From Patescibacteria group bacterium (lineage in GTDB: Bacteria; Patescibacteriota; WWE3; 0-14-0-20-40-13): 63,394 nt of DNA. Under the pieces are notes generated by a model. The model did no database searches and was not told where the DNA came from. It saw only the letters and a list, made by a program, of their open reading frames with translations. Positions 1-63,394 of the stretch are shown one piece after another (positions within the stretch are counted from its first letter, which is position 1; every line of letters begins with the position of its first letter). The stretch covers positions 1-63,394 of the forward strand of contig JAHINB010000017.1 of the NCBI GenBank assembly GCA_018896215.1, in the 5' to 3' direction. A program made the position numbers and the translations under genes.

Positions 1-500
1 GGTCTTATATCCAACCCTGGATCTGTCCCAATTTCGTAATAACTTACGCTGCTTCCACCATCTGTGGCATATTTAGTCTGATATTTCGCCGACTCAAACA
101 TGCTATCAAGCTCATAACCGTCGAGACCCGACGCGTAGTAGTAATGCATTGCTCCTGCAGACTCTTGGGGATCAACCGGCAGTGTTGCCAAATACTTCCC
201 CAATCCCGGCGCATTAACTACAGTATATTGAAGCCATCCCGTACCATCAACCGCTCTAGAGCCAACATCAGAACTTCCAGTTGTGGTGGTTAAAGTTATA
301 TCACCCGATGCCAACGCCAAATCTATCGCCTTGCGCAGGTTGTCCAGATCGCTCATTCTTGTAGCGTCTCGCGACTCCGCCATCATCTGCGCTGGGTTTA
401 TAGCAACCAAAACAACACCAGTTAAAATGGCAATTATCGCAATCACAACAAGAAGTTCTACTAATGTAAAACCCTTGCGGGCAGTGTTTAACAATTTCAT
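1..500 (-). CDS. type IV pilin-like protein (prepilin N-terminal cleavage/methylation domain); 3' end runs off the window
   Basis: Absent from the ORF track because there is no stop in the window. Manual reverse translation from ATG (498-500) gives MKLLNTARKGFTLVELLVVIAIIAILTGVVLVAINP..., i.e. the G/FTLxE motif plus a hydrophobic helix. SD ggaggt lies at 511-516. The frame is open to base 1. Confidence 0.8.
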   Translation of the reverse strand, partial: MKLLNTARKGFTLVELLVVIAIIAILTGVVLVAINPAQMMAESRDATRMSDLDNLRKAIDLALASGDITLTTTTGSSDVGSRAVDGTGWLQYTVVNAPGLGKYLATLPVDPQESAGAMHYYYASGLDGYELDSMFESAKYQTKYATDGGSSVSYYEIGTDPGLDIR

Positions 501-543
501 AATAATTCTCACCTCCAAAAAATTTAACTAAATTAACTACTTT

Positions 544-1032
544 CTATTCCGGAATGCAAACATGCGTGGTTCCAACTGCAGCAACTGCATTCTTTGTTGC
601 TAGCGATTTAAAAGATGTTGACTCGGGAGCAAAACAAACATATACCAAATTGGTCGTGGCATTCTCACTTACTGTAAGACCATTTAACGCATCTGTCGCC
701 GCCGTTAAATTCTTTCTAGTCTTAAATTCTGGTTTAACCTCATTCTTGGTAACCAGTTCAGTTAACCATGATGCTGCTGGAGGCAATTGACCGCCTGTTC
801 CGGGACTATCGGCTTCGGTTGTTGTTGCCCAAGGATATTTTTGGAATGTGGTGTAATACCTTTCTACAGCATTCAAAAGCTCCGCGGCATCGGACTTGCG
901 ACCCGAATCATTGGCCTTTCTGATCTGCTCCAACGGGTTTATGGCAGAAAGAATCGCCACCGCCAAAATTCCCAAGATAACAATCACGATTAAAAGCTCT
1001 ATCAGCGTAAAACCTTTTGTTGTCCTATTCAT
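544..1032 (-). CDS. type IV pilin / pseudopilin (N-terminal methylation motif)
   Basis: N-terminus is MNRTTKGFTLIELLIVIVILGILAVAILSAINP, a class III signal peptide. GGAGGTG SD lies upstream. Confidence 0.85.
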   Translation of the reverse strand: MNRTTKGFTLIELLIVIVILGILAVAILSAINPLEQIRKANDSGRKSDAAELLNAVERYYTTFQKYPWATTTEADSPGTGGQLPPAASWLTELVTKNEVKPEFKTRKNLTAATDALNGLTVSENATTNLVYVCFAPESTSFKSLATKNAVAAVGTTHVCIPE

Positions 1033-1048
1033 TTTCTTTCACCTCCAA

Positions 1049-1075
1049 CAAAAAAACCACTCACACCGTGGTTTA
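1049..1075 (-). terminator. rho-independent terminator after pilC
   Basis: Minus strand reads AACCAC-ggtgtga-GTGGTT followed by T7. Confidence 0.5.
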
Positions 1076-1147
1076 GAATAACTTAATAACCATTAATTTT
1101 TGAACAAAAGTCGCAGGGCAGAAGACCATACAAAAACTATACCCCCT

Positions 1148-2362
1148 TTAGAACGATGATGTCAACTTATAAATTGGCGTGATAATCGAAATAATTAAAA
1201 GCCCTACCATTCCGCCTAAGGCTATCATGATTATTGGTTCCAACGCAGTTGAGAGATTTTTAATCACCCGATCAACCTCCATCTCGTAAAATGAGGAAAC
1301 TTTTCCCAAGACCTCGTCCATTTTTCCCGTTTCTTCGCCAACCGAAACCATTTGAAAAATCAATGGGGGAAATATTGGGTCGCGAGATAAGGCTTGAGAT
1401 AAAGGCAACCCCTTTTCTACAAGAATAGAGACTCTTTTCATACTGTTGCGATAAATTAAATTAGAAAGCGATATCCCAACAATGTCTAACCCCTCTACTA
1501 TTGGCACGCCCGAAGAAATTAAAAGCGACAGGGTTCTAGAAAAATCCGCCATTTCGCTTTGTTTGGTTAAATTGCCAAAAATGGGCGCGCGAAGCGCAAT
1601 TTTTGCAAAAAAATATTCTCCTTGGGTAGTTTTTTTAAAGCTTCTAATTCCAAACACGCTTGCTCCTAAAACCAAAAGCGCCGCCCACCATCTTTTAATA
1701 GCAAAATCGGATATTCCAATCATAATTTTGGTCGGCAAGGGAAGCTCAACATTTAGCGAGGCGTACATTTGTGTTAGCTTAGGAATAACAAACACAATAA
1801 TTATCGTAAAAACCAAAACCATAGCAAGAGAGATAATGGCAGGATATACCATAGCTCCTTTAATTCTTCCCTTTACTTCCCTTTCTTTTTCCAAATTGGC
1901 ACCCAACCGCAACATTATTTTATCTAAAGAGCCACTAGCTTCTCCTGCCCGCAAAAGCGCTACATAAGTTCTTCCAAAAGCTAGAGGATGTTTTGCCATA
2001 GCATTAGAAAGACTGCTCCCACCTTGCACATCTCGCAAAATTGTCTCGAGAATTGTTTTAAATGTTTTATTTCGGGCTTGAGACGACAATATTTCGAGTG
2101 ACTGCGTAAGTGCCAAACCAGAAGAAAGCATTACCGAAAGCTGGGAAGTAAAATTTACCTGATCGCTAAGAGAAACCCGGTTAAAAACAGTGGTTAATCC
2201 CTCCAAAAACAAAAGGTTTGACTTGTTTTGCTTCTCTAAAGAAATAATCGAGTAGCCTTTTTTAACAAGCAATGAGGCAGCATAGGATTTAGAGGAGCCT
2301 TCCACTTCTCCCTCTACCCGGGTATCTTGAGGAGTTTTGGCTTTGTATTTAAATATCGGCAT
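1148..2362 (-). CDS. pilC: type IV pilus assembly platform protein PilC (GspF family)
   Basis: Two T2SS-F-type repeats with three TM segments. Likely start is MPIFKYKAK (ORF track starts 15 nt further upstream at 2377). Confidence 0.9.
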   Translation of the reverse strand: MPIFKYKAKTPQDTRVEGEVEGSSKSYAASLLVKKGYSIISLEKQNKSNLLFLEGLTTVFNRVSLSDQVNFTSQLSVMLSSGLALTQSLEILSSQARNKTFKTILETILRDVQGGSSLSNAMAKHPLAFGRTYVALLRAGEASGSLDKIMLRLGANLEKEREVKGRIKGAMVYPAIISLAMVLVFTIIIVFVIPKLTQMYASLNVELPLPTKIMIGISDFAIKRWWAALLVLGASVFGIRSFKKTTQGEYFFAKIALRAPIFGNLTKQSEMADFSRTLSLLISSGVPIVEGLDIVGISLSNLIYRNSMKRVSILVEKGLPLSQALSRDPIFPPLIFQMVSVGEETGKMDEVLGKVSSFYEMEVDRVIKNLSTALEPIIMIALGGMVGLLIISIITPIYKLTSSF

Positions 2363-3434
2363 ATTTTTTAGAAACAAGTCTTGCTAAATCAGCCGGCTTC
2401 ATGCTGTGCTTTTTGGCTTCTTCGACTGTTATTTTTCCCGCAAACACCAAATCGGCAAGCGACATTTCCAGTGTCTTCATTCCAATATCCTGGCTGGTAA
2501 CAATAATATTATCAATCTGGTGGGTTTTTCCTTCGCGAATTAAATTTTGCAAGGCTGGCGTAGTCAGCAGTATTTCACAGGCGGGAAAGCGCCCCTTATG
2601 AATTCCTGGAACCAATCTTTGCGAAATTACCCCCTCTAAGATTAGAGATAGTTGCACCCTAACTTGATTTTGCTGACTTTCGGGAAAAACATCAATAATT
2701 CTATCCACCGTTTGCGAAGCGCTGTTAGTATGCAAAGTTGCCAAAACTAAATGACCAGTTTCGGCAATGGTAATGGCGCTGGAAATTGTCTCTAAATCGC
2801 GCATTTCTCCAATTAAAACTACATTGGGGTCTTGGCGCAAAGCAGAACGCAGTGCCACTTCCCAAGAGAAGGTGTCGGTGTGAAGCTCTCTTTGGTGGAT
2901 AGTAGATTTGTTATCTGTAAAAATATATTCTATCGGATCTTCTATAGTAATAATATGAGAAGAGCGACTGTTATTAATATAATTTATCATCGCCGCCAGC
3001 GTAGTCGACTTCCCTTGACCCGATGGTCCTGTAATTAAAACTAAACCTTGAGGTAGATTACAAAGCTCCTTTATAATATTGGCGGGCAAATTTAAACTTG
3101 CTAAATCAGGAACTTCAAAAGGAATTTTTCTAAACGAGGCCGCCGGCGTGCTTTTTTGCCAATACGCATTAACCCTAAATCGAGCTTTTTCGGATAAGGT
3201 ATACGAAAAGTCCAAATCACGATTAATATTAAAAAGGTCTTTTTGGGCTGGAGTTGCGCAGGAAAAAATAATGTTGGAAACTTGCATTTCGGTTAATTTT
3301 CCCATCGCGTCAAGTATTTTTAATTCGCCTTCAATTCTTACGCTTGGGGGAACGCCAACCGCAAGATGCAAATCAGAGGCGCCCATATTAACCATGTCAG
3401 TCAGAAGCGATGAAACCGTAAGACTTTGATTCAT
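2349..3434 (-). CDS. pilT: twitching-motility retraction ATPase PilT
   Basis: Walker A GPSGQGKST, GEMRD, HLVLATLHT; about 360 aa, PilT-sized. Confidence 0.9.
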   Translation of the reverse strand: MNQSLTVSSLLTDMVNMGASDLHLAVGVPPSVRIEGELKILDAMGKLTEMQVSNIIFSCATPAQKDLFNINRDLDFSYTLSEKARFRVNAYWQKSTPAASFRKIPFEVPDLASLNLPANIIKELCNLPQGLVLITGPSGQGKSTTLAAMINYINNSRSSHIITIEDPIEYIFTDNKSTIHQRELHTDTFSWEVALRSALRQDPNVVLIGEMRDLETISSAITIAETGHLVLATLHTNSASQTVDRIIDVFPESQQNQVRVQLSLILEGVISQRLVPGIHKGRFPACEILLTTPALQNLIREGKTHQIDNIIVTSQDIGMKTLEMSLADLVFAGKITVEEAKKHSMKPADLARLVSKKYADI

Positions 3435-3523
3435 ACTATAACAAGATAATGCGTATCTCCAATAAATTCCTTTTTCCGAAGGAAAAGGGCGTTACAAAGT
3501 CACATGCGTTCTCGCATGGGACT

Positions 3524-5314
3524 TTATTCGCGGGCAACCATGAGAACCTCCTCTATGGTTGTTGTCCCTTCTAACACTTTTAAAAATCCGTCTTGAATTA
3601 AGGTTAGCATTCCTTCATCTCGCGCCACTTTTTCGATATCCTCTGCCGATTTGCGCTCCAGAATCATTTTGGTAATCTTGTCCGTTTCGGGCATAACTTC
3701 AAAAATCCCCGTCCTTCCAATATACCCAATATTCATACATTTGTCACAGCCTTTTGGTTTAAAAAGTTCGACTGTTTTTTTATTTTTGGAAACTTTTTCC
3801 GAAAAGAAGCTATTCCCCGACTTGTCGGGGAGAGATTCATCCTTGCTAAAATATTTAAGCTGTGACTCCAAATCCGACCCTAAAGTTTCTTTAATTGTTT
3901 TTTCCATTTCGGGCGGAGCCTTGTAGGCTTCCTTGCAATGCGGACAAAGCCTTCTAACCAACCGTTGAGCCAAAACCACTCGCAAGGTTGATGCCAATAA
4001 AAAGTTTTCCACCCCCATGTCTAAAAGACGAGGGATGGCACCCGCCGCCGAATTTGTGTGCAAAGTTGACAAAACCAACCTTCCAACCAAAGAGGCGTGA
4101 ATAGCAAGTTCCGCCGTTTCGCCATCTCTAATTTCTCCAACCATAATTACATTGGGATCTTGACGCAAAAATGCCCGCAACGCCGAGGCAAAGGTGAATC
4201 CCGCCGCGGGATTAATCTGAACTTGATTAACTCCTTGAATTCTAATTTCCACCGGGTCTTCCACAGTGACAATATTGACCCTCACGGTATTTATCTTAGA
4301 AAGCGCAGTAGCAAGGGTAACCGTTTTTCCCGAACCAGTAGGTCCCGTAACCAAAATGATGCCGTGGGGTTTTAAAAGCGCCTCCTCAAATTTTTTTAAA
4401 GCCATGCCTCTAAGACCTAAGTCTTTTAACATTAACGATTTAGATTCATCCTTTAATAGCCTAATCACAACTTTTTCTCCCGTAACGGTAGGAAGGGTAG
4501 AAACCCGCAAGTCGGTTTCGGCTTCACCAACTTTTATTCTAAAGCGACCATCTTGAGGCTTTCTTTTTTCGTCAATTTTAAGCCCCGAGAGGATTTTAAT
4601 CCTAGCAACTAAGCTTCCGTGAACAGTTTTAGGCAAGGGGGTTAGTTTTTCTTGTAAAATTCCATCAATACGATACCTGATTCTTGTTTTATCCTCCGTT
4701 GGTTCTATATGCACATCAGAGGCGCGGGATTTAACAGCAAGTTCCAAAATTGCGCTCACAATTCTAGCAACTGGGGCATCGCGGATTACTTCTTGAACTT
4801 TATTAATATCTTTGATCTGCTCTTCAATTTTAGTGGGACCAACCTCTTCCAAAGCTCGAGAAACATCTTCTCCAATACTTCGGCTGTATTGAGTTGCAAT
4901 TACCTTAACAATTTCGCTTTTTAGAGCAATCTGTGGCTTGACCGTGAGACCGGTCTTTTTTTCGAGATACTCAATAATTTCCAAATCCAGCGGATCGCTC
5001 ATGGCCACCTCTAAAAACCCGCCCTCGGATAAAAGGGGAATTACGGTATACTTTTTAGCAACCGATTCTGGAACCAGCTCTAAAATTTGCGGGCTTAAAT
5101 TTAAGTCAGATAAATTGGCAACGGGAATTGAATAAAGAATACTTTTGGCAAAAATTATGTCCGATGGGGTGGCGTATTTTCGCGAGATAATAATGTCTTC
5201 TATTTCACGACCGGTGTTTACTCGTTCCAAACGAATTGCCGAAAGTTGGTCGGCATTTATTTTTTTATTTTCAAAGAGGATGTCTTCTACCCCCTTGCGT
5301 TTTAGATTGGTCAT
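3524..5314 (-). CDS. pilB: type IV pilus assembly ATPase PilB (GspE family)
   Basis: N-terminal GSPII_E domain, Walker A GPTGSGKT, and a tetracysteine motif CPHC...CDKC. Confidence 0.9.
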   Translation of the reverse strand: MTNLKRKGVEDILFENKKINADQLSAIRLERVNTGREIEDIIISRKYATPSDIIFAKSILYSIPVANLSDLNLSPQILELVPESVAKKYTVIPLLSEGGFLEVAMSDPLDLEIIEYLEKKTGLTVKPQIALKSEIVKVIATQYSRSIGEDVSRALEEVGPTKIEEQIKDINKVQEVIRDAPVARIVSAILELAVKSRASDVHIEPTEDKTRIRYRIDGILQEKLTPLPKTVHGSLVARIKILSGLKIDEKRKPQDGRFRIKVGEAETDLRVSTLPTVTGEKVVIRLLKDESKSLMLKDLGLRGMALKKFEEALLKPHGIILVTGPTGSGKTVTLATALSKINTVRVNIVTVEDPVEIRIQGVNQVQINPAAGFTFASALRAFLRQDPNVIMVGEIRDGETAELAIHASLVGRLVLSTLHTNSAAGAIPRLLDMGVENFLLASTLRVVLAQRLVRRLCPHCKEAYKAPPEMEKTIKETLGSDLESQLKYFSKDESLPDKSGNSFFSEKVSKNKKTVELFKPKGCDKCMNIGYIGRTGIFEVMPETDKITKMILERKSAEDIEKVARDEGMLTLIQDGFLKVLEGTTTIEEVLMVARE

Positions 5315-5394
5315 TTTGGGCAGTGTTAATTAGTTAATTTCGTTAGAAACAAACTCGTTTATATTTTAACACACAGTAGTATAGTACAATAGAA

Positions 5395-5545
5395 GATAGA
5401 TGTTTATATTAAAAAATTCTAAATTAGAAATCCTAAACTCTAAACAATATCAAAATACAAATGTTCCAAATTTTTTGAACATTTGAATTTATAAAATTGT
5501 GATTTGTTTAGGATTTAGAGTTTAGATATTAGAGTTTGTTGTTTC
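5395..5545. repeat. AT-rich MITE-like inverted-repeat element (family D: ..ATCCTAAACTCTAAACAA.. / ..TTGTTTAGGATTTAGAG..)
   Basis: Long imperfect palindrome in the pilB/holB divergent intergenic region. Related copies at 27012-27110, 44017-44105, 49495-49570 and 59301-59433. Confidence 0.7.
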
Positions 5546-5546
5546 T

Positions 5547-6179
5547 ATGGCATCCTATCTCATCACCCAATCCACTTTTGAAAAACGCCAGGGGCGTGCC
5601 CACGAGATCTTATCCCAATTTTCTATCACAAGAGATGAGAATATCTATCTTGTAAGCGATGACACCAAAAAGGGAATTGGAATAGAGTCGATTCGCCATC
5701 TAAAAAAGTTTTTGTCTAAAAAATCCCGCGCCGGCGAGAGTAGGGGAGTATTAATTTTGGACACTCAAAGGCTTACTGTACCGGCACAAAACGCTCTTTT
5801 AAAAACCTTGGAGGAGCCTCCGCAAAATACCCAGATAATTCTTGCCAGTCCTTCGGAAAAACTGCTTTTGGAAACAATTATTTCCCGTTGCATTCTAATC
5901 TCTCTTCAAAACAACCCCCGCCCAAAGGACGACCTACCGAAGGTGGACAACTTGTTCCTTCTCCCCCCCAATGGTGTTTTGGATTTTTTTGCCACTAACC
6001 CCAAAGTCTATGCCAGCCAAAATAACGCTTTGGAGTTTTTAGAAACGCAGGAAAGTTATTTGTTATCCGATATGGACAAAATTGACCCCAAGCGACTGAC
6101 AACTTTGTATAAGTATAAACCTCTAATATTTAACACCAACGCTTCGTTGAGGTTGGTGTTGGAAAATATCTTTATTTAA
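5547..6179 (+). CDS. holB: DNA polymerase III delta-prime-like clamp-loader subunit
   Basis: NALLKTLEEPP motif followed by SRC, at clamp-loader spacing. Short form. Confidence 0.7.
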   Translation: MASYLITQSTFEKRQGRAHEILSQFSITRDENIYLVSDDTKKGIGIESIRHLKKFLSKKSRAGESRGVLILDTQRLTVPAQNALLKTLEEPPQNTQIILASPSEKLLLETIISRCILISLQNNPRPKDDLPKVDNLFLLPPNGVLDFFATNPKVYASQNNALEFLETQESYLLSDMDKIDPKRLTTLYKYKPLIFNTNASLRLVLENIFI

Positions 6180-6184
6180 TGTAG

Positions 6185-8155
<1,971 letters not shown>

Positions 8156-8180
8156 GTTTATAGATTATGGAGGATATCCT

Positions 8181-10256
8181 ATGATTCTACTCTACATTGT
8201 TCTAGCAACTGCCCTTTTAGCCATTGTTTACACCGTCTATCTGGCAAAACTGGTACTTGCCAAACCAACAGGAACACCGGAGATGAACGAGATTGCGGGG
8301 TTTATTAGAGAGGGCGCCAATACCTACTTAAAACGCCAGTTTAAGACCATAGCTCCTTTAATTGCTGTGATTTTTGTACTCTTGCTCATAACAGCGCCTG
8401 AAAAAGACCTAGCTTTTGCCCGAGCCTTTGCCTTTTTGATGGGGTCGGCATTTAGCGCCACGATTGGAGCTTTTGGCATGAATATTGCCACCCGCGCCAA
8501 TGTAAGAGTGGCACAAGCTTCTAAGTCATCCTTTAGCGAATCTCTTTCGATTGCTTTTAAAGCCGGGGCAACAACCGGAATGCTTACAGTAGGACTGGGA
8601 CTTTTAGGAGCGACGATTATTTATTTATTGTTTCGTGAGAAGGCAACGCAAGTTTTAGTTGGCTTTGGATTTGGCGGATCCCTTTTGGCTTTCTTTATGA
8701 GGGTGGGAGGGGGAATTTACACTAAAGCCGCCGATGTTGGTGCCGACCTAGTTGGAAAAGTTGAGAAGGGAATACCAGAAGATGACCCCCGAAACGCCGC
8801 CGTAATCGCGGATTTAGTCGGTGATAATGTTGGAGATTGCGCCGGAATGGCAGCCGATATTTTTGAAAGTTACGAAGTGACTTTAGTCGCGGCAATGATT
8901 TTGGGTAGCGCTACCTTTGGTCTCCCAGGAGTAATTTTTCCGCTTCTGGTTCGCGCTTTGGGAATTGTCACTTCGGCAATTGGAATTCTTTCCGTTCGGG
9001 GAGACAATAAAACCCAAGATGGAATGGGAGCAATTAGAAAAGGCTTTTTGGTTGCCGCCGTTCTTTCGATTGTGGGCTTCTACTTTTTAGCAACGGGATA
9101 CGCTTCGGAAATTAAATTCTTTTACGCCACTACAAGCGGACTTATTTTGGCCGTTGTAGTCTATTACATCACCGAATACTTTACTTCGGCAAAACATAAA
9201 CCTGTTTTAGAAATTGCCCAATCCACTCAAACCGGACCCGCCACGACCATTTTAACCGGCTTGGTTGTGGGCTACGAATCCAGCGTTTACTCGGTTTTGG
9301 CAATAGCCGTGGCAATTATTACCGCAGTTCTGGTTTTTCCAGGAGATACTCAAGCTATTGCCTACGGTATCGCCTTAACTGGCATGGGGATGCTTACAAC
9401 TACAGGAATAATCGTCAGTATGGATTCTTTTGGACCGATTGCCGACAACGCTCAAGGAATTGCCGAAATGAGCAAAATGGAAAAGGGTCTGGATATTTTA
9501 GACAAGCTGGACTCTGTTGGCAACACCACAAAGGCTGCCACCAAGGGTTTTGCCATCGGAAGCGCTGTTGTTGCCGCAACAAGCCTTTTTGAATCCTTTG
9601 TTAGCGACACACATTTGATCGGCATAGAAATAACCAAACCGATTGTTTTTGTGGGGTTGTTACTTGGAGCAACAATTCCTTTTTTGGTTTCGTCAATGAC
9701 TATTCAAGCGGTATCGCGAGCAGCCTACGCCATTGTTAACGAGGTTAGAAGACAGTTTAAAGAAATTAAAGGCATTATGGAAGGAAAAGCTAAACCAGAG
9801 TACGATAAGATAGTAACCATTTGCACGGCCTCGGCTATTAAAGAGTTGGTAAATCCCGGACTAATTGCCATTGCTGTTCCAGTTGCTGTGGTATATCTGC
9901 TTGGGGTAGAGGCATTGGGTGGACTTTTAGTTGGAATGATTGCCACAGGGCAATTATTAGCCATATTTATGAGCAACGCTGGGGGCGCTTGGGACAATGC
10001 CAAAAAAGCCATAGAGGCGGGTCTCTACGGTGGAAAAGGGTCAGATGCCCACAAGGCGGCTGTTGTGGGTGACACGGTTGGAGATCCCCTAAAAGATACC
10101 GCGGGACCGGCGCTTAATCCTTTAATTAAGGTTATTAATCTTGTAGCCTTACTTGTAGCGCCAACTGTTGCCTTGTCGCACAGTCCAATTATTGGAATCG
10201 TGGCGCTGGGAATTATTATAGGAGTTTTGTATTACCAAAGACAATCTCGTCTTTGA
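8181..10256 (+). CDS. hppA: membrane H+-translocating pyrophosphatase, K+-insensitive type
   Basis: [18 protein letters not shown] and [16 protein letters not shown] motifs, many TM helices. GNTTKA (Lys rather than Ala) marks the K+-independent class. Confidence 0.93.
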
Positions 10257-10265
10257 CAATAGTTT

Positions 10266-12779
10266 TTGCTGATGGATATTGAGCGCATGGACATTTCGGA
10301 AGAAATGAAAAAGGCCTATTTAGACTACGCTATGTCGGTTATTGTCAACCGCGCCCTTCCCGATGTTAAAGACGGGCTAAAACCAGTCCAACGACGGATT
10401 GTCTACGCCATGTCCGAGGAAGGGCACTCGTTCTCATCCAAATTTGTTAAGTGCGCCGCTGTTGTGGGAGAAGTGCTAAAAAAATACCACCCCCACGGTG
10501 ATATTTCGGTGTATGATGCTTTGGTTCGCATGGGTCAAGATTTTAGTTTGCGTTATTTGCTTATTGATCCACAGGGAAACTTTGGTTCGGTTGATGGCGA
10601 CCCGCCCGCCGCTATGAGGTATACCGAATGTCGCCTAGGAAAAATTGCCCAGGAACTAACTGGTGATATTGACAAAGACACAGTGGATTTTATCCCGAAC
10701 TATTCCGGGGAGTATCAAGAGCCTAAGGTATTACCGGCTGTAATTCCAAATGTTTTGTTGAACGGCGCGCTCGGGATTGCGGTTGGCATGGCAACCAGCA
10801 TCCCCACCCACAATTTAGGAGAGTTAATCGATGGGCTGGTATTTATGCTCGACCACCCCGATCTCCCCCCTCCTACGCACGGTCTTCTCACCCAATATAC
10901 CCCCTTTGAGTCCACTGCTACAGTTGAGAACCTGATAAAGATAATTCCCGGTCCTGACTTTCCAACCGGGTGTTTGATTTATGATACCGAGGGAATAATG
11001 CAGTATTTCGCCACCGGCAAGGGAAAAGTAGTCCAAAGAGCCAAGGTAGAAATAGAAGAGGGTAAAAACGGCAAATTTACCATTGCTATTTACGAAATTC
11101 CCTTTATGGTAAACAAGGCAAATTTGGTGGAACAAATTGCCAATTTGGTCAAAAGCAAAAAAGTGGACGGTATTTCGGATATTCGCGATGAGTCTGACAG
11201 AACAGGAATGCGTGTTGCCGTGGAAATAAAAAAAGACGCCCGACCACAGCAAATTTTAAATAACCTCTTTAAACACACCGAACTGCAAAAAGCCTTTAAT
11301 GTCAATATGGTGGTTTTGGTTGATGGCGAGCCCAAGCTTTTGACACTCAAGATGGTTTTGGAGGAATTTATTAGACATAGACAACAAATAGTTTTCCGAA
11401 GAACCTTGTTTTTACTCGCCAAGGCGCGCGAAAGGGAGCACATTCTCCAGGGATTAAAAATTGCGCTAGATCATATAGAAGAAGTCATCAAAATTATTAG
11501 AGCAAGCGAAACGCCAGATATCGCAAAGAGTAAGTTGATGGAAAAATTTAAGTTCTCCGAGATTCAAGCCACAGCAATCTTGGATATGCAGTTGAGGAGG
11601 CTGGCTCATTTAGAAAGACAAAAAATCGAGGAAGAGCTGTCAGCTATTTTAAAAATGATTGATGGATACAACTTGCTTTTATCATCTACGCAAAAAGGGT
11701 TGGAGCTAATTAAAGAAGAGTTTCTTAAAATAAAGACCAAGTACGCCGATCCCCGAAGAACGAAAATAATCAGATCAGAAATTACAGACTTTAGTGACGA
11801 GGAGCTAATTAAAAATGAAAAAGTTATTGTAACAATTTCAGAGGGTGGTTACATTAAACGACTTTCGCAGGACTCTTACAAAAAGCAGGGGCGGGGGGGC
11901 AAAGGCGTTAAAGGGGCAGAGCTTAAAAAAGAAGATTTTGTCTATGACATTAGAAGCTGCTCCACCCACGATGTGATGTATTTTTTTACCGATAAAGGCA
12001 AAGTTTATCAACAGCGAGTCTGGGAAATTCCCGACGCCTCAAGACAAGCTAAGGGGACACCTATTGTGAATCTGCTTAACATTGCTCAAGATGAGCGCAT
12101 TACCGAGTTTGTTAACATTCCCAAGGACGCCAGCTTTAAGTTTCTTACATTTGTTACCGAAAAAGGCAATGTCAAAAAGACCGCTTTAGAGGATTTTTCT
12201 AATATTAGAACTTCGGGAATAGTTGCCATTACGCTAGCGGCCGATGATACTTTAGGATGGGTCAAGCCTACAAACGAGGGAGATTCTTTGATTTTAATTA
12301 CCGCCAAGGGTAAGTCAATTAAATTTAATCAAAAAGCGCAAATCAGACAAATGGGGCGTACCGCAGCAGGCGTAAGGGGAATTAAGCTGGGGGCGGGGGA
12401 TAAGGTTGTGGGATGCGAAATAGCCAATAACAGCAAAGCGGAGCTTTTAGTTGTAACCGAAAAAGGCTATGGCAAAAGAACCCCGCTTTTCGAATACCCA
12501 CTGCAAAAAAGAGGTGGCAAGGGTGTAAAAACAGCCAAAGTCAGCACAAGAAATGGGAATGTTACTTGCACCAAAGTCCTTGCCGAAATTGACGCGGGTA
12601 TTGAGACCGATCTTTTAATTACCTCCAAAGAAGGACAAGTAATAAGACTCCCAATAAAAACGGTGGCAAAACAAAGCCGTAGTACCCAAGGGGTAATACT
12701 TATGCGATTAAGCAAAACAGATAGTGTCTCAGCAGTTACATTGTTAGAACAATCTAAAACAGGGATTATCCCGAATTAG
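10266..12779 (+). CDS. gyrA: DNA gyrase subunit A
   Basis: DGLKPVQRR and HPHGD motifs, active-site region AAMRYTE, and a C-terminal beta-pinwheel. Confidence 0.97.
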
Positions 12780-12796
12780 GGATAATCCCTAATCGA
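12760..12796. repeat. palindromic element, family C (GGGATTATCCC-gaatta-GGGATAATCCC)
   Basis: Perfect 11-nt arms. Contains the stop codons of both convergent genes gyrA and truB. Confidence 0.8.
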
Positions 12797-13543
12797 GGAC
12801 CAATCTCCGACTTTAGTCCTGGTAATACTTAAGCACATAGCAGATGTTCCCAGCTTTTTCCCAATATCCTCCGCTAAACTTCTAATATATGTACCTCGCG
12901 AAACAGTAGCTCGTATTGTTGCTATTTTTGCATCTCTATCACCCCTATCTCCCTTATACCCCTTAAAGTAATCCTGCCAAGCTGTAATAACTTGTTCTCC
13001 TCTAAACTGTTTAACATTTGTACCAAGCTTTTTTAACCGCTCAAAAATTTCTTTTTCCAATTCGGAGTAGGGGAGTGTCTTAAATTTTAGAAGCTCTATC
13101 TTATATATTGCAACCTCTTTGACAGGCAAATCGGCTGGAGCTAAATTTCTATGGGCAAGTTTGTAAAGCTCTTTGCCTTTGTACTTAACCGACGAAAAAG
13201 CCGGTACTGTTTGAGTATATTTACCTACAAATTTTGCTATAGTTGCCTCTAAACTTTTCTCTGTTATCTCAATCGTTGATGGAATTTCGGGCTTTACCAA
13301 TCCCAAAATATCACCACTATCTGTAGCAATTCCAAAAACCACGGTAAATTCATACTCCTTAGGAAGATCGACCAATTCCTGACATTTTTTGGTATCGTCA
13401 CCAGTTAAAACAAGTAACACCCCGTCTGCCATAGGATCCAGTGTTCCCACATAACCAACCTTTTGACCAGGATAGCGCTTTTTTACCTGTCTAATTATTT
13501 CAAATGATGTTACCCCCACGGGTTTATAAGTATTTATAATCAT
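12776..13543 (-). CDS. truB: tRNA pseudouridine(55) synthase TruB
   Basis: [14 protein letters not shown] catalytic Asp motif. Confidence 0.9.
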
Positions 13544-13598
13544 AATTACATAGTCTTAGAGCCTGCAAGTTCTAGATTGGGGATTAACGACATACCAC

Positions 13599-14546
13599 TC
13601 AACTTTTACCATGAAACTTCTGATACACATCTTTTAACTGTTTATTAGTGATGTGGGTATAGATTTGGGTAGTTGAGACATTAGCATGACCCAACAACTC
13701 CTGCACCGACCGTAAGTCGGCGCCAGCAATCAGAAGGTCTGTAGCGTAGGAATGGCGCAAGGTGTGAGGCGAGACATCTTGGCGAATCCCAGCTTTTAGC
13801 GCGTACCTCTTAATCAGCCTTTCTACTGACCGCACAGTTAAGCGCAAAGATTCACCCAACACATCATCTTTATCCATGGCTCGTCCTGAATATCTTAAAA
13901 ACAACGGTTCAAAATCTTCGGTGCGAACTGTAAGGTAAGCTTTTAATGCCTGTTTTGCCGAATTGCTGATATAAACTGTTCTAACCTTGCGACCTTTTCC
14001 AATGACGCTAAATTCTCCACGCGAAAGTACCGCCGTAGTGAAATCATTTTTATTTAACCCTACAAGTTCCGAAACCCGCATTCCGGTGGAAAACAGAATC
14101 TCCAGCATGGCTTTGTCTCGCAAACCAGATTTTTTGTTGGGATTTTGCAAAGACAAGAGCTCTAAAACCTCGCTACGAGAAAGAAATTTAGGAACCTGCG
14201 CTTCAGATCGTCCTAGTTCAATTTTTGTCGGCGAGATGATATTGTACCCCTTGCTCAATATAAGCCATTTTACAAAACTGCGAAGTGCCACAAGATAAAC
14301 TTTTTGGGTTGATCTTTTATATTCCAACTTAGACTTATTGCTCACGCGACGATTGAGATTCAACCGATATTTTTTAACCAAGTCTTCGCTGATGTCTTTT
14401 TCGCTTGCCTCATGACCTAATGCTTTAGAAGCAAACACCAAAAAGTCCTGCAGGTAAAAATGATACATTCTAATTGTGCCTTGTGACATGTTCTTTTCTA
14501 GCTCCAGATGTTCTAGGTATTCTACGAGTAGCTCTTTTAATAACAT
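13599..14546 (-). CDS. xerC: tyrosine recombinase, XerC/XerD family
   Basis: SAM-like N-terminal domain. C-terminus has R...HTLRHSYAT...LGH...T..Y catalytic residues. Confidence 0.85.
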   Translation of the reverse strand: MLLKELLVEYLEHLELEKNMSQGTIRMYHFYLQDFLVFASKALGHEASEKDISEDLVKKYRLNLNRRVSNKSKLEYKRSTQKVYLVALRSFVKWLILSKGYNIISPTKIELGRSEAQVPKFLSRSEVLELLSLQNPNKKSGLRDKAMLEILFSTGMRVSELVGLNKNDFTTAVLSRGEFSVIGKGRKVRTVYISNSAKQALKAYLTVRTEDFEPLFLRYSGRAMDKDDVLGESLRLTVRSVERLIKRYALKAGIRQDVSPHTLRHSYATDLLIAGADLRSVQELLGHANVSTTQIYTHITNKQLKDVYQKFHGKS

Positions 14547-14558
14547 GTATTCATATTA

Positions 14559-14607
14559 GCAAATTTGACCAATTAGTCCAATTAGGCTAATTAGACAAAT
14601 TGAACCC
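14559..14607. repeat. low-complexity repeat family E (AATTAGACCAATTAGTC-type)
   Basis: gaccaattagtccaattaggctaattagacaaatt. Related copies at 14943-14987, 51349-51397, 57240-57296 and 57459-57503. Confidence 0.7.
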
Positions 14608-14942
14608 AACAAAACCCTTGGGGAACATAACAAACCTTACTTAAGTAATTTATTTTACTTAAGTTAACTTAAGATCCTTAAAATATTTAAGTTTTGCTCC
14701 CACAAACCCCAAGAGTAGAGCAAAACCCCTACACCCGCATTGTCGTTAAATGTATGTTTAACGACTACAGGGATGTGAAGTAGCTGTAAATAGGGATTTT
14801 GCGGGAATTTAGATGAATCCAAATTAATACAACTAAATACCGGGGGAAATAGCAATAATTGGTATTTCAGAAAATACTAGCAATATACTAAAACAATTAA
14901 CAATTAAAATAATTGTTCTTTGCACTTCTCCTGTATCTCAAC

Positions 14943-14987
14943 GAATTAGTCCAATTGAACTAATTGGTCTAATTAGACAAATTCCAA
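14943..14987. repeat. repeat family E copy
   Basis: gaattagtccaattgaactaattggtctaattagacaaatt. Confidence 0.7.
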
Positions 14988-15064
14988 TCCCCCCCACAAC
15001 TTATCCACAACTATGACAAAAGCGACAGCTAAAGGCTTATAACTATGACAAACACCCATCTACA

Positions 15065-15105
15065 CCCTATAGTATGTCAAACTAGGATAGCAGTATACTA
15101 TAGGG
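15065..15105. repeat. 11-bp-arm palindrome CCCTATAGTAT-N19-ATACTATAGGG
   Basis: Perfect inverted repeat just downstream of the 3' end of the membrane-protein gene (15130-15894, minus strand). Carries the ACTATAGG octamer twice. Confidence 0.6.
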
Positions 15106-15129
15106 TTTGCTAAGGCTAGTTAATGTTTT

Positions 15130-15894
15130 TTAGACTAAGGAGATAAAAAGAAGTATTCCCGCAAAAATTGTCAGGTACTCCAGCACCTGCTTGGTTCTAA
15201 AAGTATTTTTTTCTAGAGAATACAACGAGCTCACCAGTGTGTAAAAACCAGCGTTCACTACAAGCGATCTAAACAAGTCCTCCAAAGGAAAAAAAGCCAA
15301 AGCGTAAAAGAGCTGGGAGCAAAATAGGGCAACCACAATTGCCAGTCCCCTCCCCAACCCCAATTCCCCCTGGCTCCAAAAATAAGCCCGCCCCATAAAA
15401 TAACAAACAAAAAATGTAATTGGCGTGGCGACTAACAGCAAGATAGGAATCTTGTAGATTAAAGCGACAATTAAAAACAAGGTGAATTGCACAATTAAAA
15501 AGGCAAAGGTCGATGCCGGTCGCAAAAGCGGGATTTCTATTTCTTTTTCTTCGGAAACCAAAAAAACATTTAGCGACAAAAGCGTAAAGTAGTAGATAAT
15601 TGTGGCAATAACGCAAAATAAAGCGTTAAATAGCAAACTTAAGCTTTGAAAGAAATAGGAGACAAAAAACAGTGCTAGACTTAAAAAGAAAGGGATGATT
15701 AAAGAAATTAAAAAAGACTTATTTTTTCGGGCAAACCCCAACGCCAAAACTGTCACCAAAAAAGATCCCGTAAAGCCGATTAAGGCGGCTTGAAGCCTAA
15801 AACCCGCGGGAAGCAAAAAACAATAGGCCAAAAAAGCCAAGGTGATGGCAGAGGCAAGAATAAACCGCGGTCTTTTTTGAGATAATTTAAGCAT
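15130..15894 (-). CDS. polytopic membrane protein, unknown function
   Basis: 254 aa made almost entirely of hydrophobic helices. Overlaps the ruvC stop by 8 nt. Confidence 0.6.
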   Translation of the reverse strand: MLKLSQKRPRFILASAITLAFLAYCFLLPAGFRLQAALIGFTGSFLVTVLALGFARKNKSFLISLIIPFFLSLALFFVSYFFQSLSLLFNALFCVIATIIYYFTLLSLNVFLVSEEKEIEIPLLRPASTFAFLIVQFTLFLIVALIYKIPILLLVATPITFFVCYFMGRAYFWSQGELGLGRGLAIVVALFCSQLFYALAFFPLEDLFRSLVVNAGFYTLVSSLYSLEKNTFRTKQVLEYLTIFAGILLFISLV

Positions 15895-16378
15895 AGCTTG
15901 TATAGCGATGAATTTTAACTAAATGAGTTATTGCCATGGCAAGACCATCAGCTGCGTCGTCTTGTTTAATTTTTTCTGTGAGATTAAGATATTTCGGAAC
16001 CGCGAGTTGCATCTCCTTTTTTTTGGCGCGCCCGTAACCGGTCAAGACCAATTTTGCCTGCAAGGCGGTGTACTCAAAAAGTGGAATATTGCGTGTCTCG
16101 GCGGCAAGCATGATGACTCCCCTAGCCTGCCCCACGCTTAACGCCGTCTTGACATTGGTGTTAAAAAAAATCCGCTCAATGACAATTTCCTTAGGTTTAT
16201 GCTTATCCAACAGCTTGCCAATTTCCTGATATAAAGTCAAAAGACGACCCGACATTACCGTATTTGCCGGCGTCGAGATACAACCATAGGAAACAACCTT
16301 GAGAGGTTTGTTTTTTACAAAGCCGATTATGCCGTAACCAGTGATGGCGGTTCCGGGGTCAATACCAATTATAATCAT
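15887..16378 (-). CDS. ruvC: Holliday junction resolvase RuvC
   Basis: MIIIGIDPGTAITGYGII N-terminus, RNase H-like fold residues, about 160 aa. Confidence 0.92.
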   Translation of the reverse strand: MIIIGIDPGTAITGYGIIGFVKNKPLKVVSYGCISTPANTVMSGRLLTLYQEIGKLLDKHKPKEIVIERIFFNTNVKTALSVGQARGVIMLAAETRNIPLFEYTALQAKLVLTGYGRAKKKEMQLAVPKYLNLTEKIKQDDAADGLAMAITHLVKIHRYTSYA

Positions 16379-16911
16379 TCTTCTAAATTGTAAAACACAT
16401 CCTGCACATCGTCGTTATCTTCCAACTCTTCCACCAATTCCAAAATTTTGGCTTTGACATTGTCCGCAACGGGAATTCTGAATCGAGGATTTTGCGGATC
16501 GTTGCCAAAAATATAAGAGGCGCACCCGGGCTCGCCCAAGGATCCCCCAAACTTATTCAGTGTTTGCCGTACTTCAGCAAGAGTTCTGTTTTTATTGTCG
16601 GTGACCACATCAATCATCAAAGCCACCCCTTCGGGTCCGTAGCCTTCATAACGCAACTCGTACATTTCTCCACCATCTCCTGCTACCCCTAAAGCGCGGT
16701 TGATAGCGCGGTCAATGTTTTCTTTGGGCATATTAGCCCCACGAGCTTTTTCTATTGCCAACCGTAAATTGGGGTTGGAATTGGGATCGCCCCCACCCTT
16801 TTTTACCGCGACAATAACCAACCGCGAGATTTTAGTAAACTCTTTGGCTCGTTTGGCATCGGTAGAGTCTTTGGCTCTTTTAATGTTGTGAGAATGTGAA
16901 TGTCCTGACAT
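16375..16911 (-). CDS. yebC: YebC/PmpR family DNA-binding regulator (short form)
   Basis: MSGHSHSHNIKRAKD...KKGGGDPNSNPNLRLAIEKA. The ORF-track extension to 17001 is encoded by repeat A and is probably 5' UTR. Confidence 0.85.
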   Translation of the reverse strand: MSGHSHSHNIKRAKDSTDAKRAKEFTKISRLVIVAVKKGGGDPNSNPNLRLAIEKARGANMPKENIDRAINRALGVAGDGGEMYELRYEGYGPEGVALMIDVVTDNKNRTLAEVRQTLNKFGGSLGEPGCASYIFGNDPQNPRFRIPVADNVKAKILELVEELEDNDDVQDVFYNLEE

Positions 16912-16912
16912 A

Positions 16913-16970
16913 TTTTTTGGGGGAGACACCCCAAAACAATTCCTTGCCTTTAGGGGTGTCTCCCCGAAAT
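16913..16970. repeat. palindromic element family A (GGGGAGACACCCC ... GGGGTGTCTCCCC)
   Basis: 13-nt arms plus flanking TTT/AAA. One of eight copies. Confidence 0.85.
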
Positions 16971-16972
16971 CC

Positions 16973-17233
16973 CTATGTAGCTTTTTTCTCCAGTACCCCA
17001 ATTCTTACTTCGTGATTCTCTAATTGCTCTTCGTGACCATAAATTCTGGAGGAATGAAAAGTATGCTCCTCGTCAAATTTTTTAAACGCACCAACTAACC
17101 AATCTAGAGTATCGTATATTTTTCTTATATCCTCCCTAAACGGAGACAGTTTCTGCTCTAGTTTACTATCTAACTTAGTTTCTAAAGTTGCATCAAAATA
17201 TTCTTTTGTGAGAATTTCTGTTTTCTTAGGCAT
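16973..17233 (-). CDS. small coiled-coil hypothetical protein
   Basis: 86-aa ORF with host-like AT-rich codons and no recognisable domain. No clear SD. Confidence 0.35.
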   Translation of the reverse strand: MPKKTEILTKEYFDATLETKLDSKLEQKLSPFREDIRKIYDTLDWLVGAFKKFDEEHTFHSSRIYGHEEQLENHEVRIGVLEKKAT

Positions 17234-17291
17234 GGATTTATTGTAGGAGTTAAATTGGATAAATTCAACAAGTAAAAATGTAAGTCTGACA

Positions 17292-17321
17292 TTGACCTAT
17301 AGTGACGAAAAGTGTTATAAT
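17292..17321 (+). promoter_or_regulatory. sigma70-like promoter of GC-rich cassette 1
   Basis: TTGACC (17292-17297), 18-nt spacer, TGtTATAAT (17316-17321, extended -10). Confidence 0.55.
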
Positions 17322-17426
17322 ACAGTAACTCGTGCGCGACCGTCGCGCAACCCCGCCCACGCAGGCGGGTCAAACCCCCTACCTCACAATTCTTCCCTGC
17401 CTGTGGCAGGGAGAAAGGAAAACCTC

Positions 17427-18063
17427 ATGAAGAAGGTTAAGGTTTTTGTTGTGCTAGCGGTCGTCCTGGCCGCCCTTCCGTTGTTCGTCGTCGTCCCCCA
17501 CCCTGCCGAGGCGCAGGTGACCTGCCCTGCAGGAACCTATTATCAGGTAGACCCTGGATCGCCCCAGGGGTTCTACTGTGTGGTGGGGGAACCCCCCGCC
17601 ATCAACCTCTGCGCAAGAATGGGAATGGGTTCCGTCGTACGGCAACGGGTACGACCCCAAAAAGCTCCCCCTCCTGGGTCTTTTCGACAAGATGGTCGGA
17701 GATCCAATTGGGGCACTCTCCCGGATCCAACCGGGTCAACCAATCGAAGAGTGGCCTCAATACCAAAAAGATGCTATCGGCGGTGCAATCGCCGACACAG
17801 TGACCATCGGAATTTTCAGTTGGGTGGACTGGCTCTCGGGTCTTCTCGCAGAAGACTCAGACTCACCGCCCACCTCAGCTCCAGCTCCTCCGGATCCGGA
17901 ACCGACTGTCGCTCCTTCCGTCTCTTCCACGACCGCAGGAAGCCCCTGCGGGTATCAGTGGAAGAGGAGAGGGGACCTAGTCTGCTCCGCCTGGTGCTTA
18001 GCACTAGACGGACAACGAACATGGGCGTTGGACGAAGGGGGATTCGCGAAGTGCGCTAACTAG
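17427..18063 (+). pseudogene. GC-rich secreted ORFan, split by a +1 frameshift at a G5/C6 tract (or phase-variable, or a sequencing error)
   Basis: The signal peptide MKKVKVFVVLAVVLAALPLFVVVPHPAEA-Q is in frame 17427. After 17585-17597 that frame turns into Arg-rich nonsense. Frame 17578-18063 reads as a plausible protein (WEWVPSYGNGYDPKKLPLLGLFDKMVGDPIG...). Confidence 0.6.
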
Positions 18064-18087
18064 CTTTTCGTCCCATCCCCCTCTCAC

Positions 18088-18145
18088 CCGCGCGGATTTA
18101 GAGAACTCTTTCGAGAGAACCCTAGATCCGCGCGCTGTACTTTTG
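18088..18145 (+). terminator. long GC hairpin terminator of cassette 1
   Basis: CCGCGCGGAT...ATCCGCGCG followed by ctgtactttt. Confidence 0.5.
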
Positions 18146-18261
18146 ATTGGTTGCTTAATGAGTGTAGCGAATTTAGCAACCATCAATCCTCCGAAGCCTT
18201 GGCGTAGGAGGATAAATTACCCCCTTGACAATCTCGTTCAAGAATTTAAACTCGTAGACTA

Positions 18262-18699
18262 ATGGAAAACCTAACCCTCCTGCAACTTACCCAAAGCGCC
18301 ATAAAATGCGCCATTAACCAAAAATGGCCCGAGGCAAAACAATTCAACGAGCAAATTTTAAAAGCCTTTCCCAAAAATGTTGACGCCTTAAATCGCCTTG
18401 GAACCACCTACATTAACCTTGCGGATTCTGCCAAAGCCAAAAGTTGTTTTTCTAAAGCTCTAAAAATTGATCCTCTTAACACCATTGCCACCAAAAACCT
18501 TAAAATCTTAAAGTCAAAAAAAGCTACTCATTCAGTTGTTGTTCCAGAAAAATATAACTTAAAGGGCGCAATAAAGGAGCCGGATAAAAATAACCGACAA
18601 AAAACCAAGCCTTACATCAGGCACGCTACCTTAGAAGAATACGAGCTCTCCATTCCCGACACGGACTTTGACGACTCTGACACCGAAGGATTATCTTAA
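18262..18699 (+). CDS. tetratricopeptide-repeat protein
   Basis: TPR-like AxxxFxxALxxxPxN periodicity (WPEAKQFNEQILKAFPKNVDALNRLG..., AKSCFSKALKIDPLN). Confidence 0.6.
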   Translation: MENLTLLQLTQSAIKCAINQKWPEAKQFNEQILKAFPKNVDALNRLGTTYINLADSAKAKSCFSKALKIDPLNTIATKNLKILKSKKATHSVVVPEKYNLKGAIKEPDKNNRQKTKPYIRHATLEEYELSIPDTDFDDSDTEGLS

Positions 18700-19404
18700 G
18701 TCGTCGTCCTGCACCACACGAGCAGATTTTTCTTTCTCCTCTTTTTCAGCAGTTTCCTTTTTGGCAGTCGCTTTCTTTTTTTCTTCTTTCTCCTCTTTTA
18801 CTTTCTCTTCTGCCTCTACTTTAACCTCTTTAGCTGGTTCTTCTTTTACCACAACCTTTTGTGGAACCGCTTCTTCTCTTCTTTCGTCATGAACCTCGCG
18901 ACCTGCGACTGTTTCCATGCTAGCGTAAGGAGATTGGGGGTTTTCCTCGGGCAACAAGACTGTGGCTTCGTCTCCTTCTTGAGCCTGCCATCTCTCCACC
19001 GCCTCTGGGTACAATTTGTAGGAACCGCTGGAAGTAACAATGACCCATTTGCCTTCTTTCTTGGCAATGACTCCAGTTTCTTTTTTTCTTTTAACCCTTT
19101 TGTATTGCAAAAAGTAGGCCTTGCCTCGCGGATCTAATCTATCTAGCTTTAAGGTATCTCCCACAACAAGACCTGCTTTTACAATATAAATAGGAGCTAC
19201 ATCGTAGACCTTACCGTCAGTGCAGGTCGCTTTTAGACCATCAAAAATACCCGTCATTAAAGGTCTATCCGAAACTCGCGACTCCTCCCTTTTGCCATGA
19301 GAAAACTCCCGAGAAGAACCTCCCATAATTTCCATTGCCAAATTAAGTGAGGACACAGCCGCAGAAAGAGAACTTTTTACCAGTTGAGTTTGTCTGTCAT
19401 CCAT
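18691..19404 (-). CDS. hypothetical protein with Lys/Glu-rich C-terminal tail
   Basis: 237 aa. GGAGGTGAG SD upstream. Lies immediately downstream of the VirD4-like ATPase gene on the same strand. Confidence 0.55.
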   Translation of the reverse strand: MDDRQTQLVKSSLSAAVSSLNLAMEIMGGSSREFSHGKREESRVSDRPLMTGIFDGLKATCTDGKVYDVAPIYIVKAGLVVGDTLKLDRLDPRGKAYFLQYKRVKRKKETGVIAKKEGKWVIVTSSGSYKLYPEAVERWQAQEGDEATVLLPEENPQSPYASMETVAGREVHDERREEAVPQKVVVKEEPAKEVKVEAEEKVKEEKEEKKKATAKKETAEKEEKEKSARVVQDDDLR

Positions 19405-19431
19405 AATTACTCACCTCCTTAAATTTAGAAA

Positions 19432-19471
19432 ATTGGGGTACTACCCCGTAGGGGTAGTACCCCCTCGAATT
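19432..19471. repeat. palindromic element family B (GGGGTACTACCCC-gta-GGGGTAGTACCCC)
   Basis: Encodes the last residues (..RGGTTPTG) and the stop of the ATPase gene. Confidence 0.8.
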
Positions 19472-22038
19472 TTGTATTCTCCTTCTATCTTGTTATCTAT
19501 TGATTCCGTATCTTGTTCTATTTTGGTTTCTGTTTTCCCTCTCTGTTCCTCCGCGATTGCCATGCCTAAATCAAACGGTCGCTCCACCCACTTGCGAATT
19601 CTATCTTCTACATCAGCCAACGGTCGAGAATACTTTTGACGGCTTAAATTAAGAATTTTTTCGGTGTTGTTGGTCCATTCTTCTTTTGTGGGAGGAGGAA
19701 TAGAAACACCCGAAAACGGCGCGCTGGTCATACCATCAATAATTAATTTAATGTAAAAATGGTGCGCCTCCAAATTTATTAAATCGTTTTCGGTAAAAAC
19801 CGGGGCGAACTCGGGTTCCAATATTTTGGCGTCCTGTGCGCCTAAGGTTAAAGCGATGATTGATCCCACATTGCCAAAAATTGCCATTTGCATTTCTTCG
19901 GGAATTTGCGCCGTGTATTGGTGGGTCAGATGGAGAGCCAATCGGTATTTTCGCGCTTCGGACAAAATACCCGCAAACGATTCGGAGGCAAAATTTTGAA
20001 ATTCGTCAACATACAAATAAAACGGCGTTCTGTTTTCCCAGGGCACATCCACCCTCTGCATCACGGTAAAAAAGAGCCGAGCTACGAGTAACGATCCTAG
20101 CAAGTTGCTGTTATCCTCCCCGATTCTTCCTTTTGCCAAATTAACGAGTAAGATTTTTTTGTTATCCATAATATCCGTCAAGTCAATGGTTGATGTTCTC
20201 TGCCCCAATAAATTTCTAATAGTTGAAGATGATAAAAACCTCCCCACTTTATTTTGAATTGGAGACAAAGCTTCGGATGATAACGATTGGTTGCCCTTCA
20301 TAGCCTTAAATTCCTTTTCCCAAAAGTCAATGATTACTGGGTCGTTGATGCGATGTGTAATGTACTTGCGGTAGTTATCATCCGCCAAAACACGAGTAAG
20401 CCCCAGCATTGTTGTTCCTGGAACTTCAAGCAATGTCAAAATAGCATTATTGAGCAGGTATTCCAATCGAGGACCCCACGATATTTGCCCAAAGTGTTTC
20501 TTAAAAACTGAGAGTAACCCCGACGCCATGAGATTTTTTTGTGCGGGATTAGAGCACTCCAACAAATTTAAACCCACAGGATATTGGGCATCGGAAGGAT
20601 CTAAAACAATCACATCGTTAATCCTGTTATCGGGAACATTGCGCAAAATGTGTTCCACCAGCTCACCATGCGGATCCATAACACCCACCCCATTGCCATT
20701 TTTCATATCCTGAATAATCATATTTTCAAAAATCGTGGACTTGCCCGTTCCCGTTTTTCCGACTAAATAAGTGTGGCGACAACGATCTTCGCTTTTAACA
20801 TCGTCATTTTTAATCCCAAATTTTACCTGCCGATCTCTAAAAGTGGTGCGACCGATATAGGTGCAGTTCTCGGTAGGCAGATTGATCGGCGGCTCTCCCC
20901 TTTTGGCAAGGCTCCAACTAATGCTCGGAGTTTCTACGGAAGCTGATGGTAGATGAAAAATAGATGCCAGCTCGTCGGTGGATAAAATAAAACTATCCGA
21001 AGTGGAAAATTTACGAGATGATAAATCGTCAAAGCTGGAAATCCCACTGGCTGTAAAACTGTTGAGATTGGAGGTTCCATATTGCTTAAATGAGGCAGTG
21101 AGACTTTTAAGGTGGGTGTTTGCTGTAGCCTCGTCGGGGCTGGCGACCGCAATTCTGATAATGGTTTCGAACCCCATTTTGGACAATTTTAACTCAATTG
21201 ACTCTAATTCCCCTTTTTGACCCTCGGACAAAACTGCCGCCCTTTCAGGCTCTGGTCTAGCGGGTAACTGGCGTTGTGGAATGTAAGCTTCACCGGTATA
21301 AAAAACTCTTTTGGGGATGTTTCCAAGTACCGCCATAATTTCCTCACCAAAAGATTTAAAAATATCTTTTAAACCCCAACCCGCGGATTGTGTACCCATT
21401 TTAACCATCTCCACATACTGATACCCTGTGGACTGCCAACCATCAGCGATTGGGCGAACCAAAACTTGAACAAATGCTTTACTCTTTTGACTAACCTCCT
21501 CGATTGATGAGGTTAACGCAGATAGCGGATCGACCTCAAAATCGCGAAAAGTGCGAATGGGAAAGTAATTTTCCTTAACATGCTTAAGATAGATGGATGC
21601 AAAGCAAGGAAATTTGTCATCGGTTTTTATGTAATCTGCGGTTACCGTAATCTGCGCGTTGGGATATTGGGCATAGATTTGGCTTTCTACATACGATTGG
21701 AGTTGGTGCGGTAAAGTGCAATAAAAAACCACGCCTTCGCTGTCGGCGGCAATTTCAAATGTGATGTGTTCTTGGATTCCGGGAGTAAATTTTAAAAGCC
21801 CATGTAGCGCCGAAAACATTTGCTCGGCGGCAACAGGAGCTGCCAAAAGCTCAAAATGTTCGCCTTCGATAACTTTGGGAACCTTAATAACCAAGACAGT
21901 GTCCGGGGAAACAACCAAAGCCAAGTCCGCATTCTGAAAAGATTTCTTTTTGTGACTTGTCAGCTCGCGATAGGCAAGGTATATAGAGACTGCCAGCACA
22001 CCAATTGCGATGGTAATCAATTTAAGTATTTCGTTCAT
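19441..22038 (-). CDS. membrane-anchored VirD4/TraD-like (type IV coupling protein / DUF87-type) P-loop ATPase
   Basis: N-terminal TM helix, Walker A GKTGTGKST, Walker B LYVDEFQNF, and the arrangement typical of TraD/VirD4-like hexameric ATPases. Confidence 0.75.
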   Translation of the reverse strand: MNEILKLITIAIGVLAVSIYLAYRELTSHKKKSFQNADLALVVSPDTVLVIKVPKVIEGEHFELLAAPVAAEQMFSALHGLLKFTPGIQEHITFEIAADSEGVVFYCTLPHQLQSYVESQIYAQYPNAQITVTADYIKTDDKFPCFASIYLKHVKENYFPIRTFRDFEVDPLSALTSSIEEVSQKSKAFVQVLVRPIADGWQSTGYQYVEMVKMGTQSAGWGLKDIFKSFGEEIMAVLGNIPKRVFYTGEAYIPQRQLPARPEPERAAVLSEGQKGELESIELKLSKMGFETIIRIAVASPDEATANTHLKSLTASFKQYGTSNLNSFTASGISSFDDLSSRKFSTSDSFILSTDELASIFHLPSASVETPSISWSLAKRGEPPINLPTENCTYIGRTTFRDRQVKFGIKNDDVKSEDRCRHTYLVGKTGTGKSTIFENMIIQDMKNGNGVGVMDPHGELVEHILRNVPDNRINDVIVLDPSDAQYPVGLNLLECSNPAQKNLMASGLLSVFKKHFGQISWGPRLEYLLNNAILTLLEVPGTTMLGLTRVLADDNYRKYITHRINDPVIIDFWEKEFKAMKGNQSLSSEALSPIQNKVGRFLSSSTIRNLLGQRTSTIDLTDIMDNKKILLVNLAKGRIGEDNSNLLGSLLVARLFFTVMQRVDVPWENRTPFYLYVDEFQNFASESFAGILSEARKYRLALHLTHQYTAQIPEEMQMAIFGNVGSIIALTLGAQDAKILEPEFAPVFTENDLINLEAHHFYIKLIIDGMTSAPFSGVSIPPPTKEEWTNNTEKILNLSRQKYSRPLADVEDRIRKWVERPFDLGMAIAEEQRGKTETKIEQDTESIDNKIEGEYKIRGGTTPTG

Positions 22039-22097
22039 GGTTGTCGTTCTCTCTCCTCACATTATGATGCGCATAAAATAACCCCCTCGTCAACAGT

Positions 22098-22140
22098 TTC
22101 TCCCTTCTATTCCCTCTGCTCCCTCTAATCCCTCTAATTT
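22098..22140. repeat. CT-rich repeat family F (CCCTCTAATCCCTC-type)
   Basis: Related copies at 34205-34260, 43265-43318, 23470-23565 and 54985-55020. Confidence 0.6.
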
Positions 22141-22142
22141 AT

Positions 22143-22218
22143 TGGTGCCACCGGTGGGAGTTGAACCCACAACCTCCTCCTTAGGACGGAGTTGCTCTAT
22201 CCATTGAGCTACGGTGAC
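22143..22218 (-). tRNA. tRNA-Arg (anticodon CCU), CCA encoded
   Basis: Manual cloverleaf: acceptor GTCACCG/CGGTGGC, D arm GCTC/GAGC, anticodon loop gTCCTAa, T arm GTGGG-TTCAACT-CCCAC, 3' ACCA. Confidence 0.85.
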
Positions 22219-22300
22219 TAGTGTTACGGAATTGCTTCCCGCCCGCATCGCCTAACGGCTCAGCGTTTGGCGGGCGCGGTATCCATTAAGCTACGACGAC
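22219..22300 (-). other. tRNA 5'-fragment-like sequence fused to a GC-rich hairpin (not a foldable tRNA)
   Basis: GTCGTCGTAGCTTAATGGATA matches the first 21 nt of the adjacent tRNA-Arg at 18 positions. No D-stem return, T arm or acceptor 3' strand is present. It is followed by a CGCCCGC...GCGGGCG hairpin. Confidence 0.4.
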
Positions 22301-22329
22301 ATGTTATCCCCCATTGTACTACACCTAAA

Positions 22330-22366
22330 CCAAACGACAATCAGGGCGCAATTAGCGCCCTGATTT
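22330..22366 (-). terminator. hairpin terminator after the LytR_C-domain gene
   Basis: ATCAGGGCGC-aatta-GCGCCCTGAT, then a U-rich tail on the minus strand. Confidence 0.5.
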
Positions 22367-22395
22367 AGAAAGGAGAGAGACCTGTAAAAATTTTA

Positions 22396-23376
22396 TCAAA
22401 GGCTACCTATCTTGTCAACTCCAACAACCACAATAATATCCGCCCGGTAGGCGTTTGAAGTATAGACCGACAAATCATCTTGCCAAAGAATTGTTTTTAA
22501 ATTTAAGTTTTGCGAGATGGTTTTTAGAGTTTGGGGGTAGGAGTTGCCATTGTAGGCGACGACGCTTTGATCAAAAATTTGTTCGCTGTTCTGCGCGTCC
22601 AGCACATACAAACCGGAATTCTTTAGAATGCGACCCATTTGCGTTGCCAGCCCTGGCTCTTGGGTAGCGTTTAAAACCAATACTTTTGCACCCTCCTCAC
22701 CTAAGATTCGTTCGTTGAGGGTTTGCTGCCACAGAAAATCAAATTTTGCGCCGTCGCCTCCCGCATCAATCGCTACAGTTGAGACCTCCGACTTTTTAGC
22801 GGTTTTCATAAAATTAGCCAGCAAAAAGACTTCAGGCAGAGAAAGATTGGTTTTGACACCATCTCGAGCAAACTTGGCGTTTTCCTTTAGGCTCAACAAA
22901 AACTTGGCATAATTTCCCTCACCAATTTCACCTTTTTCAAAATCTCCTAAAATCGTTTTGACAACTTTTTCTCCATTGGTATCGCAACTAATATAGCGAT
23001 TTACCGCCAAAGCGTATTTTGTTCCTATTTCCCTAATTTCTCCTTCGGGAAAAAGTAAATACTGATAACTACCCAAATCAGGCACTACCCGTAGTAAACC
23101 GTAAGATCCCCCATCGTTTTTACCAAACAATACATTAAGGCTAGACCTGCCGTCCCAAGCGGTTGTAACCCCAGCATAGTTGTCGGACGCTGAAACAAAA
23201 GGGGCTTTAAAAAGATTAAAAACCGAAAGCGCGTACAAAACAGCGCCAGAAAATAGCACGCAACAGATACCAAAAAGCACCAAACGGACTTTTTTAAAGA
23301 ATTTTTTTACCGCATGGGCTTGTTTCCAAGAGCGGGTATGGCGGGTTCTTTTGGGGCGCAGGGTTTTTCGTGGCAT
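22396..23376 (-). CDS. membrane-anchored protein with C-terminal LytR_C-like domain
   Basis: Basic N-terminus plus one TM helix. The C-terminal KVLVLNATQEPGLATQMGRILKNSGLYV...VVAYNG pattern matches the LytR C-terminal domain. Confidence 0.55.
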   Translation of the reverse strand: MPRKTLRPKRTRHTRSWKQAHAVKKFFKKVRLVLFGICCVLFSGAVLYALSVFNLFKAPFVSASDNYAGVTTAWDGRSSLNVLFGKNDGGSYGLLRVVPDLGSYQYLLFPEGEIREIGTKYALAVNRYISCDTNGEKVVKTILGDFEKGEIGEGNYAKFLLSLKENAKFARDGVKTNLSLPEVFLLANFMKTAKKSEVSTVAIDAGGDGAKFDFLWQQTLNERILGEEGAKVLVLNATQEPGLATQMGRILKNSGLYVLDAQNSEQIFDQSVVAYNGNSYPQTLKTISQNLNLKTILWQDDLSVYTSNAYRADIIVVVGVDKIGSL

Positions 23377-23469
23377 TGGGGTTATCTTACAAACACCTGA
23401 ATAGGCTTGCCACAAGCGGTTTACTATCTACGATAACTTATAGTCTTGTTATTCCTAGCTATGGGATAA

Positions 23470-23565
23470 GTTAGAGGGTATGTGGAAGTATTTATATTCC
23501 TCCAAATTCCCCTAGAATCCCCTAGAATCCTTTAAGGGACTTTAAGGGAATCTATGGGATTTTAC
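23470..23565. repeat. short tandem/low-complexity repeats (cccctagaatcc x2, ctttaaggga x2), family F-like
   Basis: Direct duplications visible in the intergenic region. Confidence 0.5.
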
Positions 23566-25280
23566 TAATATCTATAACCCTTGCGGGCTTTTGCCAACAG
23601 TGATTCCACTTTCTCCAACTCAAAATCCAAAAAATACAGCGCGTGGCGCGCTAAAGAAATGGACGCTTCAAACTCTGGCTCTACAACACGCGACACGCCC
23701 CTTATTTTAAGTCGGGCGGCATCCTTATCCTTGTGAGCGCGAGCAATAAATTTTGCCGTGGAGTTTAGTCGCAAGCAGTGTCCTAAAATTGCCTCGCTAT
23801 CGTTTACATCGGGCACGGCAACCAAAACCGCCGTACAACTTTTTATGCCCGATGCAATAAGTATCTCCTCATTTGTGGCATCTCCGTAAACAAACGGTTT
23901 CCCTTTACTCTTCAAATCTTTTAAGTGGGGAAGGTGGTAATCTATAACTACGAAAGGCATTTGCGCCAAATCAAGAATGAACGCCACCTGCCTCCCTACT
24001 CTCCCATACCCCACGATGATAATGTGATCCCGCAGATTCTCTTGATCCTTTTTAGGAAAACTTACTTCCGAATCGTGTCCCGCAACTACTTTTTGATATA
24101 TTTTAGGAGAATATCTTTTCAAAAATTTAAGCAGATAGAGGTACATTTTGTACGCAACGGACATCATAATTGGCGTTAGCGCCATAGACAAAACCACCAC
24201 CATAGTCAAAATATTAAAGATTCTATTATCAAAAATTTGTTCGTCTAGGGCAATTCGTCCCAAGATAAAAGAAAACTCCCCGACCCCAAACATGGCGCAG
24301 GCCGTTAAAAACGCCACTTTAGTATGAAGCTTAAAATTTAAACACAGCAAAAACACCGTCAAGACTTTTATGACCAATACAAAAATTAAAAGGATGATGA
24401 TGGCTCCCACAGACGACGGGTTAAAATTTGAGGAGGCGAAGTACCCAATGGAGACAAAAAATAAACAGGCGAACAAATCTCTAACTGGTCTAATTTGGGC
24501 AAAAACTTCGTGATTAACCGTGGCGGTGCTTAAAATTACCCCTGCCAAAAACGCTCCTACGGCAAAGGGCAACCCCAGCTCATAGGCAAAGGAAGCAAAC
24601 AGTAGCGCAAATGCAAAGCTGACGAGCAATAGCAACTCGTTGGACGATGCGATTGCCAGTTTTTTGAATAGGTACGGAATCGTTTTCCTACCAAATATTA
24701 GTGTTAAATAAAACAAAAATCCCGCCTTTGCAATTGGTATTAGTATTTCCCACACTCCTATTTTTCCGCTAAAAAGCGTTAGCAACACCATTATTGGTAA
24801 TACCGCTAAATCCTGCACCACCAGCCACCCCAAACTTAACTCCCCATAAATCGAATTGGTTTCTCCCCGATCATAAAGAGCCTTTGCTACAACAGCGGTA
24901 GAGGTTAAGGAGATAGCCAGTGATAAAAATAACGCCTGCAGATAACTGATACCCAACACCACGGGAAAAAGAAAGAACCCCACCGTTGCCACAATTGCAA
25001 TCTGCGCCAAAGCCCCCAAAACTGCCGGTTTTCCCACAACCTTTAAATGATCCAGGTTAAATTCTATGCCCAAAGTAAAAAGCAAAAGGGCAATCCCAAT
25101 TTCCGAAAAAAAGTTTACGAACTCGGGATTTTCTATTCTTGCGGAGAACAAAGCTCCAAAGACCGCCCCAGCAAACAAGTAACCAACTATTACCGGAAGC
25201 CGTAGTTTGTGGGCAATCATTCCACCGACAAAAGCAACCGAAATGATAATAGCAATTTGTAGTATTAACGGCGGAAGCAT
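23565..25280 (-). CDS. CPA2-family cation:proton antiporter with C-terminal TrkA-N (RCK) domain
   Basis: Kef-type N-terminus with about 12 TM helices, followed by the Rossmann motif IIIVGYGRVGRQVA. Confidence 0.88.
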   Translation of the reverse strand: MLPPLILQIAIIISVAFVGGMIAHKLRLPVIVGYLFAGAVFGALFSARIENPEFVNFFSEIGIALLLFTLGIEFNLDHLKVVGKPAVLGALAQIAIVATVGFFLFPVVLGISYLQALFLSLAISLTSTAVVAKALYDRGETNSIYGELSLGWLVVQDLAVLPIMVLLTLFSGKIGVWEILIPIAKAGFLFYLTLIFGRKTIPYLFKKLAIASSNELLLLVSFAFALLFASFAYELGLPFAVGAFLAGVILSTATVNHEVFAQIRPVRDLFACLFFVSIGYFASSNFNPSSVGAIIILLIFVLVIKVLTVFLLCLNFKLHTKVAFLTACAMFGVGEFSFILGRIALDEQIFDNRIFNILTMVVVLSMALTPIMMSVAYKMYLYLLKFLKRYSPKIYQKVVAGHDSEVSFPKKDQENLRDHIIIVGYGRVGRQVAFILDLAQMPFVVIDYHLPHLKDLKSKGKPFVYGDATNEEILIASGIKSCTAVLVAVPDVNDSEAILGHCLRLNSTAKFIARAHKDKDAARLKIRGVSRVVEPEFEASISLARHALYFLDFELEKVESLLAKARKGYRY

Positions 25281-25285
25281 TGTAT

Positions 25286-25327
25286 TTATGGGGTAGTACC
25301 CCTACGGGGTACTACCCCCTTGAATTT
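25286..25327. repeat. palindromic element family B copy
   Basis: GGGGTAGTACCCC-tac-GGGGTACTACCCCC. Encodes the C-terminal ..IQGGSTP plus the stop of the rluA-like gene. Confidence 0.8.
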
Positions 25328-26006
25328 CTAGCAATTCTTTAGGTAATTTACTCGCAAAAGTTACTCTTTTACCCGTCGTTGGATGCGTTAACGAAAGCCT
25401 TGTAGCGTGCAAAAACATTCTGGGACACCACTTGCCATCTATTTTATGCCTCTTTCTTCCAGCATACAATACATCTGCCACAATCGGCATTCTCATGCTT
25501 GCCAAATGAACCCTAATTTGATGCGTTCTTCCAGTTGTGGGTACACATTTGATTAAGGAAAAATCGCCGTATTCGTTGCTAAATTGGGAGATGAGAGAAA
25601 AAGCAGTCGTGGATTCTCGCCCGCCTTGAACAATCGCCCATTTAATTCTATTTCGAGGATTGCGACCTAGCGGAGCATTGACAACTATTTCCTCTTGTAA
25701 CATTTTTCCATGAACCAGCGCAATGTATTCTTTTTCGACTTCGCGGGATTTAAACTGCCGTTGCAGTTCCCCAAACGCTTCTAGATTCTTAGCAATGATG
25801 AGTATGCCACTGGTATCCTTATCTAATCGATGCACAATACCACTGCGCTCATAAAAATCCCCCACCCCCTCTACTTCCCCCCACCTCGCCCTCACCCAAT
25901 CCTGAACCGTCTCTCCCCGTTGGGTTTCCGACCGATTGACCACAACCCCCCACGGTTTGTCCACAACTAATAAGCTTTTATCTTGATAAATGATTGGGAT
26001 GTCCAT
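25302..26006 (-). CDS. RluA-family pseudouridine synthase
   Basis: HRLDKDTSGILIIAK catalytic motif. No S4 domain. Confidence 0.88.
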   Translation of the reverse strand: MDIPIIYQDKSLLVVDKPWGVVVNRSETQRGETVQDWVRARWGEVEGVGDFYERSGIVHRLDKDTSGILIIAKNLEAFGELQRQFKSREVEKEYIALVHGKMLQEEIVVNAPLGRNPRNRIKWAIVQGGRESTTAFSLISQFSNEYGDFSLIKCVPTTGRTHQIRVHLASMRMPIVADVLYAGRKRHKIDGKWCPRMFLHATRLSLTHPTTGKRVTFASKLPKELLEIQGGSTP

Positions 26007-26009
26007 TGC

Positions 26010-27011
26010 CTATTTGTTGGCGCAGGAAACACAGGTGGTAGCGTAAGGATTGGCTTTAAGCCTAGCTTCTTCTATTTTTCCTCCGCACTTTTCGCACTTG
26101 CCATACTTTCCAAGGTTGATCAGAGCAAGAGTTTTTTCTATGGTACCTTTTAATTTAGCGTACATTCCTTTTTGCATTACCAGCGACTCCTTTTCTAAAT
26201 CAAAAGCCACCGCGTCTCCTTCTTCTACAGCTGTTTCTCCATCTTGATAATCCTGCTGTGACGGATCTTGCGCCTTAAGCTCGGCCTCTTCCTTTTCGAT
26301 TTTTTTCTTTTTTAAAAGCAAACTTTTTCTGATGCTTTCGACAAAGCCCTTGTTTTCGACTTCTTTTGCCATATAGATAATTGTAATCAAAAACAAGACA
26401 AAGTACAAGACCACCTTTGCTATAAGCAATTTAACATCCGTAAGAACACTGTACGAGGTTAAAAAAAGAATTAGAGTAATTGTAAAAAGATAAAAATTAA
26501 GACCCGCAAAAACAAACGGTTTGAGCCTCCTCACCTTATAGACTTTAGAGCTCCTACCAACCATTAAACCTTTATCTAAAAAGTTAAAGACTAAAAACAT
26601 CAAAAACCAGAAACCTCCCGAGAACAGGTCTAGAAGATTCCCATACTGCTCGAATGACCCGAAATACACAACTGCCAAAAAAATGCTTAGACCTTTAACC
26701 AAAACATCGCAGACCTTATACAAAGACCATTGACGAAAAAGCCTAATATAAATATAAGAGAAAAAAATGGCAAACACCGTTCCAAAGCAGACATCGTACC
26801 CCGCCTGCATTATGGAGTTTAAATTATAATAGCCATAAATTCTCGGGTTTAAAATTAAATAGGCTATTTTGCCAAAGAGCAAAAACGCGCCAGCCATAAC
26901 AAAAAGCAAATCCACAACCTGCTCTTCCAAAAACCCCTCTCTTTTGGAAAGAAAGTAGGTAAAGTATAAAAGCAAAATCGAGCCAATTGTTAAGGCGATG
27001 TAGAAGTGCAT
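26010..27011 (-). CDS. polytopic membrane domain fused to a C-terminal TraR/DksA C4 zinc finger
   Basis: About 210 aa of TM helices, then a charged linker, then CEKCGGKIEEARLKANPYATTCVSC (CxxC-N17-CxxC). Confidence 0.6.
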   Translation of the reverse strand: MHFYIALTIGSILLLYFTYFLSKREGFLEEQVVDLLFVMAGAFLLFGKIAYLILNPRIYGYYNLNSIMQAGYDVCFGTVFAIFFSYIYIRLFRQWSLYKVCDVLVKGLSIFLAVVYFGSFEQYGNLLDLFSGGFWFLMFLVFNFLDKGLMVGRSSKVYKVRRLKPFVFAGLNFYLFTITLILFLTSYSVLTDVKLLIAKVVLYFVLFLITIIYMAKEVENKGFVESIRKSLLLKKKKIEKEEAELKAQDPSQQDYQDGETAVEEGDAVAFDLEKESLVMQKGMYAKLKGTIEKTLALINLGKYGKCEKCGGKIEEARLKANPYATTCVSCANK

Positions 27012-27110
27012 ATTGTTAAATTCTAATATCTAAACTCTAAATTCTAAACAAATTCAAAATTTAAAATTCAAACATCAAAACAGTTTTTGGATTTTGAAAA
27101 TTGAAAATTA
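27012..27110. repeat. AT-rich MITE-like element family D copy
   Basis: ttctaatatctaaactctaaattctaaacaaattcaaaat... Overlaps the 3' end of the DHH gene. Confidence 0.6.
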
Positions 27111-28138
27111 TCAACCACCCCCAACACCTTTCTCTCCGCCTCTTCTAAATCTATGCCAAGCAATAGTGCTGCAGAAGCCGCCTTGTGTCCCCCACCCCCG
27201 AGCGCCTTAGCGTAAATTGATGTATCCACGCCTTTTTGCGACCTAAAACTCACATGAATTCTTTTGGGTTCTTCCTCATTTAGAGTAAAGCAAAAGTCGT
27301 ATCCTCTAATATCCTTGATGGAGTCCACCGCCCCACCAACTTTATCTGGTTCAATATTGCTATCAAGGTACTCTTGATGGCTAATCTTACTATAACAAAA
27401 TCTTTTCTCATCATTAAACTTAAGATTATTATAAATGATTGAGAGATATTTTTTGTTCTCTTTGGGATAATTGTAAAGCATAATGCTAGACAGTTCTTGA
27501 TAATCCACGGTTGAGATAAGTTCTGCGACAATGCCAAGGAGCTTTGGAGAAATTTTCCATTTCAAATGCCCCGTGTCGGACAAAATACCCAGCAAAATCA
27601 TTTTTAGAATTTTCGGGTGACACCCCAAAACAGTGCCTTTAGGGGTGTCACCCGAAAATTTCCTCCCTTCCCTAAAGATTTGGTAAATTATCTCACTCGT
27701 GGAACTAGCTGTAGTATCCACATAATTTACCCCACCAAAATAAACAAGTTTGTTTCTGACGAAATAACTATTACCGGGGTGGTGATCAAGATTAATAATC
27801 TTGAGATTTGGTGGCAAGGTAAAATTGATTTTGTTATCTTTAGTGTATCTTGCCAAATCGGTAGAATCCAAAGCCAGCAGGGTATCGTATTTGGACATAT
27901 CCATTTTGTCTAACCCAGTCTCCCAATTGACAATTTTGTACTCGGGTAGCAAATCATAAAAACTCCCCATAGTATCGGCGCAAACGACTGTGGGGTTCTT
28001 GCCCATGCTTTGCAAAATGTAGTACGAGGCAAGAGCGCTTCCAAACGAATCCCCATCGGGACGGAAGTGGAGAGGGATAAGCACATGATTACTGTTTGCA
28101 AGAGCCGTTTTAACTTCAGAGAAGGTATTATTTTCCAT
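27068..28138 (-). CDS. DHH/DHHA1 phosphoesterase (NrnA-like)
   Basis: PDGDSFGS, DHH and GGGH motifs in canonical order. Confidence 0.8.
   Translation of the reverse strand: MENNTFSEVKTALANSNHVLIPLHFRPDGDSFGSALASYYILQSMGKNPTVVCADTMGSFYDLLPEYKIVNWETGLDKMDMSKYDTLLALDSTDLARYTKDNKINFTLPPNLKIINLDHHPGNSYFVRNKLVYFGGVNYVDTTASSTSEIIYQIFREGRKFSGDTPKGTVLGCHPKILKMILLGILSDTGHLKWKISPKLLGIVAELISTVDYQELSSIMLYNYPKENKKYLSIIYNNLKFNDEKRFCYSKISHQEYLDSNIEPDKVGGAVDSIKDIRGYDFCFTLNEEEPKRIHVSFRSQKGVDTSIYAKALGGGGHKAASAALLLGIDLEEAERKVLGVVDNFQFSKSKNCFDV
27611..27658. repeat. family A palindrome inside the DHH gene (in frame)
   Basis: TTCGGGTGACACCCC...GGGGTGTCACCCGAAAA is translated as FSGDTPKGTVLGCHPK. Confidence 0.85.
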
Positions 28139-29387
28139 AAACTATTTCTTCCAACCTCTCTTTATTCTTATAATTCCCTACTACTGCCAAGCTTAAGTTT
28201 TGAGGTACAAATTTTTCTTTTAAAAATTTGCTGATGTCTTCACTCGTTACCTCATCTATTTTACGAGCGTATTCTTGAGGTTCTTGCAATTTTCCTTTGA
28301 GTAGTAGATCAAAGGCGTAGTATTCGTTTAATCCCTCGGTGGTTTCTAGCCCCATATACAACCCACCTTTGATATATTCTTTGGCTCTTTCCAATTGTTT
28401 TGGTTTTATTCCCTGTTCTATAATTTCCCTAATTTCCCCTATCATCCCAACTAATGCTTCTTCCAACTTTGCCGTTGCCACCCCGGCCGACATTTTAAGT
28501 ACACCGGTGTCTTGATAATAAACAGCGCTGGAACTGCAATAATACGCCAAACCCATTTTTTCCCGCAGAACCTCAAACATTAAGCTCCCCAACCCGCTTC
28601 CAATATGAGCGTTAAGAACATCAACAACTGGTGTTAGTGATGAGAGCATCCTGCAGGTTTTTATCCCCAATCTTAAATGTGCCTGCTCGCTTTGCCGAGT
28701 CTCCAACAAAATAGTTGACTGCGGATTTTCCTTTTTTTCCTCTACGGACAAACCCTGGGATTTCCACGAACCTAAATCCTTTAAATTTTTTAAAACTTGG
28801 GACAATTCCGCGTTTCCGGCAACGGCAAGGAGCGTATTTTTGGGGGCGTAATTCTTTTTAAAGTTGATAAAATTATCTCTAGTCATGCCCTTGATTGTTT
28901 CTTCGGTCCCCAAAAGCGAGCGACCCAAAACCCCCTTGCCAAAAGTTGCCTCAAAAAATAAATCTCCAGCGCGGTAAATTGGCTCGTCTTTGTGAAGTTT
29001 AATCTCCTCTAATATAACTCCTTTCTCTTTTTCCATCTCGTTGACAGGAAAAGTTGAGTTTAGGTAAATATCGCTTAAAATGTCCAGATATTTTGCCAAA
29101 TGACTCTTGTTTCCCATAATAAAATAACCGGTAAATTCCTGCCAAGTAAAAGCGTTGGTTCGGGCGCCTAAAAGCTCAATTTCTCGATTGATTTCTATGG
29201 GATTGGGTCTTTTTGGCGTTCCTTTAAAAGCCATGTGTTCTAAAAAGTGAGCAATTCCCGAAACCTCCGGGGATTCTACACGACCGCCGATTGAGGTTAA
29301 AATCATTACATTGACCGTCTCGACATTGGGATTTGGGATTGTGAGAATACGGAGTCCTGTTGGCAGAGTTGTAACTTGCGGTTTCAT
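28128..29387 (-). CDS. M16 family (pitrilysin/insulinase-like) zinc peptidase
   Basis: HFLEHMAFKG (HxxEH) motif, two-domain size. Confidence 0.88.
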   Translation of the reverse strand: MKPQVTTLPTGLRILTIPNPNVETVNVMILTSIGGRVESPEVSGIAHFLEHMAFKGTPKRPNPIEINREIELLGARTNAFTWQEFTGYFIMGNKSHLAKYLDILSDIYLNSTFPVNEMEKEKGVILEEIKLHKDEPIYRAGDLFFEATFGKGVLGRSLLGTEETIKGMTRDNFINFKKNYAPKNTLLAVAGNAELSQVLKNLKDLGSWKSQGLSVEEKKENPQSTILLETRQSEQAHLRLGIKTCRMLSSLTPVVDVLNAHIGSGLGSLMFEVLREKMGLAYYCSSSAVYYQDTGVLKMSAGVATAKLEEALVGMIGEIREIIEQGIKPKQLERAKEYIKGGLYMGLETTEGLNEYYAFDLLLKGKLQEPQEYARKIDEVTSEDISKFLKEKFVPQNLSLAVVGNYKNKERLEEIVYGK

Positions 29388-29408
29388 GCGAGTATAATAC
29401 CAGACTAT

Positions 29409-29966
29409 ATGCTTTCCGCAACAGAGTTAAGAAAAGGCATCGTTTTTACTCATGAGAACTCTCCCCAGCTGGTGCTGGACTATAAACATGTTAAAAGCGC
29501 TCGAGGAGGGGCAATTATCAGAGTTAAATGCAAAAATTTAAAAAATGGCGTGGTGCGCGAAATTACACTTAACAATGGAAACAAGGTCGAGGAAGCGGAT
29601 ATTGAACGCAAGACATTTGATTATTTATACAAGGATGCTAGCGCTGTTCACCTAACGGATGTAAAATCCCACGAACAAATTGATCTTCCGCTAGATTTGT
29701 TTGAGGGACAAGAGAAATTTCTTAAAGATGGGGTGACTGTTACAATTTTATTTTTTGAGGATACTCCCCTCTCCCCCCAATTACCCTTAAAATTAGAATT
29801 TAAAGTGGTTTACACCGAACCCGGCTATGCCGGAAACACCTCGACAACAGTTTACAAAGACGCCGAGATTGAAACCGGAGCAGTGATAAAGGTTCCTTTG
29901 TTTATTAAAATCGGTGAGACAATTTTGGTAAATACCAGCACAGGCGGGTATGTCTCTCGAGCCTAA
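29409..29966 (+). CDS. efp: elongation factor P
   Basis: LRKGIVFTHENSPQLVLDYKHVKSARGGAIIRVKCKNLKNG. Three-domain length from Met at 29409. Confidence 0.92.
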   Translation: MLSATELRKGIVFTHENSPQLVLDYKHVKSARGGAIIRVKCKNLKNGVVREITLNNGNKVEEADIERKTFDYLYKDASAVHLTDVKSHEQIDLPLDLFEGQEKFLKDGVTVTILFFEDTPLSPQLPLKLEFKVVYTEPGYAGNTSTTVYKDAEIETGAVIKVPLFIKIGETILVNTSTGGYVSRA

Positions 29967-29984
29967 CTAAATTCCTTCCCCCGC

Positions 29985-30043
29985 TTTTCGGGGAGACACC
30001 CCTAAAGGCATTTGAATTCTGTTTGGGGGTGTCTCCCCAAAAA
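29985..30043. repeat. family A palindrome, intergenic
   Basis: TTTTCGGGGAGACACCCCTAAAGGCA...GGGGGTGTCTCCCCAAAA. Confidence 0.85.
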
Positions 30044-30079
30044 ATCTTCCACTCATTTTTCCCCCAATGTCACTATAGG

Positions 30080-30108
30080 TTGCATTTTGGCAAATTTTGT
30101 TCTATAAT
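30080..30108 (+). promoter_or_regulatory. sigma70-like promoter of GC-rich cassette 2
   Basis: TTGCAT, 17 nt, TATAAT. The -10 plus initial transcribed sequence (TATAATCTCCCTAGTTTG) is nearly repeated at 48491-48510, upstream of cassette 6. Confidence 0.55.
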
Positions 30109-30177
30109 CTCCCTAGTTTGATTCGAATGCCCGCGGGTGTCGTGTGGCAAAAAACCAACAACAAAAGGAGCTCAACA

Positions 30178-30654
30178 ATGGGACGCCAAATTCTAATCGG
30201 AATACTCACCGTCTTGATTTTCATCAATGTGATGCTGACCGGAGCGTTGGTGGATGCAAAGTTCCTTCACCTCTACCACGCATGCTTACCAGAAGACTGC
30301 GACTGCAGTGCACACCCGCCCATGTCCCCGACCGAGCTTGCATCGAGACCGACCCCGCAGCCGCCGCGGGTGATTGTATCTGCAGACCAAATGTACGCCA
30401 TCACAGAATACACGACGAGCAGGTTCGAGGGCGGCTACTTCTACCTGTCGGGAATCCGCGAGACGGTCCCAACGGAGTGGAGGTTTGGGCAGGACTGGTG
30501 TGACTGGTCCCAGATCAGCCCGCACCTCCACAAGGCAAAAGGTTTGACCGTGGAGGTTGAGGTGAAGAGTACCAGTCTGGTTTTCCGTGTCCCAGACACA
30601 GATAAACCAAACTGGGAACCCTACATCTGGACCTGCTACCCACCCGCCCGCTGA
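30178..30654 (+). CDS. GC-rich secreted/membrane-anchored ORFan
   Basis: AAGGAG-N7-ATG. N-terminal hydrophobic segment MGRQILIGILTVLIFINVMLTGALVDA. GC3-rich codons unlike neighbouring genes. Confidence 0.6.
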   Translation: MGRQILIGILTVLIFINVMLTGALVDAKFLHLYHACLPEDCDCSAHPPMSPTELASRPTPQPPRVIVSADQMYAITEYTTSRFEGGYFYLSGIRETVPTEWRFGQDWCDWSQISPHLHKAKGLTVEVEVKSTSLVFRVPDTDKPNWEPYIWTCYPPAR

Positions 30655-30670
30655 ACCCCCGCCTAACCCG

Positions 30671-30747
30671 AAACCGCCGAGCGGTGTGTTAAAGAAAGTG
30701 ATCTAAAAAATCACGATCCCAAACACATCTCCCGGCGGTTTAGTTTT
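30671..30747 (+). terminator. long hairpin terminator of cassette 2
   Basis: AAACCGCCG...CGGCGGTTT with nested GTGTGTT/AACACAT arms, then agtttt. Confidence 0.45.
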
Positions 30748-30802
30748 GCAAAAAACTCACTTTTTTGTAAATTGTACTTGACAAAAACTGCAAAAGACTT
30801 TT

Positions 30803-31975
30803 TTAGACAAAGGCGGTAAGGAATTTGTCCGCGCTTATGACTCTAACATTACCAACCATTATGTCAATTTTGGGCTGAAACACTACTTGATACAAAAAAG
30901 GAATTCGCAGTCTCGCGCCGAAATAATTCAAATGAGAAGAGGGTATTGTGTCAGAAAGCTTTGCCTCCACCGCAAACCACGGCTTATTGTCCACCGCAAC
31001 CAGAAAATCCACTTCCCGACCCTCCGCATCCCGCAGATAGTAAAGATCAGAGCGAAACCCAAAAACATCGCGCAGATAATGGACGAATTTTAATAGATGC
31101 CCCGCTACCAAGTTCTCAAACCTTGCGGACTCGTCCGAAAGAACCGACCAATCCCACAAATACAGCTTCGTCATTTTCTTCAAAGAGCGCAGCATTTTTT
31201 GCCGGAACGGGGAAAGGCGAAAATGGTAGTAAAAAAGCTCCAAAATGGCAAGATAGTTGGCAACCGTTTTGTAGGCAACTTGCAAATCCTCGCAAAGCGC
31301 GTTTACCGAAAGCAAAGACCCAACTTTCTCCGGAAGGAGGTCCGCCAAAATCTGCAAGGTGGAAACATCCCCAATATAACGCAGATCCCGAATCTCCTCC
31401 TTGATCAACCGATCCACCCGATCGCTTTGCCAGCGACGCCAAAATGTGATGTTTCTTTTCGAAAACGGTTCGGGAAACGGACCAAAGCGCGACAATCTTT
31501 GCAAAATCTTCTCCCCATCTACGAGATCAACAAAATGTAATTCCTCAAAAGGCTTTGCTCGCCCCTTAGAACCGGTAAGCTCCACCAGGCTAAAAGGGTG
31601 CAAAACATAATACCGGCATCGACCAGAAAGCGAATCTCCGCCTCGGCGATACAAATCCATTTTGGCGCTTCCCGTAACCAAAAAACTGTGTCGTTCCCCC
31701 AGTCTGTCAAACAGACCTTTAATATAGGTTTTCCAGTGCCGAAACTTGTGAAGTTCGTCAAAAATCAGCAGTTCCGCCTTGGCAGGAAACCTGTAGCCTA
31801 CAATATCTTTGCGATCCGGCTGGTAATCCCAGTTAAAATAGGAAAAATTTGGATATGCAAATTTCCCAACCTGCTTTGACAAAGTAGTCTTTCCAACCTG
31901 CCTTGGTCCTCCAAGAAGCACGATTTTTTCCTTAACATCTTGGATTATTTCCTGCAAAAGATAGCGATTCTTCAT
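30803..31975 (-). CDS. AAA+ ATPase with DUF4143-type C-terminal domain (COG1373-like)
   Basis: Walker A GPRQVGKTTL, Walker B LLIFDELH. Same 390-aa size as the ATPase at 61049-62221. Confidence 0.75.
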   Translation of the reverse strand: MKNRYLLQEIIQDVKEKIVLLGGPRQVGKTTLSKQVGKFAYPNFSYFNWDYQPDRKDIVGYRFPAKAELLIFDELHKFRHWKTYIKGLFDRLGERHSFLVTGSAKMDLYRRGGDSLSGRCRYYVLHPFSLVELTGSKGRAKPFEELHFVDLVDGEKILQRLSRFGPFPEPFSKRNITFWRRWQSDRVDRLIKEEIRDLRYIGDVSTLQILADLLPEKVGSLLSVNALCEDLQVAYKTVANYLAILELFYYHFRLSPFRQKMLRSLKKMTKLYLWDWSVLSDESARFENLVAGHLLKFVHYLRDVFGFRSDLYYLRDAEGREVDFLVAVDNKPWFAVEAKLSDTIPSSHLNYFGARLRIPFLYQVVFQPKIDIMVGNVRVISADKFLTAFV

Positions 31976-32041
31976 ACTAACTTTTTATACCAGAAGCAAA
32001 AAAGTTTGTCAACTTTTTGGAAAGCGGTAAAAATTATCTGG

Positions 32042-32127
32042 TGGTGCCGAAAGAGGGAGTCGAACCCTCACCCCATCACTGGGACACGATTTTGAGTCGT
32101 GCGCGTCTGCCATTTCGCCACTTCGGC
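32042..32127 (-). tRNA. tRNA-Leu (anticodon CAA), CCA encoded
   Basis: Acceptor GCCGAAG/TTTCGGC, anticodon loop CTCAAAA, long variable arm, T arm GAGGG-TTCGACT-CCCTC. Confidence 0.88.
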
Positions 32128-32231
32128 TTGTATTTATAATGTATTGGTCGAAGTCATACTGAATACAATTTTGCGGATTTTGAGCCCCTGCGAAAACGGG
32201 ACCGCAAAATTTAGACGGTGTGACGAGACCT

Positions 32232-33542
32232 TCACTCCCCCTCTCTTCTTTCTGCCTCGAAGAACTTGGTAATTGAACCCTTAAAGAACAAATCCAGTTC
32301 TCCCGTGGGACCGTTACGGTGCTTGGCAATTAATAGCTTAACATTATTTCGCGCGTCGTCGTCAGGTCGGTACAAAAACGCCACTACATCGCTGTCTTGT
32401 TCAATGGATCCGCTCTCGCGAAGATCCGAAAGTTGCGGGACTTTGCCACCGCGTTGCTCCACCGCCCGCGAAAGTTGAGCGCAGGCTAAAACTGGAACTT
32501 TTAATTCCCGCGCCAAATTTTTTAGAGCCTGGGAGATTTCGGATACTTCTTGTACTCTATTTTCTAAATTCCTCCCCCGAACCAATTGCAAGTAATCAAC
32601 TATGATAAGTTTTACACCCTTATCCATATGCAACCTTCGAGCTTTAGTCCGCATTTCCATAACCGAAATTCCCGGAGTATCATCAATATATATTGGCGCC
32701 TCCGCCAAAACTCCCATGGCATCCCCCAAATCTTTAAAGTCGTCGTCAGTTAAGTTTCCAGTGGATATTTTCCAGTTGTCCACATTGCTTTGCTTGCTGA
32801 GCATCCGATCAACCAACTGATCCCGACTCATTTCCAGCGAAAAAATCCCTACAGGAAGGTTGTGTTTTACCGCCGCAAACTGGGCAATGTTAAGCGCCAA
32901 TGCCGATTTACCAACCGAAGGACGACCCGCCATAATCACCAAATTAGATTCTTGCAAACCGTTTAAGAGTTTATCTAACCCCTTAAGACCCGTTGGCACT
33001 CCCCGCAAGCTTCCCTTGGTTTTATGTAGTTCTTCTATACGATCAAACGATGTTTCCAAAGTAGATCTAATGGGCACAAAATCCTGCTTTAAATACTCCT
33101 GCGAAATGCCAAACAATTGCATTTCTGCCTTGTCCAGCAACTCGTTGACATTATCGGTATTGTCAAACCCCAGCTCGCCGATAGAACCAGCAACCGAAAT
33201 TAACGATCTTCTGACATAAGCATCTTTGATCAGATGGGCGTAAGCTTCGATATTTGCCGAGGTCGGAGTGGCGTTAACCAAATCCGTCAGGTAGCTTACT
33301 CCCCCCGCTTTAGTCAATTCGTCTTTGCGTTTAAGCCTTGCTGGAACTGTGACTAAGTCTATCGGCCTGCGCTTTTCGTATAATTCCAAAATAGCGCTAA
33401 AAATTATAGCGTGTTTATTTTCGTAAAAATGCTCCGGGTGTAAAAAATCGGCAACTTTAATTACCGCTTCGGGGTCAATCAGCATAGCGCCCAAAACGCT
33501 TTGTTCGCTTTCTAAATTTTGGGGAGGAAGTCTTAATGCCAT
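32232..33542 (-). CDS. dnaB: replicative DNA helicase DnaB
   Basis: PPQNLESEQSVLGAMLID N-terminus, Walker A GRPSVGKSA, RecA-like C-terminal domain. No intein-sized insertion. Confidence 0.95.
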   Translation of the reverse strand: MALRLPPQNLESEQSVLGAMLIDPEAVIKVADFLHPEHFYENKHAIIFSAILELYEKRRPIDLVTVPARLKRKDELTKAGGVSYLTDLVNATPTSANIEAYAHLIKDAYVRRSLISVAGSIGELGFDNTDNVNELLDKAEMQLFGISQEYLKQDFVPIRSTLETSFDRIEELHKTKGSLRGVPTGLKGLDKLLNGLQESNLVIMAGRPSVGKSALALNIAQFAAVKHNLPVGIFSLEMSRDQLVDRMLSKQSNVDNWKISTGNLTDDDFKDLGDAMGVLAEAPIYIDDTPGISVMEMRTKARRLHMDKGVKLIIVDYLQLVRGRNLENRVQEVSEISQALKNLARELKVPVLACAQLSRAVEQRGGKVPQLSDLRESGSIEQDSDVVAFLYRPDDDARNNVKLLIAKHRNGPTGELDLFFKGSITKFFEAERREGE

Positions 33543-33608
33543 AGCTCCCAGAATTTACCACAAAATCTTACTCTTGATAAGGCTTTGAGTTTGGACCATA
33601 ATATAAAA

Positions 33609-34196
33609 ATGCAAATTTATAATTTGGGCTATTCCTGCTTTAAAATAAAAGGGGCAAAGTGCGATATTTTGTGCAACCCCTACAACCCCAAAGAAATTGG
33701 GCTTTCTTACCCCAGCAAACAAACAGCCGATATTGTGGCAGTCAGCAGCAGCAAGGAAAATTTTTTAGAGCGCATTGACCCGGGGTATTTTTTAATTAAC
33801 ATGCCCGGAGAATACGAAATAAAAGGCGCCTATGTTTGGGGATACAAGCTTACCGCCAGCTCGCGGGCGTTTATGTTTTTAATTGACGGGTTTAAAATTG
33901 CTTACCTGGGAAAAACCAACCAAGTCTTAAGTGACGATTTAGCAGGCGAATTTTCCGAGGCCGATATTGCCATTCTTCCTATTGAATGCGAGGGTTGTTT
34001 GGACGCCGAAGGAGCCACCGAGGTGGTCAGCCAAATTGAACCTAAAATTGTTATTCCCTCCTATTATAAAACTTCCGAGGCGCCAAAAAAGTTTGTTGAT
34101 GCCATGGGAAAAATTAAAACTTTGGAACTGGACAAACTGTCTCTAAAATCGCCCAGCGATTTGCCCAAGGAAACAGAGCTTGTAATTATTAAGTGA
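33609..34196 (+). CDS. MBL-fold (Lactamase_B_3-like) protein, degenerate metal motif
   Basis: Size and pattern (LGYSCFKIKG..DILCNPY...ADIVAVS) resemble UPF0173-type hydrolases, but no HxHxDH motif is seen. Confidence 0.45.
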   Translation: MQIYNLGYSCFKIKGAKCDILCNPYNPKEIGLSYPSKQTADIVAVSSSKENFLERIDPGYFLINMPGEYEIKGAYVWGYKLTASSRAFMFLIDGFKIAYLGKTNQVLSDDLAGEFSEADIAILPIECEGCLDAEGATEVVSQIEPKIVIPSYYKTSEAPKKFVDAMGKIKTLELDKLSLKSPSDLPKETELVIIK

Positions 34197-34204
34197 GATT
34201 ATAA

Positions 34205-34260
34205 ATTAGAGGGTTTCATTCTGTTCCTTCTGCTCCATCTCAACCCTCTAATCCCTCATT
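34205..34260. repeat. repeat family F copy (ATTAGAGGG ... CCCTCTAAT inverted arms)
   Basis: Shares ..CTTCTGCTCC.TCT...CCCTCTAATCCCTC with 22098-22140. Confidence 0.6.
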
Positions 34261-34261
34261 T

Positions 34262-35632
34262 ATGCAAAAGCCCTTACCAATTATAAAAGACGCTTACGAC
34301 TATGCCAAATCTACCCGGGGCAACATTACTCACGCCAAAGAAACCGTAAAAGTTTTAACCCAAAACGAAATAACTGACCCGCCAACCATTGTGACTGCCA
34401 TTTTGCACGACTGCCTGTATTACGGCAAAGGAAAACTTTCCGAGATTAAAAGTTTTTTTGGAAACGATGTGGCAAACATGGTTGTGGCTCTATCTAGGAT
34501 TGAAAGAATTCACCTAACTCCAAACGACCCTAAAAATCACGAAAAAATTCGTCGTGTTATTATGTCGCTATCTTCTAATTATAGAGTCTTTTTGATCAAA
34601 ATCTCTTGCCGGTTAGCAAGACTTCGAGCGTGTGGAAAATCCAAAACCCCCGAGTGTTTGTTGGTAGCAAAACAAGCCTTGTCGATTGATGCCCCACTTG
34701 CCAAGGCATCATCGTTAAAAAACATTGCGGGAGAGTTAAACGATTTGGGATTTAAAATCTCCGAACCCTTAAAGTATAAACAATTGAAAAATCTTATTCT
34801 TGATAAGGAAGTTTTTTTAAAAGAACGACTTTTGGGCGTGAAGAACAAATTAGAGTTGCTAATGGAACAAGCAAGCGTTTCGGCAGCCATTTCTTTTCGT
34901 AAAAAATCCCCCTACTCCACCCATCTTAAAATTTTAAAATACCTAGAAAAACGCAAGATTAAAGAGTACGGCGTTGAGAAAATCCATGATCTTATAGGTT
35001 TAAGAATAATTGTCAGAACCGAAAAAGATTGCTACAAAGCGCTGGATGCAGTACAAAAAAATTGGGGGGTGGAAATTAGCGAATTTGATGACTACATTGC
35101 CCGCCCCAAACCCAACGGCTACAAATCTATTCATACAATTATAAAAGTGGGACAGGCGATGTATTGCGAAATTCAAATTGTAACCACAAAAATGGAAGAA
35201 TTTAATAATTTTGGAGGGGCATCTCACTTAGGTTACAAAAATCCCAATTGGGTTAAGACATATATAAACAAGTTTGTTTCTGACGAAATTAAAAGCGGTG
35301 ATAAAACCTCCAATTTTAATCCCTTTTCCAAAACTATTTTCACCTTTACCCCAACAGGAGACATTATAGAATTGCCAGCAGGCGCAACTTGTGTTGATTT
35401 TGCCTACAAAATTCACACCGATTTAGGTAACAGGTGCGAGGGGGCATTGGTTAATGGAATAATCAAAAAACTAGAATACGAGTTGCAAAATGGTGACGAG
35501 GTAAAAATAATCCCCTCAAAAAGAAGGCCTTCTCCAATTGCCAAATGGATTGACTTTGTCAAAACCCCCGAAGCCAAAAAGCAAATTCGCCACTACAGCA
35601 ACATATTATCGGGTACTACCCGATTCGGGTAG
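34262..35632 (+). CDS. RelA/SpoT homologue (HD-like, synthetase and TGS domains), short form
   Basis: ILHD HD-like region; synthetase DLIGLRIIV...GYKSIHT; TGS IFTFTPTGDIIELPAGATCVDFAYKIHTDLG. Confidence 0.8.
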   Translation: MQKPLPIIKDAYDYAKSTRGNITHAKETVKVLTQNEITDPPTIVTAILHDCLYYGKGKLSEIKSFFGNDVANMVVALSRIERIHLTPNDPKNHEKIRRVIMSLSSNYRVFLIKISCRLARLRACGKSKTPECLLVAKQALSIDAPLAKASSLKNIAGELNDLGFKISEPLKYKQLKNLILDKEVFLKERLLGVKNKLELLMEQASVSAAISFRKKSPYSTHLKILKYLEKRKIKEYGVEKIHDLIGLRIIVRTEKDCYKALDAVQKNWGVEISEFDDYIARPKPNGYKSIHTIIKVGQAMYCEIQIVTTKMEEFNNFGGASHLGYKNPNWVKTYINKFVSDEIKSGDKTSNFNPFSKTIFTFTPTGDIIELPAGATCVDFAYKIHTDLGNRCEGALVNGIIKKLEYELQNGDEVKIIPSKRRPSPIAKWIDFVKTPEAKKQIRHYSNILSGTTRFG

Positions 35633-36391
35633 TACCCGAATTTTTCCTATTCTAACAACAAATTATCGATGTAGGGTTTTTTGATGTCACTGTCGCCATC
35701 CAAGGGATCTATGTAAGACTCCACAAAGTCTTTATATCTTGCAACAGTCATATCGCCCAACACCTCGTCCCAACAAAGCCAACCTTCTTTTATATTTTTA
35801 TTTATGTAGTAGTAGCTAGAAAATCTATAATCTTTAAGGGAATCTTTGCTCACCATTTCCAAAGGATTTAAATGGATATAGCGAGCAAGATGTAAAAACT
35901 GCTCCCCTGTTGTAATCGGGACTGCTTTATAAATCGCTTGGTAAAGTTTACCTACACGATCATTTTTTTCATTAAAATAATTAGTGTAGTTAGTACAAAT
36001 CTTTTTTGTAAGATCTGTTAATCCCTCCTTTTTCTTTAATTTGACGAGCAGGTGGTAATGGTTAGGCATAAGACAAAACGCTAAAAGTGAGATTTTATCG
36101 TAAGAATAATTCGGGGTTACAAATATTGACTGTTTCGTCTTAGGATCTTTGCGTTCTAAAACAAAACCAGGCTCTAAATAACGCCTTAAATTATTAATAA
36201 AAACATGGTAATCCTCCGAATCTTGAAATATTACTCTTCGTTCTACCCCTCGGTTATAAACATGGTAATACGCACCTTCCGCAAAAACTTTATAGATGTT
36301 CCTTGATGGCATAGTTACAACATTAATATCCTATTTAGCAGAAGTCAATACCTAAAGCAAATATTCGGGTAGTACCCGAATCGGGTACTAC
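35608..36391. mobile_element. REPtron-like unit: RAYT gene bracketed by inverted family-B double palindromes
   Basis: Left flank 35608-35645 is CGGGTACTACCCG-attc-GGGTAGTACCCG. Right flank 36364-36391 is CGGGTAGTACCCG-aat-CGGGTACTACC, the same sequence flipped. Confidence 0.7.
35647..36312 (-). CDS. REP-associated tyrosine transposase (RAYT; IS200/IS605 Y1 HUH family)
   Basis: YHVYNRG, LMPNHYHLLV (HUH) and the YIHLNP region; about 220 aa. Confidence 0.8.
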   Translation of the reverse strand: MPSRNIYKVFAEGAYYHVYNRGVERRVIFQDSEDYHVFINNLRRYLEPGFVLERKDPKTKQSIFVTPNYSYDKISLLAFCLMPNHYHLLVKLKKKEGLTDLTKKICTNYTNYFNEKNDRVGKLYQAIYKAVPITTGEQFLHLARYIHLNPLEMVSKDSLKDYRFSSYYYINKNIKEGWLCWDEVLGDMTVARYKDFVESYIDPLDGDSDIKKPYIDNLLLE

Positions 36392-36452
36392 CTTATAGCT
36401 AAAGCGCTAAATAGCCCTTTTATGCAAAACATTGTTGTAGTAAACTTACATT

Positions 36453-37760
36453 ATGGATCAAAGTACAACCCAAACCTTAAAAGGCTTTAGGGATTTTTTA
36501 CCCGAAAAAATGCGGGTGCGCAACTGCGTCCAAAAAATTCTGCAGGAGTCGTTTGAGGAATTTGGTTTTGAGCCTTTGCAAACGCCCTCTTTAGAATATG
36601 CCGAAACCTTGTTAAAAAAATACTCCGCTGAAAACGACAAGGAGACTTATATTTTTGAAGATTTGGGGAAAAGAAAGGTCGGTTTAATCTACGACTTGAC
36701 TGTCCCCGTCGCAAGAGTGTTATCACAAGTTGACAATAATATTGTGATGCCGTTTAAACGCTATCAAATTCAACGCTGTTACCGCGCCGAAAAACCCCAA
36801 AGGGGTAGATTTCGCGAATTTGTCCAGTGTGATATTGATATTTTTGGAGTGACTTCGGAACTTGCCGATGCCGAAGTCTTGGCTTGCGGTTATAAAGCCA
36901 CCCAAAAACTAGGATTTACTAATTTTTCTTTTTTGATTAATGATCGTAATACACTTTTTGAGATTTTGCAAAAAGCCGGTGTTTCCGAACCCAATAAACA
37001 ACTTTCGGTTCTGCGCTCGCTAGATAAGTTAGAAAAGATCGGGCAAAAGGCGGTCTCCCGAGAGTTGGCATCAAAAAGATTCCCCACAGCCCAAACAGCC
37101 CTAATTTTTTCCCTTATCTCCCAGAGCAAACCCTCGGAAAACTTGATTAACATTACAAACTATGCGGTAGCTTTAGGCGTACCTAAAGAAAAACTGATCT
37201 TCTCCCCTACTCTTTCGCGCGGAGCGGATTATTATACTGGCATGGTGGTCGAAGGAGTGGTTACTGAACCCAAAATTGGTTCAATTTTGGGAGGCGGCAG
37301 ATACGATAAATTAATTGAATCTTTTGGTGGCAAACCAACCCCGGCAACGGGAATTAGTTTTGGTTTTGAACGCGTTTGCGAGGTGGTGGAAGAACTCGAT
37401 CTTTTAAAAAATGTCATTAATGCTTATCCCGCCAAGGTCTTGATTTGCCCCATTCTTAACAATCCTCAAGATCTCTTACCCGCCACAATGCGCGAAGCGC
37501 TTTGGGTGGGCCAAACTCTTAGACAAAATAACATCCCAACAGATATATTTTTAAAACCCCAAGACTCGTTGGCTAAACAAATAAAATACGCCAATGCTAA
37601 AAATATTCCTTATATTATGGTAATTGGATCAGATGAGGTGGAAAAAAATGTGGTATCGTTAAAAAATTTAGCCACTCGCGAGCAACAGTCGTTACCTTTA
37701 AAACAAGCTATTAAATTCATAAATCTCCCCGCCTGCCACACCAAAAGTTGTCATTGCTGA
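36453..37760 (+). CDS. hisS: histidyl-tRNA synthetase
   Basis: LKGFRDFLP, QRCYRAEKPQRGRFREF (motif 2), GGGRYD and a C-terminal anticodon-binding domain. Confidence 0.93.
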   Translation: MDQSTTQTLKGFRDFLPEKMRVRNCVQKILQESFEEFGFEPLQTPSLEYAETLLKKYSAENDKETYIFEDLGKRKVGLIYDLTVPVARVLSQVDNNIVMPFKRYQIQRCYRAEKPQRGRFREFVQCDIDIFGVTSELADAEVLACGYKATQKLGFTNFSFLINDRNTLFEILQKAGVSEPNKQLSVLRSLDKLEKIGQKAVSRELASKRFPTAQTALIFSLISQSKPSENLINITNYAVALGVPKEKLIFSPTLSRGADYYTGMVVEGVVTEPKIGSILGGGRYDKLIESFGGKPTPATGISFGFERVCEVVEELDLLKNVINAYPAKVLICPILNNPQDLLPATMREALWVGQTLRQNNIPTDIFLKPQDSLAKQIKYANAKNIPYIMVIGSDEVEKNVVSLKNLATREQQSLPLKQAIKFINLPACHTKSCHC

Positions 37761-37817
37761 CTTCTCGTGATGCAACAAGCGGGGCGAAACGGTCAACTAC
37801 CCACGAGTCACGAAGAA

Positions 37818-38036
37818 TCAGCGTCTGTCAAGAAGAAAGATGTTGACCCTACATTTGTCATCAAACTTCCCCATCTTTCCCAGGACATCGGCTCTGATTT
37901 GGTGAATGAGACCCCTCTGATCCGTGTCAGAGGAGCTGTTTGAATAGCGGACGCCAGTGACCGCCCGCCACCATCCTACACGAATGCTTCCAACGCGCCG
38001 TTCAGCAAACCCCGCCCAAACCATTTTAGATGTCAT
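37818..38036 (-). CDS. GC-rich small ORFan (72 aa), second gene of cassette 3
   Basis: GGAGG-N6-ATG. The ATG lies 1 nt after the stop of the upstream gene (taa g atg). Confidence 0.4.
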   Translation of the reverse strand: MTSKMVWAGFAERRVGSIRVGWWRAVTGVRYSNSSSDTDQRGLIHQIRADVLGKMGKFDDKCRVNIFLLDRR

Positions 38037-38037
38037 C

Positions 38038-38322
38038 TTACCCCTCCTGTCCACGATGTGGAAACAGTTCCACCTTAGCCTCTGCGGAAAATCCAAGAGG
38101 CTCCGTCTCGGTTCCCGTGAGAACAACTCGCTGAACCCAACCGCCTCCGAAAACGAATCTTGCTAAGCCCCTCCTTGCGAGGTCGTACACAGCAGACATG
38201 ACCTCGCTTTTCCGGAGACCAGTCCTTACGCAGAGGCTTCCCAAATCTACCGCTGATCCTCCCTTAGGGAGTTTCCTCCAAACAATCTCCGATCGCATTT
38301 TGTGAACCCTCTTTTTTGCCAC
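38038..38322 (-). CDS. GC-rich small protein with winged-helix-like segment, first gene of cassette 3
   Basis: AAGGAGGG-N6-GTG. The segment DLGSLCVRTGLRKSEVMSAVYDLARRGLARFV resembles a wHTH recognition unit. Confidence 0.45.
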   Translation of the reverse strand: MAKKRVHKMRSEIVWRKLPKGGSAVDLGSLCVRTGLRKSEVMSAVYDLARRGLARFVFGGGWVQRVVLTGTETEPLGFSAEAKVELFPHRGQEG

Positions 38323-38428
38323 GGTACACCCTCCTTTTTCGCGATGGTTGGTTGGATTGACAACAACTTACTATAGGGATTTTGCTATAAAAGAAGAGAA
38401 AATGCAAGAGGAAGAACGGCAAATGCAC

Positions 38429-38466
38429 GATTAGGGATAATCCCAAATTTGGGATTATCCCTATTC
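38429..38466. repeat. family C palindrome (TAGGGATAATCCC-aaattt-GGGATTATCCCTA)
   Basis: Same arms as 12760-12796. Confidence 0.8.
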
Positions 38467-38529
38467 TAATGGGGTGAGACCCTAAAACAGCATTGACACC
38501 ACAAAGATACCATGATATTAATCATATCA

Positions 38530-38814
38530 ATGAATAATACAAACCAAAGAGACAAAATAATTACCACCAATGTTAGATTCCCAGAGTCACAATGGTTACA
38601 AGTAAAAGTAGAGGCCGCCGAAATGGGCTTTAGCATCAACCAATACATTAACCGTATTATCGAACAAAGCTCTATGCAAAAACGATTGGCTTTAACCATT
38701 AAAGATAACAAATCCCCCGCTGTTTCATTCTGGAACTTACCAAAAATTGCCAAAAAATGGTCTAAACGAAAAGTATTAGAGATGTCAGAAGAAGATAAGA
38801 TAATTTATGCCTAA
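38530..38814 (+). CDS. ribbon-helix-helix-type antitoxin (VapB-like)
   Basis: TNVRFPESQWLQVKVEAAEMGFSINQYINRIIEQ. Overlaps the start of the PIN gene by 8 nt. Confidence 0.65.
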   Translation: MNNTNQRDKIITTNVRFPESQWLQVKVEAAEMGFSINQYINRIIEQSSMQKRLALTIKDNKSPAVSFWNLPKIAKKWSKRKVLEMSEEDKIIYA

Positions 38815-39229
38815 CAAATCAAAGGAAACCCTCTTTATAGATACAAGCTTTTTTAAAGCAATGTTAGATTCGTCCGACGACTTTCACAACAAAGCAGTAA
38901 AAACATTGAGTACAATCGAAAAAAACGGCAACCCACTTGTTACAACAAATTACATTTTAGATGAGGCATTTACATTAATTAGACAAAGGATGGGAGTTGG
39001 GGCATTAAAAATATTTAGAGAGGCGCTATTACAAAACGAATGGAGATTAAAAGTAGCCCGAACAACAATTCAAGATGAAGAAAATGCTTGGGATTATATG
39101 CTTAAAGACTGGAGTAATTTATCTTTTACCGATTGTGTATCTTTTGCAGTAATGAAAAGGCTAAGTATACAACACGCCTGCACATTTGATTCTCACTTTT
39201 CCAGCGCGGGCTTTTCCACGGTTCCCTAA
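38807..39229 (+). CDS. vapC: PIN-domain toxin VapC
   Basis: LFIDTS (Asp1), ILDEA, SFTDC and FDSHF acidic residues at canonical PIN spacing. Confidence 0.85.
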   Translation: MPNKSKETLFIDTSFFKAMLDSSDDFHNKAVKTLSTIEKNGNPLVTTNYILDEAFTLIRQRMGVGALKIFREALLQNEWRLKVARTTIQDEENAWDYMLKDWSNLSFTDCVSFAVMKRLSIQHACTFDSHFSSAGFSTVP

Positions 39230-39237
39230 AAAATAAA

Positions 39238-39306
39238 ACCACCTTGCAGGTCTTTAAACGCCAGTGTTTAAACGCCAGTGTTTAAAGATTATTCCTGCAA
39301 GGTGGT
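39238..39306. repeat. 13-bp-stem hairpin (ACCACCTTGCAGG / CCTGCAAGGTGGT) whose loop holds a 14-nt tandem repeat (TTTAAACGCCAGTG x2.5)
   Basis: Read directly. Lies between vapC and tRNA-Thr. Confidence 0.7.
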
Positions 39307-39309
39307 CAA

Positions 39310-39379
39310 AGCGGATGGCGGGACTCGAACCCACAACCCAGCGATACCATCGCTGTGCTCTACATTGAGCTACATCCAC
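39310..39379 (-). tRNA. tRNA-Thr (anticodon GGU)
   Basis: Acceptor GTGGATG/CATCCGC (one G-U pair), anticodon arm CAGCG-ATGGTAT-CGCTG, T arm GTGGG-TTCGAGT-CCCGC. No CCA encoded. Confidence 0.85.
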
Positions 39380-39394
39380 AACGAAAAAAACGAT

Positions 39395-39830
39395 TTCTGG
39401 TTCCCCGGGTGGTCTCGTAAGTGCCCCTGTGGCACTCCTTACACACCATCTCCCTGTCTAGCACTAAACATGACAGGGCGTTTTCCGTTAAACTACGGGG
39501 GTGATGTGATTACCTAGCTAGCCGCGCTCGCAGACGCCTCCCCTAGAGGCCGAGAGCGGACACTTTCCGCAGTTTCCGTTTCTCCCTTCGGGACAACCCT
39601 GCCCCAGAGGGAGTGCGCAGTGAAGCTCGAGGTAGCGCACCTCGCTACCACGCCGTTGCTTTTTGGCCCTCGCCCGAGGGCGGCGCGGCGGCGTCGTCTG
39701 CCGACGCACCGGCGGTCTACGGGTCGGTTGATCTAACTCCTGCAGGGCACGCTCGTGACGGACGAGGTTCTTACACATTTGGGGCTCCTTCCCTACGAGG
39801 AAACAAATTACGGGAAAAGCTCCCGCAAGC
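39395..39830 (-). other. GC-rich, hairpin-dense segment (cassette 4): either a structured ncRNA with RNase-P-catalytic-domain-like motifs or a small Arg-rich ORF (39518-39778)
   Basis: Many perfect 5-7 bp GC hairpins. On the minus strand: GGAAAGUGUCC (39568-39558) pairs with GGGCACUU (39426-39419); GCACUCC (39616-39610) pairs with GGAGUGC (39438-39432); a hairpin followed by AGAUG lies at 39478-39447. Alternatively, AAGGAG-N6-ATG precedes the 86-aa ORF. Confidence 0.3.
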
Positions 39831-39885
39831 TCCGTAAAAAACCGGAAAAAATGAACCTACTAAGCAGATTCACTCTTTCCGATTC

Positions 39886-39945
39886 ATTAGGGACGATCCC
39901 TAATACAATTCCGATCAAATGCCTCTTAAGGGATCGTCCCTAAAA
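39886..39945. repeat. family C palindrome (TTAGGGACGATCCCTAA ... TTAAGGGATCGTCCCTAA)
   Basis: Arms separated by about 25 nt. Solo arm pair at 42303-42323. Confidence 0.75.
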
Positions 39946-40142
39946 AGGCAAAACACGCCAGGGGGCGCATTCATCGTTATAGCCATAGTCTCTTGTAAGT
40001 CTCTTCCATCTCGTAAATGGCTATTGAGGGGTATTCTACCCCACCTTTTAACACTATGTCAACCTTTTTTAAAGAAAAAACTTAAAGCGCCTTGTTGGTC
40101 GGAAATGCATCCCGTAACCAAAAAGGCGCTTCTTCTAAAAAA

Positions 40143-40829
40143 CTAGAACGGCTCGCCCGAGATTGGTCTCTTCGGGGTAGAGACCAGCGAGATGAATGTC
40201 TTCGACATTGGCACTTGGCAGGTAAAGGTTACCTTCCAGACATAAAAAACTGATTGAGCGCTCTCCCGATAAGAGTAAGCGAACACGCCTACTCTCCTAC
40301 CCTGAACCCAACCCACCACCACTGGGGGAATCTCTGCCTCCCCATACCCCCAGGCAGTACCCACATAGTCCCCATTGACCACCCGCACCCGACCGATTTC
40401 AGCCCACCCGGAGGATGGGACTTCCACGGTCAGAACGAAGTCGACAAAATCTCCTGCGAAATCGGGACTGGAAGGCTTGGGAAGAGCCAGCCCCACCAAC
40501 TTGCAGGAAATAGCGTCCTTGGGAACCCATCCGTAGGATCCCACATAGCCACTCTTCTTCCCTGGATCAGACCTGTCCAAAGTTCCGAACAGATCTGGGT
40601 AGTTGGGGTCCATGGCCTTCCAGGGCGCCTGCATCACCGCCGCGGGGTCGCGCAGCTCCACTACTCGGACCGCCACCGAATCCGCTCCCGCGGGAGCGAC
40701 AACCCCCAGCTCCTCTACCCCCAAAACTTCCGGGAGTGGGGAGATTGAAATTTCCTGCGCCCGAGCGGGTGCAGGAACGAGAAACGACGACACTACCAGT
40801 ACCAGCAAAACTACGATTTTCGCTTTCAC
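40143..40829 (-). CDS. GC-rich secreted ORFan (cassette 5)
   Basis: AAGGAG-N7-GTG at 40829. Signal peptide VKAKIVVLLVLVVSSFLVPAPARA-QE. GC3-rich codons. Confidence 0.6.
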   Translation of the reverse strand: MKAKIVVLLVLVVSSFLVPAPARAQEISISPLPEVLGVEELGVVAPAGADSVAVRVVELRDPAAVMQAPWKAMDPNYPDLFGTLDRSDPGKKSGYVGSYGWVPKDAISCKLVGLALPKPSSPDFAGDFVDFVLTVEVPSSGWAEIGRVRVVNGDYVGTAWGYGEAEIPPVVVGWVQGRRVGVFAYSYRESAQSVFYVWKVTFTCQVPMSKTFISLVSTPKRPISGEPF

Positions 40830-40902
40830 TGTTTTCTCTCCTTTGCGAGAATTGTGAAATGGGATTAAATTGCACACCCCGTTGGGTGGCAAACGAACCC
40901 TC

Positions 40903-40931
40903 ATTTTACAACAAAAACACCCCCCAGTCAA
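40903..40931 (-). promoter_or_regulatory. sigma70-like promoter of cassette 5
   Basis: Minus strand: TTGACT (40931-40926), 17 nt, TAAAAT (40908-40903). Preceded by AACTATAGGA. Confidence 0.5.
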
Positions 40932-40998
40932 TCCTATAGTTAGAAACTCCCTAAATTTTGCTCTTGTTTAAGACCTCCTTTCCTCTTAAACTAATCTC

Positions 40999-42030
40999 AT
41001 GACCAACCGCAAAAAATCCCTCATCGCCCTCGCCTTGGTAACCCTGATCTGGGGAGGCGCCACCCCAGTGATCAAACTGGGTTTAAACAGCCTTCCCACC
41101 TTTACTTTTTTATTCATCAGACTTGCGATCTCCTCAATTGCGGTGCTTCCAATTCTGCTTGTTAAACTCAAGAAAACCCCTCTCAAACTCCCGCAAATTC
41201 CGGCGCTTTTTTTTATCCCGTTTTTTGGTCAAACAATATCTTTGGGACTGGTTTTTTTGGCGCTTGATCGCACTTCGGCGCTCGACGGAGCGATTCTGGG
41301 ATCAATGAGTCCTATTATGATATCGATTGCGGGAGTAATTTTGTTAAATGAGGTTATTACGAAAAGAGAAAGAGTGGGAACAGCAATTGCCCTTGTGGGA
41401 TCGTTGATAATTATTTTTCAGCCTTGGGCAGAATCAGGATTTTCTTTGCATGACGGCTTTAGAGAAAAACTTTTGGGAAATGTTTTAATGGTAGGCTATC
41501 TTCTTGCCAACACCGCCTATACTATCGCCACTAAAAGATATTTTAAAAAATACCCTAAAACCGATCCGTTTATTAAAATTTCGCTGGGATTTATTGTTGG
41601 AGCCATCACCTTCTTTCCCCTTTCGATGCTCGAGTTGTCTTCTTTGACCACAGTCTCCGGGATCGCGGCGCTGACTTTTCCCCCGTTGACCGCTATACTT
41701 TCCCTGCTTTACATGGCAATTTTTTCTGGTGTTATCGCCTATTTCTTATACGAGATGGCATTAAAATATATTGAGGCTTCAGAAGCCAGCGTCTTTACCT
41801 ACCTGCAACCGGTTATTGCCATCCCCGCTTCTTTTATCTTGCTGGGTGAAGTTCCGACAGGAGTGTTTATGATGGGCGGGGCGGTCATAGCAATGGGAGT
41901 ATATTTAGCAGAAACCAAAAAATTCCCCTACTTCCCCGCTTCTTTTAAAAGGTCTTTCAAAGACTTAACTCCACTCATCACTTGCTTTTTTTCTATTTTT
42001 TTAACCATTTTAGCTTTTCGCTCTTCTTGA
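40999..42030 (+). CDS. DMT-superfamily transporter (two EamA domains)
   Basis: [11 protein letters not shown] plus 10 TM helices. The last ~100 nt overlap rpmE on the opposite strand. Confidence 0.8.
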
Positions 42031-42239
42031 ACTTTTTTGGCAACATCTACTTTGCGCTTAAACCTCTCCACCCGCCCCTCAGTGTCAATAAACTTTTCTT
42101 TGCCAGTATAAAACGGATGGCAGGCGCTACAAACATCTACCCTGATTTCGGGCAAAATTGATCCCGTGATGTAAGAGTTGCCACAAGCGCAAACCACTTT
42201 GCAGTCATTATAATATTTGGGATGGATGTCAGGTTTCAT
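41928..42239 (-). CDS. rpmE: 50S ribosomal protein L31 with Lys-rich C-terminal extension
   Basis: [10 protein letters not shown]...CACGN...[27 protein letters not shown]. Confidence 0.93.
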
Positions 42240-42302
42240 ATATCAAATATTGTCGCGGGAGATTGTACCAATTTTATCCTTCTAAAACAAGTTCTTTTTT
42301 TC

Positions 42303-42323
42303 ATAAGGGACGATCCCTAATGG
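42303..42323. repeat. family C solo palindrome (AAGGGACGATCCCTAA)
   Basis: Identical arm to 39886-39945. Confidence 0.6.
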
Positions 42324-42423
42324 AAATTAGACATTAGAAATTAGGAATTAGAAATTTTTAAAATTCCCTCTTGACACTTCGTGATTGTTTCGGATAGATT
42401 GGGTATATTAGTAGAATTTAGAT

Positions 42424-42445
42424 TTTCGGGTGACACCCGAAAAAT
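42424..42445. repeat. family A minimal palindrome (TTTTCGGGTGACACCCGAAAAA) in the lexA leader
   Basis: Arms as in 27611-27658 and 56430-56484, without a loop. Confidence 0.7.
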
Positions 42446-42451
42446 GAACAT

Positions 42452-43072
42452 ATGCCTGTTACCTTATATAAACGCCAACGCCAAATTATGGATTATATTA
42501 AACAATATATCCAAAAACAAGGTTTCTCCCCCACATTACAAGAAATTGCCAACGCCATGGGGGTCTCCTCCCTTGCCACCGTTCACGAGCATTTGCAAGC
42601 GCTCGAAAAAAAAGGCATTATTAAAAAATTCCAAGGCGCAGTTAGGGGTCTGCAAGTTCTAGACCAAAAAATTAACGCCGCGCTAGATGGAATCGAGATA
42701 CCACTAGTCGGCATGATTGCCGCAGGATCGCCGATTGAGGCTATCGAAGATCCCGCAACTACCATTACCATTGCTCCAGCCATGGTCTCGGAAAAAGCTC
42801 GCACCTTTGCCCTGTTGGTTCGCGGTCAAAGCATGAAAGATATGGGAATATTAGATGGCGACTTCGTTATCTGCGAGCAAAAAAGTTACGCCAATGCTGG
42901 AGATGTGGTGGTAGCGCTTTTAGAAAACGAGATGGCAACGCTAAAAAGGTTTTACCGCGAAGGAAAAATGGTAAAACTGGTTCCCGCCAATTCCGAAATG
43001 CTACCAATTTTGGTACCAGAGGATAAAATAAAAATCCAAGGGGTTGTTAAAGGTGTCATAAGAAGGTATTAA
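42452..43072 (+). CDS. lexA: LexA repressor (S24 peptidase)
   Basis: wHTH FSPTLQEIANAMGVSSLATVHEHLQALEKKG, cleavage-site region AAG, catalytic Ser in RGQSM and Lys in LKRF. Confidence 0.92.
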   Translation: MPVTLYKRQRQIMDYIKQYIQKQGFSPTLQEIANAMGVSSLATVHEHLQALEKKGIIKKFQGAVRGLQVLDQKINAALDGIEIPLVGMIAAGSPIEAIEDPATTITIAPAMVSEKARTFALLVRGQSMKDMGILDGDFVICEQKSYANAGDVVVALLENEMATLKRFYREGKMVKLVPANSEMLPILVPEDKIKIQGVVKGVIRRY

Positions 43073-43080
43073 TTTTCTTC

Positions 43081-44016
43081 ATGGATTACCTTGAGATTGA
43101 AAAAAATAGAATAGACTTAAAAATACTCGAAGCGAAAAAACTTTTGCTTGATCCTGCTTTGGCAGAACTTGCCAAGGAGGAGATTGCAAGGTTAGAACAA
43201 GAGAAAACGGAATTAGAAAAAGGGGGTAGTCCGCCTTTGGCGGACTACCCCAACGATTCTGCACCTTCTTCCCTCTCCAATCCCTCTAATTCCCCTTATC
43301 CCTCTACTCCCTCTAGTTCGTGTATTTTGGAAATAAGGGCAGGAACCGGGGGCGACGAGGCCAGCATTTTTGCCAGCGAGCTTTTTAGAATGTATCAAAG
43401 GTACGCCATAAACCAAGGTTGGAAGATAAATTTGCTAGGAGAAACCAGCGCTAAGATAACAGGCGAGGGGTGTTTTGACAAATTACAGTTTGAGTCGGGG
43501 GTCCATCGTGTCCAACGGGTACCACAGACAGAATCCAGTGGCAGAATCCATACTTCCACGATAACTGTGGCAGTTTTGCCCGTAGTCACTCCAAAGGAAG
43601 TGGAAATTAAGGATGCTGACTTGATATTTGACTCGTTTCATTCCGGCGGTCACGGCGGGCAGAATGTTAACAAGGTCGAAACCGCCGTTCGGATTACTCA
43701 CAAACCCACGGGAATTGTGGTTTCCTGCCAAGAGGAACGCTTTCAACTCAAAAATCGCGAAAAGGCTCTGGAAATGCTTCGCTCTAAACTTTATCAAATG
43801 ATGCAGGAACAACACCAAACCTCTGTCAACAACCTACGAGCAACGCAAGTGGGAACTGGTGACAGAACCGAAAAAATAAGAACCTACAACTTTCCGCAAA
43901 ATAGAATCACCGATCATCGAGCCGGCTTAAGCTGGCACAATATTAAGGGGGTAATGGAGGGGGAGATTGAGAGGGTGTTGAGTGATCTTGAGGAGAAATT
44001 GTTAACCAAAGAATAA
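43081..44016 (+). CDS. prfA: peptide chain release factor 1 (short N-domain carrying repeat insertions)
   Basis: PQT tripeptide in RVQRVPQTESSGRIHTS (RF1 PxT), and GGQ in SGGHGGQNVNKVETAV. Confidence 0.9.
   Translation: MDYLEIEKNRIDLKILEAKKLLLDPALAELAKEEIARLEQEKTELEKGGSPPLADYPNDSAPSSLSNPSNSPYPSTPSSSCILEIRAGTGGDEASIFASELFRMYQRYAINQGWKINLLGETSAKITGEGCFDKLQFESGVHRVQRVPQTESSGRIHTSTITVAVLPVVTPKEVEIKDADLIFDSFHSGGHGGQNVNKVETAVRITHKPTGIVVSCQEERFQLKNREKALEMLRSKLYQMMQEQHQTSVNNLRATQVGTGDRTEKIRTYNFPQNRITDHRAGLSWHNIKGVMEGEIERVLSDLEEKLLTKE
43220..43318. repeat. family B variant (GGGGTAGTCCGCC-tttg-GCGGACTACCCC) followed by family F tract, both in frame in prfA
   Basis: Translated as KGGSPPLADYPNDSAPSSLSNPSNSPYPSTPSSS. 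Confidence 0.75.
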
Positions 44017-44105
44017 ACTCTAAATTCTAAGCGCTAAATCCTAAACAATATCAAAACTCAAAAATCAAAATACAAAATTTGTTCTGAACATTAGAATTTC
44101 GGATT
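44017..44105. repeat. AT-rich family D element copy
   Basis: ..ctaaatcctaaacaatatcaaaa...gaacattagaattt.. shares blocks with 5395-5545. Confidence 0.65.
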
Positions 44106-45343
44106 TAGAATTTACTCTCCGCAATCTCGATCGCCTTCTCCAATTGCGCGTCCTTTGTTATATCATTCTCATCATTTTTAATCTCGTAATCTGGAGTTAA
44201 ACCCACCTTGTGAACCCAAGTTTTATTAGGAGTCAGCCATTTGGCAATCGTCACATGAACACTTGCCCCGTCCTCAAAATCTTCGGAGTCTTGAATTGTC
44301 CCCTTGCCAAAACTTGTCTCGCCAACCAGTTTTGCCCCCTGGCGATCCCGCAAAGCTCCAGCTAATATTTCGGACGCCGAAGCGCTTCCACCGTTGATGA
44401 GAACTACCACAGGATATTTTGTCAGCAACCCCTTGCGCATGACATCAAGCGAAATTTGCGCTCCATTGGCATCCTCTTGATAAACCACCGGCCCCTTGTC
44501 TAAAAATTCGCTGGCTAGGTAAACTGAACCATTTAAGTACCCACCGGGATTATTGCGCACATCCAGAATTAGCGATTTTAAATTTGGCATTACCCGGACT
44601 ATCTCGGCAACCACTTTGTCCCAATCGCCATTGGTATTTTCGCCAAATGTCGAAACTTTTATGTAAGCAATCCCCTGCCCTTTATCCTGCCATTCCACTG
44701 ACTTAATTACAATTTGACGACGAACAATCGCGACATCAAAAGGCTGGTTGCTAGCTGACGGCTCTCCTCTTAGAATATTGAGCGTAACCGTGGTATTTTT
44801 AGGTCCCCTAATTTTAGCCACCGCTTCGGAAAGCGACAGCCCTAGGGCGTTTTCCCCGTCAATTTTTAGGATTTTATCCTTGGGACGAATTCCCACCAAT
44901 TGCGCTGGCGATCCTTCTAGTGGCGAGACCACAATAATCACATCGTTATCGTCTTTTCCCAGTTCCGCGCCAATTCCCTCGTACTGCCCATTTAAAGCCG
45001 AAGCAAAAGAAGCGTTTTCCACAGGCTCTAAAAATGAAGTGTAGGGATCTCCTAAAGAATTGGTCAGTCCTTTGATAGCACCGTAAACCATTTTTTGACC
45101 GTCTAGCGGTCTTAGCAAGTACTTAGTGTTTAAAATGTCCCAAACTTTCCAAAACTCGTCAAAAGCAACCGTTGTTTCCCCAACTGGAGCCACCATTTGC
45201 CTTCGGGTTACAGTAATGGGAATGGATTTTTTGCGGTCGTACTCTACCTCAAATCCCCTACGACCGAAGTAATATCCGCAACTCGTTGCGGATATTAGAA
45301 GAAGCAGAGCAAGCAGTATTTTTTGAAAGAGTTTATAAGACAT
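44105..45343 (-). CDS. ctp: S41 carboxy-terminal processing peptidase with PDZ domain
   Basis: PDZ region GSPAQLVGIRPKDKILKIDG, catalytic region NGGSASASEI with downstream Lys. Signal anchor from Met at 45343. Confidence 0.88.
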   Translation of the reverse strand: MSYKLFQKILLALLLLISATSCGYYFGRRGFEVEYDRKKSIPITVTRRQMVAPVGETTVAFDEFWKVWDILNTKYLLRPLDGQKMVYGAIKGLTNSLGDPYTSFLEPVENASFASALNGQYEGIGAELGKDDNDVIIVVSPLEGSPAQLVGIRPKDKILKIDGENALGLSLSEAVAKIRGPKNTTVTLNILRGEPSASNQPFDVAIVRRQIVIKSVEWQDKGQGIAYIKVSTFGENTNGDWDKVVAEIVRVMPNLKSLILDVRNNPGGYLNGSVYLASEFLDKGPVVYQEDANGAQISLDVMRKGLLTKYPVVVLINGGSASASEILAGALRDRQGAKLVGETSFGKGTIQDSEDFEDGASVHVTIAKWLTPNKTWVHKVGLTPDYEIKNDENDITKDAQLEKAIEIAESKF

Positions 45344-45353
45344 TTTTAAATTT

Positions 45354-46346
45354 CTAACCTCCCACCACCCCCAGATTCTCCACCGGCAATTCAATTTTTT
45401 CTTTCTTCTCCCACATTTCCACTTTTACCAGCCCTTTTTCCTCATCACAAGAAATCACTGTACCAAAAAAACCATAATAGGGAAAGGAGAATATTTGCAC
45501 CGCTTGCCCTCTTTTTACATCCACAAACGGTACGCTTTTTGTAGAACACCACCCCTGCTTACCCGACTCGGGGATAATCAGTTCCCGTTCGCAAGCGCGC
45601 AAGACCACAAACCGCGACTGCACCGACTTTAAGTAATCAAAAACCAAAGGACTTAAAGGAATTTTTCCAAACCCCTCCAAGACCAAAACTGGTGGGCAGT
45701 CCCCTTTGAGATTATTAAAAAGCGCCAAATTGCAACTTCCGCAAACAAAACCTTCCACCCCCACAGCTCGTCCTTTGGCATAAGCCTCGCGAGTCAAGTG
45801 CCCGCAAACCACTATTTTTTCGGCAAGTTCGTTTTCAAAATTCTCCTGTTTTAAGTTATCGTTATGCTCACCAAAAACAAGAAGCTCCGCCCCCACCTCG
45901 GCTCCGTAAGATGCCACCCCGCGAACCCTTAAAGCGCGAGTGGTAATTAAAACCCCCCGACCCTCAATGACTGCGGTTACAAACCCTGGAACCCCCGAAA
46001 TTAGCTCAAATGGACGACTAGGCTTGCGGATAAAGATTTCTTTATTTACCGCATCGGTTTTAATTATGTATCCGGTAAAAGGACTTTTTGTTGACACCTC
46101 CAACCCAAATGCCCGCTTGGAGCTTGCCACGACCTCGCCTTGGCTAATATAATTTCCGCGTTTTTTAACCAAATCGCCATCGTAGGTAAAAGACTTTTCT
46201 TCCAGCATGACTTTGCAATCACCAATCCGATCAAAAGATTGCACCACGGCTCCTTTTTTTATAAAAACATTGCCCTCACAAGGCATGGATCGTTCAATCA
46301 GCGCCTCGGGATCGATAAAATATTTATTAAGAAATAAAGCTTTCAC
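45354..46346 (-). CDS. hypothetical protein with C-terminal KOW-like motif
   Basis: The C-terminal GQAVQIFSFPYYGFFGTVISCDEEKGLVKVEM resembles a KOW motif. The N-terminal part is not recognised. Confidence 0.5.
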   Translation of the reverse strand: MKALFLNKYFIDPEALIERSMPCEGNVFIKKGAVVQSFDRIGDCKVMLEEKSFTYDGDLVKKRGNYISQGEVVASSKRAFGLEVSTKSPFTGYIIKTDAVNKEIFIRKPSRPFELISGVPGFVTAVIEGRGVLITTRALRVRGVASYGAEVGAELLVFGEHNDNLKQENFENELAEKIVVCGHLTREAYAKGRAVGVEGFVCGSCNLALFNNLKGDCPPVLVLEGFGKIPLSPLVFDYLKSVQSRFVVLRACERELIIPESGKQGWCSTKSVPFVDVKRGQAVQIFSFPYYGFFGTVISCDEEKGLVKVEMWEKKEKIELPVENLGVVGG

Positions 46347-46358
46347 TTTATAGAGCTT

Positions 46359-47357
46359 TCATATAACTTTGGTTTCCAAAACTCTCTTCAGCTGTTCTGT
46401 CTCTTTTAGGGTATAGGATTTGGACATAAAACCCGTCAAAGGACGCGGGCGGGCGTCAATTACCAAGCCATAGGATCCCCCACCTACTTCAAATGTTAAG
46501 CGTTTTTTGCCTTTTATTTTTAAAATAACTTTTACCAGATCTTTTTCGGCAATGGGAACAAAAAACACCCCAGCATTTTTAAAATCAAAAGACTGGTTTT
46601 TTCCCAACCCGAAGTCAATCTCCCCCTCTGTGGCGTTTGGAACAACCAGAGCTGTTACTGTTGTATTAAAAGGATTCTTAAGCAAAAAAGCCTCCGCCAG
46701 CGACTTGTCGTAAAAAGAAAGGGTGGCAAGGCAAGATAAGGAATCTTTTTCGTCAAAAGCAATCCTCCAAACTCCCGGCAGATTAAAGGAGTTTAAAACA
46801 GCCAGCATCAGTCGCGAAACCCCCCCGTAAAAAAACGGATAGCTCCCCGAAATAATAATTTTATCAGCGCCAGAGATTACTTTTAAATAAGCGTTATTTA
46901 TAGCAAACTTTATTTTAGAAAAGCTTACCGCATTTTCTAAAGATATATCATAGGGATTGCAAGGGGTTTTTGGTCCGTACAAAAGCCTGTTTTGCCAAGC
47001 GTTTTCCGCCTGTTGCGAGTTGGGTTCCAAAAAAAAGTAATTAAAATAGTCGGTTTCTACTATTTTAAGCTCCTGGGTTCCTTCTGGCGTATAAATTCTT
47101 TTATCGCCAATCCAGATAAAAGGATTAGGAATCGCGGTTTTGTTTAACGCTTGTTCAAATGTTGCTGGAGCGGATATTTCGGGATTAGAAGACACCACAT
47201 ACTTTTGAGTAGCCTTACCAACCAAATCGTCAACTAAAATTTTTTGCGAGAAGATTGGCTGGGGAATTGGCGTATAGCTTGTAGTAAACGAAAGAGTTTT
47301 CTCGTCAACAAAAAAATTGGCGGACCAAAAAAGTCCCATGTGGCAGGCAAGAATCAT
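46359..47357 (-). CDS. hypothetical protein
   Basis: 332-aa ORF with host-like codon usage, tightly linked to the downstream KOW protein. No motif recognised. Confidence 0.5.
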   Translation of the reverse strand: MILACHMGLFWSANFFVDEKTLSFTTSYTPIPQPIFSQKILVDDLVGKATQKYVVSSNPEISAPATFEQALNKTAIPNPFIWIGDKRIYTPEGTQELKIVETDYFNYFFLEPNSQQAENAWQNRLLYGPKTPCNPYDISLENAVSFSKIKFAINNAYLKVISGADKIIISGSYPFFYGGVSRLMLAVLNSFNLPGVWRIAFDEKDSLSCLATLSFYDKSLAEAFLLKNPFNTTVTALVVPNATEGEIDFGLGKNQSFDFKNAGVFFVPIAEKDLVKVILKIKGKKRLTFEVGGGSYGLVIDARPRPLTGFMSKSYTLKETEQLKRVLETKVI

Positions 47358-47366
47358 AGAATGATA

Positions 47367-47618
47367 TTAGCGCACTTCGTGGCGTTCTGTAAATGGCAGA
47401 AGTCCCATAATCCGAGCCTTCCTAATCTCACGAGAGACTGCCCGTTGCAAAGATGCCGAAACTCGAGTTAATTTGCGAGGCAAAATTTTGTGGCGATCGC
47501 TTAGGAATTTCTTAAGTTGCGCGGTGTCTTTAAAAGAGACATCGCCAACTTTGGGAAGCGGTCCTACATCTACAAACTTTTTCTTAAGAATGAGTTTTTT
47601 CTTTTTTTTCTTTTGCAT
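47367..47618 (-). CDS. rpsR: 30S ribosomal protein S18
   Basis: LKKFLSDRHKILPRKLTRVSASLQRAVSREIRKARIMGLLPF. Confidence 0.93.
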   Translation of the reverse strand: MQKKKKKKLILKKKFVDVGPLPKVGDVSFKDTAQLKKFLSDRHKILPRKLTRVSASLQRAVSREIRKARIMGLLPFTERHEVR

Positions 47619-47621
47619 TTC

Positions 47622-48098
47622 CTAAAAAGGAATTTCCTCTCCCGCCACATCTTCTTTAACTTCTTTTGATTCGGTCTTTTCCTCTTTTGACGCTTCTTCG
47701 GGTTCTACAACTGGCGCTTCCACCGGCTCTTTGGCAACTGTTTCCGTTACCATACCCCCTGTTCTTCCCCGCTCTAAAACCACCATATCGTCGGCAACTA
47801 TCTCGGTTTTGTAGTGTTTTGCCCCACTGGTGTCATCCCAATTCCTAGTTTGCAATCTCCCCTGCACAAAAACTCGGGTCCCTTTTTGTAATAATTGTGA
47901 GCAAAGTTCGGCTAATTTGTTCCAGGATACAATATTGTGAAATTCGCTCTCTTCGCGCACTTCGCCTCTTTCGGTTTTCCAGCTTCTATTTGTAGCAACC
48001 GCAAAACTTGTGACCGCGCTTCCTGACGGCGTATATCTCATTTCGGGATCGCGGGTTAAATTTCCCAAAACCATCGCCTGATTTATAGATCGTGACAT
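47622..48098 (-). CDS. ssb: single-stranded DNA-binding protein
   Basis: OB fold with N-terminus INQAMVLGNLTRDPEMRYTPSG, and an acidic tail ending EEIPF. Confidence 0.93.
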   Translation of the reverse strand: MSRSINQAMVLGNLTRDPEMRYTPSGSAVTSFAVATNRSWKTERGEVREESEFHNIVSWNKLAELCSQLLQKGTRVFVQGRLQTRNWDDTSGAKHYKTEIVADDMVVLERGRTGGMVTETVAKEPVEAPVVEPEEASKEEKTESKEVKEDVAGEEIPF

Positions 48099-48134
48099 TT
48101 ATATAAAGTTTGCGCCAAAAGATAAAAGCTGTCT

Positions 48135-48434
48135 TTATCTTTTAACCTTGGGCTTTGACTTTTTAGCAACAGTGATTAAACTTCTAATAATATTTTCTTG
48201 CAACTTAAGCTTTTTGACAAAGTTGGCGTATTCTTTTTTGGGAAGGTTAAACAGTACCGTAGCGTAAATACCCTCCACATCTTTGTTTATCTTGTAGGCA
48301 AATTTTTTCTTTTCGGCTGGTTCTTCTTTAACAACCTTACCGCCAAGGGAAGAAATGAGAGCAACCAGTTTAGCTTGCTCTTCTTTAACAGTCGCTGTTG
48401 ATTTTAAGATATATGTCAGTTCGTACAATTGCAT
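48135..48434 (-). CDS. rpsF: 30S ribosomal protein S6
   Basis: MQLYELTYILKS from Met at 48434. Part of the rpsF-ssb-rpsR order. Confidence 0.88.
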   Translation of the reverse strand: MQLYELTYILKSTATVKEEQAKLVALISSLGGKVVKEEPAEKKKFAYKINKDVEGIYATVLFNLPKKEYANFVKKLKLQENIIRSLITVAKKSKPKVKR

Positions 48435-48558
48435 ACTGGGTGGGATATTAGCAAATGAAAGGTGGACTAGCAAGCTTTTGTTTGTTGTGGTATAATTCTC
48501 CTAGTTTTGGGACTGTCCCAAAGCATAATCCCCCTACCACACAAAAAGGAGTGTTCCC

Positions 48559-49434
48559 ATGTTTCACAAATCGTTGTTCGTTCTGCTCGTCGTAGTTTTT
48601 CTGATGTTCCCCTACCCCATCAGCACCGTAGCCTCACCCAACAGCCCGCTTGGGCTCTATGTCGAAACGCCAAAGCGCATCGAAATCCCCATCGGAATCT
48701 CAAAAACGGCGGGGATCGTAGATTGGGTCGCCGAGGTAACGAATCGCTCGGACGAGGTCCAAAACCTCGCCACTCTTGAGATCGGCATCCTGTACAACAA
48801 CACAGGTGCCGATGGCATTGCAATAATGAATGCCAATGTCACCTGCTACGATGACATGGGACTTACGAGATGCGAATTGCCCGCCCTTGCTCCGGGCGAA
48901 ACTTTCGCACTTCGGGCCTATGCCAAGCCCACTCGGGCCGGACACCTTGTCGTCCAGTTTGCTCTCTCCGGTCATCACACCCTTGTCACCTCACAAGAGG
49001 ACACGCAGATTGACTACGGGCCCGATAAGTACGAGCCCAACGACACCTGCAAACAGGCGACTGCGGTTGAACCGGATCGCGGGACGATGCACTACTTGTC
49101 CATCAGCCCCGCCGACTTGGGGGATTGGTTCACGAGGACCGTCCCGCCCGGGCGGAAACGGACATATGGGCTAGAGTTGAGCTACGACAGCCTCGAGGGA
49201 CCCATCGAGGGGTCCATCCAGAACTTCTGCGATGCAGAGGCGTCCGCGACAGTCAACTGGAATTCCAGCATTGACGCTGGATCCGAACCCATCATAGGTG
49301 GCGGGATCGTCATCCGCCGCTATACTCTAACCCTCGACCCCGGGCAGTACTGGGTACGGCTGACATCACAACACCAAACCCGCTACAACGCCCGCTTCTG
49401 GGAGAAGCAATACTTCCTCCCACTCGTCAGATAG
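48559..49434 (+). CDS. GC-rich secreted protein with pre-peptidase C-terminal (PPC)-like domain (cassette 6)
   Basis: AAGGAG-N7-ATG. Signal peptide MFHKSLFVLLVVVFLMFPYPISTVAS. The YEPNDTCKQAT motif opens a PPC-type beta-sandwich. GC3-rich codons. Confidence 0.65.
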   Translation: MFHKSLFVLLVVVFLMFPYPISTVASPNSPLGLYVETPKRIEIPIGISKTAGIVDWVAEVTNRSDEVQNLATLEIGILYNNTGADGIAIMNANVTCYDDMGLTRCELPALAPGETFALRAYAKPTRAGHLVVQFALSGHHTLVTSQEDTQIDYGPDKYEPNDTCKQATAVEPDRGTMHYLSISPADLGDWFTRTVPPGRKRTYGLELSYDSLEGPIEGSIQNFCDAEASATVNWNSSIDAGSEPIIGGGIVIRRYTLTLDPGQYWVRLTSQHQTRYNARFWEKQYFLPLVR

Positions 49435-49494
49435 CCCAAAGACCCTTCCAGAAAGTCCGCCACTTGGGACATTTTGGGAGGGTTCGTTTTTTTG

Positions 49495-49570
49495 TTTTAT
49501 TTGTAATTTGGAATTTGAGAATTGGGATTTGTTTAGATATTAGAAATTAGTAATTAGAAATTTAAAATTT
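49495..49570. repeat. AT-rich family D element copy
   Basis: ..gggatttgtttagatattagaaattag.. at the 3' end of ychF. Confidence 0.55.
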
Positions 49571-50653
49571 TTATCCCCTCCCCACCCTAAACTCCACCAC
49601 ATCTCCATCTTTGACTAAGTATTCCTTCCCCTCCAACCTTGCCATTCCTTTCTCTTTAGCTTTACCCCAACTGCCGGCTTCGATGTATTTTTGATAGGAA
49701 ATGACATCTACTGCAATAAATAATCTTTCAAAGTCGCTATGGATAACACCAGCGCATTTTTGGGCGTTCCAGCCTTGTTTAAATTTCCAGGCTCGGCTTT
49801 CTTTTTCCCCTGTGGTTAGAAATGTGGAAAGCCCCAACATTTTATAAGCTTGACGAATGACTCCGTCAAGGGGCGCTTCGGTGAGTCCTAAGTCGGTAAG
49901 ATAAGCATTTCGATCTACAGTTGACAATGACGAGAGTTCAAATTCAATCTTGGCGGATACTTTCATACGGGACGATCTCATTTCATCCGGGTTCGTCCCA
50001 TTTGGGACGAACCCGATTGAATCCTCAGAAACATTTAGCACAGGTAAAATAGGTTTTAAGGTTAGCAAATTAAACCCTTGTAATTCCTCCAATTCTTCTT
50101 TGGTCCACTTCCCGTTCGCCAATAATTTCCCTGCATCGAGAACCCCCACAGCTTTTTTCAAAACATTGGGGTAGTACCCCGCAGGGGTACTACCCCCTTT
50201 CTTCCTAATCTCCTTTGAGTCCACGACCTTTGATAAAATCTCCAAATCCTTTAGCTTTAATTCCGTGAGTAGCACCTCCCTATCGCTTTCTGGATTGATA
50301 GAGCCCTCTCGAATAATTTCCGCGTCCTCAAAATCTCTTAGAAGTAGAAGGATTAGGTCGACTTCCCTGATATGGGCTAAAAACTTGTTTCCCAATCCCG
50401 CGCCAGTGGATGCACCTTTGACCAGACCAGCGATGTCTATAAATGTGATAGTTGAGTACACTTTTTTGGCAGAGTGCGAAAGTTCTGCCAATTTGTCAAC
50501 CCGACTATCTAAAACTTCGACGACTCCCGTGTTCGGCTCAATAGTAGCAAAAGGGTAATTAGCAACACAGGCTATTTGACGCTTTAAAATAGCGTTAAAT
50601 AAAGTGCTTTTTCCCACATTGGGCAACCCCACAATCCCCACGGACAAACTCAT
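49571..50653 (-). CDS. ychF: ribosome-binding ATPase YchF
   Basis: GIVGLPNVGKSTLFNA, DIAGLVKGAS and a C-terminal TGS-like domain ending DGDVVEFRV. Confidence 0.93.
   Translation of the reverse strand: MSLSVGIVGLPNVGKSTLFNAILKRQIACVANYPFATIEPNTGVVEVLDSRVDKLAELSHSAKKVYSTITFIDIAGLVKGASTGAGLGNKFLAHIREVDLILLLLRDFEDAEIIREGSINPESDREVLLTELKLKDLEILSKVVDSKEIRKKGGSTPAGYYPNVLKKAVGVLDAGKLLANGKWTKEELEELQGFNLLTLKPILPVLNVSEDSIGFVPNGTNPDEMRSSRMKVSAKIEFELSSLSTVDRNAYLTDLGLTEAPLDGVIRQAYKMLGLSTFLTTGEKESRAWKFKQGWNAQKCAGVIHSDFERLFIAVDVISYQKYIEAGSWGKAKEKGMARLEGKEYLVKDGDVVEFRVGRG
49964..50019. repeat. family C composite (GGGACGATC.. / GGGTTCGTCCC-attt-GGGACGAACCC) in frame in ychF
   Basis: Translated as ..SIGFVPNGTNPDEMRSSRMK.. 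Confidence 0.7.
50165..50200. repeat. family B palindrome in frame in ychF
   Basis: GGGGTAGTACCCC-gca-GGGGTACTACCCCC is translated as KKGGSTPAGYYPN. Confidence 0.8.
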
Positions 50654-51035
50654 ATGTTAGGTAAATTAAATAACGAGCTTGTCGAATCCATTCCAATTGA
50701 CAGATTTGTAGACATAACAAAGCAGTTGACAAACTAAAACTAATTTGCAAAAATAACACCAATCATGAGGGGGAAACGCTGATATACTCAAGTGGTATAT
50801 TGAAACGCCCCCCACTTTCATTTCCACTCAACATTATTCCTATAAAGCTCTAAAAAAACCTTAAGTTCTGGCTGTCTATAAAAGCATATATTTTTAACCG
50901 CTTATTCTTCTTTTTTATCACGAGAGAATTTTAGCACAGTATTGAGAAATAGGAATATAGTGAGTTGAAGTGTGGGGTAAATTCCTGCTAGAAACAAACT
51001 TGTTTATACAGTACCATGCGCTTGTGCCTGGTAAT

Positions 51036-52418
51036 CTACTTGTCCTGTACTTTGACACCTAACGCCTCTAACTGTTTTCTTAAACTATCCGCTAGAGCAT
51101 AGTTTTTGCTGGCTCTTGCGCGATCCCGCTGGGCAATTAGTTTTTTTGCTTCTTGCGGAATCTCTTTGACAAAGTCATCCTGATCCAGATTTAATCCCAA
51201 AACTTTGTCCCATTCTAAAAGCTTTTGTACAGCCTGCGACTGGTAACCGTTCTTTTTGGACTCGTTGACGAGCTCCCAAACTACCGCCATAACTTTAGGC
51301 ATGTTTAGATCGTCAGCTAAAGCATTAGCAAATTTTTTCTCGAAAAAATTTGCCAAATTAGACCAATTAGACAAATTAGTCAAATTCGGCCAATTCCCAG
51401 AAACAAAACCATACAATTTTTCTAACGCTTTACTACTCGCATCAAGTGCCTCCCAGGAAAAAGCGATAGTTTGCCTCCAATGGGAGCTGTAAGTATATAA
51501 TTTGTAAGCCAAGGGGTCATAACCTTTATCAATTAGAGTTTGCAAAGTCAAAAAATTCCCCGCGGATTTTGCCATTTTTTCTTCTTTTTCGGCATTTAAA
51601 AAACCCGCGTGGAGCCAATAATTTGCCATTTTGCGACCAGTTGCCACTTCGGTTTGGGCAATTTCGTTAGGATGGTGAATTTCCTTATGATCAATTGCGC
51701 CAGTGTGAATATCAAATGGGGCACCCAAATGCTTAAGCGAAATCGCCGAACACTCAATGTGCCACCCCGGAAAACCAATTCCCCACGGCGAATCCCATTC
51801 CATAGCGCGCTTTTTTCCAGAGATATTAAACTTCCACAAAGCAAAGTCGCGAGGATTCTTTCTTTCGGGATTGACATCTACACGAGCCCCTTCGATGATT
51901 CCAGAGTCTCGCAAAGACGACATCTGACCATACTCGGGAAATTTTTTAGTATCGAAGTAAATTCCATCACTTGTTTTGTAGGTTAGACCTTTTTCTTCTA
52001 ATTGAGAGATGAGACTAATTTGTTCAGGAACGGTATCGGTGGCTTTTTCCCACACAGTTGGGGGAAGCAAGTTGAGCCGTGCCATATCGCTCTTAAACGC
52101 CTTGAGGTAGAATTCAGATAATTCCCATGCGGTCATATTTTTTTCGGCAGAGGCTTTCTCTACTTTGTCCATCCCCATGTCACCATCGCCAGTAAGATGT
52201 CCCACATCGGTTACATTCATTACTCGTTTTACTTGGTAGCCAAAATAGGTTAATGCTCGAACCAGTAGGTCGTTAAAAATATAGGTACGGAGATTTCCAA
52301 TATGGGCATAGTTATAAACCGTCGGACCACAGGTATACAACCCTACATGGTTGGGTACAATTGAAACGAATTCCTCTTTTTTTCCCGTAAGCGAGTTGTA
52401 AAGTTGCAATTTATTCAT
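51036..52418 (-). CDS. cysS: cysteinyl-tRNA synthetase
   Basis: YTCGPTVYNYAHIGNLR (HIGH region) and KMAKSAGN (KMSKS). Confidence 0.95.
   Translation of the reverse strand: MNKLQLYNSLTGKKEEFVSIVPNHVGLYTCGPTVYNYAHIGNLRTYIFNDLLVRALTYFGYQVKRVMNVTDVGHLTGDGDMGMDKVEKASAEKNMTAWELSEFYLKAFKSDMARLNLLPPTVWEKATDTVPEQISLISQLEEKGLTYKTSDGIYFDTKKFPEYGQMSSLRDSGIIEGARVDVNPERKNPRDFALWKFNISGKKRAMEWDSPWGIGFPGWHIECSAISLKHLGAPFDIHTGAIDHKEIHHPNEIAQTEVATGRKMANYWLHAGFLNAEKEEKMAKSAGNFLTLQTLIDKGYDPLAYKLYTYSSHWRQTIAFSWEALDASSKALEKLYGFVSGNWPNLTNLSNWSNLANFFEKKFANALADDLNMPKVMAVVWELVNESKKNGYQSQAVQKLLEWDKVLGLNLDQDDFVKEIPQEAKKLIAQRDRARASKNYALADSLRKQLEALGVKVQDK
51349..51397. repeat. family E repeat in frame in cysS
   Basis: ccaaattagaccaattagacaaattagtcaaattcggccaatt is translated as NWPNLTNLSNWSNLAN. 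Confidence 0.75.
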
Positions 52419-52434
52419 AAATTCCTCTAAACCA

Positions 52435-53022
52435 CTAGCTGACGGTTCGACCTTCGAGGGCTCTCTTTAAAGTTGTCTCATCGGCATATTCAATATCCGC
52501 CCCCGTCGGCAACCCCCTCCCAATTCGGGTGATTTTGACGCCCTCTATGTTACTAAGCTTTTCTTTGATGTAAAGAGCGGTGGCTTCTCCTTCCAAATCG
52601 GGATTAGTGGCAATAATAATTTCTTCTCCCCAAAAAACTCTCTCAACCAGGTCGTCAATAAACAGCTCCTCGGGTCCTATGCCCGCTATTGGATTGATGG
52701 ATCCATGCAAGACATGATAAACGCCACGATAACCCGATTTTTCAAAAGCCAGTACATCTAACGGGGATTGTACCACCAAAATGGTGTTTTTATCGCGAGT
52801 AAGATCGGAGCAAACGGCGCAAATATCGTTTTCCCCAACATTTTTGCAAATGGAGCAGATTTTGGTTTGTTTTAAATTACTAACAGAACTGGAAAACAAA
52901 TCCAAATCAGCTTGCGGGACGCGCAATAAGTGAAAAGTGAGTCGCTCGGCAGTTTTAGGACCAATTCCAGGCAATTTCTCAAAAGAGTCTTTTAGATTTT
53001 GTAAGGGTTTTGGTAACTTCAT
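52435..53022 (-). CDS. recR: recombination protein RecR
   Basis: LPGIGPKTAERLTFHLL HhH, C4 zinc finger CSICKN...CAVC, and Toprim. Confidence 0.93.
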   Translation of the reverse strand: MKLPKPLQNLKDSFEKLPGIGPKTAERLTFHLLRVPQADLDLFSSSVSNLKQTKICSICKNVGENDICAVCSDLTRDKNTILVVQSPLDVLAFEKSGYRGVYHVLHGSINPIAGIGPEELFIDDLVERVFWGEEIIIATNPDLEGEATALYIKEKLSNIEGVKITRIGRGLPTGADIEYADETTLKRALEGRTVS

Positions 53023-54584
53023 ACAGGAACCTCTCCATCAAACACCTCCCAGGCTTCTTTTGCTTTTGTTGACTCCGACTGCTCGGGTTCTATATTTTTG
53101 TCGCTTAAATCCTTTTCTACCGGCAATTTTTTGCCCAACACCACGGCAAGCAAAACCGGTCTACCCAAAATTTCCGATGCGGCATCCTCGACAATTCTAC
53201 GGCTGGATGGAACCGACAGCCTTTCTTTGTGAAAAGAGTAAAAAGCCTCGACAATTAAACGGTCTTTATCAATCCCCACAATCTTGCAAGAGCGCAGTAG
53301 CGCCTCAACCGAGTGGTTTCTAGGTCTTACCGCTTCGTAAAGCGCCTCTTTGGTAAACGGGGCTTTTCCAATTCGATCGGGTACTACCCCTATTGTCTCT
53401 TTTTTCGGGGAGACACCCCTAAAGGCATTGGGATCCTGTTTTTGGGGTGTCTCCCCAAAGTACCCGCCCGCCTCCTCTGTTTCTTCTTTCTTAAAATCAA
53501 CAGTGGCTACTAACAACGGCAAATGTCCCACCGAGGCGTAACGAATCTGCCCTTTTGCCTCCAGAAATTTCTTGATAACAGTTGAAATAAATTCTATTGA
53601 GACCTTCTCCAGCCCCTCTTTGGCAAATTCCGTCTCCCCCACCCCCAACTTTTCCATCAGCAATGCTTTCAAAAACTCCAAAAAATTATCCACCCAGTTT
53701 TCGGCGGTAATTCCACCTTCAAAAATTTTCTCTAGGTATAAAACCCCCGCTTTAGCATTTCCAGTTGATAAATTTAGAAGAAAATCAATAAATTGATCCG
53801 AATCTGATGTAACAACCAAATCGTCCACCGTCACCTTGCCAAAAACCACCTGCTCCAGCATGGTTTCGGAGTCTCTAAAGCCCCCTTGCGAGGCTTGAGC
53901 AATTTTTTTAAGGTCGCCATCTGTTAAATCGGGAATTGGCGTTCCCTCTTTTTTTTCGGCAGTGATAATGCGTTCCAGCTTTTTCGTGATATCTATGATG
54001 GAAGCCCGCTTAAATTCAAACTTTTGGCATCGGCTTCTGATAGTATCGGGGACTTTTCTACTTTCGGTAGTACACAAAACAAAGACAGCGTGCTTTGGCG
54101 GCTCTTCTAGGGTTTTTAAAAGAGCGTTAAAGGCCTCGGCAGTTAACATGTGCACCTCGTCAATAATGTAGACCTTGTATTTTGCTTGAGCGGGCGACAA
54201 AATTATGCGATCCCGCAGAGTTCTAATGTCATCTATTCCGCGGTTGCTGGCGGCGTCAATTTCTATCACATCAATAAAACTGCCGTTTTCGATAGCTTTA
54301 CAGGTTGGACATTCTCCGCAGGGATCGTGTTTATCGGGGTCGAACCCCAATGAAAGATCGGGTGCCTTCTTAGGGGTTCGACCCCTATGTTCCCCAATGT
54401 TTTCGCAATTCAATGCCTTCGCCAAAAGCCTTGCCATTGTCGTCTTTCCCGACCCCCGAGGTCCATAAAAAAAGTAGGCGTGGGCAAAGTTTTTTGTCGC
54501 GATCGCCGAAAGAATTGCTGTTGACAGCGATGCAGAACCTAAAAACTCGCTAAAATTTTTGGGGCGGTATTTGGTATAGAACAC
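53019..54584 (-). CDS. dnaX: DNA polymerase III subunit gamma/tau
   Basis: GPRGSGKTT, Zn module CGECPTC, DEVHML, LLKTLEEPP and SRC. Confidence 0.93.
   Translation of the reverse strand: MFYTKYRPKNFSEFLGSASLSTAILSAIATKNFAHAYFFYGPRGSGKTTMARLLAKALNCENIGEHRGRTPKKAPDLSLGFDPDKHDPCGECPTCKAIENGSFIDVIEIDAASNRGIDDIRTLRDRIILSPAQAKYKVYIIDEVHMLTAEAFNALLKTLEEPPKHAVFVLCTTESRKVPDTIRSRCQKFEFKRASIIDITKKLERIITAEKKEGTPIPDLTDGDLKKIAQASQGGFRDSETMLEQVVFGKVTVDDLVVTSDSDQFIDFLLNLSTGNAKAGVLYLEKIFEGGITAENWVDNFLEFLKALLMEKLGVGETEFAKEGLEKVSIEFISTVIKKFLEAKGQIRYASVGHLPLLVATVDFKKEETEEAGGYFGETPQKQDPNAFRGVSPKKETIGVVPDRIGKAPFTKEALYEAVRPRNHSVEALLRSCKIVGIDKDRLIVEAFYSFHKERLSVPSSRRIVEDAASEILGRPVLLAVVLGKKLPVEKDLSDKNIEPEQSESTKAKEAWEVFDGEVPV
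53376..53459. repeat. family B half-copy plus full family A palindrome, in frame in dnaX
   Basis: Translated as YFGETPQKQDPNAFRGVSPKKETIGVVPD. Confidence 0.8.
54334..54388. repeat. family C variant (GGGGTCGAACCCC ... GGGGTTCGACCCC) in frame in dnaX
   Basis: Translated as HRGRTPKKAPDLSLGFDPD, immediately before the Zn module. Same arms as 55288-55381 in pth. Confidence 0.8.
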
Positions 54585-54699
54585 CCTATAATTATTAACA
54601 CGCCTTGGATTTTTAGCAACCTCTTGTTTAAAATCGTAATTTGTTATAATCTTTAACCAACTAAATTTAACATCAAAGGAGGTCGTATTTTAAAAAACC

Positions 54700-54894
54700 A
54701 TGGTAAAAATAAATATTGAATCGGGTGAGACGATTGAGCAAGCGCTAAGGCGTTTTAATCGCATTATCCAAGAAGAGGGAATTATTGACGAAGTCAAAGA
54801 AAGGCAGTTTTACATCAAGCCTTCTGTGACAAGACGACTCAAAGACAAAGAAAAATTAGCTAAAATTAAAAGGGACAAGAGATACAATAGGTAA
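54700..54894 (+). CDS. rpsU: 30S ribosomal protein S21
   Basis: ETIEQALRRFNRIIQEEGIIDEVKERQFYIKPS..RR; AAAGGAGG SD. Confidence 0.9.
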   Translation: MVKINIESGETIEQALRRFNRIIQEEGIIDEVKERQFYIKPSVTRRLKDKEKLAKIKRDKRYNR

Positions 54895-54930
54895 ATGCTT
54901 CTAGAAACACTTAAAACCAACCTGCTCGAA

Positions 54931-54986
54931 TCTTTCGGGGAGACACCCCTAAAGGCAAGGAATTGTTTTGGGGTGTCTCCCCTAAA
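54931..54986. repeat. family A palindrome, intergenic
   Basis: TTTCGGGGAGACACCCCTAAAGGCA...GGGGTGTCTCCCCTAAA. Confidence 0.85.
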
Positions 54987-55001
54987 TCCCCATAAATTCC
55001 T

Positions 55002-55640
55002 CTAAATTCCTTTAAAGATTGGGTTCTTTACAATTCTTTCGAACACTCTTTGCAATTCCTCTAACTCCTCGGGGTTAAAATCGTTTAGCACAAAATCCTC
55101 GGCTTTTTGTTCGTGATGATTGTAGTGATGTGGCGCCACCCCAATTCTTATTCTCCAAAAGTCCCTTGTGCCTAATTCTTCGATGATTGATAAAACTCCT
55201 TTGTGACCGCTAGCGCTAACTCCAAAGGAAATTTTGAACTTACCCAAGGGAATATCCATATCGTCATGGACAATGACAAAGTCATCATTGGGGTCGAACC
55301 CCAATACACCTGCCCGCAACGCTTCGCGTAGCGAGGCGGGCGGGGGATCGAATGCATTTTTCATAGGGGTTCGACCCCTTAGATCATCCAGTCCCTGACG
55401 GGACGATCCCGAAGTAAAGCGGAGGGTTCGTCCCGAATGAGAATGTCTCCCCAAAATTCTTAAAACTTCTCCTCCCGACTGGTTCATAAAACAGTTGGTT
55501 TTAATGCCTTTTTCACCCGAAAAACAGTTTAAAAAATCCGCAAACAGATGACCCGCATTATGGCGAGTCTTTTCATATTTTCTCTCTTTATTCCCCAAAC
55601 CAATTATAAGCATAGCTTCTGAGCTAACTATCTCCTTCAT
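55002..55640 (-). CDS. pth: peptidyl-tRNA hydrolase carrying a ~50-aa repeat-derived insertion
   Basis: LIIGLGNKERKYEKTRHNAG, MNQSGG, VHDDMDIPLGKFK and GHKGVLSI. Confidence 0.88.
   Translation of the reverse strand: MKEIVSSEAMLIIGLGNKERKYEKTRHNAGHLFADFLNCFSGEKGIKTNCFMNQSGGEVLRILGRHSHSGRTLRFTSGSSRQGLDDLRGRTPMKNAFDPPPASLREALRAGVLGFDPNDDFVIVHDDMDIPLGKFKISFGVSASGHKGVLSIIEELGTRDFWRIRIGVAPHHYNHHEQKAEDFVLNDFNPEELEELQRVFERIVKNPIFKGI
55288..55439. repeat. two adjacent family C elements (GGGGTCGAACCCC..GGGGTTCGACCCC; GGGACGATCCC..GGGTTCGTCCC) in frame in pth
   Basis: Translated as SGRTLRFTSGSSRQGLDDLRGRTPMKNAFDPPPASLREALRAGVLGFDPN. Confidence 0.8.
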
Positions 55641-55908
55641 GATGCACCCCCAACAAATGCTTCACCCCATGCTCCACCAACCGCGCTACTTCTTGTTCCA
55701 ACGACTGATGATTTTCCAACGCTTGGGTAGAGGCTTTGTCTAAGTTGACAATTACATCCCCCAAATAATATCTTCCATCGGGCAGTTCTTCGTTCATGTT
55801 AAAAGACAAAACATCTGTCGCATAGTCACGCTTGAGGTGTTTTTTATTGAGCTGGTGAATTTCCTTATCCCCCACAAGGGATATATTTATGAATGTATTT
55901 TTACGCAT
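55624..55908 (-). CDS. ybeY: endoribonuclease YbeY, N-terminally short
   Basis: TDVLSF and the H-x3-H-x5-H region HGVKHLLGVHH. Only 94 aa. Confidence 0.75.
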   Translation of the reverse strand: MRKNTFINISLVGDKEIHQLNKKHLKRDYATDVLSFNMNEELPDGRYYLGDVIVNLDKASTQALENHQSLEQEVARLVEHGVKHLLGVHHEGDS

Positions 55909-57209
55909 ATTGGCTTTTTTCGGGGAGACACCCCAAAACCATCCCTTGCCTTTAGGGGTGTCTCCCCAAAAGATTCTTCTCTTTTCTTTACTTCCGCCCC
56001 CCCCTGCCTAAGCGACTTTTCTGACACAATTATCCTCGTGGGACAACCAATGAGGTCGGCGTCCTTTATCTTTACCGCTAAAGATTCTTCGCGGTCATCT
56101 AGCAACGCATCGTTTCCTTCGCTAATCAACTTAGCATACAAAACATTAGACTGCTTGACAGCTTCGGGGTGATTGTTATCACAAAGAATATGGTATTTAA
56201 ATGGGGCAATATTTTCGGGCCAGATAATTCCGTTTTCGTCGTGACATAACTCCACAATGGTTCCCATTAACCTACCTACTCCAATACCATAAGCCCCAGC
56301 AATTACTGGCTTCTTTGAGCCGTCTTCGTCTGTAAAGAACAACCTCATGGGTTCGGTAAATCTAGTTCCCTGTTTAAAAATGTTCCCAACCTCAATGGAA
56401 TTAACAAATTCTGCTGTTTTGTCTTTTTCTTTCCGGGTGACACCCCTAAAGGCATTTGTCTGTTTTGGGGTGTCACCCGAAAAACCTTCCTCTCCATAGA
56501 TCTCTTTATTAATTGCAGTACCCTTTTCTTTGTCAATGTATATCCTATCTTCTCCCGCCTCACAAACAGTTTGATATTCGTGGGAATATTTACTAAAAGA
56601 TCCCCCACTTGCCAAAGTAAAATATGTTTTCTCCCCAATTCCCAGTCGGTCAAAAATTTTAGTATAGGCTTGCTTTGCTAATTCGTAAAATTCATCTAGT
56701 TGAGAATCATCCGCAGTAAAGGAATACAGATCTTTCATCATAAATTCGCGAGTGCGAAGCAATCCACCTTGAGCCCTTTTTTCGTTGCGGTATTTTGTCT
56801 GAAATTGATACACAAAACATGGCAAGTCTTTATAAGAATTAATATGACTTGTCATAAGTCTTGCCAAGGGCTCTTCGTGGGTAAATGAAAGCCCCACCTC
56901 TGAACCGTTGACAAGTTTTGTTTTAAACCATGAGTCCACTACTTTGTCATCCCAACGCCCGCTAGCCTTCCACACTGCTGGATCCTGCAAACTACTCATT
57001 AAAATCTCTTGGCCCCCAATGGCATTCATTTCTTCTCGAATGATCTGGATGATTTTATTGAGAACAATCAGACCTAAAGGCAAAAAGCTATACACCCCCG
57101 CCATTTCTTTATGGATAAAACCCCCGCGGATGAGCAATTTGGCGTTAATGCTAGTTTCGTCTTTAGGCGTCTCTCTTTTGGTTTTGGTAAATAACTTTGT
57201 TTGGTGCAT
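55887..57209 (-). CDS. proS: prolyl-tRNA synthetase (no editing insertion domain) with two family A insertions
   Basis: Class II motifs (FRDE-like TREFMMKD, GAYGIGVGR) and a C-terminal anticodon-binding domain. Start is MHQTKLF at 57209. Confidence 0.9.
   Translation of the reverse strand: MHQTKLFTKTKRETPKDETSINAKLLIRGGFIHKEMAGVYSFLPLGLIVLNKIIQIIREEMNAIGGQEILMSSLQDPAVWKASGRWDDKVVDSWFKTKLVNGSEVGLSFTHEEPLARLMTSHINSYKDLPCFVYQFQTKYRNEKRAQGGLLRTREFMMKDLYSFTADDSQLDEFYELAKQAYTKIFDRLGIGEKTYFTLASGGSFSKYSHEYQTVCEAGEDRIYIDKEKGTAINKEIYGEEGFSGDTPKQTNAFRGVTRKEKDKTAEFVNSIEVGNIFKQGTRFTEPMRLFFTDEDGSKKPVIAGAYGIGVGRLMGTIVELCHDENGIIWPENIAPFKYHILCDNNHPEAVKQSNVLYAKLISEGNDALLDDREESLAVKIKDADLIGCPTRIIVSEKSLRQGGAEVKKREESFGETPLKARDGFGVSPRKKPICVKIHS
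55915..55972. repeat. family A palindrome forming the 3' end of proS, just upstream of the ybeY start
   Basis: Translated as SFGETPLKARDGFGVSPRKK. Confidence 0.85.
56430..56484. repeat. family A palindrome (opposite orientation) in frame in proS
   Basis: Translated as FSGDTPKQTNAFRGVTRKE. Confidence 0.85.
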
Positions 57210-57239
57210 TTTCTTATATTTTCCTAAACTTCTTCTTAT

Positions 57240-57296
57240 CAAATTAGACTAATTAGTCAAATTAGTCAAATTAGACCAATTCTTTAATTAGACCGA
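57240..57296. repeat. family E repeat, intergenic, at the boundary of the accessory array
   Basis: aaattagactaattagtcaaattagtcaaattagaccaattc. Confidence 0.7.
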
Positions 57297-57833
57297 TTTG
57301 TTTTTGTAATCTAAACGCTTTTTAAACAGGTTTTCTCTAAATCCCCCATTTTTTACAAATTCCTCTTCTAACGACCTATAAAAATTATCTAGTAAATAGG
57401 TTTCTTTGTAGATCAAACAAACCATTATGTTTGCAGAGTCTTCTGGTTTTTCCAAAGACAAATTGCACCAATTGGTCAAATTGGACAAATTAGTCGAATT
57501 TGCAACTTCTTCTTTAAAAGAACGAATTTTTAAAACACGGGGGTCGTTTTTATCCCAAAGGGTAAGTTTGTTAATACGCAAAAAATCTTTGTAATCTTCT
57601 AGCAATTCACCAAAACTGGCGCGAGCAACGCTAACAAGTTTTAATTTGCTTTCACAACTTTTCTCTAAAACACCTTCCACAATGTTCTGTTTGCAACTCC
57701 TTGCTGCTTGAACCATTTGTTCTACAGTTCTTTTAAATGCAAAGGTTTTTAAATATTTTTGGCAAAACGCATCGTTGGCATCGTAAATTGTTGTTGCTAG
57801 CCTGTAAACTAACAAATTTTCGTATTTTTGCAT
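57288..57833 (-). CDS. four-helix-bundle protein (23S-IVS/S23p-like family) with C-terminal suffix domain
   Basis: YENLLVYRLA..., QMVQAARSCKQNIVEG and VARASFGELLEDYKDFL follow the four-helix-bundle family pattern. Confidence 0.65.
   Translation of the reverse strand: MQKYENLLVYRLATTIYDANDAFCQKYLKTFAFKRTVEQMVQAARSCKQNIVEGVLEKSCESKLKLVSVARASFGELLEDYKDFLRINKLTLWDKNDPRVLKIRSFKEEVANSTNLSNLTNWCNLSLEKPEDSANIMVCLIYKETYLLDNFYRSLEEEFVKNGGFRENLFKKRLDYKNKSV
57459..57503. repeat. family E repeat in frame in the four-helix-bundle gene
   Basis: Translated as NSTNLSNLTNWCNL. Confidence 0.7.
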
Positions 57834-57835
57834 TT

Positions 57836-58267
57836 TTAAACCCCCTCCTTAAACTTCTGCCAGGTTTTTTGCAGGTGCAGGATTTTGTACCTTACTGTTA
57901 GATAGGATTTTATAATTTCGGAATGTGACTGGCTGTCCAAGACAGGGGCAACTCCGGCACCGGGACGGACAAGATCTCTAAACAACTCCAAATGCACCAC
58001 CGCTAAATTACAATTTAGCATCGCAAGCTCCAAAGTTTCTTGAGACCCTTTAAAATCGTCAAAACGGATTGAGTGAGCTTTAGCTATGAGACGAGGTAAA
58101 TCCACTACATATTTTATCAGGGGGTTTTTAATCAATTCCTCAAGTAGTGGCGTGGTCTGACAATCATTGACAGCCTTTACCACCATAACCCCATTTGCCA
58201 GAAGTTTTTGGTAAATTTCTAAATCCTGAAAACTTTTAACCGGTCTTCTTGGGTAGTATTTAATCAT
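57836..58267 (-). CDS. divergent four-helix-bundle-like protein
   Basis: The N-terminal SFQDLEIYQKL matches the family start. The rest is helical but diverged. Confidence 0.45.
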   Translation of the reverse strand: MIKYYPRRPVKSFQDLEIYQKLLANGVMVVKAVNDCQTTPLLEELIKNPLIKYVVDLPRLIAKAHSIRFDDFKGSQETLELAMLNCNLAVVHLELFRDLVRPGAGVAPVLDSQSHSEIIKSYLTVRYKILHLQKTWQKFKEGV

Positions 58268-58271
58268 AGTT

Positions 58272-59708
58272 TTACAATTTACCTGGTCTTACCTCAATAA
58301 CCTTCTTCTCCTCCTCATTGATATGGTATTTACCTTCTATCGTAGTTACCGTCTTCCTTCTTCTTGTTTTAGACGGTTTATACAAAACATGCAAGGGATA
58401 AAATTCAAAATAGTCTTTTTCATCAAACCAGGCGCATTTAAATTCAAACAGTCGTAATCCCGTCAACCGTGAGAGCGCCATCGCGTATATGGTAAGTTGG
58501 TCAATTGGCTGTTCTTTGGCGGCGTTGGGCTTGTAATCTAGGATATGAATTTGCCCATTACGAATTTGAACGAGGTCTATGTGTCCGGTAATAAGCTTTG
58601 GGAGCCCAGTGCCGACATTGCTTATATCTTCTGATCCTTGTCCCATTGCCGGTGTTGCACCTTGCTTCTGCAAATCGTCCCTATCGGGACTTTGTGACTG
58701 GCTGACCGTCCCGGTGCCGACATTGCCCCTATCTTCTGATCCCTGTCCCTCCCTTACCGAAATTTTGTTAAAAATCTCGAAGCCAAGTTGTGTCTGCATA
58801 TGCAACAAATCCTCGCGAGTGATGTAAACTGGCACTTCGGTTGCCACGGTCACGGAGTCGTTGAATAAAAAGAATTTTTGCACCGCCTCGTGTCGCATAG
58901 TACGAGCTTTGACACTTTGTAAGATGAATTGGCATAATTTAACAGCATAGTTGACTTTACTGCGAACAATCATCTGCTTTTTGGAAAATGTGATGGGCGC
59001 CTCCGATGCCCTACATCCGCCCTCGCTGGCAAAGTATTGATGGGGGCATTCCGAAGGCACAAGTTCCAAAAATTCTTTTAAGGGGGCAAATTTGCGGTGA
59101 GCGTATTCCTCTTGAATCATCAGAGCGCATTTAGCGCGGTGAAAGCGGTAGCGATAAAGCTGGCGGTGAGCAAGCGTTGCTGTAACTACGGTGTTTTTCG
59201 GCTCGTACTTTTTTACCACAAACTCTCGCATCCGTTGATATTTGCAATATTCCCCAAATTCCATCAACCAGGCCGAGACCGTCGACGGCTGAAGGGAAAA
59301 TCTAATATCTAAATTCGAAATTCTAGATAAATCCAAATTTTCCAAATTAGAATGTTCCAAATCTTTTTGTTTTGTGTTTTGAGCATTCATATTTTGAGTT
59401 TGTTTAGGATTTAGGGTTTCGGGTTTAGAATTTATTATTGTACAAGTCCCTTCCAACGAATGCCCCAGATTATAGAGGCTCAACGCGTTAAAAACAGTCT
59501 CCAGCGGATAGTGTTTGCCTAAATTTTTTTGCGGGGTAAAAGTTCTTCCACAGCTTTGACAGAGGTAAAGCTGAATTTTTTCGTACTTTTTTTGCCTAAA
59601 ACCCCGCCTCACAAAGCTTTTGCTTTGGCAGTACGGGCAACAAAATGTGTCGTAGATTGGTTTTTTACTTTCCAAATGTTTGAAGGAATTATAGTCGTGC
59701 AATCTCAT
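58272..59708 (-). CDS. Zn-ribbon (IS1 InsA-like CxxC..CxxC) + RecB/Cas4-like PD-(D/E)XK nuclease-domain protein
   Basis: N-terminus CPYCQSKSFVRRG...LCQSCGRTF. C-terminus EVPVY...GHIDLV...ILDYKP...QLTIYA (E, D, D-x-K and Q-x3-Y motifs). Confidence 0.6.
   Translation of the reverse strand: MRLHDYNSFKHLESKKPIYDTFCCPYCQSKSFVRRGFRQKKYEKIQLYLCQSCGRTFTPQKNLGKHYPLETVFNALSLYNLGHSLEGTCTIINSKPETLNPKQTQNMNAQNTKQKDLEHSNLENLDLSRISNLDIRFSLQPSTVSAWLMEFGEYCKYQRMREFVVKKYEPKNTVVTATLAHRQLYRYRFHRAKCALMIQEEYAHRKFAPLKEFLELVPSECPHQYFASEGGCRASEAPITFSKKQMIVRSKVNYAVKLCQFILQSVKARTMRHEAVQKFFLFNDSVTVATEVPVYITREDLLHMQTQLGFEIFNKISVREGQGSEDRGNVGTGTVSQSQSPDRDDLQKQGATPAMGQGSEDISNVGTGLPKLITGHIDLVQIRNGQIHILDYKPNAAKEQPIDQLTIYAMALSRLTGLRLFEFKCAWFDEKDYFEFYPLHVLYKPSKTRRRKTVTTIEGKYHINEEEKKVIEVRPGKL
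58605..58749. repeat. two ~40-bp direct repeats 105 bp apart, around a GTCCC-tatc-GGGAC palindrome, in frame between nuclease motifs
   Basis: Unit 58605-58644 versus unit 58710-58749. Translated as GQGSEDISNVGTG and GQGSEDRGNVGTG. Confidence 0.75.
59301..59433. repeat. complete AT-rich family D element in frame in the nuclease gene
   Basis: Translated as NSKPETLNPKQTQNMNAQNTKQKDLEHSNLENLDLSRISNLDIR. Confidence 0.7.
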
Positions 59709-60420
59709 CTCTAAGCAAACTCAAAACCTCGCTTTTTAAAGCTTTTCTTATAGAAGAAAACCTTGCAAGAGGCATTAACATGTTTAGATCTTCATCAATT
59801 ACCGAAGAGGTAACCTTTGATTCAACGAATTCTTTAAGTTTTTTTAAATAATCCAAAGTGTTCAAAGAAGTCCTTTGCTCAATCACTTTTTTGTTGTAGG
59901 GATATCCGTTGACAAAAAAATAATATATATCGTATATATCTCTACCTGCCACGGTCCCGTGTTTAGTGTAGCGATCCAGAACCGCCACCAATTTGTGAGC
60001 AAACATAGTATCTATTGTTTGACAAGTAAGATATCTATCAATATCCGCTAAATAAGTGGGTTTAAAAACATCAGAATCTAAAGCGAATCCAACGGCGTCA
60101 AATTTTAAAGTGTTGCGCAACTCTTTTGGAGCTGAATATTTTAACACATACTGTACCGTGGACTTGTTTCTGTTTTTAATGTTAAAATCTAGTTTTTTAA
60201 AAATCTCTTCCAGCGCCGTCCTTACAAAGTCTTTTGGAGTTTCTTGCTTTAAGTCAAAATCCAAATCAACGGAAAACCTGTCCAAATAATCTTGCATAGC
60301 GGCGCATGTCCCCCCTTTAAATATAAGAGCTTTGGAAAGTTGAGGGCTGTCCGCAATTTCTATTAGTATTTTGTGTAACTGGCTCCTATGCAAAGCTTCT
60401 TTTGGACTTGGTAAAATCAT
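59689..60420 (-). CDS. AbiEii/AbiGii-family nucleotidyltransferase toxin (type IV TA)
   Basis: LIFKGGTCAAMQDYLDRFSVDLDFD matches the DUF1814 signature (KGGTA..R.S.DlDF). Confidence 0.8.
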   Translation of the reverse strand: MILPSPKEALHRSQLHKILIEIADSPQLSKALIFKGGTCAAMQDYLDRFSVDLDFDLKQETPKDFVRTALEEIFKKLDFNIKNRNKSTVQYVLKYSAPKELRNTLKFDAVGFALDSDVFKPTYLADIDRYLTCQTIDTMFAHKLVAVLDRYTKHGTVAGRDIYDIYYFFVNGYPYNKKVIEQRTSLNTLDYLKKLKEFVESKVTSSVIDEDLNMLMPLARFSSIRKALKSEVLSLLRDEIARL

Positions 60421-60959
60421 ATATACCCCACCTCCTTTTGGATGGTTTTGACTCTTTCCCAGTCAATGGCGTTTCTTAAGTCAAAATGATATTTGGAGTT
60501 AAAATAAAGCATATCCGCAACCGCTCTCTCGGGACTGGCTTCTTTGTAGTTTTGTTGTTCCAAGATACCTGCGCTTTGGAATAAAAAGGCAGGTTTTAAT
60601 TTCCGACTAATAAATGATGTTCCGTTAATATTAATTTTTTTATTCTTTGATGAACAAAAGGTGAAATGTGGGACACTTTGGAAGATGATGCCGTCTTTTG
60701 CTAACACTGATTCTGTGCTTAGGTAGCAGTAATCGTGGATTGCGGAAGTTCCTAATTCTGTGGCGTTAATAGTGTTTAATTCCACAGTGGAGTAGAATCC
60801 GCGATATATCTGAATTAAGTAACCCTTTTTTAAATACCTGTTGATTGTTGAATACAAGGTGTTTTTATTGTTTATGTTCCACAATAATTCAAGATCTTGG
60901 GTGTGGAACAGCTTTTTCGATTGTTTAAGCAGAACATCTAGTTTGTTTATACTTTGCAT
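60417..60959 (-). CDS. AbiEi-family antitoxin-like protein
   Basis: Lies upstream of AbiEii with a 4-nt overlap. wHTH-like LYSTINRYLKKGYLIQIYRGFY. Likely start is MQSINK at 60959. Confidence 0.65.
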   Translation of the reverse strand: MQSINKLDVLLKQSKKLFHTQDLELLWNINNKNTLYSTINRYLKKGYLIQIYRGFYSTVELNTINATELGTSAIHDYCYLSTESVLAKDGIIFQSVPHFTFCSSKNKKININGTSFISRKLKPAFLFQSAGILEQQNYKEASPERAVADMLYFNSKYHFDLRNAIDWERVKTIQKEVGYI

Positions 60960-60989
60960 ATATGAATAGTATACTACAACCAACAGAAC

Positions 60990-61041
60990 TTTACCACACT
61001 GCAATCCAATACAATTTTTGCTCCGCCGTTGGCGCAGTCCC
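60990..61041. repeat. 52-bp perfect direct repeat, copy 1
   Basis: tttaccacactgcaatccaatacaatttttgctccgccgttggcgcagtccc, identical to 62268-62319. Confidence 0.9.
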
Positions 61042-61048
61042 CTATTGA

Positions 61049-62221
61049 TCAATAGAAATTATCTATGGTAATCAATTTTACTTTAGCATTGGGATACCTG
61101 TTATTAAAAGCGGAGCAAGCCCTTCCTTTTGCGGTTTTTATTTCGCAGGCAATTACTTCTTCGCCTTGATGTAAAACAAGATCAACCTCGGCTCCTTGAA
61201 CAGTGCGCCAAAAAGCTAATTTATATCCCGCGTTGCTGTATACATTGTGTTTTAATATTTCGCCGATGACAAAATTTTCAAACATCGCTCCAAAATCCCT
61301 TCGTAAAAATGGATTGGAGAAATCTTCTATTACGGCATTTCTCAATCCAAGATCATAAAAATATATTTTTGGCGCCTTGCCTATTTCGTCCCGTCTTTTG
61401 CTTGTGAACGGGTATAAACGGAAGAGAATAAAGCTTTGCTCAAAAATGGATATGTATCGCTGGACTGTTCTCGCGTCAACCCCAAGTTTTGCGGCAAGTT
61501 CGGAATAGTTGATTAGATTGCCGATTTGATAGGCAAGTAGTTTTAGAAGATTAGAAGCTACCGCGCGGTTTTCAATTAGGTTAAGCTCAAAAATGTCTTT
61601 ATAAATTGACGAGGACGCCAGTTCGCTTAAATATAAAGAGTCGGACGGGTTTTGGACTAGATACGGGTTTAAACCGTAAGTAAGTATTCTGCCAACAGTT
61701 GCGGAAAGGTCGAATTGATGAATTGACGGGGATAATTTTCCGGAAACCAGCCTTTCTAAAAAGTTATCGTGGAGTTCCTCCTCTGTTCTGGTTTGATACA
61801 AATATTCGGAAAAAGTAAGAGGGAATAATTGGTAGTCTATTTTGCGCCCGGCAAGGCTTTCAGACGCGGTATTTTTGATATTTAGGGCGGAAGATCCCGT
61901 GATAATAAGTTGTACATTCGGCATTTGATCATAAATAATCTTCGCCGCGCGCCCGGGGTCTGGCAGTAACTGGATTTCATCAATAATTACGGTTTTACTG
62001 CTTTGCGACCCGATAAATTGGCGATATGAATGGATATCATAAGTTTCAAAGTTTTTTCGCGCGGGGTCGTTGTCCAGCAAAAAATATTGCGCCTCGGGAA
62101 AAAGTCTTTTCAGCAAAGTGGTTTTGCCTACTTGCCGCGCTCCTAAAAGCAGAAGTATCTGCCTTCGGTTTTTAAAGTGGGATTTGATTTGGGAATCAAT
62201 CTGCCTTGTTAAAAGATTCAT
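61049..62221 (-). CDS. AAA+ ATPase with DUF4143-type C-terminal domain
   Basis: Walker A GARQVGKTTL, Walker B VIIDEIQ. 390 aa, same size as the ATPase at 30803-31975. Confidence 0.75.
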   Translation of the reverse strand: MNLLTRQIDSQIKSHFKNRRQILLLLGARQVGKTTLLKRLFPEAQYFLLDNDPARKNFETYDIHSYRQFIGSQSSKTVIIDEIQLLPDPGRAAKIIYDQMPNVQLIITGSSALNIKNTASESLAGRKIDYQLFPLTFSEYLYQTRTEEELHDNFLERLVSGKLSPSIHQFDLSATVGRILTYGLNPYLVQNPSDSLYLSELASSSIYKDIFELNLIENRAVASNLLKLLAYQIGNLINYSELAAKLGVDARTVQRYISIFEQSFILFRLYPFTSKRRDEIGKAPKIYFYDLGLRNAVIEDFSNPFLRRDFGAMFENFVIGEILKHNVYSNAGYKLAFWRTVQGAEVDLVLHQGEEVIACEIKTAKGRACSAFNNRYPNAKVKLITIDNFY

Positions 62222-62267
62222 ATGTTGTTTTGATTATAATCATTGATACATATAAATGTCAATTAGT

Positions 62268-62319
62268 TTACCACACTGCAATCCAATACAATTTTTGCTC
62301 CGCCGTTGGCGCAGTCCCT
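62268..62319. repeat. 52-bp perfect direct repeat, copy 2 (last 16 codons plus stop of the tail-fibre-like gene)
   Basis: Identical to 60990-61041. Confidence 0.9.
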
Positions 62320-63394
62320 AGCTTGATAGTAAACCCGTCTTTGGTAATACCCTCTACCCAAACCGTGGTTTCGTAGGAAGGCGTAACAGTAATGGTGGTT
62401 GGTGGTGTATCCCAAGTTTTGCTAATAACAACTTCGGTGATTTCGGCAGAAACATTGACTACATCTCTAAAGCTCTCGTTCCCCGCAATGACCCCTTCGG
62501 CGATTTCCAGATTTCCGGTTTTGCTAATTTTGACAGAGTTTTGCAACACCAAGTCTCCCGAGAGAGTGTTGATGGATACCCCCTCTTCTGCCAAACCGTT
62601 GATGGTTAATAGTCCAATTGATAGGTCGCCAGTGAGTGACAAATCTCCCAAAGTGGTCTTACCAAGAACTGACAAATCTTTGTAGAGGACAAGGTTTTGA
62701 TCTAGCGATACAAAGTCGGTCTCAACTGTAAACAGCGAAAGATCCGACGGGGTTTCAGGTGGCGAGACGGATTCTGGATTAGTTGCTCCGATTCCCAAAT
62801 AACTTTCCATGGCAAGGATTCTATTTGTGAGAGCATCAACAGTAGTAGCTATATCACGACTCTGGGAGGCTAAAATCTCACTAGTTTCGGAAATATCGAG
62901 GGGTTGTTGCGCATCCGTGAGGTTTTTGACAGCATCTCCCAACTCGTTTATTTTAAGATTCTGTTCTTTGATTCCCTCCACCAATAATGCGGTTAATTTC
63001 TCATAATGGATTCCGTAAAACTCCTCCCCTGCCTCATTTGTAAAGGTATAAGTGGCTTCGGGAAGTCCTACGGCGATTAAGTCTTGCGCAATAAGGCCTA
63101 AGCGCTTTTTACTGCCATCAGAGTCTTCTACGGGGTTGTAGAGGTAGCCGCTAAGGCTTGTGATTTTGGCTAGCGCGCCTGTAAGGGGTTCTAGGTTCTT
63201 TTTAAGGCGCAGATCGGAGCTGGTAAGCCCAATATCGCCACTAGCGCTCTTGTAAACTACAGTATCTCCGTCGGCAGTCCAAGTGTCTATTCTGATTCTT
63301 CCGGCAACTTGGAGTTTTTGAAGGGGGTTTGTCGTCCCGATGCCGACGTTGCCCGATTTATCAATTCTGACTTGTTCCGTATTTGCTGTTCTAA
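62268..63394 (-). CDS. tail-fibre-domain protein with peptidase S74 intramolecular-chaperone domain; 5' end outside the window
   Basis: I checked the frame codon by codon and it stays open from 62984 to the window end. It reads ..GNVGIGTTNP..SSDLRLKKNLEPLTGALAKITSLSGYLYN..KRLGLIAQDLIAVGLPEA..IHYEKLTALLVEGIKEQ, the S74 chaperone consensus. Confidence 0.7.
   Translation of the reverse strand, partial: RTANTEQVRIDKSGNVGIGTTNPLQKLQVAGRIRIDTWTADGDTVVYKSASGDIGLTSSDLRLKKNLEPLTGALAKITSLSGYLYNPVEDSDGSKKRLGLIAQDLIAVGLPEATYTFTNEAGEEFYGIHYEKLTALLVEGIKEQNLKINELGDAVKNLTDAQQPLDISETSEILASQSRDIATTVDALTNRILAMESYLGIGATNPESVSPPETPSDLSLFTVETDFVSLDQNLVLYKDLSVLGKTTLGDLSLTGDLSIGLLTINGLAEEGVSINTLSGDLVLQNSVKISKTGNLEIAEGVIAGNESFRDVVNVSAEITEVVISKTWDTPPTTITVTPSYETTVWVEGITKDGFTIKLGTAPTAEQKLYWIAVW

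What the first reader, a model, noticed from the sequence alone, without database searches (positions are those of the whole stretch)
17292..18145. GC-rich secreted-ORFan cassette 1: strong promoter, three-hairpin leader, and a frameshift at a G5/C6 tract
Cassette 1 is a sharply bounded GC/GC3-rich block in an AT-rich backbone. It has a TTGACC-18-TGtTATAAT promoter. A ~100-nt leader holds three consecutive GC hairpins: GCGCGAC-c-GTCGCGC, CCGCC-cacgca-GGCGG and CCCTGCC-tgt-GGCAGGG, all within 17338-17400. The SD and a signal peptide begin at 17427. The signal-peptide frame degenerates into Arg-rich nonsense after GGGGGAACCCCCC (17585-17597), while the +1 frame (17578-18063) reads as a plausible Trp/Pro/Asp-rich protein. 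Deleting one G of the G5 run would fuse them into one ~212-aa secreted protein. Possible explanations are a homopolymer sequencing error, a fresh pseudogene, phase variation, or programmed frameshifting.
Basis: partly seen in the sequence, partly recalled or inferred. Interest (0 to 1): 0.65.

Follow-up and report, generated by a model that had tools for sequence, protein, structure and literature searches.

The report
Frameshifted strain-variable secreted ORFan gene
This is a self-contained, GC-rich gene for a small secreted protein with no known relatives in a groundwater WWE3 (CPR) bacterium; in this genome it is broken by one extra A (not by the G5/C6 run), and across related strains the same slot carries reshuffled leaders and even an unrelated secreted protein.

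Summary
The break is misplaced. Intact 211-aa copies of the gene exist at the same locus in other assemblies. Aligned with them, the G5AAC6 tract is identical everywhere. The window instead carries one extra A at 17604/17605 (ATC-ACC became ATC-AACC).

The insertion is a real segregating allele. Independent contigs of three runs from two studies carry it. A fourth dataset adds a compensating 1-nt deletion 55-59 nt downstream (A5 to A4), which restores the native C-terminal 133 residues. Nine other runs and the NCBI copy of this same contig lack it. Homopolymer error, phase variation at G5/C6 and programmed frameshifting are therefore not supported.

The more interesting result is the locus. 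The protein is a true ORFan. A sister WWE3 species has no cassette at this site. Conspecific strains (98-99% identical backbone) carry three leader/signal-peptide versions and two unrelated mature proteins. These are recombined at short conserved islands: the promoter hexamers, the end of the signal peptide and the terminator. Function is unknown; it is probably a strain-specific surface or secreted factor.

The parts
16973..17233 (-). Divergently transcribed 86-aa ORF (AT-rich, coiled-coil-like) that shares the lineage-specific insertion with the cassette
   Evidence: It is identical in the alternative-allele strains. It is absent, together with the cassette, from the sister WWE3 species L036. 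Pfam gives only a sub-threshold XhlA hit.
17292..17321 (+). Sigma-70-type promoter: -35 TTGACC, 18-nt spacer, extended -10 TGtTATAAT
   Evidence: 11 of 12, TG present. Both hexamers are unchanged in haplotype L001, although 18 of the 69 aligned positions 17263-17332 (the promoter region, hexamers included) differ.
17333..17349 (+). Hairpin 1, 7 bp, about 5 nt after the inferred transcription start; 5'-terminal stem-loop of the mRNA
   Evidence: L001 has a different sequence here (GUGUGCC-GAA-GGCACAC, against UGCGCGA-CCG-UCGCGCA) that again forms a perfect 7-bp hairpin at the same place.
17352..17369 (+). Hairpin 2 (CCCGCC-CACGCA-GGCGGG); its 5' arm ACCCCGCCCA is invariant in all alleles
17394..17412 (+). 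Hairpin 3 (8 bp, -14.8 kcal/mol) just upstream of the Shine-Dalgarno site; allele-specific
   Evidence: It is replaced by a long-range helix in L001-type leaders and deleted (27 nt shorter) in L009-type leaders.
17415..17429 (+). Shine-Dalgarno site (AAGGA) and ATG start codon (17427)
   Evidence: AAGGAG/AAGGA plus CTCATGAA is conserved in all three leader versions.
17427..17513 (+). Sec-type signal peptide, 29 codons, predicted cleavage AEA|QV
   Evidence: by inspection against the n-h-c layout and the -3,-1 rule. The first ~20 codons are only 43-44% identical between alleles. The last 29 nt (17488-17516) are shared 100% with the alternative allele.
17514..17603 (+). First 30 codons of the mature protein (Q30-I59), still in frame 0; contains the invariant G5AAC6 tract at 17585-17597
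   Evidence: The tract length is identical in all loci and runs.
17604..17605 (+). The frameshift: AA where intact alleles have a single A (ATC-ACC became ATC-AACC)
   Evidence: read laying reports '17604 left out 1' in X2-X6, X9, X10 and X12, and the insertion present in X1, X8 and X11.
17605..18063 (+). Remaining 152 codons plus stop of the true reading frame (T60-N211), now in frame +1
   Evidence: This stretch is 100% identical to intact P0001.
17659..17663 (+). A5 run; site of the compensating 1-nt deletion (A4) in contig L006, which restores the frame after 19 altered residues
18089..18145 (+). Long imperfect terminator hairpin (18089-18134) and a short T run; conserved 3' boundary of the exchangeable part
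   Evidence: z = -3.7. It is 98% identical in all alleles, including the unrelated M2 allele. The other haplotype has a T7 tail. The window's CTTTTG tail is too weak for the terminator scan.

Best explanation
Anatomy. The region 17292-18145 is a complete monocistronic expression unit. It runs from a strong promoter, through a ~100-nt 5'UTR that starts with a GC hairpin, to a Shine-Dalgarno site, a Sec signal peptide and a hairpin terminator. The mature protein is 182 aa, acidic (pI 4.2) and rich in Cys, Trp and Pro.

Context. The unit sits, together with an 86-aa ORF, as a lineage-specific insertion between yebC and a TPR gene of a groundwater WWE3 (Patescibacteria/CPR) bacterium.

The break. 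In this genome the gene carries a one-base insertion (an extra A at 17604/5) after codon 59. The cell would then export a 210-aa product whose last 151 residues are out-of-frame, basic nonsense. This is a loss-of-function allele that is still segregating in the population. In another dataset a second-site 1-nt deletion 55-59 nt downstream has restored the frame. That restoration argues the C-terminal 133 residues are under selection.

The locus. It is a recombination-shuffled, strain-variable slot. Promoter/hairpin-1, leader/signal-peptide, mature-protein and downstream segments each occur in two or three versions that are reassorted between strains. One version of the mature part is an unrelated 167-aa protein.

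Shown: the anatomy, the position of the indel, its presence or absence in independent datasets, the compensated allele, the mosaic alleles, the lack of homologues and the absence from a sister species.

Inferred: export and signal-peptide cleavage. That the 5' hairpin stabilises the mRNA. That the protein acts at the cell surface or outside the cell in strain-specific interactions (host cell, phage or competitors). That diversifying or frequency-dependent selection maintains the alleles.
For: Position of the break:
- An intact 211-aa homologue, P0001, lies at the same locus in three contigs.
- DNA alignments place the single difference at 17604, not in G5/C6.
- The NCBI copy of this contig (L004) is intact there. 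Over 20.4 kb it differs from the window by only 3 SNPs and this indel.

Allele survey:
- The insertion is present in Logan contigs of X1 and X8 (one study) and X11 (another study, depth 45).
- It is absent in X2-X7, X9, X10 and X12.
- L006 carries the insertion plus A5 to A4 and reads through to the native stop, giving 211 aa.

Variable locus:
- Alternative allele P0008 lies in the same slot, on a backbone 98-99% identical to the window.
- Its mature part is unrelated by BLASTP.
- Both alleles occur in the same samples.
- Segment identities show the mosaic.

ORFan status: no relatives among 5.8 billion or 1.84 billion proteins, nor in Pfam, PHROGs, NCBIfam, phages, plasmids, IMG/VR or GTDB representatives.

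Other: the sister species L036 has the TPR gene directly next to yebC. Promoter and hairpins are supported.
Against: - Only assembled contigs could be laid, not raw reads. The allele frequency inside any one sample is unknown, and contigs hide minor variants.
- Depth for the insertion allele is low in X1 (7.6) and X8 (4.1).
- The NCBI version of the same contig lacks the insertion. The window also disagrees with X1, X8 and X13 at 25207, so the window is a consensus of a mixed population.
- No transcript or protein evidence exists. The metatranscriptomes barely cover this organism and show nothing on the cassette.
- The function is entirely inferred. The AlphaFold model is unusable, with pLDDT 50.7.
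- The compensated allele rests on a single contig (L006).
Confidence: 0.78

Rival explanations
1. The extra A is a sequencing or assembly error in this version of the contig, and the gene is really intact in this organism.
For: The NCBI record of essentially the same contig (L004) has a single A. Most runs lack the insertion. Depth is low in X1 and X8. The window differs from X1, X8 and X13 at another site.
Against: - The same insertion appears in independently assembled Logan contigs of three runs from two studies, one at depth 45.
- It also appears in L006, where it is paired with a frame-restoring deletion.
- The site is CAC to CAAC, not a homopolymer, so it is not a typical platform error.
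Confidence: 0.1
2. The gene is a contingency locus switched on and off by slippage in the G5/C6 tract, or more generally by short homopolymers.
For: An indel pair exists in the population (+A at 17604, -A in the A5 run at 17659-17663). The gene product is likely surface-exposed or secreted, which is the usual class for phase-variable genes.
Against: - G5 and C6 have the same length in all 10 aligned loci and in all runs laid.
- The primary insertion is not in a repeat.
- Runs of 5-6 bases are shorter than tracts that slip at useful rates (established knowledge of contingency loci).
Confidence: 0.04
3. The frameshifted allele is still expressed as a near-normal protein by +1 ribosomal slippage, for example on CCC-CCC-G at 17592-17598, which would give ...GEPPPSTSAQEW...
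For: CCC-N sites are known +1 slippery sites (established knowledge of tRNA-Pro, m1G37 and EF-P). The slip window between the upstream +1-frame stop (17547-17549) and 17604 contains such a site.
Against: - The frameshift is not conserved. The majority of alleles are in frame, so no programmed signal has been selected.
- There is no 0-frame stop or rare codon to pause the ribosome, because frame 0 stays open for about 150 codons.
- The population repaired the frame by mutation in L006, which argues that slippage does not suffice.
Confidence: 0.04
4. The long frame-0 ORF (17292/17427-18059) is the real gene and the +1 frame is a GC-rich artefact.
For: - Frame 0 is open to within 4 nt of the native stop.
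- It has only 1 stop where synonymous-codon shuffles give 4.8 (P = 0.02).
- A gene caller called it (P0002).
Against: - Nothing matches that frame beyond the shared N-terminus.
- Its tail has pI 11.7 and is Arg/Ser-rich.
- All intact alleles read the +1 frame.
- The same depletion of stops in that relative frame is seen in a backbone gene, so it is a general codon-boundary effect.
Confidence: 0.01

Closest known systems
Strain-variable genes of flexible-genome (hypervariable) islands that encode surface or secreted proteins
   Same: - The cassette is present or absent between close relatives.
- Unrelated alleles occupy one syntenic slot in strains with a 98-99% identical backbone.
- Base composition is atypical and no homologues exist.
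- The alleles coexist in single samples.
   Different: - The unit is a single small gene rather than a multi-gene island.
- Exchange boundaries fall inside the gene's own control and sorting signals: the end of the signal peptide at 17516 and the start of the terminator hairpin at about 18087-18089.
- No integrase, tRNA or mobile-element scar lies at the borders.
Conserved-leader, variable-payload secreted products (polymorphic toxins with swapped C-termini; bacteriocin or lanthipeptide precursors; animal conotoxin and antimicrobial-peptide genes)
   Same: A shared export signal and cleavage site is followed by unrelated mature sequences. Both mature versions are Cys-containing, Trp/Pro-rich and secreted. 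This resemblance is recalled from general knowledge and from the titles listed.
   Different: - No toxin, immunity, processing or transporter gene is adjacent.
- Only the last ~10 codons of the signal peptide are conserved, and the rest is itself hypervariable.
- The alleles are alternatives at one locus, not a paralogous family.
- No family model matches.
5'-terminal stem-loops that stabilise bacterial mRNAs (E. coli ompA 5'UTR, B. subtilis aprE leader)
   Same: A GC hairpin lies within about 5 nt of the inferred 5' end. Its structure, but not its sequence, is kept between alleles. Established knowledge: such hairpins block 5'-end-dependent decay.
   Different: The transcription start site is inferred from the -10 box only, and no decay data exist. 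Hairpins 2 and 3 are not conserved, and no Rfam family matches.
Compensated frameshift pairs (a +1 and a -1 indel a few codons apart) in evolving protein genes
   Same: L006 carries the +A and a -A 55-59 nt downstream. This replaces 19 residues and regains the native frame.
   Different: It is seen in one contig only. The functional tolerance of the replaced segment (TSAQEWEWVPSYGNGYDPK becomes NLCARMGMGSVVRQRVRPQ) is untested.

Membership tests
Programmed ribosomal frameshift site | The frame change is conserved among homologues, so the shifted arrangement is the normal gene structure | tested here: not met
   P0001, L001-L004 and nine runs encode the protein in a single frame.
Programmed ribosomal frameshift site | A slippery motif with a pausing element (0-frame stop or rare codon, or a stimulatory SD or structure) at the shift site | tested here: inconclusive
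   CCC-CCC-G lies upstream of the indel. There is no 0-frame stop for about 150 codons and no conserved stimulator.
Phase-variable contingency locus (simple-sequence slippage) | A homopolymer or short-repeat tract in the ORF whose length differs between cells or strains | tested here: not met
   G5 and C6 are invariant in all loci and runs. The insertion is CAC to CAAC. Only contigs were available, not reads.
Sec (SPase I) signal peptide | A basic n-region, a 10-20-residue hydrophobic core, and small residues at -3 and -1 (AxA) before the cleavage site | tested here: met
   The sequence MKKVK / VFVVLAVVLAALPLFVVV / PHPAEA|QV was judged by inspection and hydropathy. No signal-peptide predictor was available.
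Rfam cis-regulatory leader (riboswitch, ribosomal-protein leader, etc.) | A match to a curated covariance model at its gathering score | tested here: not met
   Nothing reaches gathering score in the window. The best leader hit is L31-Firmicutes at 16.3 bits against a cut-off of 33.3, E = 1.5.
Integron gene cassette | A promoterless ORF followed by an attC site, in an array next to intI and attI | tested here: not met
   - The unit has its own promoter and a terminator hairpin without RYYYAAC/GTTRRRY cores.
- The GC-rich cassettes are scattered singly over 63 kb.
- The nearest tyrosine recombinase, about 3 kb away, is syntenic in the sister species that lacks the cassette.
Diversity-generating retroelement target | A template repeat near a reverse transcriptase, with variation confined to adenine positions | tested here: not met
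   There is no second copy of any part of 17292-18145 in the window. No RT lies among the genes within 10 kb. Differences between alleles involve all four bases and indels.
Polymorphic toxin or bacteriocin locus | A recognisable toxin or bacteriocin domain with an adjacent immunity, processing or export gene | tested here: not met
   Pfam, NCBIfam, PHROGs and sequence searches give no domain hit. The neighbours are yebC, an 86-aa ORF and a TPR gene that is conserved regardless of allele.
Intrinsic terminator | A GC-rich hairpin followed directly by a U run | tested here: inconclusive
   The hairpin at 18089-18134 is stable. The window's tail (CUGUACUUUUG) fails the scan. The other haplotype has U7.

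The most novel reading that the evidence does not exclude
The GC-rich units of this WWE3 genome may form a class of plug-in expression modules. Candidates are 17292-18145, about 30080-30750, 40143-40960 (minus strand) and 48470-49490. In each, unrelated secreted proteins would be exchanged between strains by recombination at the module's own short conserved signals: promoter, end of signal peptide and terminator. Such modules would give an ultra-small episymbiont a rapidly replaceable repertoire of surface or host-interaction factors. Their high GC and GC3 would then reflect either a common foreign source or GC-biased gene conversion at recombination hotspots.

Support so far:
- Cassette 1 shows such a swap at sequence level.
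- Cassette 2 shows an analogous joint, 30307 to 30671, from just after its N-terminal signal region to the start of its terminator.
- Cassettes 4 and 5 are structurally polymorphic.
- All four share the layout of promoter, early hairpin, AAAGGAG and signal peptide, and all have GC3 of 0.63-0.70.
Probability: 0.25. Interest if true: 0.6.

Novelty: new member of a known kind. Interest (0 to 1): 0.35.

Why it matters
For the genome record, the point is practical. The gene should be annotated as a 211-aa secreted-protein gene that is frameshifted at 17604/5. It should not be called as a 255-aa ORF, and it is not a homopolymer artefact.

For biology, CPR/Patescibacteria depend on other cells, yet almost nothing is known about the proteins they expose or secrete. 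This locus offers a compact natural experiment. It is strongly promoted, its product is predicted to be exported, and it is absent from a sister species. It is swapped between unrelated payloads in near-identical strains, broken in some strains, and re-repaired in one. That pattern marks a gene that matters conditionally, as expected for strain-specific interaction factors.

It also gives defined allele pairs (M1, M2, frameshifted, compensated) for testing. The coincidence of a recombination hotspot with locally raised GC3 bears on whether biased gene conversion shapes base composition in very small genomes.

Tried and rejected
- Rfam on the whole window at gathering score and on 17200-18250 at E up to 10: nothing for the leader.
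- Pfam, PHROGs and NCBIfam on the repaired protein, the alternative allele and three sibling cassette proteins: no family.
- Word-indexed search of 5.8 billion proteins and an exhaustive phmmer search of 1.84 billion representatives: only the gene itself, the window's own frame-0 ORF, and low-complexity Pro/Ser/Thr-linker hits in large proteins.
- tblastn against phages, blastn against plasmids, and IMG/VR and GTDB-representative scans: no relative, so no donor or mobile-element origin could be named.
- Terminator pattern in GTDB representatives: 0 hits.
- AlphaFold2 without an alignment: pLDDT 50.7 and pTM 0.24, so no fold search was run.
- Metatranscriptomes of one study: the organism is barely covered and nothing lies on the cassette, so there is no evidence on expression or transcription start.
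- EF-P look-up to recover an alternative allele of cassette 2: it returned only same-strain contigs.
- The idea that the long open frame 0 signals dual coding was rejected. The same depletion of stops in that relative frame occurs in a backbone gene.
- The idea that high GC3 reflects translational selection was rejected. S6 and EF-P have GC3 of 0.36-0.40.
- Literature searches for the accession and for comparable bacterial loci gave nothing directly relevant.
Full report
**What is there**

The window is a 63.4-kb stretch with 42.7% GC. It is a near-copy of contig JAKLRK010000004.1 of the groundwater MAG GCA_022012835.1.

The neighbouring genes are RuvC, YebC, GyrA, TruB, a Xer-type recombinase and a TrwB/DUF87 ATPase. 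The closest relatives of two of them are in candidate division WWE3 genomes: RuvC at 52% and the 865-aa ATPase at 77%. The organism is therefore a WWE3 (Patescibacteria/CPR) bacterium.

Between 17300 and 18100 the GC content rises to 0.56-0.61, with sharp edges. Third-codon-position GC is 0.60-0.71, against 0.30-0.47 in the neighbours.

The promoter scan finds TTGACC-18-TATAAT preceded by TG, matching 11 of 12 positions. The ATG at 17427 follows AAGGA. The ORF opens with a textbook Sec signal: MKKVK, 18 hydrophobic residues, then PHPAEA|QV.

**Where the frame break really is**

This returned one real relative: P0001, 211 aa, 90% identical over the full length. The only other hit was the window's own frame-0 ORF call, P0002.

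P0001 is encoded on three short metagenome contigs at the same locus, with the 86-aa ORF upstream and the TPR gene downstream.

In the DNA alignment the G5AAC6 tract is identical in all sequences. The only difference in the mature coding part is that the window has ATCAACC where the others have ATCACC. The extra base is therefore an A at 17604/17605, 7 nt past the tract. The natural junction is GEPPAI-TSAQEWEW.

**Is the insertion real?**

The NCBI version of this very contig (L004) lacks the extra A and encodes an intact 211-aa protein with the window's signal peptide. Over 20.4 kb it differs from the window by three substitutions and this insertion.

On its own that would suggest an error. 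However, a Logan contig of run SRR11548473 (L007, coded X1) is 100% identical to the window across the gene.

I laid the contigs of 16 DNA runs on 17250-18250. The insertion is present in X1 and X8 (same study) and in X11 (a different study, contig depth 45). It is absent in X2, X3, X4, X5, X6, X9, X10 and X12. It is also absent in X7, judged from the loose end CCGCCATC that adjoins 17605.

The G5 and C6 runs never differ in length. One run has a G>A substitution at 17589.

A further contig, L006 (Logan SRR35107410), carries the extra A and also lacks one A of the A5 run at 17659-17663. Its ORF therefore reads MKK...GEPPAI-NLCARMGMGSVVRQRVRPQ-KLPLLGLFDK... through to the native ...FAKCAN stop. 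It is 211 aa, with 19 residues replaced.

A frame-restoring second-site deletion is what one expects if a real frameshift allele was later selected back into frame. I therefore regard the insertion as a genuine, segregating loss-of-function allele (confidence about 0.8).

The caveat is that only contigs, not reads, could be inspected. In addition, the window disagrees with X1, X8 and X13 at 25207, so it is a consensus drawn from a mixed population.

**The product in this genome**

From ATG 17427, frame 0 stays open to 18059 and gives 210 aa. After residue 59 this is Arg/Ser-rich with pI 11.7, against 4.2 for the intact mature protein.

The long open wrong frame is somewhat unusual: 1 stop against 4.8 expected from synonymous-codon shuffles, P = 0.02. 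The same depletion of stops in that relative frame occurs in the 865-aa backbone gene, so I attribute it to codon-boundary bias plus high GC.

**The locus is a variable slot**

Aligned alleles show a striking mosaic.

| Segment compared | Partner | Identity to window |
|---|---|---|
| Mature part and 3'UTR | L001 | 100% |
| First 61 nt of the signal-peptide coding region | L001 | 44% |
| Leader | L001 | 64% |
| Promoter region | L001 | 74% (both hexamers untouched) |
| Sequence up to hairpin 1 | L003 | 100% (L001-type from there on) |
| Promoter, hairpins 1-2 | L009, L033, L034 | window-type |
| Last 29 nt of the signal peptide (17488-17516) | L009, L033, L034 | 100% |
| Terminator hairpin | L009, L033, L034 | 98% |

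Contigs in X2, X4 and X7 left the window at 17516 and, in X2, re-entered at 18087. A terminator-pattern scan of JGI metagenomes then recovered this form (L009). The corresponding protein P0008 also lies on two ENA contigs, L033 and L034.

These contigs have a leader 27 nt shorter that lacks hairpin 3, and a different N-terminal half of the signal peptide. Their mature sequence (167 aa after cleavage, 196 aa in all) shows no BLASTP similarity to P0001 beyond the signal peptide.

The flanking 10 kb and 7 kb of these contigs are 99.0% and 98.3% identical to the window. Both alleles occur in the same two ENA samples.

The sister species CG08_land_8_20_14_0_20_40_13 has the TPR gene 133 nt from yebC. 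It has neither the 86-aa ORF nor any cassette.

The unit is thus a lineage-specific insertion. Its segments (promoter/hairpin 1, leader/signal, mature part, downstream spacer) exist in two or three versions each and have been reassorted by recombination at short conserved islands.

**The leader**

Hairpin 1 begins about 5 nt after the position where transcription should start (inferred from the -10 box). It is the only element kept in all alleles. In L001 its sequence is replaced (UGCGCGA-CCG-UCGCGCA becomes GUGUGCC-GAA-GGCACAC), yet a perfect 7-bp hairpin re-forms at the same place.

Hairpins 2 and 3 fold locally in the window allele. In L001 they pair with each other as a long-range helix, and in L009 hairpin 3 is missing. 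Rfam has no match.

The best reading is a 5'-terminal stabilising stem-loop plus allele-specific GC-rich structure, not a conserved riboswitch-like element. With only two hairpin-1 haplotypes, formal covariation statistics are not possible.

**The protein**

No relative was found, apart from low-complexity linker hits, in any of the following:
- 5.8 billion clustered proteins.
- An exhaustive phmmer search of 1.84 billion representatives.
- Pfam, PHROGs and NCBIfam.
- Phage records, plasmids, IMG/VR contigs and GTDB representative genomes.

Both M1 and M2 share a layout rather than a sequence. Each has an N-terminal Cys-containing segment, a Pro/Ser/Thr linker and a Trp-rich acidic region. A moderately hydrophobic stretch of about 20-25 residues follows, with Kyte-Doolittle maxima of 1.2 and 1.75. 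Then come an SPPxxSAPAP linker and a C-terminal Cys/Trp segment.

The single-sequence AlphaFold model was too poor to use, at pLDDT 50.7. Function is therefore inferred only from export signals and population behaviour: an accessory, probably surface-associated or secreted, strain-specific factor.

**Base composition**

High GC3 is not a mark of high expression in this genome, because S6 and EF-P have GC3 of 0.36-0.40. It is also not explained by amino-acid content alone, since GC3 is a synonymous measure.

Two explanations remain. One is foreign origin from an unsampled donor. The other is GC-biased gene conversion at a recombination hotspot. Neither was tested.

**Sibling cassettes**

The window has other GC-rich blocks. 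Three of them are the same kind of unit: -10 box, early hairpin, AAAGGAG, signal peptide or signal anchor, GC3-rich ORFan and hairpin terminator. They lie at about 30080-30750, 40143-40960 (minus strand) and 48470-49490.

They share no sequence with cassette 1. They are also structurally polymorphic in other samples:
- Cassette 2 has a joint from 30307 to 30671, that is, from just after its N-terminal signal region to the start of its terminator.
- Cassette 4 has several joints within 40157-40903.
- Cassette 5 has a 376-nt deletion variant.

This supports, but does not prove, a common class of exchangeable secreted-protein modules.

**Comparison with known systems**

The frame break is an ordinary indel allele. 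The tests for a programmed frameshift (conservation of the shift) and for a contingency locus (variable tract) were run and not met.

The unit is not an integron cassette. It has its own promoter, no attC cores and no array.

It is not a DGR target. There is no template repeat and no RT, and the changes are not confined to adenines.

It is not a recognisable toxin or bacteriocin locus.

It behaves like the strain-variable surface genes of flexible genomic islands. In its shared-export-signal, unrelated-payload pattern it also resembles polymorphic toxins or conserved-leader peptide families, but it is not a member of any defined family.

**Verdict**

The specific claim, a frameshift at a G5/C6 tract, is wrong. 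The gene is a new ORFan member of a familiar kind of locus, and in this genome it carries a fresh frameshift.

Noticed in passing
window 16913-16969, 27610-27658, 29985-30044, 53403-53459, 54933-54986, 55915-55971, 56430-56484: A dispersed, roughly 55-nt palindromic intergenic repeat family (GGGGAGACACCCC...GGGGTGTCTCCCC type). One copy abuts the 86-aa ORF next to cassette 1 and another lies just upstream of cassette 2. Word depth at 16940 is about 15-fold above the surroundings in other runs, so it is multi-copy genome-wide.
   Followed up: partly
window 30080-30750 (+), 40143-40960 (-), 48470-49490 (+): Three more GC3-rich (0.64-0.70) monocistronic units encode signal-peptide ORFans without Pfam or PHROGs hits. 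Each has a TATAAT box, an early hairpin and an AAAGGAG site. All are structurally polymorphic in other groundwater runs: joints 30307 to 30671, several within 40157-40903, and a 376-nt deletion from 49079 to 49456.
   Followed up: partly
window 48559-49434: The cassette-5 protein contains ...YEPNDTCKQATAV...GDWFTRTV..., which from memory resembles the start of bacterial pre-peptidase C-terminal (PPC) domains. Pfam gave no hit at E up to 1.
   Followed up: no
window 39380-39950 and 37751-38350: Two further GC-rich blocks (up to 0.64 GC) have no convincing ORF or Rfam match. The first lies next to tRNA-Thr (39310-39379, minus strand) and has a 273-nt replacement variant (39562 to 39836) in one run. 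The second holds a 94-aa ORF with a very weak MarR-like hit.
   Followed up: partly
window 38512-39229: A likely toxin-antitoxin pair: a 100-aa protein with a weak HicB-family (antitoxin-type) hit, overlapping a 140-aa PIN-domain protein (PF01850, E = 1.3e-12).
   Followed up: partly
window 8271, 14464, 17604, 25207 against L004 (GCA_022012835.1): The window is not identical to the public record. It lacks the record's first 10 nt and differs at three substitutions plus the frameshifting A within 20.4 kb. At 25207 runs X1, X8 and X13 agree with the public record, not with the window. No gene is on record for the public contig at the cassette, although its DNA holds the intact ORF, and that intact protein is not in the protein collection.
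   Followed up: partly
L036 7202-8315 (WWE3 CG08_land_8_20_14_0_20_40_13): In the sister species the TPR gene and yebC are 133 nt apart. The 86-aa ORF, the palindromic repeat and the cassette are all missing, so the whole of 16912-18261 is a lineage-specific insertion.
   Followed up: yes
window 43200-45000: Another strongly strain-variable stretch that is not GC-rich. It has several replacement joints (43361 to 43639, 43919 to 44289, 44219 to 44961) and a multi-copy segment around 43870-44100, with depth 2-4 times the neighbours.
   Followed up: no
window 18133-18183: The spacer between the cassette terminator and the TPR promoter exists in two forms. The window has 49 nt where most other samples have 84 nt. 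The window's form also weakens the terminator's T run (CTTTTG against T7).
   Followed up: partly
window 16019-16190 (ruvC): A patch of about 20 clustered substitutions in ruvC relative to runs X2, X3 and X5, in an otherwise near-identical backbone. It looks like a short recombination tract from a diverged relative.
   Followed up: no

Follow-up and report, generated by a model that had tools for sequence, protein, structure and literature searches.

What is new at this locus is an intragenic exchange between strains, in which the body of a single open reading frame is swapped on a constant promoter, anchor and terminator. The gene is a 158-aa ORFan at 30178-30654, on the forward strand of the window (the whole 63,394-nt stretch of DNA analyzed here, about 63 kb). 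As the first-pass annotation had placed it, it lies between efp (29376-29966, upstream) and an AAA ATPase gene, an accessory gene of the AAA_14/DUF4143 type (30803-31975, reverse strand) that matches the PADLOC candidate defense family PDC-S01. The comparison contig L001 represents a strain with an otherwise near-identical backbone: over 32232-40157 the two sequences are 98.2% identical, and their differences are clustered in a few patches. At the cassette, the promoter, the 5' UTR and codons 1-43 (MGRQ...CLPEDCDC) form a 240-nt module (30068-30307, forward strand) that is 100% identical in L001. The following 363 nt (allele A; 30308-30670, forward strand), comprising codons 44-158, the stop codon and 16 nt, are replaced in L001 by 379 nt (allele B; L001 241-619) that cannot be aligned to A and continue in frame. 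Similarity resumes, at 97% identity, in a 71-nt long imperfect hairpin (30671-30741) that is the likely terminator. The swap junction, GAAGACTGCGACTGCA, is inside the ORF at codon 43/44, and the limits of the conserved 3' block are exactly those of the hairpin. The outer bodies are ~115 aa (A) and ~121 aa (B) long, and each opens with a Pro/Ala/Thr-rich linker.

The constant 5' module carries the expression signals that the first-pass annotation described, and both were found in the sequence. A sigma-70-like promoter candidate (30080-30108, forward strand) can be read as TTGCAT (30080-30085), a 17-nt spacer and TATAAT (30103-30108), and a Shine-Dalgarno AAGGAG (30165-30170, forward strand) lies 7 nt upstream of the ATG at 30178. 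A consensus promoter scan left this site uncalled because its -35-like hexamer agrees with TTGACA at 3/6 positions. Folding gave no sign that the 5' leader is a conserved structured element (z = -0.17, insignificant). The encoded protein also has the hydrophobic N terminus and the Cys and Trp content first ascribed to it: Kyte-Doolittle analysis finds a single strongly hydrophobic segment (2.45) at residues ~5-25, directly after MGRQ, the AF2 model renders the same residues as a helix with pLDDT ~90, and the 158 residues include 5 Cys, 5 Trp and 15 Pro. Beyond the hydrophobic segment come the Cys cluster CLPEDCDC, then a linker rich in Pro, and last a body of ~95 aa. Residues ~5-25 are possibly a signal-anchor or a signal peptide, with cleavage after VDA26 in the latter case, and the protein is predicted to be exported, as a single-pass membrane-anchored or Sec-secreted product.

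The third element of the constant scaffold was first described as a long hairpin terminator. The 71-nt hairpin is real, with a fold of -38.9 kcal/mol and z = -6.1 against shuffles, but the scan rejects a canonical intrinsic terminator at 30671-30741. A second, A/U-rich hairpin was found by folding at 30745-30771, between the convergent genes.

A short GC-rich ORF invites the objection that it is no gene and that its frame is open by accident, in non-coding DNA (an unrecognized RNA, for example, or a decayed remnant). Long ORFs do occur on both strands of the GC-rich DNA here, the protein lacks homologues, and AF2 run without an alignment yields no confident fold for either form (pLDDT 58.7 for A and 44.0 for B, with the N-terminal helix alone confident). 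Likewise, no transcript contig spans the cassette in three sparse metatranscriptomes, in which the neighboring genes are at very low depth. However, a body of this composition would remain open in the frame dictated by the common N terminus with a probability of 0.024 in the case of A and 0.018 in that of B, or jointly ~4e-4. The GC content by codon position follows GC3 > GC1 > GC2 in the reading frame of both allele bodies, and this pattern, the Shine-Dalgarno spacing and the hydrophobic N terminus all suit a coding gene. In both alleles the stop codon comes 16-20 nt before the hairpin. The sole body SNP across assemblies and runs (30366 G>A) is at a third codon position and synonymous. An RNA gene in place of a protein was rejected, as Rfam gives no match over the cassette at the gathering score or at E <= 0.1 (the window's matches are three tRNAs). 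We therefore regard an accidental frame as highly improbable.

The composition of the gene is extreme for its surroundings. The ORF has a GC content of 0.564 and a GC3 of 0.698, against a backbone GC3 of 0.416 ± 0.042 (mean and sd of 52 ORFs, maximum 0.499), so the GC3 outlier first proposed by eye is borne out (0.70, z = 6.7). The highest GC3 among 158-codon backbone segments is <=0.589. Bodies A and B have the same composition (GC 0.59, GC3 0.73), and the conserved 43 codons already reach a GC3 of 0.63 (p = 0.004). Relative to the backbone, the cassette's GC3 is shifted by ~+0.28 and its GC2 is also up, by 0.11-0.16, while the sign of the GC3 skew is that of the local backbone in 5/5 cassette segments tested. 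Four further ORFan islands in the window are also GC-rich, which brings the number of such islands in the 63 kb to at least five, all of them single genes or small operons; four of the island genes come with a promoter-like site, a structured leader and a hairpin terminator of their own.

Such a gene could be read as a plain recent horizontal acquisition, brought in behind a resident promoter from a high-GC donor that might be a bacterium, a plasmid or a phage. A GC3 of 0.70 over a backbone of 0.42 in an ORFan is what that reading predicts, and the small variable region around the cassette adjoins a tRNA-Leu as well as the accessory candidate defense gene. Against it stands the failure to find a donor. 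A word-indexed search of 5.8 billion proteins with A, B and the product of cassette 6, another of the GC-rich loci, returned conspecific sequences only, from a collection that includes contigs from two of the source samples, which leaves both bodies without a homologue there. Exhaustive scanning of 1.84 billion representatives with HMMER likewise found none; two giant repeat proteins that surfaced in that scan were discarded, their scores being sums of 6-10 weak repeat matches judged insignificant per domain. IMG/VR holds no viral relatives of A, B or cassette 6, and a viral origin was rejected on this ground. Nor does a recent import readily explain two bodies of saturated divergence that have one composition and one N-terminal module, a conserved 43-codon segment that is itself GC3-rich, or a GC3 skew that agrees with the host strand. 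The first-pass annotation had argued that simple recent transfer from a high-GC donor would not predict the pattern, and the absence of a homologue in 5.8 billion proteins sustains that argument; we consider such an acquisition decidedly unlikely. GC-richness appears to be a long-standing trait of this gene class in the lineage rather than the mark of a recent import, and GC-rich islands in such genomes are not automatically recent foreign DNA.

Family searches were equally barren. Neither allele, nor any other of the GC-rich ORFs, has a match in Pfam, NCBIfam, PHROGs or PADLOC, and a scan of GTDB species with EF-P detected no relative above 45% identity. Residues 65-113 align pairwise over 50 residues, at 24 bits, with the first part of a discoidin repeat in the protein P0004, whose database score is inflated by six repeats; we treat this as a lead only, and an F5/8 type C (discoidin) domain, PF00754, was dismissed for want of a Pfam match.

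Instead of unrelated captures, A and B may be alleles that diverged very long ago. Both contain a K-x-KG-x-x-VE motif, and the predicted order of C-terminal elements, a helix and then strands, appears similar in A and B. Aligned against shuffles, they give a global z of 5.0 and a local z of 2.35. Taken further, these likenesses, along with the similar lengths (115 and 121 aa), the Pro/Ala/Thr-rich linker at the start of each and the identical composition, would fit one ancient gene in which diversifying selection drove the ectodomain apart in situ and GC-biased gene conversion, at a recombination-prone locus, raised the GC content, with nothing foreign ever inserted; recombination and GC3 have been reported to be linked in bacteria (PMC4450053). 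BLASTP, however, finds no local similarity between body A and body B, the local z is only 2.35, and the global z may reflect a shared compositional order. A GC3 shift of +0.28, joined by the rise in GC2, is also far beyond the shifts known for gene conversion bias in bacteria. Divergence in place is thus unlikely, if worth keeping in mind.

Reads from groundwater show how the alleles are distributed. Alleles A and B are the only forms seen, and they occur together in 3/6 runs examined. Depths for the 5' module, body A and body B are, respectively, 42.8, 6.9 and 39.9 in run X5, 18, 10.9 and 6.5 in run X3, and 43.5, 10.4 and 21.4 in run X4. Sequence that continues past 30307 is A or otherwise B alone, and in the mixed runs X3 and X4 the 5' module assembles as a separate 240-nt unitig at the summed depth. 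There may be a rare third form in X4, because the body depths total 31.8 against 43.5 for the 5' module. In the same run, the depth of allele B (21.4) is close to that of a downstream structure without the AAA gene (23.2), whereas the depth of allele A (10.4) is close to that of the AAA gene (10.8), and the alleles therefore point to separate strains. Runs X1 and X2 have allele A only, at uniform depth; this and the recovery of the cassette sequence in four independent assemblies rule out an assembly chimera. A scan of JGI metagenomes gave one contig carrying the locus, with allele A only. Overall, the locus was found in several aquifers over a sampling span of roughly a decade.

These depths also bear on whether the alleles could be states of one genome, that is, programmed antigenic or phase variation in which an expression site is joined to silent bodies stored elsewhere. 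The models here are Mycoplasma vsa/vpma, Ureaplasma mba and Neisseria pilE/pilS, which act by site-specific recombination or gene conversion. In PMC2268961 and PMC3047005, the Mycoplasma and Ureaplasma systems are described as in-genome inversion between clustered silent genes at short sites, with products that are lipoproteins with a lipobox and often with tandem repeats. Such published analogues lend the idea some plausibility (PMC2268961, PMC3047005), and several traits are common to both: a small genome, maybe host-dependent, a Xer-type tyrosine recombinase in the same genome, and a conserved 5' promoter and signal region set on alternative C-terminal bodies, with the junction just past the signal. 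The cassette likewise has a conserved 5' expression region, predicted signal peptide included, on alternative bodies; its in-frame junction is sharp and falls right after the export segment, its hairpin boundary is conserved, the over-represented motif ACTATAGG marks the module's 5' edge and recurs at other cassettes, and the window encodes a tyrosine recombinase (13599-14546) and a Y1 transposase (35647-36312). Yet neither body, nor the junction, nor any of the modules recurs in the 63-kb window. Compared with the Mollicute systems as described in those papers, the 63 kb contain neither silent copies nor inverted junction repeats, the forms behave as strain alleles, and the product is without a canonical lipobox and without repeats. 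The motif [LVI][ASTVI][GAS]C is absent when the protein is checked by eye against this consensus; the nearest Cys, in LYHAC36, is 11 residues past the hydrophobic segment and has Y and H at positions -3 and -2. A switching locus is also hard to reconcile with two runs that are purely allele A at uniform depth, with just two forms across six runs, and with depths in X4 that tie B to the AAA-less structure and A to the AAA gene, and we judge programmed variation very unlikely.

The reading that we favor, and hold to be somewhat better than even, is that this is a resident lineage-specific gene for a predicted exported protein, with a dimorphic ectodomain whose forms are exchanged by homologous recombination. 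Both alleles would use one promoter, one leader, one 43-residue export/anchor segment with its Cys cluster and one terminator hairpin, and the 240-nt and 71-nt flanks would serve as homology arms through which ordinary homologous recombination swaps the body between strains. The matching flanks make recombination the probable route of exchange. From anatomy and population pattern alone, a surface role in adhesion, in recognition or in escape from phage or partner recognition seems plausible, and balancing or frequency-dependent selection could keep both forms in the population. Groundwater bacteria that are uncultured and have small genomes are thought to rely on contact with other cells, and their contact proteins are mostly ORFans.

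Recombination in the population is in keeping with this reading: differences between strains fall in patches, housekeeping genes included. The notion that the GC islands are the only variable places was refuted by a 13.7-kb backbone control that also has many divergent-allele joints, and present evidence therefore does not mark the GC-rich loci as special recombination hot spots. A recombined patch was also noted in hisS, at 37328-37568.

If the favored reading holds, the locus would amount to a miniature replacement island within a single ORF. Replacement flexible genomic islands are usually AT-rich, and the atypical composition here is GC-rich. In PMC4033161, the replacement flexible genomic islands of aquatic prokaryotes are multi-gene and several kilobases long, glycosylation clusters being an example. 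The resemblance to the islands as described there lies in one position in all strains with near-identical flanks and non-alignable contents, and further in a predicted surface product, atypical composition, flank recombination and coexisting variants (PMC4033161). At the cassette, variants with non-homologous contents indeed coexist at the same locus between conserved flanks, at a scale far below the described cases: in contrast to the islands in that account (PMC4033161), the swapped unit measures 0.36 kb, sits in one ORF, keeps the frame and comes in two forms.

Other known systems resemble the cassette less. Allelic groups of type IV pilins also combine, at one locus, a conserved hydrophobic N-terminal helix with a strain-variable, Cys-containing C-terminal domain. 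The cassette protein (P0001), however, has no class III signal or N-methylation motif, with no PF07963 match at E <= 0.1 and the N terminus MGRQILIG, and its gene is outside the pilus cluster at 544-5314. The window's true pilin (544-1032, with an N_methyl match) is encoded in that cluster. Integron cassettes are similar in being short, mobile-looking units that end in a structured imperfect hairpin, but here the unit has its own promoter, the swap starts inside the ORF and the hairpin is constant. There is no intI, attI or array at the locus, which is a single unit between efp and the AAA_14/DUF4143 gene, and the junction is without a GTTRRRY core (GGTTTAG in the window and GGTTTCT in L001). 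Polymorphic toxins of the CDI, Rhs or LXG kinds fit poorly, as the constant part is just 43 aa, no toxin match was obtained in Pfam, NCBIfam, PHROGs or PADLOC, and the 16-20 nt between stop codon and hairpin are too few for an immunity ORF. As for a diversity-generating retroelement, the bodies cannot be aligned, the differences extend beyond A positions, the window has no repeat of the body, and no reverse transcriptase domain was detected among the scanned neighbors.

The first-pass annotation had also pointed to a near-identical -10 and leader at cassette 6, and had proposed from it a shared AT-rich expression module placed in front of different GC-rich genes. The resemblance itself is real: TATAATCTCCCTAGTTTG (30103-30120, forward strand) and TATAATTCTCCTAGTTTTG (48491-48509, forward strand) are two 1-nt indels apart, the leader start CTCCCTAGTTTG (30109-30120, forward strand) being common, with those two indels, to cassette 6 at 48497-48509. 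The pattern CTCC.?TAGTTT has two sites only on both strands of the window, one at each of these cassettes, and the local alignment of the two 160-nt upstream regions exceeds 499/500 shuffles (p = 0.002, with 10 pairs tested). Nonetheless, the likeness spans ~19 nt around the -10 and leader, ends by about 24 nt and does not add up to a shared module. The module idea is partly supported, at the locus itself, where an identical 240-nt module is joined in frame to two different GC-rich bodies, and by variants of other cassettes. This module is not purely AT-rich, since its 43 codons have a GC3 of 0.63, and the junction falls at codon 43/44, off the promoter/gene boundary.

A second short motif, ACTATAGG, abuts the -35-like hexamer at the 5' edge of the module (30072-30079, forward strand). 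It has 6 copies in the window against 0.94 expected, all of them intergenic, and 0/100 shuffles reach 6. In cassette 5 it is likewise placed against a -35-like hexamer. Variants of other cassettes break at other points: that of cassette 5 has a promoter that is common up to the -10 and divergent beyond, and those of cassette 1 have a swapped promoter and signal peptide on a conserved body.

A wider reading, which is quite unlikely, is that the bacterium keeps a compositionally distinct compartment of lineage-specific genes, mostly small exported proteins, whose modules (promoter, leader or signal, and body) are reassorted among strains and whose GC-richness is actively maintained. The maintenance would call for a process dedicated to it, for instance strongly biased conversion, or for a shared, as yet unsampled GC-rich donor pool or mobile element, and a common regulator might act through the short promoter and leader motifs ACTATAGG and CTCC(C)TAGTTT. 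Were this so, a streamlined, probably host-dependent bacterium would be organizing and diversifying its surface repertoire in a manner not described before. More immediately, the locus offers a precisely delimited natural dimorphism of a predicted ectodomain on a constant export module. It is a handle for tracking allele frequencies against phage or partner dynamics, for expressing and solving both domains, and for understanding how a GC3 shift of +0.28 arises without a detectable donor.

A REP-like hairpin (GGGGAGACACCCC...GGGGTGTCTCCCC) lies behind efp at 29985-30046 (-34.4 kcal/mol, z = -4.5); it is one of seven copies in the window and has multiple loose ends in reads. In L001, the sequence corresponding to 30742-32040 is replaced by 128 nt with a REP hairpin, so that a REP-like copy stands directly 3' of the cassette hairpin, and in runs X4 and X10 a read joint connects 30741 to 29986.

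The cassette 2 gene, a GC-rich ORFan at 30178-30654 (+), encodes 158 aa with 5 Cys, 5 Trp, 15 Pro and a single strongly hydrophobic segment (residues 5-25), and lies between efp and an AAA_14/DUF4143 gene. An SD sequence, AAGGAG (30165-70, +), stands 7 nt 5' of the ATG at 30178, and one long, imperfect hairpin (30671-30741; fold z = -6.1) follows the frame. The candidate promoter (TTGCAT 30080-85, a 17-nt spacer and TATAAT 30103-08, +) was read from the sequence; a consensus scan does not call it, and its -35 agrees with the consensus at 3/6 positions. All these elements had been listed in the first-pass annotation, and its claim of a GC3 outlier is borne out: GC3 is 0.698 versus 0.416 ± 0.042 for 52 backbone ORFs (z = 6.7), and backbone segments of 158 codons never exceed 0.589. 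The cassette 2 sequence was recovered in 4 independent assemblies, with uniform depth in 2 runs.

Among 5.8 billion sequences, the sole other protein related to this ORF is P0002, encoded on ENA contig L001, which is 98.2% identical to the window over 32232-40157, with a few patches holding most of the differences. At cassette 2, L001 is 100% identical over 30068-30307 and 97% over 30671-30741, and the 363 nt between these blocks are replaced by 379 nt that are wholly unalignable; the two protein bodies, A (window) and B (L001), likewise give zero alignment by BLASTP. The 5' block contains a ACTATAGG motif, the promoter, the 5' UTR and codons 1-43 (MGRQILIGILTVLIFINVMLTGALVDAKFLHLYHACLPEDCDC), and the limits of the 3' block coincide exactly with the hairpin. 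Because the blocks end at codon 43 and at the hairpin, the swapped unit is codon 44 to the stop plus 16-20 nt, and the swap preserves the reading frame. L001 also has 128 nt with a REP-like hairpin in place of 30742-32040. The AAA_14/DUF4143 gene (30803-31975, -), which lies beside tRNA-Leu and has a match (E = 9.5e-47) to the PADLOC candidate defence family PDC-S01, is missing from the L001 strain and is thus accessory.

The two forms are a two-allele polymorphism, found in aquifer samples of several studies. In assembly graphs of mixed metagenome runs, the 5' block is its own 240-nt unitig with a depth near the sum of the bodies (5' block, body A and body B: 42.8, 6.9 and 39.9 in run X5; 18, 10.9 and 6.5 in X3; 43.5, 10.4 and 21.4 in X4), and body B is the only continuation beyond 30307 besides A. 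In X5 the 5' block continues, at full depth, the sequence that lies upstream of it in the window, so body B occupies the same locus as A. In X4, the depth of B agrees with that of the junction lacking the AAA_14/DUF4143 gene (23.2) and the depth of A with that of the gene (10.8); agreement is poorer in X3. Runs X1 and X2 hold allele A only.

The balance of evidence is for a real coding sequence. GC3 > GC1 > GC2 holds for bodies A and B alike in the frame set by their common start, a frame would stay open at the given composition with a probability of 0.024 (A) or 0.018 (B), jointly about 4e-4, and both alleles place a stop codon immediately 5' of the hairpin. Assemblies and runs differ within the body at one SNP alone, 30366 G>A, a synonymous change of a third codon position, and an Rfam search found no RNA family for cassette 2. 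Counting against a gene, three sparse metatranscriptomes hold no contig over cassette 2, and AF2 confidence is confined to the N-terminal helix. The predicted protein opens with MGRQ, short and positively charged, and goes on into a hydrophobic helix of 21 residues. This helix would serve as a signal anchor or, with possible cleavage after V-D-A26, as a Sec signal peptide, from which we infer that the protein is exported. A constant 17-residue stretch with 3 Cys (CLPEDCDC), a Pro/Ala/Thr-rich linker and a body of ~95-100 residues follow. No family library matches any part of it; residues 65-113 resemble the beginning of a discoidin-type repeat at 24 bits, which may serve as a lead only.

The first-pass annotation had argued against simple recent transfer from a high-GC donor, and as far as sampled donors go this holds: recent import of the bodies from one appears unlikely. 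Homologues of either body are absent from 5.8 billion proteins, a collection in which two source samples are represented by contigs, from an exhaustive 1.84-billion scan and from viral contigs. Bodies A and B have diverged past recognition, yet share one composition (GC 0.594 and 0.592, GC3 0.730 and 0.727, base frequencies almost equal); the constant 43 codons are GC3-rich too (27/43, p = 0.004), and GC3 skew has the sign of the host strand in 5/5 cassette segments tested. Together these four observations suggest that genes of this class have long been GC-rich and are kept so. A and B may even go back to a single gene as very old alleles: their global alignment scores z = 5.0 against shuffles (locally the score is a weak z = 2.35), in both a linker precedes a domain, and both carry a K-x-KG-x-x-VE motif.

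Cassette 2 is best read as a resident, lineage-specific gene for a putative exported protein with a dimorphic outer domain; strains would trade its two forms by homologous recombination across the constant flanks of 240 nt and 71 nt. The modular idea of the first-pass annotation is partly right, but on other grounds: alleles of one locus share the module, export signal included. The swap works like a replacement flexible genomic island in miniature (PMC4033161), and the constant 5' end with a variable body recalls mollicute surface antigens (PMC2268961, PMC3047005), but the 63-kb window and the runs gave no sign of switching inside one genome. The defining features tested for an integron cassette, a polymorphic toxin, a pilin and a DGR target were absent, as was the lipobox of a lipoprotein switch.

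Four further GC-rich islands, 17427-18063 (+; cassette 1), 37818-38322 (-), 39518-39778 (-) and 40143-40829 (-; cassette 5), and cassette 6 (48559-49434, +) are ORFans without a match in any family library; cassettes 1, 5 and 6 have signal-peptide-like starts. The islands other than cassette 2 also differ between strains. Cassette 1 has a window-specific frameshift, one additional base at 17604, which is absent in X2-X4, where an intact 211-aa signal-peptide protein is encoded; in other strains its promoter/leader/signal-peptide segments (joints 17285->17501 and 17379->17488) and terminator segment (18133->18183) are replaced. The product of cassette 5 (region 40128-41047) is 228 aa long and has a signal peptide; in X4 the depth of this cassette is about half that of its flanks, and X2 has a variant whose promoter is common up to the -10 and then different (joint 40458->40903). 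Cassette 6 is identical to positions 6001-6837 of JGI contig L024 save two hypervariable patches (~49060-49150 and ~49225-49300), and a form with 376 nt missing (49080-49455) is common, being dominant in X3 and X4. Its protein has no Pfam match and carries a YEPNDTC motif, which we take to be reminiscent of pre-peptidase C-terminal domains. Because a 13.7-kb backbone control is also rich in divergent-allele joints, we do not claim the islands as unique hot spots. The ORFans at 37818-38322 (a 94-aa and 72-aa pair) and 39518-39778 (a basic, Cys-rich protein of 86 aa) lie on either side of a PIN toxin-antitoxin pair and tRNA-Thr, and are adjoined by two palindromic AGGGA(T/C)...TCCCT elements (38425-38466 and 39883-39941, the latter with one more copy elsewhere in the genome); the whole may be an integrated element.

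The promoter likeness between cassettes 2 and 6 noted at first pass is real (local alignment of upstream regions, p = 0.002), but is confined to the -10 and the first 12 nt or so of leader; CTCC.?TAGTTT occurs in the window at these two sites only. The ACTATAGG octamer has 6 copies versus 0.94 expected, 6/6 intergenic (15066-15073(-), 15097-15104(+), 17296-17303(-), 30072-30079(+), 38370-38377(+), 40933-40940(-)), and abuts a -35-like hexamer at cassettes 2 and 5. AAnCCCCCTACCnCACAA is common to the promoter regions of cassettes 1 and 6, and the 12-nt GTCACTATAGGT to the promoters of cassettes 1 and 2 in opposite orientation; GTCACTATAGGT is similar to the initiation core of T7-type promoters. 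REP-like hairpins (GGGGAGACACCCC...GGGGTGTCTCCCC) lie behind genes at 16914-16971, 27608-27660, 29985-30046, 53401-53459, 54930-54988, 55916-55974 and 56430-56484; reads reveal additional genomic copies, and the L001 copy sits where the window has the AAA_14 gene. A Y1 transposase gene (IS200/IS605-type or REP-associated; 35647-36312, -) has palindromes of its own on both sides (CGGGTACTACCCGA...; 35609-35648 and 36356-36392), distinct from the REP-like family. A tyrosine recombinase gene (13599-14546, -; region 13599-15129) adjoins a 580-nt AT-rich spacer in which AATTAGTCCAATT-like motifs recur and two ACTATAGG sites form a palindromic pair.

The window sequence, also contig JAKLRK010000004.1 of MAG GCA_022012835.1, is 42.7% GC overall, and every run holding it is a groundwater or biofilm metagenome. 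Its backbone is ordinary and chromosomal (gyrB/gyrA, H+-pyrophosphatase, a type IV pilus cluster, ruvC, lexA, dnaB, relA/spoT, tRNA synthetases and ribosomal proteins). The lineage is sparsely sampled, since the closest EF-P relatives in 185,579 species genomes are only 33-45% identical. The source would be a groundwater bacterium with a small genome, perhaps a member of the Candidate Phyla Radiation. Strains otherwise near-identical are >10% divergent in housekeeping patches of hisS (3' part, 37328-37568) and proS (56176-57237), which shows extensive mosaic recombination within the population. Metagenome depth is very high over 49515-49570 and 55300-55350 (maximum ~2,500 at 55323-55330 in X1), probably reflecting repeats or sequence in common with abundant organisms.

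Follow-up and report, generated by a model that had tools for sequence, protein, structure and literature searches.

A Y1 tyrosine enzyme gene bracketed by its own hairpin repeat: a probable REPtron/TIRtron-type system in WWE3-like Patescibacteria

Work on REP/RAYT (REPIN) systems has dealt almost exclusively with Proteobacteria. TIRYT/TIRtron systems are described in Di Nocera et al. (2013, PMC3733652): the genes are low-copy and widely distributed, and their flanks are inverted repeats, not GTAG REPs, with the TIR motif GGGGWSAS, some forming moderately abundant 'double palindromic' dimers. TIRYT corresponds to TnpA-Y1 subclass 2.1 of Quentin, Siguier, Chandler and Fichant (2018, PMC6006769) and to Bertels' Group 1 RAYTs (PMC5581495). 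According to Table 1 of PMC6006769, subclass 2.1 proteins have about 220-240 aa and are characterized by NH[YF]H, FQ for WQ, Y[IV]HLNP and an SS tail, and class 2 carries Y---NP and TnpA-IS200 Y---Q. Quentin et al. also described the tail of 2.1.2 members as heterogeneous, found no REP-like sequences beside subclass 2.1 genes, and reported that class 2 Y1 genes are associated with large genomes (PMC6006769).

Here we analysed a 63-kb stretch of DNA (63,394 nt, referred to in its entirety as the window). We consider that one locus in it probably represents a REPtron/TIRtron-type system in WWE3-like Patescibacteria, in which a single-copy, vertically inherited Y1 gene is bracketed by its cognate element. 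The initial annotation had regarded this arrangement as undescribed for CPR, and literature searches likewise found no published description. The features of the locus and the dispersed copies of the repeat are listed in Table 1.

Table 1. Positions in the window of the Y1 gene, its bracketing doublets and the dispersed palindromes
Feature	Position	Strand	Sequence and context
Dispersed doublet	19435..19463		GGGGTACTACCCC-GTA-GGGGTAGTACCCC; contains stop codon of 865-aa VirD4/TraG-like ORF
Dispersed doublet	25290..25318		GGGGTAGTACCCC-TAC-GGGGTACTACCCC; contains stop codon of RluA-like gene
Downstream bracket	35610..35638		CGGGTACTACCCG-ATT-CGGGTAGTACCCG; 9 nt from Y1 stop; -16.9 kcal/mol
Y1 gene	35647..36312	-	Intact 221-aa HUH/Y1 tyrosine enzyme, RAYT/TIRYT class; protein start MPSRN
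Upstream bracket	36366..36392		CGGGTAGTACCCG-AAT-CGGGTACTACC(tt); 53 nt upstream of Y1 start; -11.8 kcal/mol
Variant hairpin	43222..43254		GGGGGTAGTCCGCC-TTT-GGCGGACTACCCC; in frame in peptide-release-factor gene, peptide GGSPPLADYP
Dispersed doublet	50168..50196		In frame in YchF GTPase gene; peptide GGSTPAGYYP, ~aa 152-161
Single unit	53378..53390		CGGGTACTACCCC; C-terminal part of dnaX, adjoining family-B doublet

The translated Y1 ORF contains CLMPNHYHLLV (HUH) and RYIHLNP, the two motifs of Y1 transposases that had been pointed out in the initial annotation. H85-Y-H87 forms the HUH motif, Y145 of RYIHLNP is the catalytic Tyr, and a conserved SS is present at 165-166. H85, H87 and Y145 are invariant in an alignment of 20 sequences including the window protein, and all invariant residues of this alignment are positions of the listed motifs. 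A match to Pfam PF01797 (Y1_Tnp), the proposed check, was obtained over residues 72-147 with 34.5 bits (E 2.5e-8), the cutoff being 23. The AlphaFold (AF2) model of the protein had a pLDDT of 87.8 and a pTM of 0.85. When the model was compared with the PDB using Foldseek, the best match was 4ER8_A, E. coli TnpA-REP with a REP hairpin (E 3e-7, TMt 0.65), followed by IS200/IS605 transposases (IS608, ISDra2), and the first 29 PDB matches were all Y1 transposases. A clear answer required the fold search. With the family profile there was no PDB match at E<=0.01; at E<=10, 4ER8 ranked first (E 0.011) with HUH, Y and SS aligned. The single Y1 sequence gave an archaellin as its sole match, which we rejected as spurious.

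The designation as RAYT-type was not borne out by the corresponding profile: the protein scored 52 bits with the NCBIfam RAYT equivalog NF047646, below the cutoff of 80, where nine relatives scored 43-82 bits and E. coli RayT 179 bits. An hhalign comparison with E. coli RayT gave a probability of only 24%. The Y motif is the Y---NP of class 2 (YIHLNP) and not Y---Q. The WQ motif is absent, with YQ (LYQA) in the window protein and FQ (LFQG) in the family; the consensus of the family is PNHFH, LFQG, RYIHLNP and SS, corresponding to NHYH, LYQA, YIHLNP and SS in the window protein. No Pfam match to a C-terminal HTH-like domain (Bac_DnaA_C, HTH_23, HTH_28) was obtained at E<=1. The protein is an intact class 2 TnpA-Y1 enzyme, yet no canonical RAYT. 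Judging from its motifs, it appears to fit subclass 2.1 (TIRYT, Bertels Group 1), and with this motif set 'TIRtron' is as apt a term as 'REPtron'. The family is large and patchy, comprising 16,503 clusters of 50% identity at E<=1e-3. In CPR genomes its genes are routinely annotated 'transposase' (NCBI) or K07491. No further Y1 gene, sought as a partner of the other palindrome families, and no tnpB was found in the 63-kb window; any Y1 genes cognate to those families would be located beyond it.

The unit of the repeat is a 13-nt imperfect palindrome, (G/C)GGGT-A[C/G]T-ACCC(C/G), with a 5-bp GC-rich stem and an asymmetric 3-nt centre. Units mostly occur as REPIN-like doublets, a unit and its own reverse complement, and the window contains five of these, each with a 3-nt spacer. 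As ssDNA the doublets fold into perfect hairpins of 11-14 bp with a 3-nt loop (-11.8 to -16.9 kcal/mol, z-scores -4.7 to -6.5). They read alike on both strands, and two of the three reading frames are open. That the palindrome is scattered through the window was upheld by dinucleotide shuffles: allowing at most one mismatch, GGGTAGTACCC gave 22 strand-hits, equivalent to 11 sites, against a mean of 0.54 and a maximum of 4 in the shuffled sequences, none of 100 reaching 22. Outside the bracket, seven more half-sites of the flanking repeat are present in 62 kb. The total repeat load is about 40 units in 63 kb, from at least four families, with family A at about one unit per 6 kb. No GT[AG]G tetranucleotide was present at the feet of the hairpins, which are A/T-rich and share no conserved tetranucleotide. 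A search of the window with Rfam at gathering thresholds returned three tRNAs only, and the hairpins match no curated RNA family.

The two doublets that bracket the Y1 gene are built from the 13-nt unit CGGGTA[C/G]TACCCG, and this subtype (CGGG...CCCG) differs from the GGGG...CCCC of the three dispersed doublets in the window. The flanks had been described as one double palindrome in flipped orientation. In this respect the 42-nt arms, 35607-35648 and 36356-36397, are indeed 86% complementary. On the other hand, each doublet is itself nearly palindromic, and a C-then-G doublet keeps this order on the other strand, so that the flanks differ by the order of unit types (head-to-head vs tail-to-tail) and not by simple inversion. 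Their inverted relation is supported by the matching ATT loop and the gene-proximal AAT(T/A)TTT tails. The outer unit of the upstream bracket is slightly decayed. The downstream bracket holds the TAG stop of relA/spoT (35630-35632), followed by ATTTTT, and appears terminator-like for relA on the + strand.

As for the further copies that had been reported, the three dispersed doublets and the single unit at 53378 were recovered, whereas the hairpin at 43222 has only its first 8 nt in common with the family unit and its membership is uncertain. Three of the five doublets contain a stop codon, those of the VirD4-like, RluA-like and RelA/SpoT ORFs. One doublet (YchF) and the single unit (dnaX) lie in frame within genes, and only the upstream bracket is purely intergenic, in agreement with the earlier remark that most copies sit at the 3' ends or in the interiors of ORFs. 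Among relatives, about 8 of 15 copies are located inside long ORFs, including those of LeuRS, TopA and FemAB.

We examined the association of gene and hairpin in 71 homologous genes, mostly from Patescibacteria, derived from 80 GTDB loci (among the matches listed) together with close relatives; among the matches listed, the closest from a GTDB genome was 45% identical. A 10-mer shared by both 150-nt flanks was present in 57 of the 71 genes, compared to 64 of 1540 random segments (4.2%), and perfect hairpins with a stem of at least 9 bp were found in 46 of 143 flanks against 18 of 850 random segments. The sequence of the flanks varies by lineage while the design, GGGT-NNN-ACCC or AAGGT-NNN-ACCTT, is constant. 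Median protein identity was 55% in pairs with a common bracket 9-mer and 42% in other pairs. The flanks differ between Y1 paralogues of one genome or one 20-kb locus (L011/L014, L039/L041, L024). Further occurrences of the cognate word number 0.45 per 10 kb in its own locus, compared to 0.028 per 10 kb in non-cognate loci. The flanking palindrome co-varies with the Y1 protein across the family. Only 21 of the 57 loci have a further exact copy of the palindrome within 10 kb on either side, and flanks without a family are common. Doublets also flank the Y1 genes of L005, L007, L011, L014, L021, L025, L032 and L071. The exact doublet pattern is lineage-restricted: in 241 million metagenome records it was present in only 21 stretches, all but one in low-GC contigs and with orthologous Y1 loci among them. 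Other contigs from this organism or its relatives carried further copies of the repeat. The REP/RAYT arrangement proposed in the initial annotation is supported, the bracket being no coincidence of this one window, and is qualified by the NF047646 score below the cutoff, by the absence of WQ and GTAG and by the motifs of subclass 2.1.

The position of the Y1 gene between hisS and relA/spoT is kept in L001, where identity is 87% for Y1 and 82% for HisRS, and in L002/L003/L100, where Y1 is 70% identical and HisRS, RelA and DnaB are 55%, 48% and 85% identical, respectively. In these hisS-Y1-relA relatives (Y1 identity 70-87%) Y1 is at least as conserved as most of its neighbours. Synteny and neighbour-like conservation fit a domesticated RAYT and not an insertion sequence. 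More distant homologues are found in other gene contexts (L004).

Comparison of individual repeat sites gave some indication of their dynamics. L095 (about 68% nucleotide identity) lacks the 25290 doublet at the orthologous junction, and the window in turn lacks the doublet of L095. At the orthologous site in YchF, the window has GGGGTAsTACCCC and the WWE3 genome L108 has GGGGCAsTGCCCC, a difference of four compensatory changes, and the latter word is L108's own dispersed family; in WWE3 relatives the palindrome at this site is a different one, peculiar to the genome. No clean empty site was found in YchF: orthologues of 72-76% identity already have a related palindrome there, which points to replacement or homogenisation and not to simple insertion, and more distant orthologues have an unrelated loop of similar length. 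In a DHH-family gene, comparison with the L095 orthologue at a family-B copy revealed gaps of 8 and 7 aa in or just before the repeat-encoded stretch. The alignment is untidy and the flanking residues differ, and the site appears compatible with insertion but not cleanly so. No insertion or excision differences were seen among near-identical contigs (99.5-99.9%; L087, L103, L105), the 19435 doublet being kept in L105 (99.5% identical), which suggests that any activity there may be is slow.

By analogy with E. coli TnpA-REP and the TnpA of IS608 and ISDra2, we infer that the Y1 enzyme may mobilise the hairpins. The enzyme would bind hairpins in ssDNA, such as that of the replication fork, and Tyr145 would cleave beside them to give a 5'-phosphotyrosyl link, H85 and H87 holding Mg2+. 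Rejoining of the strands could then lead to hairpin units being excised, copied or homogenised around the chromosome. Copies persist where tolerated, either directly after genes, where they provide a TAG stop and in some cases a hairpin resembling a terminator, or in frame in variable protein loops.

The locus could also be taken for an ordinary insertion sequence of the IS200/IS605 type, with the hairpins as subterminal ends of a mobile unit of gene and flanks, and the scattered copies as solo ends or MITE-like elements. This is favoured by a Y1 HUH enzyme whose gene has a subterminal hairpin at either end, by a large, patchy family with the NCBI name 'transposase' and by the changed contexts of distant homologues. 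The Y---NP motif is that of class 2 and not the Y---Q of TnpA-IS200, no tnpB accompanies the gene, which is single-copy in 63 kb, and paralogues within a genome are divergent with different flanks where near-identical copies would be expected. The hisS-relA position has moreover been kept while housekeeping neighbours diverged to 48-85% identity, Y1 being equally conserved. In view of the synteny, the conservation, the Y motif and the missing tnpB, we rejected the insertion-sequence reading as very unlikely.

A second line of explanation leaves the enzyme aside and regards the hairpins as primarily host elements under selection, such as intrinsic terminators, mRNA 3' stabilisers or protein-binding sites. 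The Y1 gene would then simply be located between two of them, or employ them in its own regulation, and its enzyme would have no part in their movement. The doublets top the terminator-like scan, three coincide with gene ends, and two (35609-35639 and 19463-19435), both sense-strand and immediately behind a gene, precede T-rich tails; such secondary roles are attributed to E. coli REPs in PMC3733652. As several doublets are terminator-like, they could be kept by a host function in which the enzyme plays no part. This would leave unexplained the two-sided bracketing of 80% of the genes by a palindrome that is specific to the lineage and varies along with the protein, as well as the in-frame copies in YchF, dnaX, LeuRS and TopA. 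The 25290 doublet has no sense-strand T tail, four different unit families coexist in the window, and there is no overall enrichment of terminator-like sites (24 vs 22.3 expected). We consider selection for host function by itself unlikely, and its terminator-only form was rejected; some doublets qualify, but the lack of enrichment and the intragenic copies do not agree with it. The DUS/USS of Neisseria and Haemophilus are short conserved words that occur as inverted pairs after genes and as in-frame copies inside genes. The distribution in the window, with inverted pairs at the 3' ends of genes and copies tolerated in frame, resembles theirs, and the units might be signals of this kind, enriched as CPR bacteria depend on DNA uptake and unrelated to the Y1 enzyme. 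Neither the tight bracket around Y1 nor the co-variation with the protein would then be expected, nor would at least four unrelated unit families in a 63-kb window, the low density of family A, or different words at the same site in closely related genomes. An uptake signal is highly improbable.

The REPtron/TIRtron-type reading extends the REP/RAYT-type arrangement, known from Proteobacteria, to the WWE3/Patescibacteria lineage. In an ultra-small CPR genome a single-copy Y1 gene is bracketed by its own co-varying hairpin, an arrangement that appears to prevail throughout a large Patescibacteria clade; repeats are numerous, with many copies in frame in essential genes. The enzymes and hairpins form a broad, sequence-diverse natural set of pairs through which the choice of DNA by such enzymes can be approached, and they bear on the selfish or domesticated nature of REP/RAYT systems. 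They are also a warning for CPR annotation, as ORF ends and protein 'insertions' may derive from repeats. We further raise, as a tentative and rather doubtful possibility, that the Y1 clade of Patescibacteria is a long-term vertical partner of its hairpin family and not a parasite, the units being continually rewritten or homogenised, including those in essential genes. If so, orthologous sites such as the YchF loop would carry the unit consensus currently specified by the resident enzyme, and streamlined genomes would tolerate or exploit dense units as stops, terminators and loop peptides.

Among known systems, TIRYT shares with the window gene the motif set of subclass 2.1 and inverted-repeat flanks other than GTAG. 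Family B of the window (GGGGAGAC...) fits the TIR motif GGGGWSAS, and so do the flanks of many relatives (L004, L005 and L007 among them), with words such as GGGTCAG, GGTGAG and GGGTGAC. In contrast, the flanks of the window gene itself (GGGTAGTA; GGGTAsTACCC) do not fit it, and its protein has no detectable C-terminal HTH/Bac_DnaA_C. While none of the subclass 2.1 genes was REP-flanked in Quentin et al., 80% of the Patescibacteria clade is bracketed. The host lineage, CPR, appears in neither PMC3733652 nor PMC6006769.

The TnpAs of IS200/IS605 (IS608, ISDra2) have the same HUH/Y1 fold and recognise ssDNA hairpins at element ends. The window Y1 differs from them in its Y---NP motif, an extra C-terminal tail of ~70 aa and its syntenic vertical inheritance, and the tnpB partner, the core-only protein of ~150 aa and the multiple near-identical copies of these elements are missing in the window. 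The five doublets correspond to REPINs (Bertels and Rainey 2011) in having two inverted units, a short spacer and a long hairpin, but the extragenic location of REPINs does not apply to the window copies. In-frame palindromes encoding short loop peptides in conserved genes, including replication genes, are a feature in common with Rickettsia palindromic elements. These are about 100-150 bp in length and, to our knowledge, have no known dedicated transposase; the units of the window, tied to the Y1 gene, measure 13 nt or about 29 nt. Intragenic REPs (PMC3733652) show the same likeness.

The best structural match of the window Y1 belongs to the E. coli REPtron (TnpA-REP/RayT/YafM, 4ER8; subclass 2.2, Bertels Group 2). 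Identity between the two proteins is only 13-18%, their NF047646 scores differ widely (179 vs 52 bits), and the E. coli REP unit is about 35 nt against 13 nt in the window. Compared to E. coli REPs, the window has neither the GTAG guide nor WQ, and shows a 3-nt spacer, perfect hairpins and many intragenic copies. With no GT[AG]G guide and WQ replaced by YQ/FQ, the recognition and cleavage rules of E. coli are not simply transferable. Nevertheless, HUH (HMH), Y---NP (DYIYINP) and the FS(T/S) tail of E. coli RayT correspond in the alignment with the window Y1, and both systems consist of a single-copy gene between inverted copies of its own hairpin repeat, while further copies are scattered, frequently as inverted pairs (REPINs), and in most cases lie downstream of genes.

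The HUH motif and YIHLNP region that the initial annotation had recognized in the ORF between hisS and relA/spoT were both present. The protein scored 34.5 bits against Pfam Y1_Tnp (PF01797; cutoff 23), which upheld the Y1 assignment. Its designation as a RAYT stood in part, as NF047646, the NCBI RAYT equivalog model, matched at 52 bits but below its cutoff of 80; nine relatives scored 43-82 bits and E. coli RayT 179. The AlphaFold model was confident (pLDDT 87.8), and its top PDB match was 4ER8, E. coli TnpA-REP with a REP hairpin (E 3e-7, TMt 0.65), followed by the ISDra2, IS608 and Sulfolobus IS200 transposases. Sequence profiles agreed weakly with this result, with 4ER8 again first in the PDB (E 0.011), and hhalign against RayT (E 8.5e-4, 18% identity, 24% probability) aligned the HUH motif, Y---NP and the (F/Y)S(S/T) tail. 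No C-terminal HTH domain was detectable in a Pfam search. Judged against Table 1 of PMC6006769, the motif set (NH[YF]H, FQ/YQ replacing WQ, Y[IV]HLNP, SS tail, ~220 aa) fits subclass 2.1, which equals Group 1 of Bertels and the TIRYTs of Di Nocera (PMC6006769). Over 7,800 homologues in 90% clusters were scored, those with names being a 'transposase' of Patescibacteria, Woesebacteria or Saccharimonadales, and 16,503 50% clusters matched the family at E<=1e-3 (120 at E<=1e-30). Invariant stretches in a 20-member alignment were YH.YNRG, CLMPNH.H, Y..Y.N, RYIH.NP, SS and W.

Concerning the palindromes, the statement that they are scattered through the window was confirmed, as three doublets and a single unit of family A occurred away from the gene (see the table) and GGGTAGTACCC, allowing at most one mismatch, gave 22 strand-hits against 0.54 in dinucleotide shuffles, none of 100 reaching 22. 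As single-stranded DNA, the family A doublets formed perfect 11-14-bp hairpins with a 3-nt loop (-11.8 to -16.9 kcal/mol; z -4.7 to -6.5). The flanks of the Y1 gene had been described as flipped copies of each other. Their kinship as inverted repeats holds, because the loops match and both carry gene-proximal AAT(T/A)TTT tails, and a repeat finder gave two 42-nt bracket arms that were 86% complementary. The wording needs correction, since what distinguishes the flanks is which of the two unit types comes first. Each doublet nearly matches its own reverse complement, so that a 'C then G' doublet reads 'C then G' on either strand.

Coordinates of the Y1 gene, the palindromic units and other repeats (window positions unless stated)
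Feature	Position	Strand or orientation	Sequence and remarks
Y1 ORF	35647..36312	minus	221 aa; N-terminus MPSRN; CLMPNHYHLLV, RYIHLNP
Family A doublet, downstream	35610-35638		CGGGTACTACCCG-ATT-CGGGTAGTACCCG; 9 nt past Y1 stop
Family A doublet, upstream	36366-36392		CGGGTAGTACCCG-AAT-CGGGTACTACC; 53 nt 5' of Y1 start
Family A doublets, outer G...C	19435-19463; 25290-25318; 50168-50196		
Single family A unit	53378-53390		
Hairpin related to family A	43222-43254		
VirD4-like ORF	19441-22038	minus	865 aa; TrwB/VirD4-type coupling-protein and HerA-like ATPase domains; stop inside family A doublet
YchF site, window	50168-50196		GGGGGTAGTACCCC-TGC-GGGGTACTACCCC
YchF site, L108 (WWE3 genome)	10437-10465 of L108		GGGGGCAGTGCCCC-GCA-GGGGCACTGCCCC
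Family B palindrome	16920-16965, 27614-27654, 29990-30038, 42428-42438, 53407-53456, 54937-54982, 55922-55967, 56434-56479		GGGGAGACACCCC / CGGGTGACACCCC
Further families of one design	12762-12789, 38434-38461, 39890-39940, 42307-42317, 55400-55434; 54337-54384, 55291-55377; 49989-50014		GGGATWATCCC, GGGACGATCCC, GGGTCGAACCC, GGGTTCGTCCC
Tandem arrays, 9-nt period	14539-14601, 14930-14983, 51333-51395, 57219-57290, 57447-57500	both	AATTAG(A/T)C(A/C)-like, e.g. CCAATTAGACCAATTAGACAAATTAGTCAAATT; apparently intergenic
CCCTCTAAT-type arrays, 9-nt period	22094-22143, 34208-34257, 43255-43313		
AT-rich periodic repeats	5411-5537, 27012-27097, 44009-44114, 49506-49568, 59297-59439	both	TCTAAAyTCTAAAC...; between genes
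Perfect 52-nt direct repeat	60990-61041, 62267-62318		1277 nt apart

The two-sided bracket was then compared in the closest relatives (L001-L004) and 80 GTDB species-genome loci among the matches listed, mostly Patescibacteria MAGs. GGGTAsTACCC units stood on both sides of the gene in L001 (87% identity) and L002/L003 (70%), and a different palindrome, GGGTGACACCC, in L004 (49%). Among the matches listed, both 150-nt flanks shared a non-trivial 10-mer in 57/71 genes with both flanks (64/1540 segments of 660 nt drawn at random from these loci), and 46/143 flanks held a perfectly paired hairpin stem of at least 9 bp (18/850 random segments). Flank sequences varied by lineage around a constant design, a short GC-rich stem with an asymmetric 3-5-nt centre (AGGGTCAGACCCT, AAGGTGAGACCTT, AGGTGCGACCT, CAAGGTTCGACCTTG, CTAAGGGTCCGACCCTTAG), frequently as a unit plus its own reverse complement. 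By these family-wide statistics, the bracket is general. Protein relatedness predicts the flank, median identity being 55% for pairs with a common bracket 9-mer and 42% for the remaining pairs (among the matches listed); paralogues of one genome or locus had differing flanks (L011/L014, L039/L041, L024). Dispersal of the bracket word is strong in the window organism and weak in many relatives. Among the matches listed, the cognate word occurred elsewhere in its own locus at 0.45 per 10 kb, 16x the 0.028 in non-cognate loci, and the exact word recurred within the neighbouring 10 kb (to either side) in only 21/57 loci.

Two side observations concern these loci. A sub-clade with the N-terminus MPSRI.PF.NG (L022, L033, L049, L055, L061, L062) has a different end architecture, its flanks being longer direct repeats of 24-42 nt with small hairpins (e.g. 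TATGTCCACCCTTGGGGTGGATTGGTATTGACACCTGCGGAT) and no inverted palindromes. Many MAGs titled 'uncultured Gammaproteobacteria bacterium' (L010, L013, L016, L017, L021, L023, L024 and others) carry a Patescibacteria-type Y1 gene with typical CPR flanks; these titles look like taxonomic mislabels.

Using Pfam-supported gene calls, we found that most copies indeed lay at the 3' ends or in the interiors of ORFs. Three doublets contained the stop codon of the gene that precedes them (the VirD4-like ORF, an RluA-like ORF and RelA/SpoT), TAG being present within the unit itself; one lay in frame in the YchF gene (peptide GGSTPAGYYP), and the single unit within dnaX. The exact doublet pattern was found in only 21 stretches of a metagenome collection, 20 of them low-GC contigs. 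Three of these belong to the organism of the window (99.5-99.9% identity) and keep the copies; in the others, doublets stand either at gene ends or within the reading frames of LeuRS (in its editing domain), topoisomerase I and FemAB. Comparison with the syntenic relative L095/L092 (~68% nucleotide identity) revealed presence and absence in both directions, as the doublet at 25290 was absent from L095 and an L095 doublet had no counterpart in the window. At L095 1690-1800, an array resembling the AT-rich periodic repeats of the window stands in place of the family A doublet at the orthologous junction.

At the YchF site, the window and L108 differed at four stem positions, every change being compensatory, and L110 had a decayed version. 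The L108 type, GGGGCAsTGCCCC, is a dispersed family of that genome (6 half-sites in 21 kb). The difference may reflect homogenisation, or else re-insertion where the gene tolerates it, and a separate, independent origin of the two palindromes is conceivable. L108 also has a second intragenic unit in YchF, at 10657, absent from the window, and at an orthologous FemAB site L090 carries the GGGG...CCCC and L098 the CGGG...CCCG subtype.

If it works as TnpA-REP and the IS608/ISDra2 TnpA proteins do, the Y1 enzyme would bind the hairpin in single-stranded DNA and cleave the strand next to it through Tyr145. This step would create a 5'-phosphotyrosine link, with a metal held by H85 and H87; rejoining of the strands would move or copy the units. 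Such catalysis on hairpins, and hence mobilisation, is what we infer. Both the GTAG tag at the hairpins and the WQ motif in the protein were absent, and therefore the enzyme must recognise its target by rules other than those of E. coli.

Part of these observations would be accounted for by an IS200-type element, by host terminators or by words resembling uptake signals, but each of the three fails on the co-varying two-sided bracket found family-wide, taken with the synteny and the intragenic copies. The hisS-Y1-relA/spoT order of the window recurred in L001 (Y1 87%, HisRS 82% identity) and in L002/L003/L100 (Y1 70%, HisRS 55%, RelA 48%, MBL-fold protein 45%, DnaB 85%). The 63-kb window contained one Y1 gene and no tnpB. 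The gene behaves in a housekeeping-like manner, as described for RAYTs (PMC5581495), and not like an IS.

Other repeats were also present. Family B is more abundant in the window than family A. Its units pair with their reverse complements ~15-25 nt off, with TTTT...AAAA at the feet, and for one doublet the folding energy is -23 kcal/mol. Similar sequences flank the Y1 paralogue of L004 (49% identity). Several copies keep the reading frame, two of them within ProRS and the rest within dnaX and a DHH-family gene (peptide FSGDTPKGTVLGCHPKI); the window has no Y1 gene cognate to this family. Some copies of the further families lie within the Pth, dnaX and YchF genes; GGGN5CCC occurred 52 times against 14.3 expected, and similar cores flank Y1 genes elsewhere in CPR (GGATTATCC in L023/L051, GGTTCGACC in L014/L025). 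The array at 43255-43313, within the release-factor gene, comes straight after the variant hairpin at 43222-43254 and encodes low-complexity SAPSSLSNPSNSPY. The 52-nt direct repeat falls within two minus-strand ORFs (60417-61052 and 62268-62984) 1.3 kb apart.

The closest proteins to the DnaB of the window were from 'candidate division WWE3' and 'Patescibacteria group' (64-70% identity) and YchF pointed to the same lineage; together with a G+C of 43%, this supports the CPR-like host proposed initially. Full-text literature searches turned up no account of a REP/RAYT or TIRtron system from Patescibacteria/CPR, in line with the initial annotation, which was aware of none for a reduced CPR-like genome. 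One preprint merely lists K07491 matches in the archaeal phylum Nanobdellota, which it compares with CPR. The two class-defining surveys included no CPR genomes, and one reports no REPs for subclass 2.1 and associates class 2 genes with large genomes (PMC6006769). The kind of system is already known and the lineage is new and well-populated; distinctive in the CPR lineage are the short units without GTAG and the unusual proportion of intragenic copies. As for TIRYTs, family B fits their published motif GGGGWSAS and the flanks of the Y1 gene itself do not, and Di Nocera et al. (PMC3733652) likewise describe, for TIRtrons, a general bracket with uneven dispersal.
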